Positions 1-32,000 are shown, counted from the first letter of the stretch. The stretch is 32,000 bases of DNA from Trichodesmium erythraeum IMS101 (GCF_000014265.1 NC_008312.1:2640001-2672000); one strand, 5' to 3'. Program-made: numbers and translations. The notes: a model not told the origin generated them from the sequence alone.

Positions 1-86
1 AACAATAGATAATTCTAAAACCATTAAACCTTATCCACTTCCAACTTTTTAAACTCTATAGTTATCCATAGCCAACTTTGCCGTTA

Positions 87-437
87 CTAACCCTCCGTCT
101 TATTCCATTTCAGAGTAATTTCATAGTTAACCTCCGCGCTACCTGATGCAATAACAGCTCCCAGTTCACCACTCATTTTTATCCCAAACTTCACCTCTAC
201 AGCATCAGCCGGTTGATTTAAGTCCTGAACCTTTTTGATAATTGCGTTGGCCACCGGCTTAATACTAGAAAGTGCCTTTCCCAGTGTTTGTTTAGCCTGT
301 TGAGCGACCTCATCCCCAATGCCAATTAACTCCTCATCTTCATCTTCATTGCTACTGACTGGTAGCTTTTCATCCACTTCCACATAGACAAAAGACTCAT
401 CATCATCATCTAACTGAAACTTAACTAATTTTGTCAC
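87..437 (-). CDS. small trypco1-like protein (trypsin-co-occurring domain 1 / CU044_2847-like), an accessory component of NTPase/protease conflict systems
   Basis: Track ORF 87..503. An acidic linker (DDDDESF...SSNEDEDEE) is followed by the C-terminal block VEVKFGIKMSGELGAVIASGSAEVNYEITLKW, which matches my memory of the trypco1 signature. The preferred start is GTG at 437 (V23 of the track ORF), with GGGAGGA 6 nt upstream. The ATG at 503 has no Shine-Dalgarno sequence. Confidence 0.5.
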   Translation of the reverse strand: MTKLVKFQLDDDDESFVYVEVDEKLPVSSNEDEDEELIGIGDEVAQQAKQTLGKALSSIKPVANAIIKKVQDLNQPADAVEVKFGIKMSGELGAVIASGSAEVNYEITLKWNKTEG

Positions 438-795
438 TTGTATCCTCCCGTCAGTCAATTTTTTTATATTTCCATATATTCTATAACAACTCGGCAGCCA
501 CATTGAGATGTCATTTCATTTATTCTTATGTTGGTGTTAAAACTGCCCGTAAAGATAAGAGTAAAAACTAAAAAATATCCTGCCATCCCATTCAAAACAA
601 ATGGAAAAATTACTGCTATATTCGTAGCTTAATTAACTAGGATATTATAAATATTATCAACCATCAACTAGAAAGAAAAATTAGCCTCAACTGTTTACCC
701 CTCCCCCATTCCTCCATTCCCCTACTTCCCATCCTGAGAGAGACTAGGGGAACAGAACCTAATCAAAGTGCCAAATTGAAAATTTTTCGAGCTAA

Positions 796-876
796 ATAGT
801 ATACATCCTTAATATATTAGGGATAGTATACATCCTTAATATATTAGCGATAGTATACATCCTTAATATATTAGCG
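796..876. repeat. 27-bp tandem repeat x3 (atagtatacatccttaatatattagSg)
   Basis: Unit starts were read at 796, 823 and 850, and the copies differ only in the last nucleotides. The third copy overlaps the stop codon (871-873) of ORF 871..1221 and runs into a HIP1 site (874-881). Confidence 0.9.
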
Positions 877-1221
877 ATCGCATATCATCAAAATTCCAGC
901 CTCAGAACCTTGAGGAGAAATGAACCTATTACCTTCTAACGTTGTTTCAGCAATAATCTCACCAAGACCAGTTTGTCTTCTAATTAATTGAGAAGCAAAC
1001 CTGCCAATATTACAATCAATTTCCACCACCATATAGACCTGTTTCATTCCATCATCTGCCTCCTGATCGTATTGCTTTAATACTTCTGCCCTCCACAAAT
1101 TGTTGCCCAGGCCTTCAATAGTGTTCATATTTATTAACGTTGTTGCCTTAGTATTATAACCTACAGGCTCCCAATCTAAAATCCCTTGTGTAATAATAAC
1201 ACTAGCCAAAAATTCAAACAT
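871..1221 (-). CDS. hypothetical protein (116 aa), no family recognised
   Basis: An uninterrupted 116-codon ORF with ordinary, non-low-complexity composition. No clear SD, and no motif I can name. Confidence 0.45.
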   Translation of the reverse strand: MFEFLASVIITQGILDWEPVGYNTKATTLINMNTIEGLGNNLWRAEVLKQYDQEADDGMKQVYMVVEIDCNIGRFASQLIRRQTGLGEIIAETTLEGNRFISPQGSEAGILMICDR

Positions 1222-1514
1222 AAACTTTGCCTTAAATAACTAATTAAACAGACTTCCTTGAAGAACTGTTGTTAGCTTAACTCACTTTGAACTATTAGTT
1301 AAGAAGTGAATTTATCTTTTTCTCTCCCTTAACCGCTGTTATTAAGTATAAGCCCTTAAATACAAGCTGATATTTAATTATTAATGGCAAATATTTAGCT
1401 AGTATAAATAGGTGATAGGTGTAATATTAGACATAATCAATTTTCAGTAATATCAACTATATCATTAACTCCTATGACCACTATAATTTTCTTCTTACTG
1501 TTTGACTTATAATT

Positions 1515-3740
1515 TTACTGAACCCCTTGCCACAACCCTTTAATTTCTCCCAAAACAGATGGTTGTGGTGCAGCCACAGTATAAACTTGCAGATTAACCT
1601 GAGCGCCAGGAATATTCTGATTCCAAGAAATATTTGCAACTGAGAGCAAATCAATATTGCACAAATACTTTTTGTTTTTCTGGTTGAGTTAAGAAATCTA
1701 CAAACTTATCAGCAGCAGTAGCAGTCGCTTTATTTATATCCCCTTGTACGTTCGCAGCTGTTGTTAAAGTTTCTACAGTCGGGTTGAGATCATAAACTTG
1801 ATAAGGTTTATTCTGAGAAGCTCCCGACAGTTGCCAACCTTAAAGAGCTATACCTTCATAAACTGTTGCTACATCTGCATCATTAGGACCAGGAGCAATA
1901 AACTCTTGAACAACATATAAGTGGAACGGAGTCGCAAATAAACTGACCATTTGACCTTACTGAATAATGATTCAACGGCAGGTGTATTCAAAAAAAAATC
2001 ATTTTTTTGATAACATCCATCAATTCATAGTTAGTTACCCACTATTGAAACGAGTGTTGTCAGTGGTGACGAAATCAAAACCACCCCACTGCTGTTTACC
2101 ACCAATTTTTTTGCCAGTTCCCTGCTATCATTGCTATTTCTAATTTTTGCCAGTCAAACTTGCTATTGGGAAACAAAATTTTTCCTCCTTCTGACCAAGC
2201 AATACCTACTAGGAAAGTTTTAGCGATCGCTGTTCACTGTTAATAGAAAGCTTCCCTATATTGTTCCTCCTTCTGACCAAGCAATACCTGCTAGGAAAGT
2301 TTTAGCGATCGCTGTTCACTGTTAATAGAAAGCTTCCCTATTATTTTGGCTTTGCTAACATTGGTTTAATTCATCTAATAACTCTCCATTTGCTGGAATT
2401 AAAACATTAGGATTAAATTCATTTTTTTATCCATATAATTATTGATAATATCCCGAGAACCTTGAATTAAAATTTCAAGTTTAAGATTGGTTTTTTTTCC
2501 TCAAATATAGTTTCTAATTCTTGGATTAGTTCAGCAATTTATGTACCACTAACTATGATAAATTTTTGATTTAACCCGATAATTTGTACGTATAATAAAA
2601 CTTATCAATTTAATTTTAAGAAGTTAGGAAAGTTTTAGCGATCGCTGTTCACTGTTAATAGAAAGCTTCCCTATATTTTTCCTCCTTCTGACCAAGCAAT
2701 ACCTGCTAGGAAAGTTTTAGCGATCGCTGTTCGCTGTTGATAGAAAGCTTCCCTATATTGTTCCTCCTTCTGACCAAGCAATACCTACTAGGAAAGTTTT
2801 AGCGATCGCTGTTCACTGTTAATAGAAAGCTTCCCTATTATTTTGGCTTTGCTAACATTGGTTTAATTCATCTAATAACTCTCCATTTGCTGGAATTAAA
2901 ACATTAGGATTAAAATCATTTTTTTATCCATATAATTATTGATAATATCCCGAGAACCTTGAATTAAAATTTCAAGTTTAAGATTAGTTTTTTTTCCTAA
3001 AATATAGTTTCTAATTGTTGAATTAGTTCAGCAATTTATGTACCACTAACTATGATAAATTTTTGATTTAACCCGATAATTTGTACGTATAATAAAACTT
3101 ATCAATTTAATTTTAAGAAGTTAGGAAAGTTTTAGCGATCGCTGTTCGCTGTTGATAGAAAGCTTCCCTATATTGTTCCTCCTTCTGACCAAGCAATACC
3201 TGCTAGGAAAATTTTAGCGATCGCTGTTCACTGTTAATAGAAAGCTTCCCTATATTGTTCCTCCTTCTGACCAAGCAATACCTGCTAGGAAAGTTTTAGC
3301 GATCGCTGTTCACTGTTAATAGAAAGCTTCCCTATTATTTTGGCTTTGCTAACATTGGTTTAATTCATCTAATAACTCTCCATTTGCTGGAATTAAAACA
3401 TTAGGATTAAATTCATTTTTTTATCCATATAATTATTTATAATATCCCGAGAACCTTGAATTAAAATTTCAAGTTTAAGATTGGGTTTTTTTCCTCAAAT
3501 ATAGTTTCTAATTCTTGGATTAGTTCAGCAATTTATGTACCACTAACTATGATAATTTTTTGATTTAACCCGATAATTTGTACGTATAATAAAACTTATC
3601 AATTTAATTTTAAGAAGTGCGGAATATTGGTTTATATATAGCCTATATAACCACACCAAACCAAGACCACCCAGCAATATCGCTTCTTGAAATTGGAATT
3701 ATCTGATAACCTATGCCATACTTTGCCGACCTACTACCAG
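1515..3740 (-). pseudogene. decayed periplasmic/extracellular solute-binding-protein-like gene, disrupted by stops, frameshifts and internal tandem duplications
   Basis: The minus-strand translation gives recognisable pieces in shifting frames. These include FKKRYCWVVLVWCGYIGYI (N-terminal TM-like, ~3640-3700) and LKLEILIQGSRDIINNY...NPNVLIPANGELLDELN. Further pieces are IAKTFLAGIAWSEGGKILFPNSKFDWQK, GGKQQWGGFDFVTTDNTRFNSG, and FATPFHLYVVQEFIAPGPNDADVATVYEGIAL*GWQLSGASQNKPYQVYDLNP. The last piece is VANISWNQNIPGAQVNLQVYTVAAPQPSVLGEIKGLWQGVQ*, with the stop at 1515-1517. There is an in-frame TAA at 1840-1842 (complement). The 5' boundary is approximate. Confidence 0.65.
2182..3618. repeat. nested tandem array: eight 82-bp units grouped 2+3+3, embedded in three ~497-bp higher-order units
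   Basis: The marker taggaaag occurs at 2210, 2292, 2625, 2707, 2789, 3122, 3204 and 3286 (spacings 82, 333, 82, 82, 333, 82, 82). Each 82-bp unit contains a HIP1 site. A 251-bp segment (tattttggctttgctaacattgg...aattttaagaagt) follows each cluster, and the array ends at 3618. Copies are near-identical, with variants such as cactgttaatag vs cgctgttgatag. Confidence 0.95.
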
Positions 3741-3844
3741 ATATTTAGGAAAGTAAATTAAATAAAACCGGAAATTTGTAGTTTGTACTTAGGAAAATCA
3801 TTGGGGGGAATTAACTTTCTTTAGTTTTATTTTGTTTTCATTCC

Positions 3845-5032
3845 TTATCCTGTTTGTCCGAATCTTTCTAAAGATGAAGATGAATACATTGATGTTGAAT
3901 CATTAATAATACTTAAAATATCCCAAGCCACCCTTGACCAACTGTAATATAGCTCCGCTAGCTCACGCCCTCTTTTCCCCATTTCTTCTCTCTTGTTTGG
4001 CATAGACAACAAATAATCTATACAATCTGCAAATGCACCCGAATTTTCATAGTCTGTGATCACAATACCATTCTTACCAGGAATAATTACTTCCGGGTTT
4101 CCTCCCCTACCAGTAGTTATAGTACATAACCCAGTTGCCATAGCCTCATAATGCACCCTAGCTAGAGGCTCTTCCCATTGAGATGCACATACAAATACAT
4201 CACCTAATAAGAAATAATCTGCAACTTCATATGGGGGAATAAAACCAGTCATCTGAACTGCTCCTCCCAATTGTTCAGCCTTGACCTTAATTTCACGGAC
4301 ATAATCGTTTTCCTCATTATTACCATACCATTTACTACCCACTAGCAATAATACAGCAGATGGGTGTTTCTTGATAACTTTGGTCATAGCAGATATCAAC
4401 AAATGAGGCCCTTTTTTATCTGTTAACCTGCCCACATAAAGGATCACTTGTTTATCTTCTAAACCCAGAGCCGCCAACTTTTCTTTTCGTTTCCCTTCTA
4501 ATCCTTCTATCCACCTAGGCTGAAAGAGCTTTAGGTCTACTCCTGCATATACAGGTGTTAACTTATGTTCATATCCTGGAAATAATTTAGCTATTCCATC
4601 AGCAATAAACTTACTAACTGTCACCACTTTTTCCACTCGTTCCAAACATAGAATTGCTTCTTCAGGTTCAATCTTCTTAGCATGGAACATTTCATTGTGC
4701 ATACTCAGTATAAAACGACTGTTTGGTGCAACTTCAGCCACCATTGGTAAATACTTAGGACGATTGTAAATTACTATCCAATCAAACTCTCGTCCTGCTA
4801 CAAAATTGGTTACAGCGTGATAGTATTCCTCTGAAGTTTTTCTACTAGAACGTTTATAGAGAATATTGTCCCTAATTTCCTGATCTGGTAGTTCTGGATC
4901 AGCTACAGAGAATACTGTAACTTCATGATCTCGCTTCAGGAAAGGTAGAATACCATCTATATATGTCTGAATAGCCCCGCCTCGGATACAAGGCACTGGC
5001 AATTTTTCTGTGCAGACTAGTAGTATTTTCAC
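3845..5032 (-). CDS. glycosyltransferase family 4 (GT-B, group 1)
   Basis: 395-aa ORF. It has an N-terminal MKILLVCTE...GGAIQTY GT4 donor-fold start and a C-terminal E-x7-E motif (EEPLARVHYEAMATG) followed by GGNPEVI. Confidence 0.85.
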   Translation of the reverse strand: MKILLVCTEKLPVPCIRGGAIQTYIDGILPFLKRDHEVTVFSVADPELPDQEIRDNILYKRSSRKTSEEYYHAVTNFVAGREFDWIVIYNRPKYLPMVAEVAPNSRFILSMHNEMFHAKKIEPEEAILCLERVEKVVTVSKFIADGIAKLFPGYEHKLTPVYAGVDLKLFQPRWIEGLEGKRKEKLAALGLEDKQVILYVGRLTDKKGPHLLISAMTKVIKKHPSAVLLLVGSKWYGNNEENDYVREIKVKAEQLGGAVQMTGFIPPYEVADYFLLGDVFVCASQWEEPLARVHYEAMATGLCTITTGRGGNPEVIIPGKNGIVITDYENSGAFADCIDYLLSMPNKREEMGKRGRELAELYYSWSRVAWDILSIINDSTSMYSSSSLERFGQTG

Positions 5033-5159
5033 GTTATCAATTTTAATTCAATAAGTCATTCATAAGTATAAAGCATTTTAAAATATTTTTTATGATAGAA
5101 TAAATCTAAATAATCGTATTATTTTTTTTCAATGTAATACTCATGATTAATAGGTTTAT

Positions 5160-5300
5160 GGATCCAAATAAATATGTTATCTCATGTACCCCTGAATACT
5201 TATACTTTGGAGGATGTTTCCAGAGGACAGAAGGAAATTCTGCTAAAGGGTTTCTGCCAACTGTCACTTAATTTCATACACAAACGATGCTACCGGACAT
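5160..5300 (-). pseudogene. short gene relic, paralogous to the relic at 8100-8450
   Basis: Minus-strand reading SIVCV*N*VTVGRNPLAEFPSVLW aligns with IIVCVKNQVTTGRNYPAFYVLSF from 8161-8250. The two share the 12-mer acacaaacgatg (5277-5288 and 8225-8236). It contains in-frame stops. Confidence 0.3.
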
Positions 5301-5829
5301 AATATTAATCACTATTAAGTAGGAGGCAAGAACAACAAGATCAGATCTTGCTGAATAAACTACATAATTATTTAGGATTTAAGTTGCGCGTCTAATGATA
5401 ATTCAATAAGGATAACTCAAGGCCTACATAGGTTAAATCTAAGCCACCTCAAACTACCAAGTTTTCCCGTAGCAGAAACAAGTGCCGCAGTAATATCACA
5501 ACCTTCATGGAAAAAAACTAGAGAAATAACATATTCAAGAAAAAAAAGCAAAAACTCACCCCAAGAAGGGCGAGGCTTTAAACCAAATTTTTTGGTAATA
5601 CTTTATATCGGAATTGGTACTTTCTTAAATTCTTAGTGTTACAGTGGTAAAGAAATAGAATACTTAAGCATTTTCAAAAAAACGTTTTTCTTTGATCATC
5701 TCTTCAACGGGAGAATAGTCTTCTCAATTTATACGACAAATACGACAAAGAAGAATACCAAACCTTCACCATGATAGCAAGGCTTGATATTCTCTCATTT
5801 TCTTAGTTACTTAGTCTAACAATGTTTAC

Positions 5830-6021
5830 CTACTTACTCTTTTTTCTAACAACTACAATTACAGGTTGTGCATCTTCTGGTGTCTGACCTTCTTCCTTTA
5901 GTCCTTTCAGCACTTGATTTACACGCCTCATTATCTTACCATTGCCATCATACAAATCACGAATATCTTCCCTCTTTGTCCCTTCCATTTCCAGAATAAT
6001 GGTGTTGGCCTTTTGCTTCAT
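5830..6021 (-). CDS. small Lys-tailed protein (63 aa), paralog 1, unknown family
   Basis: ATG preceded by TTAAGGAG with 8-nt spacing. It aligns with the 78-aa paralog (xIILExxG...DIxDL..G.GK...R..Q....L.E.G...E..QP(V/I)IVV.KK.K). Confidence 0.7.
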   Translation of the reverse strand: MKQKANTIILEMEGTKREDIRDLYDGNGKIMRRVNQVLKGLKEEGQTPEDAQPVIVVVRKKSK

Positions 6022-6101
6022 TTGATTTCTCCTTAATTTTTACTATTTGTATTGCCTTGCAACATTCAAACTACTCAAAACTAACACCCAAATTATCTAC
6101 C

Positions 6102-6182
6102 TTAAATCTGTATGACATCAACAGTTAAAGTAATAGCTATTGTAGGTGATCTCTTGCTAAGAGCAACAAGAACCATAGACAT
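6102..6182 (-). CDS. candidate 26-codon upstream ORF in the leader of paralog 1 (MSMVLVALSKRSPTIAITLTVDVIQI)
   Basis: ATG at 6182-6180 and TAA at 6104-6102. The same frame and length are conserved in the second cassette. There is no SD, so this could equally be a non-coding conserved element. Confidence 0.25.
   Translation of the reverse strand: MSMVLVALSKRSPTIAITLTVDVIQI
6117..6173. repeat. copy 1 of a ~55-nt conserved element (atcaacagttaaagtNatagctatNgtagg..ctcttgctaagagcaac)
   Basis: It contains the palindromes ATAGCTAT and CTCTT-GCT-AAGAG. It is repeated at 6694 and 6900. Confidence 0.8.
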
Positions 6183-6359
6183 AGTTCAAGTTTTCAAGAT
6201 CGTATCTTAATTCTAATCGTTCTACTAAACTTACCAAAACTTACTCATACATGGTTATAGGAGTGTAGTAAAGAAATAGAATACTTAAGCATTTTCAAAG
6301 ACACGTTTTCCTTTTATGATTTCTTCAATGAAGGAAGACTTGATGGAATTATCGTGTAC

Positions 6360-6596
6360 TTAATCAAAAAGACCCCTTTTCTTCTTTTTCTTCTTGGTGA
6401 CTACTATTATAGGTTGTATATTCTCGCCTACGTCACCTTGTTCTTGCAGTTGTGCTATTATCTGTTCTATCCTTTTAAATAACTTGCCCTCGCCTCTTCT
6501 CAAATCACTGATATCATCACTGTCAGCCCCCCCGAACTCAAGCACAACGGGGTTTCTATATTGCTTTCTTTCGGAACTATCACTAGTCATCACCAT
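6360..6596 (-). CDS. small Lys-tailed protein (78 aa), paralog 2, unknown family
   Basis: ATG at 6596 preceded by TTAAGGAG with 11-nt spacing. About 25 of 58 aligned residues are identical to paralog 1. The C-terminus reads QPIIVVTKKKKKKRGLFD. Confidence 0.7.
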   Translation of the reverse strand: MVMTSDSSERKQYRNPVVLEFGGADSDDISDLRRGEGKLFKRIEQIIAQLQEQGDVGENIQPIIVVTKKKKKKRGLFD

Positions 6597-6679
6597 TTTT
6601 TTCGTTCTCCTTAATTTTTACTATTTGTATTGCTTTGCAACATTTAGCCTACTCAAAACCAACACCCAAATTATTTACC

Positions 6680-6760
6680 TTAAATCTGTATGACATTAAC
6701 AGTTAAAGTGATAGCTATTGTAGGCGCTATCTTGCTAAGAGCAACAAGAACTATAGACAT
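6680..6760 (-). CDS. candidate 26-codon upstream ORF in the leader of paralog 2 (MSIVLVALSKIAPTIAITLTVNVIQI)
   Basis: Same position, length and frame as 6102..6182. It has 4 aa differences, and of ~7 nt changes about 2 are synonymous. Confidence 0.25.
   Translation of the reverse strand: MSIVLVALSKIAPTIAITLTVNVIQI
6694..6750. repeat. copy 2 of the ~55-nt conserved element
   Basis: cattaacagttaaagtgatagctattgtaggcgctatcttgctaagagcaacaagaac. Confidence 0.8.
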
Positions 6761-6899
6761 AGTTCAAATTTTCAAGATCATGTTTTAATTATAGCCGTTT
6801 TACTAAACTTGCCAAAACCCTATAATATATGGTTATGCAAGTTTTGAAATTAGCTTACTGTTTCAGCGAAGATCACCCAAGTATTCGTACAACAAAGCC

Positions 6900-6950
6900 C
6901 ATCAACAGTTAAAGTCATAGCTATGTTAGTCGCTCTCCTTGAAGGAGCAA
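6900..6950. repeat. copy 3 of the ~55-nt conserved element (diverged)
   Basis: catcaacagttaaagtcatagctatgttagtcgctctccttgaaggagcaa. ATAGCTAT is retained. The second palindrome is changed to CTCCTT-G-AAGGAG but stays palindromic. The element directly abuts the stop (6951-6953) of the third ORF. Confidence 0.75.
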
Positions 6951-7265
6951 CTAAAGTGGCTCTATAAGAACAGCCCTCAAACTCTTTCCTTGTTTTTTCT
7001 TTTTCTTTTTCGGCTTGCGAGTAGAATTTACACCATTCCGGTCTTTAGGAGAATATCCATAGATAGTTTTTGGTGTACCACCAAAACCCCCTTCACTCTC
7101 CAAGATAGTAATAGATTTTGTTTTTTCTTTTTTGGATATTTTTTCTATCTTTTCAGGAGGCTCTCCATCAAGATGAAAAGTTTTTGGTTTACCACCAAAA
7201 TCATCTTCACTGTCCAAGACAGTGACAATAATAGATTTTATTTTTTTCTTCTTTTGTTTTTTGTT
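6951..7265 (-). pseudogene. degenerate or atypical third member of the Lys-rich small-protein family, internally duplicated, no ATG/GTG start
   Basis: Open frame NKKQKKKKIKSIIVTVLDSEDDFGGKPKTFHLDGEPPEKIEKISKKEKTKSITILESEGGFGGTPKTIYGYSPKDRNGVNSTRKPKKKKKKQGKSLRAVLIEPL*. It has two ~108-bp modules (about 7064-7135 and 7172-7250). The only start candidate is TTG at 7217, without an SD. Confidence 0.35.
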
Positions 7266-7339
7266 TTAACTCCAATTCTATAATCTCATAAAAGCAGATA
7301 ATTTTTCCATTTTTCTTAGTAAATTTAATTTTTTATATA

Positions 7340-7800
7340 GAATTCATTTAGTGTAGATGCTGTACTTTATTAGCCAATTATGGATATGAGGAAAGCTTTT
7401 GACAAAGTAGAAAATCTCCAATAGTTAATCTAGTTTTAACCCAAATTCGGGCAGAAATGGGTAAACGAGAATTAGATAAAACTTTTACAGCTCGTCAAAA
7501 AATTAATGAGGCATTACTAAGAGAATGAGATATTGCTACTCATCCTTGGGAAGTGAAAGTCACGAGGGTAGAGTTAGGAGATATTACCCCATCAAAAGTA
7601 GTACAAGATTCTATGGAATTATAGATGACTGCACGAAAAAACAGGGAGCAATTTTAACTTCAGCAGGGGAAAGAGATTCTGCAAATAACTCTGCTAGGGG
7701 TAAGGCAGAATCACCAATTATTTACGCCCAAGCTCATTAAAAAGCAACGGTTTTAGAAGCAGCAGCACAACAAAAGGTAAATGACTAAGCAAGTCAAAGT
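7340..7800 (+). pseudogene. SPFH/band-7 (stomatin/HflC-like) gene fragment, 5'-truncated, with stops and frameshifts
   Basis: It reads [22 protein letters not shown], then [66 protein letters not shown], then after a frameshift AILTSAGERDSANNSARGKAE. The in-frame TGA is at 7526-7528 and the TAG at 7622-7624. Track ORF 7525..7740 is one frame of this relic. Confidence 0.75.
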
Positions 7801-8099
7801 TTTAGCCTTGAAAAATCTTAGTGCATGACTGTTGACTTCCTCCTTTGGGGAATGCTGATTTTTAAATTTCGTGAAAAAATATTAGACCTCTGGTAAAAAT
7901 CTCTAATAAAATCAATTCTTATCCACACACAAATTATTAATTAATTCTCCCTATTACCTATTTTCTCTTTTGGGGGAAATATCAATTTTATTAACTATTA
8001 TCTAGACTCTATTTTAGCAAATATTCTAGTCAATTATTTAGCATTCATGATGCATCACGCCCCATCTAAAAATTAGTTCCCTAAAATTACCCCCCGTGC

Positions 8100-8450
8100 C
8101 TAACAGCCAAGGAAAATATCAATTAATATTATATATTATATCCACTCTAAGAATTACATTTTGGGGAAAAAAGATAGAACATAGAATGCAGGATAGTTTC
8201 TTCCAGTTGTGACTTGATTTTTAACACAAACGATGATAAAAACATCACATCTCCATCCTCAAAAGTCCCGTAAATAGGAATCAGCATTGGTAGGTATTGC
8301 ACAATCAAGTTATGCAACCATTATTTGGCCAAACCTCAAGTGCTTTTCAATTAATAGTTAGACATTTCCCTAGGGATGATCAGCATTATCCCCAACATTT
8401 GAAAAATCATAGCCACCCATCACAAACCCCGAAAAATCTGATATTGAAAA
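8100..8450 (-). pseudogene. gene relic of unknown family, related to the relic at 5160-5300
   Basis: Minus-strand pieces are DFSGFVMGGYDFSNVGDNADHP*, LLIEKHLRFGQIMVA* and CDVFIIVCVKNQVTTGRNYPAFYVLSFFPKM*, in shifting frames. Confidence 0.3.
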
Positions 8451-8913
8451 TTAGAATAGAAGAAGCGGCTAACTTTGAAGATTATAAATAGAATAAGCTA
8501 CAGAGAAATCTAAGCATTAAACATAATTGGAAAAGCTTAGTCCAACCTATTAGTGTAGTGTTTATGCTTTGCCACTTATTTCAGGACTTAAAACAAAATT
8601 GTATAGAATTAACTAAAATTGCTAAAATTGGTGAAAATTTTCTAGAACATTGACTTAATCAAAGAATAAGGATTTAATTGAAGGAAAGGGGTCAGCTTGG
8701 CCATAGATAACTGTGGATGAGTAACCGCCGATAACTTCAGTAAAAGCAAAGGACCTTGTATAAAGGTATCCGTATACGTTATACTGAAGTACTTATTTGA
8801 GGCTTTGTACCAGTTTTTCAGTTTTTAAGAGTAGAGTAAAATTCCAACTTAAGCTAAACTTTAAATTATCAAAGAATCAAGAACAAATCAGATTGCATAT
8901 TAATAAAAGTTCC

Positions 8914-9309
8914 ATGAAAAGTTTTATTTCTCGTCTATTAGCCTTAGTTTTAGTTTGCGCCATAGGTTTGATGGGTTGTTCTAATCCCTCAACTTTAAGT
9001 GGAAATTATTCAGAAGATACATTAAGCTTAATTAACAGCTTAAAAACAGCTATTGAGTTACCAGAAAATACAGAAGCTAAGAGTGAAGCTCAAGCAATAG
9101 CACGTCAAGCAATTAATGACTATGCTTCCCGTTATCGTCGTGATAATTCTGTGTCCAGTCTACCATCATTTACCACAATGCGAACTGCTCTTGATTCTCT
9201 AGCAGGACATTATAGTTCTTATCCAAATCGTCCTGTGCCTGATAAATTAAAGAAACGTTTAGCACAAGAATTTAAACAAGTAGAACTTGCTTTAAAGCGC
9301 GGAGTATAA
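8914..9309 (+). CDS. psb27: photosystem II assembly lipoprotein Psb27
   Basis: MKSFISRLLALVLVCAIGLMGC has a signal peptide with an LMGC lipobox. Psb27-typical blocks follow: GNYSEDTLSLINSLKTAIELP, INDYASRYRRD and FTTMRTALDSLAGHYSSYPNRPVPDKLKKRL. The start is taken at the internal ATG at 8914, not at the track start 8797. Confidence 0.9.
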   Translation: MKSFISRLLALVLVCAIGLMGCSNPSTLSGNYSEDTLSLINSLKTAIELPENTEAKSEAQAIARQAINDYASRYRRDNSVSSLPSFTTMRTALDSLAGHYSSYPNRPVPDKLKKRLAQEFKQVELALKRGV

Positions 9310-9512
9310 TTGTTAGTTAGAAGTCAGAAAAAATTAACAATATTTATTCTCTATCTAGCTATTAGTTATTAGTTATTTTTAGATTTATTCAAAAATCAAG
9401 AAAATTAGTGTTGCTGATTAGGTGGGTATGATTTTATTAAAGAGCAATTTTGTTCCTATTGAATAACAAACACTTGAAATTATTCAGTTTTTATTGTCAT
9501 AACCTTTTCAGC

Positions 9513-9543
9513 AATGCTAAGAAAAGATATTAGCATTTTTTTT
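9513..9543 (+). terminator. Rho-independent terminator-like hairpin ~200 nt downstream of psb27
   Basis: AATGCTAA (9513-9520) pairs with TTAGCATT (9530-9537) across a 9-nt loop, followed by a T-run to 9543. Confidence 0.6.
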
Positions 9544-10664
9544 GTGTCATACATAGTAGACGGAGATAAGCAAAGCAAAAGTAAAGCTACTCACATACAC
9601 CGTGACCAATTAGTTATAAATATTTAGTTGGCTATCTTAATAGTTGAAGGTGAAAAAACTCAGCCTCAATTAAGCAAAACAGATTTGGCACAAAAGTCTC
9701 AAATTATATTTGTATTACTCCTATCTAGTTGAGCTAACCTTATGTAAGTACTCAGGGATTTAATGTTTACATAATAGTTATTTTAATTATGGGTATTCAA
9801 CTAGATTTTATTTATCTTCTCTAAAGTCGGGTTTGCTCAATTTATCTCAAAGTTAAGTTTTTACAAATAGTCGAAAAAAGTACCAGCTTTAATGTTCAAA
9901 AACCTCACCTATTTTAGGATTTTGAGTATAAAATCTGAAAGAAAAATTTAGGGGTAATTATTCCTTTTATTTTCTCTGTAATTACTGCTGCCCTCACACC
10001 TCCACCCCTAAGCAACCTCACTTATCAGATTTCTTCAGCTAACCTAAGTCAGTAAGGCTTTGTTGGGTTGTGCTATGGCTTTTCATGTTACATAACAAGA
10101 CCTAATCTACACTATTGAACTGACTCCTGGAAACATTTGATAAAAAAAAAGAGAATTAGTAGAGACTTCTTTATACAACCTCCCTACAAGAGAAAAAAAT
10201 GATGATTTATGGGAAATAATTGATTCTATTTTTGATTATTAGGAATATCTATTTGTAGTAAACATTTATCAAATTCTTATGATACCAATTTCTATACATT
10301 AATACTATACTTAGGTAACGCTTCAATAATTTTAGTGATTAAGATACTCTTGTAATAACTTCTTTAAATACTTTGATTCTTGTTAATATTAATTTTATAC
10401 CTGCTGTACGGATACCTTTATGCAATGTCTTTAATTACTACTGTCTCCTGAGAGTAAAAGGGATTCTCTAGTATTAAGAAATGTAGAAAAGTTTTTGATA
10501 AATGATACTATATCTTTTTATAGAAGTTAAAAGTCATCCATTCAAAAGTCATGTCTTAAAAATTTTAAGACCAAAAAACTTTCAGGAGCTCAGTAATTTT
10601 AGGCAATTATTTGACATCTGAGGTTTAAGACTATTTGTAAAATTATTTTTTCACCCTTAGTATT

Positions 10665-12191
10665 ATGCAAACAAAGTTTACCTCTTTGAAAAAAATTAAA
10701 TCTAGAAAATATTTTCATATAAATAGTTTGGGAGCTATTTTATTTAGTCTGGCAGTAAATTTATCCCCGTGGTTTTCAGCAAAAGTACAAGCACAAACAG
10801 ACATTTATTGTAAGTTACCGCCAGAAGCGATCGCCTCTAAAGAAAATCTTCGCCAAGCAGTTTTAGAAGGAAATAAAAATGCAGAAAAACAATATCAAGA
10901 TATCCTAATTAAGCATAATAGAGAAGTTGGCAATTGTCGCATGAGAAATTGGCCGAGAACTCAAGGTATTTGGTTGCGACTATATCCTTGTGATGCTAGA
11001 CCAGGAGAAATTGACAGGATACTAGATAAAATTGTTAATCAAGGTTATAACCAAGTATATATAGAAGCTTTCTATGACGGGCAAGTGCTTCTACCCGCAG
11101 CAAATAACCCTACAGTTTGGCCTTCTATACTCCGTGTACCTGGTTATGAAAATGTCGATCTATTAGCTGATAGTCTGAAAAAAGCAAAGGAAAGAGGTTT
11201 GCGTGCTTATGCTTGGGTATTTACCATGAATTTTGGGTACACTTATTCTCAACTGCCTAACCGTCAACAAGCTTTAGCGCGTAATGGTAGAGGTCAAACA
11301 ACCCTGGATGTGATTCCAGATAATGTTAGTTTACAGAACCAGTTAGGTGCGAGTCATGCTTTCCATACTTTTATAGATCCTTACAGTCCCCAAGCACGGC
11401 AAGATTATAATGTTATGGTGAATGAGGTTTTAAAACGACAACCTCAAGGAGTTTTATTCGACTATATTCGTTATTTGCGGGGAATGGGGAGTGACTCTGT
11501 AGCCGACCAGGTAAAAGATTTATGGATATATAGTGAGGCTTCTCAGAATGTGTTATTGCAACGGGCTAAAAATGAAGCGGGAAAGGAATTAATTAGAAAA
11601 TTTGTAGACAAGGGGTATGTTACTTCTCAAGAAATTAATGGGAGAACTCCCAAATGGCAACGTTTCTTTTCACCCTCTATTAATAGCAGACTAACGGAGC
11701 GAGGTTTGGAAACACAAATTTGGGAATTGAGTGTTGCTCATGCTGCTCAAGGAATACTAGATTTTCTCCAGGTAGCTAGTCAACCAGTGCAAGAAAAAGG
11801 TCTGCCTGCTGGTGCTGTATTTTTCCCTGGTGGGAATAGAAGAATACAGAGTAATGGTTTTGACTCTCGCCTCCAACCTTGGGATCAATTTCCGACTTCG
11901 ATGGAATGGCATCCAATGGCGTATGCAACTTGTGGCGATCTCGATCCCAGTTGTATTGTTTCTAAAGTGGAGAGAGTTATGAGTATGACTCCTAAGGGGG
12001 TGAAAGTTATTCCGGCGATCGCTGGGGCTTGGGGAGAACCTTTGAAAAATCGTCCTTCTTTGGAAATACAAATGCAAGCTATTAAAGTCGCAACTCCTCA
12101 GATTAATTCTATTAGTCATTTTTCTTATGGTTGGCAAAATATTGAAGAAACCAGGGAACGTAAACATTGTCGGTTGTCAACTGGGAATTAA
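10665..12191 (+). CDS. secreted glycoside-hydrolase-like protein (GHL10 / DUF187-type, family-10-like)
   Basis: 508 aa with an N-terminal signal (LGAILFSLAVNLSPWFSAKVQAQ). The block RTQGIWLRLYPCDARPGEIDRILDKIVNQGYNQVYIEAFYDGQVLLPAANNPTVWPS resembles the GHL10 TIM-barrel start. The family call is from memory only. Confidence 0.6.
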   Translation: MQTKFTSLKKIKSRKYFHINSLGAILFSLAVNLSPWFSAKVQAQTDIYCKLPPEAIASKENLRQAVLEGNKNAEKQYQDILIKHNREVGNCRMRNWPRTQGIWLRLYPCDARPGEIDRILDKIVNQGYNQVYIEAFYDGQVLLPAANNPTVWPSILRVPGYENVDLLADSLKKAKERGLRAYAWVFTMNFGYTYSQLPNRQQALARNGRGQTTLDVIPDNVSLQNQLGASHAFHTFIDPYSPQARQDYNVMVNEVLKRQPQGVLFDYIRYLRGMGSDSVADQVKDLWIYSEASQNVLLQRAKNEAGKELIRKFVDKGYVTSQEINGRTPKWQRFFSPSINSRLTERGLETQIWELSVAHAAQGILDFLQVASQPVQEKGLPAGAVFFPGGNRRIQSNGFDSRLQPWDQFPTSMEWHPMAYATCGDLDPSCIVSKVERVMSMTPKGVKVIPAIAGAWGEPLKNRPSLEIQMQAIKVATPQINSISHFSYGWQNIEETRERKHCRLSTGN

Positions 12192-12641
12192 ATAAATATC
12201 TGGGGATTAAATAAATATCTGGAGATTAAATAAATATCTGGAGATTAAATAAATATCTGGAGATTAAATAAATATCTGGAGATTAAATAAATATCTGGAG
12301 ATTAAATAAATATCTGGGGATTAAATAAATATCTGGAGATTAAATAAATATCTGGAGATTAAATAAATATCTGGGGATTAAATAAATATCTGGAGATTAA
12401 ATAAATATCTGGGGATTAAATAAATATCTGGAGATTAAATAAATATCTGGAGATTAAATAAATATCTGGGGATTAAATAAATATCTGGAGATTAAATAAA
12501 TATCTGGGGATTAAATAAATATCTGGAGATTAAATAAATATCTGGAGATTAAATAAATATCTGGAGATTAAATAAATATCTGGAGATTAAATAAATATCT
12601 GGAGATTAAATAAATATCTGGAGATTAAATAAATATCTGGA
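12181..12641. repeat. 19-bp VNTR, 24 units plus a partial one (ctggRgattaaataaatat)
   Basis: Unit starts are at 12181+19k. Unit 1 (ctgggaattaaataaatat) is the last codons plus the stop (ACT GGG AAT TAA) of the upstream CDS. Units 2-24 are biallelic at one position (G at units 2, 8, 11, 13, 16, 18; A elsewhere). Confidence 0.95.
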
Positions 12642-13740
12642 TAAAAGATTCTCAAACTTTTACCCTGCAATTCTCAAATAGGCATTTTTGGAGAGGTCTA
12701 ATACTTAAAAACTTTCTCCATTTTTACTAAATTCAGCTATCTAAAAATAAAATCATATCATGAAGCTTGTAGTAGGGCTTTAGCTTTCAAATCAAATCTC
12801 ATTAATTAGTGATATGAGTCAACTACTTTTAGCTATCTTTAGATAACTTATGCTGTGAGCAAATAAATAATTTTCTTAGCAGATGAAAACAAGTTACAAA
12901 AAATAGCCAAAATTTAAAAGCCTACAGATTTAAAATTAAGCTCTCTCTAAAAAATTACTCAATTATAGACTCGATATTTTTATATTGTAATTAATCAATG
13001 CAACCTGATAGCAATCTCAAATAAGTTGTAATAATTAAAAAAATAACAATCAACTCCGAAATTATTGACCATTGACAATTTACCCAAGTATATCCCTAAA
13101 AATTAATAATGCTTTAGACACAAATCAAATAGGATTGCTATAGATATTGTATCGGCTAAGTCTCTACTCTAAAACAGATACTTTTTGAGCACTTATTATC
13201 CGGAAATTATATTACTTATTCTAGAGAGATACTATGGAAATATAAGAATAAAAATAATGATCAGTAAGGAACAACAAACCCTGGAAAAACAAACTCGTAA
13301 AGTACGAACTCCATTAATTAGAAGTTTTACGAATTGCTCAGAAACAACTCCTATTGAAATTTTTTGATCATATCTAGAATATCTGTTAAAAAATTCTGCC
13401 ATTCTAAGTGTATAAGTTTGCTTGCTAATTTTACTTTTATTTTTGGTGTAATAGACTGGTTTAGAAAGGCGTAAATACGAAAAAAAAATAAATTTTTTGC
13501 TGTTTGGACTAATTGTTAATGATACTAAAGGCGATAGAAGTGAGGTAGCAAAAATGTCTGTAGAACTATTATTTAAAGGTGAATTTGAGCTAAAGGATCT
13601 AGAGCTTAGTAACACTAACCTCCCTGAGATTAACTTCAGTGACTGAAAACCTTTTAAATTATGAGTCCTATAAATTGCAAATCAGACGACTCTCCTACTT
13701 AACTGCCACCAAAATATTACAACTTAAATAGAATTGCTAT

Positions 13741-14655
13741 ATGTCTAAATATCTGGTTTTACTCTTAGTATCATTACTTTCAGCTTGTAGTTTTGAAACA
13801 TCAAAAATACAAGCTGAAGCAGAAACTTCAGAAAAAAATTCTAAACCTACAGTTACTTTAGATAATAATTCCCAGTTCGTAGAAAATCTAGTAGAAAATT
13901 ACTTCCAAAAAACTCCAGTCCAAACAAAAGTAGATCTAACTTTATCCCAAGCACAGAAAGTGCAAGATTTGTTTGTAGCAGAAATTAGTCAAGTTCTCGG
14001 TCAAGTAGTTGGTTATAAAGCAGCATTAACTAATAAAAAAGCTCAAGAACGTTTTAATGTCTCTCAACCTTTACGAGGTATTTTTCTCGAAAAAATGTTG
14101 TGGGAAAATGGTAGTGTTATTTCTGCAAAATTTGGTAGTCGCCCTATTGCAGAAGGGGACTTAATTATGAGGGTAGGAAGTGCAGAAATTAACAATGCTA
14201 AAACTCCTAGAGAAACTTTAAAATATTTAGATGCTGTGCTCCCATTTATTGAGTTGGGAGATTTAGTTTATAGTCAAGATGTTAAATTAGATGCACCTGC
14301 TCTTTTAGCAATTAATGTTGGGGCAAGATCCGGAATTTTAGGTAAACCTATTCCTGTCTCTGATACTGATGAATGGGAAAATCGTTTGAAAAGTTTACGG
14401 ATAGAAATATTAGACCAAAATGACAAGGTATTAGCATCAGGAAATGGTAGTAGTTTATTAGGTAATCCTTTGAATGTTGTTTTGTGGATTAAAGATTCTT
14501 TACAAGCACAAGGAAAAGAATTAAAAAAAGGAGATTTACTTTCTTTAGGGAGCATAACTAGCTTTATTCCAGTTAAATCAAATTCTACTATTCGTGCCCA
14601 ATATATAGATTTAGAGCCAAATAAAACTATAGAAATATTTGTCAAATTTGAATAA
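13741..14655 (+). CDS. 2-keto-4-pentenoate hydratase-like (MhpD/FAH-superfamily) protein with a lipoprotein signal peptide
   Basis: MSKYLVLLLVSLLSAC contains a lipobox. Blocks GYKAALTNKKAQERFNVSQPLRGIFLEKM, IAEGDLIMRV, LLGNPLNVVLWI and LKKGDLLSLGS match the hydratase/decarboxylase family pattern. Confidence 0.65.
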   Translation: MSKYLVLLLVSLLSACSFETSKIQAEAETSEKNSKPTVTLDNNSQFVENLVENYFQKTPVQTKVDLTLSQAQKVQDLFVAEISQVLGQVVGYKAALTNKKAQERFNVSQPLRGIFLEKMLWENGSVISAKFGSRPIAEGDLIMRVGSAEINNAKTPRETLKYLDAVLPFIELGDLVYSQDVKLDAPALLAINVGARSGILGKPIPVSDTDEWENRLKSLRIEILDQNDKVLASGNGSSLLGNPLNVVLWIKDSLQAQGKELKKGDLLSLGSITSFIPVKSNSTIRAQYIDLEPNKTIEIFVKFE

Positions 14656-14984
14656 AATTAGGTTGAGCCTCATAATAAAATCTAACCTATTTTATACTTG
14701 ATTAATAAAAAATTATCTAAATATAATATGATTTATATAATAATTTTAGAGAAATTAAAATCTAAAAATTATAATTTGGCGATCGCTCAGTATTTTGAGT
14801 TTGATAACTTATTAAATTTTTCCATAATTTTAACTTTTTGGTTAGTATTTATGGCTTGATAAATACTTAAATAATTTGCTCTATTTTGTCTTTTTATACA
14901 AAATTATTAATGGTAATTAATTCAATTAAGTATAGTAATTTTTTTTTAAATTATATATAATTTAGTTGGGAATGATTGAAAATT

Positions 14985-15192
14985 AAAGTAAATAATTCTG
15001 ACGAAAATATCAGATTAAAATCATTTATAAGCATCTTTATAAAGATGTACAAATTTTTACTTAATAGATTCATGAAAAATTATATTTGAAAGTAAATAAT
15101 TCTGACGAAAATATCAGATTAAAATCATTTATAAGCATCTTTATAAAGATGTACAAATTTTTACTTAATAGATTTATGAAAAATTATATTTG
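14985..15192. repeat. 104-bp direct tandem duplication (2 copies, 1 mismatch)
   Basis: Copies are at 14985-15088 and 15089-15192. Each holds a 16-bp perfect palindrome catctttataaagatg (15032-15047 and 15136-15151) and a tctga-N8-tcaga inverted repeat. Confidence 0.9.
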
Positions 15193-15836
15193 AAGGTAAC
15201 TAAGCTCCAAGATTGTCATCATTCAATTTTGCACTAATAAATTTAATGTTCCATAATATTTTCAAAAGAAAATTTGATTAAATTCTCCTTTTATCTCCCG
15301 ATTATTTGTTACATTATTTTTTGATATTTGGTACCAATTTTATAGATGTTTGCTGCAAATAACTAGGGAAATTTTGAGAAACTATAAGTTATGATTCAGA
15401 ACTCATAATGAATATATTCAATACTATTTCTAATTCGTAAATCATCTTTTTTGCTCAATTATAAATCTCCTGTAAAATATTTTTCCCTCCCTTACTCTTC
15501 AAACGCATTCTTATTTCAATATGGTATGAGAGCGCTTTTCATGATTAGTAGACAACAATGTAGAGTCCAGGCATACAATCTCTCTACGTTTTTATCTCAT
15601 ATTATAAAATTTATCGAAAGTAATGCTATTTTTATAAACTGATACAAATAACTGAATAAATTACATATATTTTTTTGAAAAAAAGTTCTGTAAATAAATA
15701 GTATTTAGAAATAAAAAAATCGAATTATAGCAAAGTTTTTGAAATCTGATAGAAGTTAATAACTAATAACTGATAATAGTGCTACCCTAAAATATGTTTA
15801 TCTTAATCTTATTAATCTTATTTTTTAGTAAACTCT

Positions 15837-17066
15837 ATGGAATTTTACCCACTTAACCCTTGGATAATTAACATTTTTCTAGTTCTAGGTTCTATATTTT
15901 TTGCTGAACTGGTACGAGACCTCTATCATGTAGTTTCCCATATTTGGTCGCCCCTATATAAATGGCATGGTTGGCATCATCGCGTTTTTCGCCCTGACTT
16001 AACTACTGTCAGTACAGAAATTTATCAAAAAGCTACTTGGTATCATGATGTACCTGAATCTGTCGTCATGTTAACCTTTAGTATACTATTGTGGGTTTTA
16101 TCTTTTGTCTGGATGCCTTCCTATCAATGGGCAACTCTAGCAGGCCTTCTTTATACCCTAACTTTCTTCTTTCCAGCGATCGCCCGCGCCACAGGTATTC
16201 CTAATGCTGACAAACTTACGGATATTAATCATCTTCCTGGTGCATTTTTAACTCCTCCAACAAATTGGTTAGTGAACCGCCCTTACCATTGGCGACACCA
16301 CTTTGACAATCAAAATGCCTATTTTTGTGGAACTCTCACCTTGGTAGATAAACTTATGGGTACAGCTCTTTCCCTCAAAGGAAAAAAAATAGCTGTTACA
16401 GGTGCTTCTGGGAGTTTAGGCCAAAGTCTCTTGCAACACCTTCATCAAGCAGGAGCAAAAGTGATCGCTCTGACATCCAAAGATAGGACTATTACCTTAG
16501 ATATTAACGGTCAGAACCTAGAAGTTAATACCATAAATTGGCAAATAGGTCAAGAAGAAAAATTAGCAGAATTATTAGAAAAAGTAGATATTTTAGTCTT
16601 AAACCACGGCATTAATGTACATGGAGAAAAGACAGCAGAAGCGATCGCTAAATCCTACGAAATCAACACATTTTCTAGCTGGCGAATGTTAGAAATATTC
16701 CTCAAAACAGTCAAAACAAATTCCGACATTGCCTGTAAAGAAGTCTGGGTAAATACCTCTGAAGCAGAAGTTAATCCAGCTTTTAGCCCTCTTTATGAAC
16801 TAACAAAAAGAACTCTCGGAGATTTAGTTACATTACGCAGATTAGATGCTCCTTGTGTAATTAGAAAATTAATATTAGGTCCGTTTAAAAGTAATTTAAA
16901 TCCTGTAGGAATTATGTCTGCTGATTGGGTAGCCAAACAAATAGTTAAATTAGCAAAAGCAGATGTTAGAACAATTATTGTGACAATTAATCCTTTAACC
17001 TTTGTGGCAATTCCTATCAAAGAATTTTTAGTTTTTATGTACTTTAAATTATTTACCTCTAAATAA
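15837..17066 (+). CDS. bifunctional fatty-acid hydroxylase/sterol-desaturase-like membrane domain fused to a short-chain dehydrogenase/reductase
   Basis: The N-terminal domain has His boxes HVVSH, HGWHH and HWRHH within hydrophobic segments. The C-terminal domain has TGASGSLG (TGxxGxxG) and YELTK (YxxxK). Confidence 0.8.
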   Translation: MEFYPLNPWIINIFLVLGSIFFAELVRDLYHVVSHIWSPLYKWHGWHHRVFRPDLTTVSTEIYQKATWYHDVPESVVMLTFSILLWVLSFVWMPSYQWATLAGLLYTLTFFFPAIARATGIPNADKLTDINHLPGAFLTPPTNWLVNRPYHWRHHFDNQNAYFCGTLTLVDKLMGTALSLKGKKIAVTGASGSLGQSLLQHLHQAGAKVIALTSKDRTITLDINGQNLEVNTINWQIGQEEKLAELLEKVDILVLNHGINVHGEKTAEAIAKSYEINTFSSWRMLEIFLKTVKTNSDIACKEVWVNTSEAEVNPAFSPLYELTKRTLGDLVTLRRLDAPCVIRKLILGPFKSNLNPVGIMSADWVAKQIVKLAKADVRTIIVTINPLTFVAIPIKEFLVFMYFKLFTSK

Positions 17067-17403
17067 ATTTAGAGCTGCTACAAAATAGAGAAAGTAGGAG
17101 GTTTAGGAGTCAATACTCAGGAATCAGAAATTAGGAATTAGGAATAATTTTTAGGTGGAATTTTACAGGAATACTCCTTTGTGAAAACCTTGTAATTGGA
17201 TTTTATATGACACCACTTTACACGACTAAAGATGAACTATCCGTTGCCCTAGAACATCCAGTTTTAGATCTAGTCAACAATGAAGAATAACGACTATTAT
17301 TTAGATTAATAACAAGCTTATATGCTGCTTTAGTTATTCCTGTCCCTCTAGTTCGTGATATCCAAGACTTGAAAATATCTCCTAATCATACATTATCTGT
17401 TTC

Positions 17404-17994
17404 TTAACTATCATCAACTCCATCATCTATCTGAGATAAAATTGTCTTTATCTCAATATTTGATTGCTCAACCTCTACTTCTAGAGAATCATAAGTTGAC
17501 TGAATTACAAAAGGCAAATTTGCTCCCATTAATCCTCTTTTAACTCTTTCTGGAGTTTCGGAAAATAAAACAAATAAAGGATAAATTTCCTCTGCCTCTT
17601 GAGAATAAATATGTTTATGAACTTGAGGCATTACCCACTCATATTCCCTATCTAATAAAACCTGAGTTTCTCGCCAACGAGTAAGTATATCAGAAAAATC
17701 TTCCTGAGGTCGATAAATAAAAATGAAAATTTCTACCCCAGTCTTAACCTTCCATTCCGGGTCACACATAAAAATCCCTAAATCACAGGGTAAAGGAACA
17801 GTTTTCCCAGATTCATAACCTTCTTCCCGTAACCGAATAATTGGTAAAGGAATAGTAACTAAACTATCTTCTGGCCGACGAAAACTAGGCACCATTTCCA
17901 AATACAATCTATATTGTTTAAGTAGTGCAATTAAAGCTTTCGAATTACTATACTCAGCCAGCAATGCTTCATAATCTGACTTTTTTACAACCAT
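17404..17994 (-). CDS. hypothetical protein (196 aa) with an acidic C-terminal tail, downstream of pilC
   Basis: A clean 196-codon ORF on the same strand as pilBTC, 186 nt after the pilC stop. No motif recognised. Confidence 0.55.
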   Translation of the reverse strand: MVVKKSDYEALLAEYSNSKALIALLKQYRLYLEMVPSFRRPEDSLVTIPLPIIRLREEGYESGKTVPLPCDLGIFMCDPEWKVKTGVEIFIFIYRPQEDFSDILTRWRETQVLLDREYEWVMPQVHKHIYSQEAEEIYPLFVLFSETPERVKRGLMGANLPFVIQSTYDSLEVEVEQSNIEIKTILSQIDDGVDDS

Positions 17995-18180
17995 TATAAA
18001 TAATCATATTGAACTTAAAATCAAGGAAAAAGAATATGTTAAAATATTAATTTCCCAAGAGCAAAATGTTGCTACTGCAGTTTCCATTAACCAAAACCAT
18101 TACAATTCACCACCATCAGATACTTAAAATAGAGCAAAATCTTTTTATATTCTGAGTTCTGAGTTCCTACTCCCTATTCC

Positions 18181-19314
18181 CTAGAGACTTTCAAACACCG
18201 CAAACATAGGTAAATACATAGATAGCAAAATTGAACCTACCATTCCACCAATACCCACGATCATTATTGGTTCTAACATACTTGAAAGAGACTTAACAGC
18301 CTCTTCCACCTCAATTTCATAAAAAGCTCCCACCTTCATCAGCATCTGATCCAATTCACCAGTTTCCTCACCAATAGCCATCATTTGAATTGCCAAAGAA
18401 GGGAACACTTGTTTCTCCTGCAAAGCCAAACTAATCATACCCCCACCTTGAATTTCCTGCCTTGCATACTCAATAGACTGAGCGATCGCCTCATTTCCTG
18501 CCACATTTCGGACAATTTCCAGAGACTTTAACATCGGCACTCCAGAACGAGTCAAAGTACCAAAAATCATACAAAAACGAGCTACTGCCGACTTTTCCAG
18601 AATGTCTCCAAAAATAGGAAGCTTGAGAAAAACCTTGTCAAAAAACAGTCTACCTTGGTCTGTTTTATAAATTATCGAATAGATAATATAAATAGCAATA
18701 ATTACACTTATAGTAGTGACTTGGGGAATTGGAGGCCAAGTCCTACAAAACTCACTTATACTTAACATAAACTTAGTAAAAGCTGGCAACTCTGTACCAA
18801 TTTGTTCAAAAATACCAGCAAAAGTTGGTAACAGAAAAGTTGTCATACCAAAAAACACTGCCAAAGCAATAAACATAACAGTTTTAGGATAAGACATCGC
18901 TGAATTAATTTCACTTATTGTCTTCGCATTTTTCTCCAACATAACTGCCAAACGATCTAGAACTTCATCAAGCACACCACCTACCTCTCCAGCAGCTACC
19001 ATACTTATAAATAATTCGTCAAAACAGGCAGGATGTTCTTTCATTGCTTCTGACAATTCATTACCCTTTTCTACTTCTCCACTTATTTGCTTAAGAGCAT
19101 ACTTAATCTTAGCATTAGAAGTTTGGTCTTTTAAAACTCTTAAACACCGAATCATCGGTACTCCAGCATTAAACATTGCAGCAAACTGACGGGCAAAAAT
19201 AGATAAATCTTTGACCGTCACCGATGCTATAGCAATATTTATTTTTTCTTCTATTATCTCTAACTGTTTTTCTAACTTACTTTGAGGTTTTTTCTTTTTT
19301 ATATTAACAGCCAT
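18181..19314 (-). CDS. pilC: type IV pilus platform protein PilC (GspF family)
   Basis: 377 aa with two GspF-type repeats (FARQFAAMFNAGVPMIRCL and FCMIFGTLTRSGVPMLKSL), EETGELDQML, and hydrophobic TM segments. Confidence 0.92.
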   Translation of the reverse strand: MAVNIKKKKPQSKLEKQLEIIEEKINIAIASVTVKDLSIFARQFAAMFNAGVPMIRCLRVLKDQTSNAKIKYALKQISGEVEKGNELSEAMKEHPACFDELFISMVAAGEVGGVLDEVLDRLAVMLEKNAKTISEINSAMSYPKTVMFIALAVFFGMTTFLLPTFAGIFEQIGTELPAFTKFMLSISEFCRTWPPIPQVTTISVIIAIYIIYSIIYKTDQGRLFFDKVFLKLPIFGDILEKSAVARFCMIFGTLTRSGVPMLKSLEIVRNVAGNEAIAQSIEYARQEIQGGGMISLALQEKQVFPSLAIQMMAIGEETGELDQMLMKVGAFYEIEVEEAVKSLSSMLEPIMIVGIGGMVGSILLSMYLPMFAVFESL

Positions 19315-19749
19315 TTTATTCCTTCTTTGTGTTATTTATTTAACTTCAAACAGATGAGGTAGAGAGTAGGGAAGATAGGTGGAAGGATAAAAAAACAAGC
19401 AACAATTACCCTGTCAGTTGTGCCACACTAATCACTGAATTTGCTATAATTTTTATGATCAAAAACAGATAGTAAGCAGTAGACAAAACAAACAATAAAC
19501 CTCCCACAATAGAGAAATTAAATTTGCCAATTTTTACTGTAAAATTAACAAGTTTATTCTTATGAGAACAAAAACAAAGTAGATAGGAAATCAGACCAAT
19601 ATATCTCTTGTGCAACAAAACTATAGCACTAGGAAGATAGGGCGCAGACATTTGTGAATTCTCAAACCCAGCCTTCGCAACTTCTGGCTTGCCCTTAGTC
19701 TTATAAAATCTTCCTTCCCCCCTTTTCCTTCATTCTTCTTTCTGCAATA

Positions 19750-20862
19750 TTAATGAGCTCTAGCTTTAGCCTTAGTTTTAGCCTTAGTTTCCCTGGGCTC
19801 AGGGCCAATCAAAGCCTCTAATTCATCAGGCTTAACTGCCTTAGCCATAGCATTTGCCCAAGTCACATTCCCTTTTTCATAAAGTTTAGCCAAAGACATT
19901 TCCATAGTTTGCATTCCTAACTTAGCGCCCATTTGAATTTGAGAATAAAGCTGAGAATTTTTCGACTCCCGAATTAAGTTAGCGATCGCCGGAGTATTCA
20001 ACATAATCTCATGAGCCGCACAACGACCCCCACCTGTTTTCTTAACTAAGTTTTGACTACAAATACAAACAATAGAGTTAGCCAACTGCGACCTCATTTG
20101 TGGTTGTTGTTCCGGCGGGAAAACATCCAACATCCGGTCTACCGTACCCGCAGCTGAGTTAGTGTGGAGAGTCCCAAAAACCAAGTGACCTGTTTCTGCC
20201 GCACTACAAGCCAAACCAATAGTTTCCAAATCCCGCATTTCCCCAACCAGAATAATATCAGGGTCTTGACGTAACGCTCCCTTCAGAGCATTAGCAAAAC
20301 TTTTCGTATCTTCACCTTTTTGTCGTTGATGAAACAAACTTTTTTGATTGGGAAACACATATTCTATGGGGTCTTCCACAGTCAAAATATGTTCAGTACG
20401 AGTACGGTTAATCAAATCTATTAAAGCTGCCATCGTAGTTGTCTTCCCAGAACCTGTTTGCCCCGTCACCAAAAACAATCCCCTGGGTCGCTCCGTCATT
20501 TCCCGTAAAATCATGGGAATCCCTAATTTATCTGCATTAGGAATTTTAGAAGCCAAAGCACGCATACAAGCAGCCCAACTACCCCGCTCCCGATACACAT
20601 TTAGACGGAAACGAGCCAAACCCTTAACACCATAAGCGCTATCAAGCTCCCAGTTTTGTTCTAAATGTTTCCGTTGCATATTATTGAGCATTTGGAAAAT
20701 CAGAGCTTGTACTACCATTGGTTCCATATTTTCCCCAAACTGAGTTTGAGCAGTCAACTGACCGTTAATACGGAAAAAAATTGGTGCTCTTGCTTGAATA
20801 TGAACATCAGAACCACCTTGTTCAACTAAAGATTCTAAAACATCCTCAATCATCAAAGACAT
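19750..20862 (-). CDS. pilT: twitching-motility retraction ATPase PilT
   Basis: 370 aa with GGSDVHI, Walker A GQTGSGKTT, ILVGEMRD, GHLVFGTLHT and AHEIMLNTPAIANLIRE. Confidence 0.93.
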   Translation of the reverse strand: MSLMIEDVLESLVEQGGSDVHIQARAPIFFRINGQLTAQTQFGENMEPMVVQALIFQMLNNMQRKHLEQNWELDSAYGVKGLARFRLNVYRERGSWAACMRALASKIPNADKLGIPMILREMTERPRGLFLVTGQTGSGKTTTMAALIDLINRTRTEHILTVEDPIEYVFPNQKSLFHQRQKGEDTKSFANALKGALRQDPDIILVGEMRDLETIGLACSAAETGHLVFGTLHTNSAAGTVDRMLDVFPPEQQPQMRSQLANSIVCICSQNLVKKTGGGRCAAHEIMLNTPAIANLIRESKNSQLYSQIQMGAKLGMQTMEMSLAKLYEKGNVTWANAMAKAVKPDELEALIGPEPRETKAKTKAKARAH

Positions 20863-21208
20863 ATAATTTAATCTCCCTTTTATTAGTTATTAGTTACTAA
20901 TTATTTTGACTTATCAGTTATACCAAATTATTCTGACTATTTACTTGTGGAAATAGTTAAACTATTAGTACTTAGACAAAGAAACCCAACTTCTTGGATA
21001 AATCATTCTTTTTAACAATACATATCTACTTTAAAAACCTGGTTTCAGAATTCCCCCGTGTAAGTCCTGGCTATTTTTCGCAGACCTTTGTCAAGCTAGT
21101 CTTATTAGTCCTGGGAAAATAATTTTTAACTGTTCGTCTTAAGTATTTATTGATAACAAACCTTTTCCACCCCCTTTTGCCCAACCTCCAACCCTTTACT
21201 TTCTACTC

Positions 21209-23380
21209 CTAATCAAAGCGAGGAGTCATACAGTAAGGACATTCTAACCATTCTGCTTGTAACTCAGCGTTACAACACTTACATATTAGATTTTGTTTAG
21301 CCAAGCGTTTCATTTCCGCCTCCAGACCAGAATCAGTAAATGTTACCCGTTCCACCTCCTCAAAAGTTGTATAACCTTCTCGTACCAAATTCAGACTATA
21401 TTGTAACAGAGGCTTCATCCCCTCTTCTACTGCAGCTTCCTTAATTTGTTCCGTCGGTACCCTTTGAGTAATTAAAGTTTGTAATCGCTCAGTAATTTTC
21501 ATAAACTCATAAACACCTACACGACCTTTATAACCAATACCATTACATTTGGGACATAACTCTCCCCTTTGTTTTAAATCTTCTCGTTGGTCAATTGGTA
21601 TAGTATTTGCTTTATAGTATGTAAAATCTTTTTCTTGAGAAGGAACCAAACCATAACGACGAAACTCATCAGGTTCAGGGTGATATTCTATTCGACATTT
21701 ACTGCAAACCCGACGCATCAGGCGTTGTGCTACTACACCCAACAAAGACGCTGAAACCATAAAAGATTCCACTCCCATTTCATCAAGACGAGCGATCGCT
21801 CCGGCAGCATCATTAGTATGTAGAGTTGTCAAAACCAAGTGCCCTGTTAACGCAGCTTCAATTGCCGTTTTTGCCGTTTCCTTATCTCGTGTTTCCCCTA
21901 CTAGTAAAACATCCGGGTCCTGTCGCAGAAATGCCCGTAGAATATTCGCAAAAGTTAAATCCTTTTCCCTAATTACCTGACATTGAGTAATTCCCGGCAA
22001 AGCATATTCTATTGGGTCTTCTGCCGTACTAATATTAATACTTGGGTCATTTCGTTCTGCCAAAATCGAATATAGAGAAGTAGACTTACCAGAACCAGTT
22101 GGCCCAGTCACCAGAATTAATCCAAATGGACGACTAGCAGTTTCCCTCACCATTGCCAAAGTGGCTTTATCTGTGATTAACTTATCTAACCCCAGTTGGG
22201 TACTAGAGCTATCCAAAATCCGCAAGACTATTTTTTCACCATAGCGACTAGGCAAACTATTGACCCGGAAGTCAATTGTACGCCCCTTAAAAACTTTGCG
22301 GATACGACCATCTTGTGCTTGCCTTCGTTCTGCAATATCTAAACTTGCAATAATTTTAAATCGTGAAGTAATAGCCGGAATCACCTTTTTCGGAAATCGG
22401 AAATATTCCTGTAATACCCCATCTTTGCGCATCCTGATTCTGATAAACTCTTCTTGTGGCTCGACATGAATATCGGATACACCCTCAGTCAGTGCTTTTA
22501 CTAAAATAATATTTACTGCTTTAATAACAGGAGCATCCTCAGCAGCAGAGATACTTTCAGCAATATCTTCTACTTCTTTTTCATCATCAGCTTCCTCTAA
22601 CTGATTATCACTTTCAAAGAAATTAGACTCTAACTCTAGCTCTTTTTGTTCTGCCTCTTTTGCCTTAACAATATTCTTCTTGCTTTGTTCCTCTAAGTAA
22701 TAGTTAATCAGACTTTCATAATCTTGTTTAGTAATAACCAAGCGTTGTAAAGTTAATCCACGATACCTCAAGATATTTTTTAACTCATCCAAAGCTTGAA
22801 GATTATGAGGATTAACCATTCCCATCATTACAAATGGTTGCTGATTTTCATAATCTTTCATTAAACTTGATGGTAATGAATCTCCTGCAAACTTTTCTAA
22901 TTCATCAACTAAACTACTTTCAGAATCACTGCTTTGCCTCAGTGCCTTTAAACTTTTTTCTTGACTTATCTTTCCTATTTGGACGAACTGATTTGCTAAA
23001 TCAGTTTCGCGACTAAAGAGTGGTATAATCTGATTCCGACGACAAGTTTCAATAGGAATTATCTTGTCGATTAAATAACATAACTGCTCTAGTGGTATTG
23101 GAGTAATTTCTGGGTCAAAAGTAGCTACACCATGTAGAATCATCAATTCAAATAGCTGCTGCTTTTTATAATGCCTAATTAAATCTGGCGGTAAGGGATG
23201 TCCTATTGCATCTTCGACCAAATCTGTCAGTGATTTGCCTGTCTTACGGCTTTCAATTTGGCAATGTTGGAATTGTTCAATGTTAACTAAGCCTGCCTGA
23301 ACCAGTTTATTCCCAAAAGGGGACAGATTACCGAGGGCAACTATAGCGGTGCGTGGATTGCGTGAAGAGCTTTGGGCCAT
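21209..23380 (-). CDS. pilB: type IV pilus assembly ATPase PilB (GspE family) with an extra C-terminal zinc-ribbon-like tail
   Basis: 723 aa with Walker A GPTGSGKST, LLVGETRD and GHLVLTTLHTNDA, plus the tetracysteine motif CSKC...CPKCNG. The terminal sequence is CKCCNAELQAEWLECPYC. Confidence 0.93.
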   Translation of the reverse strand: MAQSSSRNPRTAIVALGNLSPFGNKLVQAGLVNIEQFQHCQIESRKTGKSLTDLVEDAIGHPLPPDLIRHYKKQQLFELMILHGVATFDPEITPIPLEQLCYLIDKIIPIETCRRNQIIPLFSRETDLANQFVQIGKISQEKSLKALRQSSDSESSLVDELEKFAGDSLPSSLMKDYENQQPFVMMGMVNPHNLQALDELKNILRYRGLTLQRLVITKQDYESLINYYLEEQSKKNIVKAKEAEQKELELESNFFESDNQLEEADDEKEVEDIAESISAAEDAPVIKAVNIILVKALTEGVSDIHVEPQEEFIRIRMRKDGVLQEYFRFPKKVIPAITSRFKIIASLDIAERRQAQDGRIRKVFKGRTIDFRVNSLPSRYGEKIVLRILDSSSTQLGLDKLITDKATLAMVRETASRPFGLILVTGPTGSGKSTSLYSILAERNDPSINISTAEDPIEYALPGITQCQVIREKDLTFANILRAFLRQDPDVLLVGETRDKETAKTAIEAALTGHLVLTTLHTNDAAGAIARLDEMGVESFMVSASLLGVVAQRLMRRVCSKCRIEYHPEPDEFRRYGLVPSQEKDFTYYKANTIPIDQREDLKQRGELCPKCNGIGYKGRVGVYEFMKITERLQTLITQRVPTEQIKEAAVEEGMKPLLQYSLNLVREGYTTFEEVERVTFTDSGLEAEMKRLAKQNLICKCCNAELQAEWLECPYCMTPRFD

Positions 23381-24453
23381 GATGAATAAATTTTTTTCCT
23401 TAATCTAAATATTCCCTAAGTTTTTGATAAAATTTATACTTGCTTAATAAGCTGTTAACCGAATTTACTGATTCAATATTTGCTGCTTGTTTTCTAGTTT
23501 GATTATTGTATGCACCCTAGTATTTCACTCTAGTTTTTTCCCTACAAAGGGATAGTTTATATTGTAAATCCTTATATCAACTTAAGGCCAACAGTTACTA
23601 TATTGTAATAATCTTAGCAATTACAGAGATATCTTTCCTGTGTTTGGATAGTAGTGGACTGATACACCATTCTTATGTTTATTAGAAAAAAATGGTCAAC
23701 CCTTGCCATCACAATAATTATGTAAAAAAAGCTAATGTACTATTTTAGCTAGCTGTGTCGATCCAGTAGGCAAAGTTAGCTATCACTAATCAAAATCTAG
23801 ACTAGAAAAATCTTTTGCTTTATGGTATAATAGTTTGATATAATTTAATTATTAAGCTGTCACTTTAGACTGCAGTATTGGTAAACAATATAAAGTTATA
23901 GAGTTAATGATAATTATATCTTATAAGATTATGATATATAAATTCTTTTTATTTATTCTTGAATTTTGATACTCTAGTTAAAGTTTATGTACAAACCAAG
24001 AGAGTTTTTCAAAGCACTACTAAACATAGTATGACCATATTTTTTGAACAAAATAGTAAAATGATTACTTATTAATTCAATCAATTAAAAAATTCTAGTT
24101 AGTCAAATTTTCACTATAGAAATAGAGAAAATAAATTTGGCAATTTGAACCCATTGAACCTAAATTGAAGACATGGATTTACAGATATTTGGCTAAAGAA
24201 GTAATTTATATAATATTGACTGACTTACTTGATGTATGGCAGAAAATAACTGTATTACCACTTAAATTACAATAAAAAGCTATCAAAATAATCCTTACTC
24301 ATGTAAACTAAAATTTATTCAATATTGTTAAAGCTTAGTGTTTGTCTATTTGTTGTTGATTATGATACGATTAATCATAGTAAAAACAACTATAAAATAA
24401 ACAATACACCACAATATAAATACTAATAGCCCTAAGTATCAGGAGAGAATTAA

Positions 24454-25182
24454 ATGGCAGGAGAGAACTCCTCTACAGAAACAAAAAATCAAGAAATAAA
24501 TGAGAAGACTCCAGAGGTTCAAACTTTTGAAACTAATGTAGAATTCGAGTCATCTCAAAAGGTTGAAAGTGATACAGAACTTTCTGCAGATAATGCCTCT
24601 ATAGATACAGATATTCAGAGCACTGAATCAACCTCAAAAGAAAAAGATCAGGTCTTATTGAAAGAGGCTTATGAATTATTACAAACTCAGTTAGAAACTA
24701 CCAAGTATCAACTAGAAGAAAAAGAGAGTCAATACAAAAGGCTAGGCGCAGACTTTGACAACTTCCGTAAACGGACACAAAAAGAAAAGGAAGACTTGGA
24801 TACACAAGTCAAGTGTTCTACAATCATGGAACTATTACCAGTAATTGACAACTTTGAGCGTGCTCGCTCCCATATTAAACCTGCAAATGATGGAGAAATG
24901 GCTATCCATAAAAGCTATCAGAGCGTCTATAAGCAAATGGTAGACTCTTTGAAACGCTTAGGAGTTTCTGTTATGCGCCCTGAAGGTCAAGAATTTGATC
25001 CTAATCTACATGAGGCAGTAATGCGAGAGGCAACCGCAGAACATCCAGAAGGAACCGTAATAGAAGAATTGGTACGAGGTTATATTCTAGGTGAGCGTGT
25101 ACTCCGACACGCTATGGTTAAAGTAGCAACAGCACCAGATACAGATGCTGAGACCGAAAATCAAACAGATCCAGAAAGTTGA
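24454..25182 (+). CDS. grpE: nucleotide exchange factor GrpE
   Basis: 242 aa with SD GGAGAG upstream, a long acidic/Ser-rich N-terminus, and the GrpE core [13 protein letters not shown]...DNFERA...[12 protein letters not shown]. Confidence 0.93.
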
Positions 25183-26046
25183 TACTGGTTAGTGATTTTT
25201 TATTGAATTATTCTGCTTTAAGTTGTATTCATATCTATCCAAAATCAGCTACAAGAGAAACACATATGCTAATAGAAAATTTTCAATTTTCGGAAATTAA
25301 CTAATATTTTTTCTGAGTGCAACTTAAAATAACAAAACATAGTTTTTGAGGCTAATTAAGATTAGCAATAACTTGAAAAAATTCTATTATGAGTTGCTAA
25401 ATTAGCTGATTTTTTTTGCATATTTGAAAAAAAATATAGGAGATTAATATGTAAAAAAAAATAAATATAATTACATCAGATCCCTAGAATTTTTATTACA
25501 AATATTAATGATTAAACTTTTTTCGGGCAGGCATCTTTACCAATTTACAAAAAAAATTAATTGGTTAAAAGCCTTATCCATAAGTTAAGCAATAATTTTT
25601 TGAGTTGTTTTTTATAAATACATATGCTATGTAAAAAAATTAATTTAGTCGCGGGCAGCTAGCCCGAGATTCAAAACGGACGCACACCGCAAGGGTAACC
25701 ACCTCAACCAACCCCAATCCTCTCCTGTGAGGATACTAAAATAGGGAAAGCCGTCTATAAAATATTCAGCATGGGTTTTGCCGAACCTCAAACAACCTTT
25801 GATATTCGGCTCGGTAGGAATCCCAGGGCTTAAACCCAGGGAGGATGTTAACTGTTTTACCTGTCTTTATGGTCTTGCCAGATATATATCTATGTTTACC
25901 CTTGATGAAGTCCACACTTATCAACTACCAAACCAGAAAAAAGCTATCTCTTTTTATTTTTCTAGTCTGAGCATAAACGAAACTAGAGGCTTTAAAGCTT
26001 CATTCCAATAAAAAAAAATTTTGACTATTAAGAACGCCGAAGCACT

Positions 26047-28119
26047 ATGGGAAAAGTCATTGGCATTGATTTAGGAACAACTAATAGTTGTGTGGCCGTC
26101 TTAGAAGGGGGAAAAGCTGTTGTCATTTCCAACTCAGAAGGTGGACGTACGACACCCAGTATTGTAGGATTTAGCAAAGGAAATGAACGTTTAATTGGCC
26201 AACCTGCAAAGCGACAATTAGTAACCAATTCAGTAAATACAGTCTATAGCATTAAAAGATTTATCGGGAGAAGGTGGGATGATACCGAAGAAGAACGCTC
26301 TCGAGTTCCTTATATAAGTATTCAGGGTAAAGATGATACTGTAAATGTCCAGGCGAGGGGAAAAAACTATACTCCTCAAGAAATTTCAGCTATGATTCTG
26401 CAAAAAATGAAGCAGGATGCTGAAAAATATCTAGGCGATTCTGTTACTCAAGCTGTAATTACAGTACCAGCCTATTTTACAGATGCACAGAGACAAGCAA
26501 CTAAAGATGCAGGAACTATTGCTGGTCTAGAAGTGCTAAGAATTATCAATGAACCAACTGCAGCTTCATTATCCTACGGTATGGATAAGCAGGAGAAAGA
26601 TCATAGTATCTTAGTCTTTGACCTTGGTGGAGGGACTTTTGATGTTTCTATCTTACAATTGGGAGATGGAATCTTTGAAGTTAAGGCTACTTCGGGTAAC
26701 AATCATTTAGGAGGAGATGATTTTGATAATTGTATAGTTAATTGGTTAGTAGATCAATTCAGAAGTCAGGAAGGGAAAGATTTATCTCCAGATAAAATGG
26801 CAATACAAAGAGTGCGAGAAGCAGCAGAAAAGGCCAAAATAGAACTATCCTCTACCGAGAGTACAAATATTAATTTACCATTTATTATCGCTGACGAAAA
26901 AGGGCCAAAACATTTAGAAGCTCAGCTAACTCGCCCTCAATTTGAAAAATTGGTTCAGCCTTTGATTGAAAGAACGATTGAACCGGTAAAGCAGGCTCTC
27001 AAGGATGCTGGGATGAAGCCAGAAGATATAGACAAAATTATTCTTGTGGGAGGGTCTACTAGAATACCAGCAGTTCAAGCAGCAATAGGTAAGTTTTTTC
27101 ATGGTAAAGTTCATGATAGTTCGGTGAATCCTGATGAAGCTGTAGCTTTAGGGGCAGCTATTCAAGGTGGTATTTTAGGAGGTGAAGTTAAAGATCTTTT
27201 GTTATTAGATGTTATTCCTCTGTCCTTGGGTTTAGAAACTTTAGGAGGAATATATACTAAGGTAATTGAGAAAAATACTACAATTCCTACCAGTCGCTCC
27301 CAAATGTATTCTACTGCTGTGGATGGGCAAATATGTGTAGAAATTCATGTCCTCCAGGGTGAGCGACCAATGGTTAAAGATAATAAAAGTCTGGGTAAAT
27401 TTTTACTCAAAGGAATTCCTCCTGCTCCAAGAGGTGTACCACAAATAGAAGTTAATTTTTATATGGATGCTAATGGAATTCTGAAAGTTAACGCTCTAGA
27501 ACAAGGAACAGGTAGAAAACAAAGTATTGAAATTAGTAACACAGGTGGTCTGAGTGAATCTGAAATTCAACGAATGCAAAAAGAAGCAGAAACTTATGCA
27601 CAACAGGATAATCAACAAAAACAATTAGCAGAATTGAAAAATCAGGCACATACTCTGTTATATAACTATGAAGCAACTATTAAAGAACATGGTAGTTTTA
27701 TTGATCAACAGCTGGTTACAGAAATTGGTAATAGTTATGAGGAGTTAAAACAAGTATTGATTAATTATGAAACTGAAGTTAATTATGACCAACTAAGTCA
27801 GCAGATTGAAGTATTTAGGGAACAGCTATTTGCTTTAGGTGAAACTTTATATCAACAAGGGGGAAGTGAAAAGCTAAAATTACCAGAAGAAGATAAAAAT
27901 TCTCAGGTGCTTCAAAATTCAGAAATTACAAAGCCAGAAAGTCCAAAGGAAATATCTGTTGTAAAAGCAGAAATTACAGAGTCAAAAACTTCTTCTAAAG
28001 AAGTAGAAAGTGAGATTTTTGTTGATACTAACTCAAATATAAATGATGTAAATTCAAGCAGGGATCAAGAAACAATAAAAGCTACTGAGAATGAACTTAG
28101 CCAAAATCCGTTTCTATAG
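26047..28119 (+). CDS. dnaK: Hsp70 chaperone DnaK (long-tailed, grpE-linked, DnaK1-like paralog)
   Basis: 690 aa with [16 protein letters not shown] and [12 protein letters not shown]. It has a ~90-aa low-complexity C-terminal extension and no EEVD-like end. Confidence 0.95.
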
Positions 28120-29091
28120 AAATAGAAATTCTTAGTACAGGACAAAATTTATAAATACTCTAAAAATGCAAGGTATTTTAGATTTAAATCATTTCCTGGG
28201 AAGATGAGCAGACAGAGCACATAGAGCGAATAAATCCACTTTTTGAGTTCTCCTAAAGATAGAAGGATGGCAAAAATTGGGTGAAAAACCTCCCACAATC
28301 CCTACAGTCTTTTGTTTAGTAATTTTTTATTTGTTTTTTTAGAGTATATATGTTATAATATAAATATTTATTTTTGGAAAATTAGTATGAAGTAAAAAAT
28401 GGATACACCAGGCAGGGGTAATCCAACTTCAGAGGGGTACAGTACAGCAGCTGATGAAATGTGAACCACCCACCAGCCCTTGGGCTTAGGAACGTTATAA
28501 ACTCGGTACCAATCAGTCGGGGAGGATTTAAAAGAGACTGTATAGATATGGTAGCAACTCAAGCAAGTTACTCTGTTGAGTGGCATAGAGATAAATTAGT
28601 TAAGTGTATCTGAATTATGCAATATTTGACCAGATAAAAGCTATGTATCTGGTAAATGCTTGTCTCATTTCTCAGGAGGAGTCCATGTATCCCTAACCTC
28701 ACTATTCAGTTAGGAAGTGGGACCTATAACACTTTGAACTCCTCACAAATTAAAGTCAAGCTGCTCAAATTAGCATTTTGTACAATCTAGGTTCAGACCC
28801 AATGCCTATTATTTCTTGTTGAAAATAAACATCTTTTGAGACTCAGGATTCTACACAAGCAATTGAAATCTGGAATTTTCTTGACTTGTAACCATTGAAA
28901 CAGAAGGCTTGAGACCTTAATTTATTGATTATTAATAATAAATCTGTAGATTTATCATAAGTTTGTGCTAGACTAGATAAAGGCGAGAATAAATATACTG
29001 GGAAATTAAGACCAAAAAAATGATCGCCTAATAAATACATAAAATCACAAAGTATACATATTAACATTATTAATTCTAGGCAAATAGCTCT

Positions 29092-30216
29092 ATGGCCCGC
29101 GATTATTACGAAATTCTAGGTGTTTCTCGTAGTGCAGATAAAGAGGAACTAAAGCGTGCCTACCGTCGCTTGGCTCGTAAGTACCACCCAGATGTGAATA
29201 AAGAACCAGGATCAGAAGAGCGCTTTAAAGAGATAAATCGAGCTTACGAAATTCTTTCAGATCCAGAAATGAAGGCCCGTTTTGATCGCTTTGGAGAAGC
29301 TGGGGTATCAGGAGGAGCAGCATCAGGTTTTTCAACAGACTTTTCAGATAGCTTCGCTGATATATTTGAAAGCTTTTTCAGTGGGTTTGGAGGAGCGGGA
29401 ACTCAAGGACGTAGGCGAACAGGTCCAGTAAGAGGAGATGACTTACGTTTAGACTTGAATCTGGAGTTTATCGAAGCTATATTTGGTGGTGATAAAGAAC
29501 TAACAATTAAACACCTGGAAACTTGTGGAACCTGTAATGGTTCAGGGGCTAAACCAGGTACAAAACCTCAAACTTGCTCTACTTGTGGGGGTACGGGTCA
29601 AGTTCGCCGAGCGACAAGAACTCCTTTTAGTAGTTTCACTCAAGTTTCAGTTTGTCCCTCATGTAACGGTAGTGGACAGATAATAGAAGAAAAATGTGTT
29701 GATTGTGGAGGCCGTGGACAGAAAGAGGCTACAAAAAAAATAAAAATTACTATCCCAGGGGGGGTAGACAATGGTACTAGGTTACGAGTATCTAATGAAG
29801 GAGATGCAGGTCGGATGGGTGGCCCACCAGGAGACTTGTATGTTTTTCTATCCGTAAAAAATCACCCAGAGTTTCAAAGAGATGGAATTAATATTATCTC
29901 CCAAATAAAAATTAGCTATTTACAAGCAATTCTGGGTTGTTGTTTGGAAATAAATACAGTTGATGGTAAGACGGAATTAACAATTCCATCAGGAACTCAG
30001 CCTAATGCAATTTTAACTTTGGAAGATAAGGGAGTACCTAGACTAGGTAATTCAGTAAGTCGTGGGGCTCATCTGATTACTATCGAAATTGATATTCCCA
30101 CAAAAATTACTCCAGAAGAAAAAGAGTTATTGGAAAAATTGGCAAAGATTAAAGGTGAACGTACTGGAAAAGGAGGTATAGAAGGGTTTCTGGGAAGTTG
30201 GTTTCAACAAAAGTGA
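29092..30216 (+). CDS. dnaJ: type I Hsp40 co-chaperone DnaJ
   Basis: J-domain with HPD (KYHPDVNK), a G/F-rich linker, and four CxxCxGxG motifs ([32 protein letters not shown]). Confidence 0.95.
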
Positions 30217-30583
30217 TTGAAATTAAAAAATTTCCTAATTATCTATCACAAAAATATTATCAGCAGGGTAAAAAAACAGAGGCGTTGCTGAATTATTTTA
30301 TAATTTTCTGGATGTTGAATTAGATTTATATATTGATTGGTATCTATTCATAACTGAAAATCAGCAACGCTAAAACATGATCTTAAATATTACCTAAGTA
30401 TACTAAATATGCTTGTTGTTGAAATTAAATTATGGTAAAGAAATTACACAACTAATGATTGTGCTTGATGAGTGTTCCTAAATACCTTTGACAACTTGAA
30501 TTTTAGCTGTACATACCCAAACGACAATAATCAACTTGATATGAGACTTTGTCTCAGTTTTATAGAGCAGAAAATATTTAACT

Positions 30584-30853
30584 ATGGATTCTCAAGCCCA
30601 AATCCAAGATGGACAAAAGTCAGATGCTCAAATAGATCTGCGAGGTACTCCATGTCCAATTAATTTTGTGAGGACAAAACTGTATCTGGAAAAGATGATG
30701 CCTGGAGAAATTTTAGAGGTGTGGTTAGACTCAGGGGAGCCAATAGAGCAAGTACCTGATAGTTTGATTGTGGAAGGTTATAAAATAGAAGAAATAAAAG
30801 AAAAGTGTGAATATTTTGTCCTCAAGGTGCGTCGCCCAGAAATGGTTGCATGA
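30584..30853 (+). CDS. TusA/SirA-like sulfur-carrier family protein
   Basis: 89 aa with the motif DLRGTPCPINFV (CPxP-type active-site Cys) and an alpha/beta sandwich-like size. Its stop overlaps the rsgA start (ATGA at 30850-30853). Confidence 0.75.
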   Translation: MDSQAQIQDGQKSDAQIDLRGTPCPINFVRTKLYLEKMMPGEILEVWLDSGEPIEQVPDSLIVEGYKIEEIKEKCEYFVLKVRRPEMVA

Positions 30854-31974
30854 ATTGGAATTCAGAAATAGGTGATGTATTTGAGAAGAACTGGTTAGGG
30901 ACAGTAGTAGCAGTTCAGGCAAATTTTTACCAAGTTAAGATTGAGAGAAGTTATAACTCAGTAAAAAATGCTAGAGAAAATTTACCTCAGTTTCTTCTAT
31001 GTACCCGTAGATCGCGTTTGAAGAAAATTGGCCAAAAAGTCATGGTGGGCGATCGCGTAATAATAGAGGACCCAGACTGGGTGGGTGGACGAGGTGCTAT
31101 AGCAGAGGTTTTACCAAGAGAAACAGAGCTTGATCGCCCTCCTATAGCTAATGTAAACCAGGTAATGTTGGTCTTTGCTTTGGCAGAGCCTAATTTAGAT
31201 CCTGTTGCTTTAACAAGGTTTTTACTTAAGGCGGAGTCAACAGGTTTAGAGATATGTTTGTGCTTGAGTAAATGCGATCTTGTATCTGCAACAAAAATGG
31301 AAGAATGGCGCTCTCAAATTTCTGAGTGGGGTTATGAACCATTTTTTATTAGTCTGAAAACAGATGTGGGTTTGGGAGTAGTTAAGGATGGCTCAAATTC
31401 TCTGTGGGAAAAACTGAGGAATAAAATTACTGTGGTTTCTGGTCCTTCTGGTGTGGGGAAGTCGAGTTTAATTAATTATTTGATTCCTGATGTGAATTTA
31501 CGGGTGAGTGCTGTGTCTGGAAAATTGTCGCGGGGACGACACACTACTCGTCATGTTGAGTTATTTGAACTGCCTAATGGGGGTTTATTGGCGGATACAC
31601 CAGGTTTTAATCAACCACAGTTAGAATGCGAAGCTATAGAGTTGGCGCATTTATTTCCAGAAGCTCGAAAGTATTTGGCAGATGGGAGTTGTCAGTTTAG
31701 TGACTGTTTACATCGGGATGAACCTAATTGTGTAGTAAGGGGTGAGTGGAATAGGTATGAGTATTATTTGATGTTTTTAGAAGAGGCGATCGCACGGCAG
31801 GAGGCATTACAACAAAAACCTTGTGTTGAGTCTAATTTAAAAGCAAAAATAAGTTCGGGTGGTAAACAAAAGTTAGAACCTAAGTTAGCTAGTAAAAAAT
31901 ATCGGCGTTCTTCTAGAAAATTAGAGCATCAGCAGTTGCAAGATCTGTGTGAGGAGTTAGTTGACTTTGAATAA
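30850..31974 (+). CDS. rsgA: ribosome small-subunit-dependent GTPase A
   Basis: 374 aa with circularly permuted GTPase motifs LSKCDL then GPSGVGKSSLIN then DTPGF, and the C-terminal zinc knuckle CQFSDCLHRDEPNCVV. Confidence 0.92.
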   Translation: MNWNSEIGDVFEKNWLGTVVAVQANFYQVKIERSYNSVKNARENLPQFLLCTRRSRLKKIGQKVMVGDRVIIEDPDWVGGRGAIAEVLPRETELDRPPIANVNQVMLVFALAEPNLDPVALTRFLLKAESTGLEICLCLSKCDLVSATKMEEWRSQISEWGYEPFFISLKTDVGLGVVKDGSNSLWEKLRNKITVVSGPSGVGKSSLINYLIPDVNLRVSAVSGKLSRGRHTTRHVELFELPNGGLLADTPGFNQPQLECEAIELAHLFPEARKYLADGSCQFSDCLHRDEPNCVVRGEWNRYEYYLMFLEEAIARQEALQQKPCVESNLKAKISSGGKQKLEPKLASKKYRRSSRKLEHQQLQDLCEELVDFE

Positions 31975-32000
31975 TTGTGAAGTTAGGCGATCGCTACTCA

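What the first reader, a model, noticed from the sequence alone, without database searches (positions are those of the whole stretch)
5647..7283. Tandem cassette of divergent lysine-tailed mini-proteins behind near-identical long leaders with a conserved uORF/palindromic element
Two minus-strand genes (63 and 78 aa) each have a strong TTAAGGAG SD and share the architecture xI(I/V)LExxGG, D(I)xDL, GxGK, then QP(V/I)IVV and a poly-Lys tail. They are only about 43% identical in protein (25 of 58 aligned residues). Their ~190-nt 5' leaders are about 91% identical, and 33 nt of their trailers are 100% identical. Non-coding flanks much better conserved than the CDS is the opposite of the usual pattern. 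It suggests a constrained RNA/DNA element, or gene conversion of the flanks combined with diversification of the proteins. Each leader carries a 26-codon ORF (MSMVLVALSKRSPTIAITLTVDVIQI / MSIVLVALSKIAPTIAITLTVNVIQI). Each also carries a ~55-nt element with the palindromes ATAGCTAT and CTCTTGCTAAGAG. A third, diverged copy of the element (6900-6950) keeps ATAGCTAT and replaces the second palindrome by a different palindrome, CTCCTTGAAGGAG, which is a compensatory-looking change. That third copy follows a third Lys-rich, internally duplicated ORF (6951-7265) that lacks a normal start. I cannot place the proteins in a named family. The layout (small peptide, spacer, small basic protein, repeated in tandem) resembles small-gene addiction or regulatory modules, but that is speculation.
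Basis: seen in the sequence. Interest (0 to 1): 0.7.

Follow-up and report, generated by a model that had tools for sequence, protein, structure and literature searches.

The report
Hypervariable small-protein genes, ordinary repeated leaders
Two tandem genes for small proteins of unknown function (Pfam DUF6200) in the marine nitrogen-fixer Trichodesmium erythraeum look odd because their coding regions are hot spots of amino-acid-changing variation in wild populations, while the repeated non-coding leaders in front of them evolve at the ordinary background rate and show no sign of being a special RNA element.

Summary
In detail: the coordinates, ORFs and identity figures all reproduce.

**What it is.** The window is the Trichodesmium erythraeum IMS101 chromosome, not Nostocales. 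The 63- and 78-aa proteins are Pfam DUF6200. The third ORF (Tery_1738) is a degenerate DUF6312 gene. DUF6312 followed by one to three DUF6200 genes is a conserved cyanobacterial module.

**The leaders.** Each ~600-nt unit has a predicted sigma-70 promoter, a ~185-nt 5'UTR and a strong Shine-Dalgarno sequence.
- The leaders are Trichodesmium-specific; only ~38 nt are shared with Okeania.
- They evolve at background rate.
- They fold no better than shuffles, show no covariation and have no Rfam match.
- The "uORF" is not coding-like: its start is lost, changes are nonsynonymous, and one relative has a frameshift.

**The real anomaly is the coding sequence.**
- Wild T. erythraeum haplotypes are 99-100% identical over 7 kb of flanks but differ at 18 of 237 nt in the 78-aa gene (p=3e-12), almost all amino-acid-changing.
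- A second clade shows the same pattern.
- Polymorphism is about 10-fold in excess relative to between-clade divergence (p~1e-9).
- Some variants are shared across clades and alleles are mosaic.

**Best reading.** Balancing or diversifying selection acts on an exposed helix of a small, probably membrane-tethered protein, and patchy gene conversion keeps the flanks alike. Function remains unknown.

The parts
6951..7265 (-). Degenerate DUF6312 gene. It is annotated as Tery_1738, 88 aa from TTG 7217. The N-terminal module is duplicated, the ancestral start is lost and the C-terminal domain is missing.
   Evidence: Pfam DUF6312, E 2.5e-9, two stretches. Internal 89-nt repeat. Intact 113-aa orthologs carry a conserved C-terminal domain that is absent here. 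Wild haplotypes L019 and L041 keep the ancestral ATGTCATCA on an 18-nt segment that IMS101 lacks, but it is +1 out of frame across an A7 run. Identified as Tery_1738.
6900..6951 (-). Third, partial copy of the leader element (79% identity). It lies exactly at the junction where the DUF6312 gene is truncated and is probably a relic of a rearrangement.
   Evidence: Repeat family D2 and pattern search. It is present in all T. erythraeum-type haplotypes but absent at this position in the sister clade. The junction was mapped against L007.
6788..6815 (-). Predicted sigma-70-type promoter of the 78-aa gene (TTGGCA, 16-nt spacer, TATAAT; 11 of 12 matches). It is conserved in sister-clade leaders.
   Evidence: Consensus scan and alignment A3. 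This is a prediction only; no TSS data could be read.
6597..6781 (-). Predicted ~185-nt 5'UTR (leader 2). It ends in AAATAGTAAAAATTAAGGAG, with the SD AAGGAG at 6607-6612. It contains the 26-codon ORF 6680-6760, which does not behave like coding sequence.
   Evidence: Only the last ~38 nt are conserved in Okeania-type loci.
6360..6596 (-). DUF6200 paralog A (78 aa, RefSeq WP_044136586). This is the hypervariable gene.
   Evidence: Pfam DUF6200, 87.7 bits; accession. AF2 fold is beta-alpha-alpha-beta plus a polybasic tail. Window versus L019: 18 of 237 differences against 49 of 6934 elsewhere, p=2.6e-12. pi 0.066 against 0.005 in its leader. HKA-like p=5e-9.
6265..6328 (-). Copy 2 of the 64-nt downstream ('trailer') block. 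It abuts the start of leader 1.
   Evidence: Repeat D4, 89% identity; 57 of 64 identical.
6210..6237 (-). Predicted promoter of the 63-aa gene (TTGGTA, 16-nt spacer, TAGAAT; 9 of 12 matches).
6022..6204 (-). Predicted 5'UTR (leader 1), with the SD AAGGAG at 6029-6034. It contains the 26-codon ORF 6102-6182.
5830..6021 (-). DUF6200 paralog C (63 aa, RefSeq WP_044136585). It is moderately hypervariable. A premature stop removes the conserved C-terminal ...KGLLD found in orthologs.
   Evidence: Pfam DUF6200, 66.9 bits. Orthologs are 70-71 aa and end in GLLD. Twelve of 192 sites segregate, pi 0.031.
5644..5707 (-). Copy 1 of the 64-nt downstream block.
5555..5574 (-). Intrinsic-terminator-like hairpin plus T-run. 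It probably ends transcripts from both promoters.
   Evidence: Also conserved in L007.
3845..5032 (-). GT4-family glycosyltransferase Tery_1737. It is the conserved downstream neighbour in Trichodesmium and Okeania and is 100% identical among the T. erythraeum haplotypes.

Best explanation
This is the T. erythraeum IMS101 copy of a conserved cyanobacterial small-protein module: one DUF6312 gene (here decayed to Tery_1738) followed by two tandem DUF6200 paralogs.

**Layout.** Each DUF6200 gene sits in a ~600-nt repeat unit. The unit consists of a sigma-70-type promoter, a ~185-nt 5'UTR ending in an A-rich extended Shine-Dalgarno, the coding sequence, and a 64-nt downstream block. One strong terminator lies after the second unit.

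**Why flanks look more conserved than the genes.** Two processes explain it.
1. The two protein types are old; both exist in Okeania. The long non-coding flanks were duplicated or homogenised later, within Trichodesmium, and are still exchanged in patches by gene conversion. Otherwise they drift at the background rate.
2. The coding sequences, above all the 78-aa gene, are kept highly polymorphic by balancing or diversifying (frequency-dependent) selection, with intragenic recombination.
 - Variation is concentrated on the exposed face of helix alpha-2 (residues 38, 41-42, 45-46, 49, 53) and the following loop (54-59).
 - The buried positions (F40, E44, I47, Q51), both beta-strands and the polybasic tail stay fixed.

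**Inferred, not shown.** The domain is a small beta-alpha-alpha-beta adaptor. Its polybasic tail with a hydrophobic end docks it on an anionic surface such as a membrane, and its variable helix is a recognition surface for a fast-evolving partner (a phage or other antagonist, or another cell). The leader is simply promoter, UTR and a strong ribosome-binding site.

The confidence given applies to the evolutionary explanation. The proposed cellular function is much less certain (about 0.2-0.3).
For: **Family and synteny**
- Pfam hits for both families.
- DUF6312-DUF6200-DUF6200-GT order in other Trichodesmium, Okeania and related contigs.
- DUF6312 lies within 2 kb of DUF6200 in 11 of 19 further loci.

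**Flanks are secondary and unconstrained**
- Only ~38 nt of leader are shared with Okeania-type loci, while the CDS orthologs align at 74-76%.
- Five paralog-diagnostic leader columns are shared across clades. Even so, the two IMS101 leaders are 92% alike, against 88-91% to their orthologs.
- Leader diversity (pi 0.005-0.006) equals that of the adjacent intergenic DNA.
- No structure signal.

**CDS hot spot**
- 18 of 237 differences against 49 of 6934 elsewhere, OR 11.5, p=2.6e-12.
- Segregating-site density is 0.131 (gene 2) and 0.062 (gene 1), against 0.010-0.023 in the non-coding flanks.
- All 13 codons that differ between the window and L019 change the amino acid.
- dN/dS is about 2.5, p=0.04.
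- HKA-like contrast: CDS has 29+23 polymorphic and 19 fixed sites; the leader has 3+4 polymorphic and 46 fixed; p=5e-9 and 1.4e-11. Five polymorphisms are shared between clades.
- The same hot spot appears in the sister clade: 8.4% against 2.0-2.5% (p=5e-6), and 10 of 237 against 2 of 695 (p=4e-5).
- The P0006 allele was recovered identically from three independent assemblies.

**Structure and tail**
- AF2 pLDDT 79.8, with E18-24, H26-33, H37-52 and E63-68.
- The family-wide tail is QP(V/I)IVV, then Lys/Arg, then a short hydrophobic end.
- DUF6200 occurs as the C-terminal domain of a class-3 lipase (Tery_3825) and of lectin-like proteins.
Against: - The haplotypes come from short-read metagenome assemblies. 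They were picked because their proteins differ. One contig (L042) is demonstrably chimeric upstream of the locus, so mosaic alleles could partly be assembly artefacts.
- Only six erythraeum-type and three sister-clade haplotypes were available.
- dN/dS above 1 is only marginally significant. Variable sites are not significantly biased by codon position (14/11/6).
- In IMS101 the partner gene and the C-terminus of paralog C are degenerate, so part of the module may be decaying.
- The promoters and 5'UTR ends are predictions.
- There is no experimental or literature information on DUF6200 or DUF6312. The membrane-docking and recognition function is inference only.
Confidence: 0.7

Rival explanations
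1. The ~190-nt leader is a functional cis-regulatory RNA, either a structured element or a uORF-based attenuator. Purifying selection holds it constant while the genes drift.
For: - The leader is the least variable segment in several comparisons (pi 0.0067 in the sister clade; 1 of 290 and 4 of 279 differences).
- The 26-codon frame stays open in five of six full-length leaders.
- One base pair shows a double change (GC/GU/AU).
- The third copy keeps a palindrome with a T-A to C-G swap.
- The predicted UTR, at about 185 nt, is long compared with the 52-nt median reported for this organism (PMC4143802).
Against: - Folding energy is no better than shuffles (z -0.53 and -0.10). The covariation term is -0.39, with 1 of 45 pairs compensatory.
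- No Rfam match at E<=1.
- Leader diversity is not lower than that of neighbouring intergenic DNA in the erythraeum clade (0.012 against 0.014).
- Nothing beyond ~38 nt is conserved in Okeania.
- The sister clade's third gene lacks the promoter, the uORF start and the palindrome.
- The uORF start changes from ATG to TTG, 8 of 9 variable codons are nonsynonymous, and L044 has a frameshift.
- Stems of 5 bp or more occur in ~22% of random 52-mers.
Confidence: 0.1
2. The coding-region variation is produced by a targeted mutator, such as the Trichodesmium diversity-generating retroelement (DGR), rather than by selection on standing alleles.
For: - A DGR (RT Tery_1728/1729, targets Tery_1727 and Tery_1731) lies only ~6-10 genes from this locus and is intact in wild populations (PMC4143802).
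- Variable sites sit mostly at codon positions 1 and 2 (25 of 31) and span ~115 nt.
Against: - Nine of 31 variable sites have no adenine in any allele. G is as frequent as A among the observed states.
- The variable stretch is central, not at the 3' end.
- There is no template-like copy in the 32-kb window.
- The described TR matches C-termini of DUF323 proteins only.
- Between-clade divergence of the CDS (18%) is no higher than that of the leader (19%). A locally raised mutation rate would not give this.
Confidence: 0.04
3. The divergent coding sequences are artefacts of metagenome assembly (strain mixing or chimeras), or simply relaxed constraint in decaying genes.
For: - L042 is chimeric with a dnaA fragment at a 14-nt shared word.
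- Tery_1738 and the 3' end of paralog C are degenerate in IMS101.
- dN/dS is about 1 in the sister clade.
Against: - Identical variant alleles recur in independent assemblies and samples: P0006 in three assemblies, P0001 in a MAG and a second assembly, P0007 in two.
- Flanks of more than 3 kb on each side are 99-100% identical to the isolate genome, so it is the same locus.
- Relaxed constraint cannot push divergence 10-fold above neighbouring intergenic DNA.
- Core residues remain invariant across 41 homologs.
Confidence: 0.05
4. The cassette is a toxin-antitoxin or addiction-type module, or a mobile repeat (MITE-like) that carries small genes.
For: It has small tandem genes, repeated flanks, and conflict-system genes (Trypco1, trypsin-VMAP) a few kb away.
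Against: - No toxin, antitoxin or defence-family match. The single PADLOC hit, E=0.005 to an ATPase model, is noise.
- The genes have separate promoters and are 338 nt apart.
- The setting is core chromosome, between psb27 and a glycosyltransferase and near pilBTC and dnaK.
- An exact-pattern scan for the element over 185,579 genomes found only the orthologous Trichodesmium locus plus six chance hits.
Confidence: 0.03

Closest known systems
Pfam DUF6200 (PF19702), uncharacterised small proteins; includes RefSeq WP_044136586 and WP_044136585
   Same: Both genes score far above the gathering threshold over the full model. They share the family's beta-alpha-alpha-beta core and the QP(V/I)IVV-polybasic tail.
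   Different: Nothing is known about the family. Population-level hypervariability, tandem units with individual long leaders, and linkage to DUF6312 are not part of any description I could find.
Pfam DUF6312 (PF19831)
   Same: Tery_1738 matches the N-terminal module (KSITxLxSExxFGG plus poly-Lys). It occupies the position of the intact 113-aa orthologs.
   Different: The N-terminal module is duplicated, the ancestral start is lost or frameshifted, and the conserved C-terminal domain is absent. It is probably a pseudogene in T. erythraeum.
Tery_3825, a class-3 lipase with a C-terminal DUF6200 domain, reported as induced by iron stress (PMC4642986, PMC5776111)
   Same: Same domain in the same genome, with the same core motifs.
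   Different: There the domain is the C-terminal appendage of an enzyme with a short tail (…VEKKRD). Here it is free-standing with a long Lys tail. No variability data were examined.
Polymorphic recognition loci with conserved flanks, such as the Bacillus comQXP or staphylococcal agr pherotype loci and other loci under balancing selection (my own knowledge, not tested here)
   Same: A short hypervariable coding segment lies inside near-identical flanks. There are multiple old alleles, mosaic recombination, and variants shared across related lineages.
   Different: No receptor or processing gene co-varies next door; the glycosyltransferase and Tery_1738 are invariant among erythraeum haplotypes. 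The Trichodesmium proteins have no signal peptide. No signalling function is known.
Variable regions of the Trichodesmium diversity-generating retroelement (PMC4143802)
   Same: Localised codon-position-1/2 variability in wild populations of the same organism. The retroelement lies a few genes away.
   Different: The variation is not adenine-restricted, not 3'-terminal and not in a DUF323 domain. No template repeat was seen.

Membership tests
Pfam DUF6200 (PF19702) | Profile HMM score above the curated gathering threshold (26.9 bits) over most of the model | tested here: met
   66.9 bits (63 aa; model positions 9-73 of 76) and 87.7 bits (78 aa; model positions 11-76 of 76).
Pfam DUF6312 (PF19831) | Profile HMM score above the gathering threshold (27 bits) | tested here: met
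   37.7 bits, two stretches covering the N-terminal part of the model only (positions 2-49 of 98).
Pfam DUF6312 (PF19831) | Full-length architecture with the conserved C-terminal domain (EK..F..YDKAT..YRDRH..SN.KKKNGWI.D.PKN) | tested here: not met
   Alignment A5: the window ORF stops just after the poly-Lys segment. The start codon is missing or frameshifted.
uORF / leader-peptide attenuator | A reading frame with a start codon that is conserved, and a substitution pattern showing selection on translation or on the peptide | tested here: not met
   ATG changes to TTG in the sister clade, 8 of 9 variable codons are nonsynonymous, L044 has a 2-nt deletion that shifts the frame, and the sister-clade third leader lacks it. 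There is no SD before the ATG.
uORF / leader-peptide attenuator | Alternative terminator/antiterminator structures downstream of the uORF | tested here: not met
   No terminator-like site lies between the uORF and the gene. The folds are not more stable than shuffles.
Structured cis-regulatory RNA (riboswitch-like, Rfam) | Match to a curated covariance model | tested here: not met
   No hit at gathering score in the window. No hit in the leader at E<=1.
Structured cis-regulatory RNA (riboswitch-like, Rfam) | Covariation supporting a conserved secondary structure | tested here: inconclusive
   One of 45 predicted pairs is compensatory and the covariation term is -0.39. Only six leaders at 81-99% identity were available, so power is low.
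DGR variable region | Variable sites correspond only to adenines of a template repeat | tested here: not met
   Nine of 31 variable sites have no A in any allele.
DGR variable region | A near-identical template repeat next to a reverse transcriptase | not testable with these tools
   None in the 32-kb window. The rest of the genome could not be scanned. The published TR matches DUF323 C-termini.
Toxin-antitoxin / defence module | Similarity of either product to a known toxin, antitoxin or defence protein family | tested here: not met
   Pfam, NCBIfam and PADLOC gave no meaningful hit.
Dispersed mobile repeat (MITE-like) | Multiple copies at unrelated genomic sites | tested here: not met
   There are three copies, all within this locus in the window. 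The exact-pattern scan of 185,579 genomes found only the orthologous Trichodesmium MAG_R02 locus plus six chance hits. Diverged copies would be missed.
Locus under balancing/diversifying selection (evolutionary class) | Excess of polymorphism relative to divergence compared with linked neutral DNA | tested here: met
   HKA-like 2x2 test, p=5e-9 and 1.4e-11. CDS versus 7 kb of flanks, p=2.6e-12. Replicated in a second clade.
Locus under balancing/diversifying selection (evolutionary class) | dN/dS above 1 and polymorphisms shared across lineages | tested here: inconclusive
   dN/dS is about 2.5 at p=0.043 in the erythraeum clade and about 1 in the sister clade. Five polymorphic sites are shared. 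The sample is small and assembly-based.

The most novel reading that the evidence does not exclude
The DUF6312-DUF6200 module is an unrecognised polymorphic recognition or conflict system of filamentous cyanobacteria. In this reading, a small protein tethered by a polybasic tail displays a hypervariable helix whose alleles are kept in wild Trichodesmium populations by frequency-dependent selection. The driving force could be specificity towards phages or other antagonists, or self/non-self discrimination between trichomes in colonies.
Probability: 0.2. Interest if true: 0.8.

Novelty: new member of a known kind. Interest (0 to 1): 0.55.

Why it matters
Trichodesmium supplies a large share of new nitrogen to the tropical ocean, and its genome is famous for abundant, unexplained non-coding DNA.

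**What the locus does not show.** An eye-catching "conserved non-coding, divergent coding" pattern here does not indicate a new RNA element.

**What it does show.**
- A 78-aa protein of a wholly uncharacterised family (DUF6200) is one of the sharpest polymorphism hot spots one could expect in a bacterial chromosome.
- The signal was replicated in two Trichodesmium clades.
- Signatures of old, recombining alleles are present.

**What follows.**
- The result gives the DUF6200/DUF6312 families their first functional hint: a variable exposed helix on a conserved scaffold with a basic tail.
- It offers a compact marker for strain-level diversity in wild Trichodesmium.
- If the selective agent is a phage or kin recognition, it would be a new handle on population structure and colony biology in an organism that cannot yet be manipulated genetically.

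Tried and rejected
- **Literature.** Searches for DUF6200, DUF6312, Tery_1737/1738 and the RefSeq accessions found nothing on these genes. Only Tery_3825 is mentioned. A search for Trichodesmium with balancing or diversifying selection found nothing relevant.
- **Transcription start sites.** The dRNA-seq paper holds no supplementary tables in the library. Its main-text tables do not cover this locus. The predicted promoters are therefore unverified.
- **Metagenome scans.** The scan with the single protein found nothing. The profile scan returned 16 mostly distant loci and no extra close alleles.
- **Structure comparisons.** The PDB sequence search and Foldseek against the PDB gave no match. 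The fold is a minimal beta-alpha-alpha-beta unit.
- **Relation between the two families.** hhalign of DUF6200 against DUF6312 profiles gave no detectable homology.
- **Donor for gene conversion.** The variant states in gene 2 do not match the codons of gene 1. The C-terminal domain of Tery_3825 could be compared only at protein level.
- **Rfam.** The weak hit at 5542-5616 (rnk leader, 24 bits against a 55-bit threshold, E=0.24) overlaps the terminator and was dismissed.
- **Covariance model of the leader.** Not built. Only six closely related leaders exist in the data held, and there was no further collection to search with it.
- **Gene 1 dN/dS on a spanning tree.** Discarded because L042 and L047 carry an indel that put them out of register.


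Full report

Yes. On the minus strand there are two ORFs: 63 aa (5830-6021) and 78 aa (6360-6596). Each lies behind TTAAGGAG.
- The proteins share 27 of 62 aligned residues.
- The 190 nt before each Shine-Dalgarno are 90.5% identical. The whole 245-nt repeat (6027-6271 versus 6605-6849) is 86.5% identical.
- A 64-nt block downstream of each gene is 89% identical, with a 32-nt perfect run.
- The coding DNA aligns at only 119 identical columns out of 238 in a global alignment.
- Both 26-codon ORFs exist.
- A 52-nt element occurs three times, at 6116-6167, 6694-6745 and 6900-6951. A 25-nt pattern from it has no match expected by chance.
- The third, Lys-rich ORF is internally duplicated and has no normal start before TTG 7217.

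**2. Where are we and what are the genes?**

The window is the chromosome of Trichodesmium erythraeum IMS101, not a Nostocales genome.
- The glycosyltransferase at 3845-5032 is ABG50998 (by its position next to Tery_1738, Tery_1737). The 88-aa ORF is Tery_1738.
- The two small genes are RefSeq WP_044136585 and WP_044136586, found on the 7,750,108-nt record. They carry no ABG (GenBank) accession in the look-up.
- Both small proteins are clear members of Pfam DUF6200 (66.9 and 87.7 bits against a 26.9-bit threshold). The third ORF matches DUF6312.
- No paper in the library mentions either family.
- The surroundings are core chromosome: psb27, pilB/pilT/pilC and grpE-dnaK-dnaJ. A Trypco1/trypsin-VMAP system sits at the left edge.
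- There are no tRNAs and no Rfam families.

**3. A conserved module.**

- The order DUF6312, DUF6200 (A type, 78-80 aa), DUF6200 (C type, 63-71 aa), glycosyltransferase recurs in a second Trichodesmium clade (MAG_R02 type), in Okeania and in related contigs.
- In 11 of 19 further cyanobacterial loci, a DUF6312 gene lies within 2 kb of one to three DUF6200 genes.
- The two families show no profile-level homology to each other.
- The A/C duplication therefore predates the Trichodesmium-Okeania split.
- Against intact 113-aa orthologs, Tery_1738 has a duplicated N-terminal module and lacks the conserved C-terminal domain.
- Wild haplotypes L019 and L041 still carry the ancestral ATGTCATCA start on an 18-nt segment that IMS101 has lost. 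That start is +1 out of frame across an A7 run. Tery_1738 looks like a pseudogene.
- Paralog C in IMS101 has a premature stop that removes the conserved ...KGLLD end.

**4. What are the leaders?**

Each begins with a sigma-70-like promoter: TTGGCA-16-TATAAT at 6815-6788 (11 of 12 matches) and TTGGTA-16-TAGAAT at 6237-6210. This predicts ~185-nt 5'UTRs. A strong terminator follows the second unit, at 5574-5555. The repeat unit is thus promoter, UTR, gene, then the 64-nt block.

Evidence against a special RNA or DNA element:
- The UTRs fold no better than shuffles (z -0.53 and -0.10).
- Six leaders give a covariation term of -0.39, with one compensatory pair in 45.
- There is no Rfam hit even at E<=1.
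- Outside Trichodesmium only the last ~38 nt (AAATAGTAAAAATTAAGGAG...) are conserved.
- Between the two Trichodesmium clades the leader is 81-83% identical. That is the same as the ordinary intergenic DNA downstream (82.5%) and less than the glycosyltransferase gene (91.4%).
- In the sister clade the C-type gene's leader lacks the promoter, the uORF start and the palindrome.
- The uORF start becomes TTG there. Eight of nine variable codons are nonsynonymous, and one contig has a 2-nt deletion in it.
- Perfect stems of 5 bp or more occur in ~22% of shuffled 52-mers.
- The element is not a dispersed repeat. A scan of 185,579 genomes found only the orthologous Trichodesmium locus plus six chance hits.

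The third copy sits at the point where the DUF6312 gene is truncated relative to the sister clade. I read it as a relic of a rearrangement. Its "compensatory" palindrome is a single event.

**5. Why are the paralogous leaders so alike?**

- Neutral DNA is saturated between Trichodesmium and Okeania. Leaders that are 88-92% alike therefore cannot date from the old A/C duplication.
- In the 3' 102 columns of the leader, five sites distinguish A-type from C-type leaders in both clades. The leader duplication therefore predates the split of the clades.
- Yet the two IMS101 leaders are 92% alike, against 88-91% to their orthologs, and they share two clade-specific states. The sister clade's two leaders are only 80-82% alike.
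- This fits duplication or homogenisation of the flanks in the Trichodesmium ancestor, followed by patchy gene conversion in the erythraeum lineage.
- The sister clade also carries an extra, stop-containing copy of the C gene with a breakpoint inside the leader. The array is evidently recombination-prone.

**6. The real anomaly is the coding sequence.**

- *Window versus L019.* Contig L019 is 99-100% identical to the window across psb27, all intergenic DNA, both leaders and the glycosyltransferase, but only 92.4% identical in the 78-aa gene. Over 7363 aligned nt there are 18 differences in its 237 nt against 49 in the other 6934 (odds ratio 11.5, p=2.6e-12). All 13 differing codons change the amino acid.
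- *Six erythraeum-type haplotypes.* Segregating-site density is 0.131 in gene 2 and 0.062 in gene 1, against 0.010-0.023 in the non-coding flanks. pi is 0.066 and 0.031 against ~0.005.
- *dN/dS.* On a spanning tree dN/dS is about 2.5 (p=0.043).
- *Polymorphism versus divergence.* The leader has 3+4 polymorphic and 46 fixed sites between clades. The CDS has 29+23 polymorphic, 5 shared and 19 fixed sites (p=5e-9 and 1.4e-11). Between-clade divergence of the CDS (18%) equals that of the leader, so a simple local rise in mutation rate does not fit. Old alleles kept by selection, with recombination, do.
- *Mosaic alleles.* Codons 21-22 (TTC GGG versus TAC TCT) and codons 36, 49 and 55 carry the same alternative states in both clades. 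All four combinations of codon 21 and codon 45 states occur.
- *Second clade.* The sister clade shows the same hot spot: 8.4% against 2.0-2.5% (p=5e-6), and 10 of 237 against 2 of 695 (p=4e-5).

**7. Caveats.**

- The haplotypes are short-read metagenome contigs, chosen because their proteins differ.
- One contig (L042) is chimeric with a dnaA fragment just upstream of the locus. Mosaicism could therefore be partly artefactual.
- Against this, the variant alleles recur in independent assemblies, and the flanks match the isolate genome.
- Relaxed constraint cannot exceed the neutral rate of the flanks.
- A DGR lies only a few genes away (Tery_1727-1731, PMC4143802). However, 9 of 31 variable sites never carry adenine, the variable stretch is central, and no template copy is in the window.

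**8. What might the protein do?**

- AlphaFold (pLDDT 79.8) gives strand 18-24, helix 26-33, helix 37-52 and strand 63-68. The N-terminus and the Lys tail are disordered. There is no similar solved structure.
- Invariant residues F40, E44, I47 and Q51 line one face of helix 2. The most variable residues (38, 41-42, 45-46, 49, 53) line the other face and run into loop 54-59. This is an exposed surface on a fixed scaffold.
- Across 150 representatives the tail is QP(V/I)IVV, then Lys/Arg, then a short hydrophobic end. Only six have a hydrophobic N-terminal stretch, and three of these look like signal peptides.
- The domain also ends a class-3 lipase in the same genome (Tery_3825) and lectin-like proteins in Nostoc. 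Tery_3825 is reported as induced by iron stress.
- My inference, unproven, is that the domain is a small docking module for an anionic surface such as a membrane, and that its exposed helix is a recognition site engaged in an arms race or in self/non-self discrimination.

**9. Verdict.**

The "conserved RNA/uORF/palindrome element" reading is not supported. The "flank conversion plus protein diversification" reading is supported and sharpened into a population-genetic result. The genes are members of known but uncharacterised families. The hypervariability appears unreported.

Noticed in passing
window 7217-7300; L019:3270-3410, L041:2260-2400: Wild T. erythraeum haplotypes L019 and L041 carry an 18-nt segment with the ancestral DUF6312 start (ATGTCATCA). 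IMS101 and L047 lack it. Even where present, the start is +1 out of frame with the rest of the gene across an A7 homopolymer. It is either a pseudogene or a slippage-prone tract.
   Followed up: partly
L042:1-520: Upstream of position ~503 the contig continues in frame into a DnaA AAA+ fragment (…GGVGLGKTHL…IDDVQFFGGK). The two parts are joined at a shared TTTTGGTGGTAAAC word. This is almost certainly a metagenome assembly chimera, and a warning about the other contigs.
   Followed up: partly
L007:3780-3815 (also L027, L044; not L043): An 11-nt tandem duplication (ACGGCTATAAT x2) doubles the predicted -10 box of the A-type leader in part of the sister clade.
   Followed up: no
L007:4368-4660: The sister clade has an extra C-type DUF6200 copy. 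It has an in-frame stop, 21- and 33-nt internal repeats, and a leader cut to ~50 nt. This is evidence of recent unequal recombination in the array.
   Followed up: partly
window 87-503 and leftwards (L001:11196-12237): A Trypco1 protein lies next to a 643-aa trypsin/VMAP-M1/VMAP-C protein. This is a conflict-system-type gene pair about 5 kb from the cassette.
   Followed up: no
outside the window (Tery_1727-1731, per PMC4143802): The Trichodesmium diversity-generating retroelement (RT pseudogene Tery_1728/1729, template repeat and two targets) lies only about 6-10 genes from Tery_1737/1738. In L008 a 1182-aa FGE-sulfatase (DUF323-type) gene follows the glycosyltransferase.
   Followed up: partly
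not in window: Tery_3825 (P0206): IMS101 encodes a 561-aa class-3 lipase ending in a DUF6200 domain. Two papers report it as strongly induced under iron limitation, within the Tery_3823-3826 cluster.
   Followed up: partly
L024:3174-5207: An unidentified cyanobacterium has two DUF6312 genes divergently oriented to two DUF6200 genes that are only 78 nt apart. It has no long leaders and no glycosyltransferase. One DUF6312 copy also has a duplicated N-terminal module, as Tery_1738 does.
   Followed up: no
Genome-contig scan: The exact element pattern, which matches three times in the window, did not hit any T. erythraeum record among the species-representative genomes. Either the representative is not IMS101-like at this locus or the stretch is masked.
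   Followed up: no
window 18181-23380: A type IV pilus gene set (two T2SSE ATPases, pilB/pilT-like, and a T2SSF platform protein) is followed by grpE-dnaK-dnaJ and rsgA at 24454-31974. This is ordinary core-genome context.
   Followed up: no
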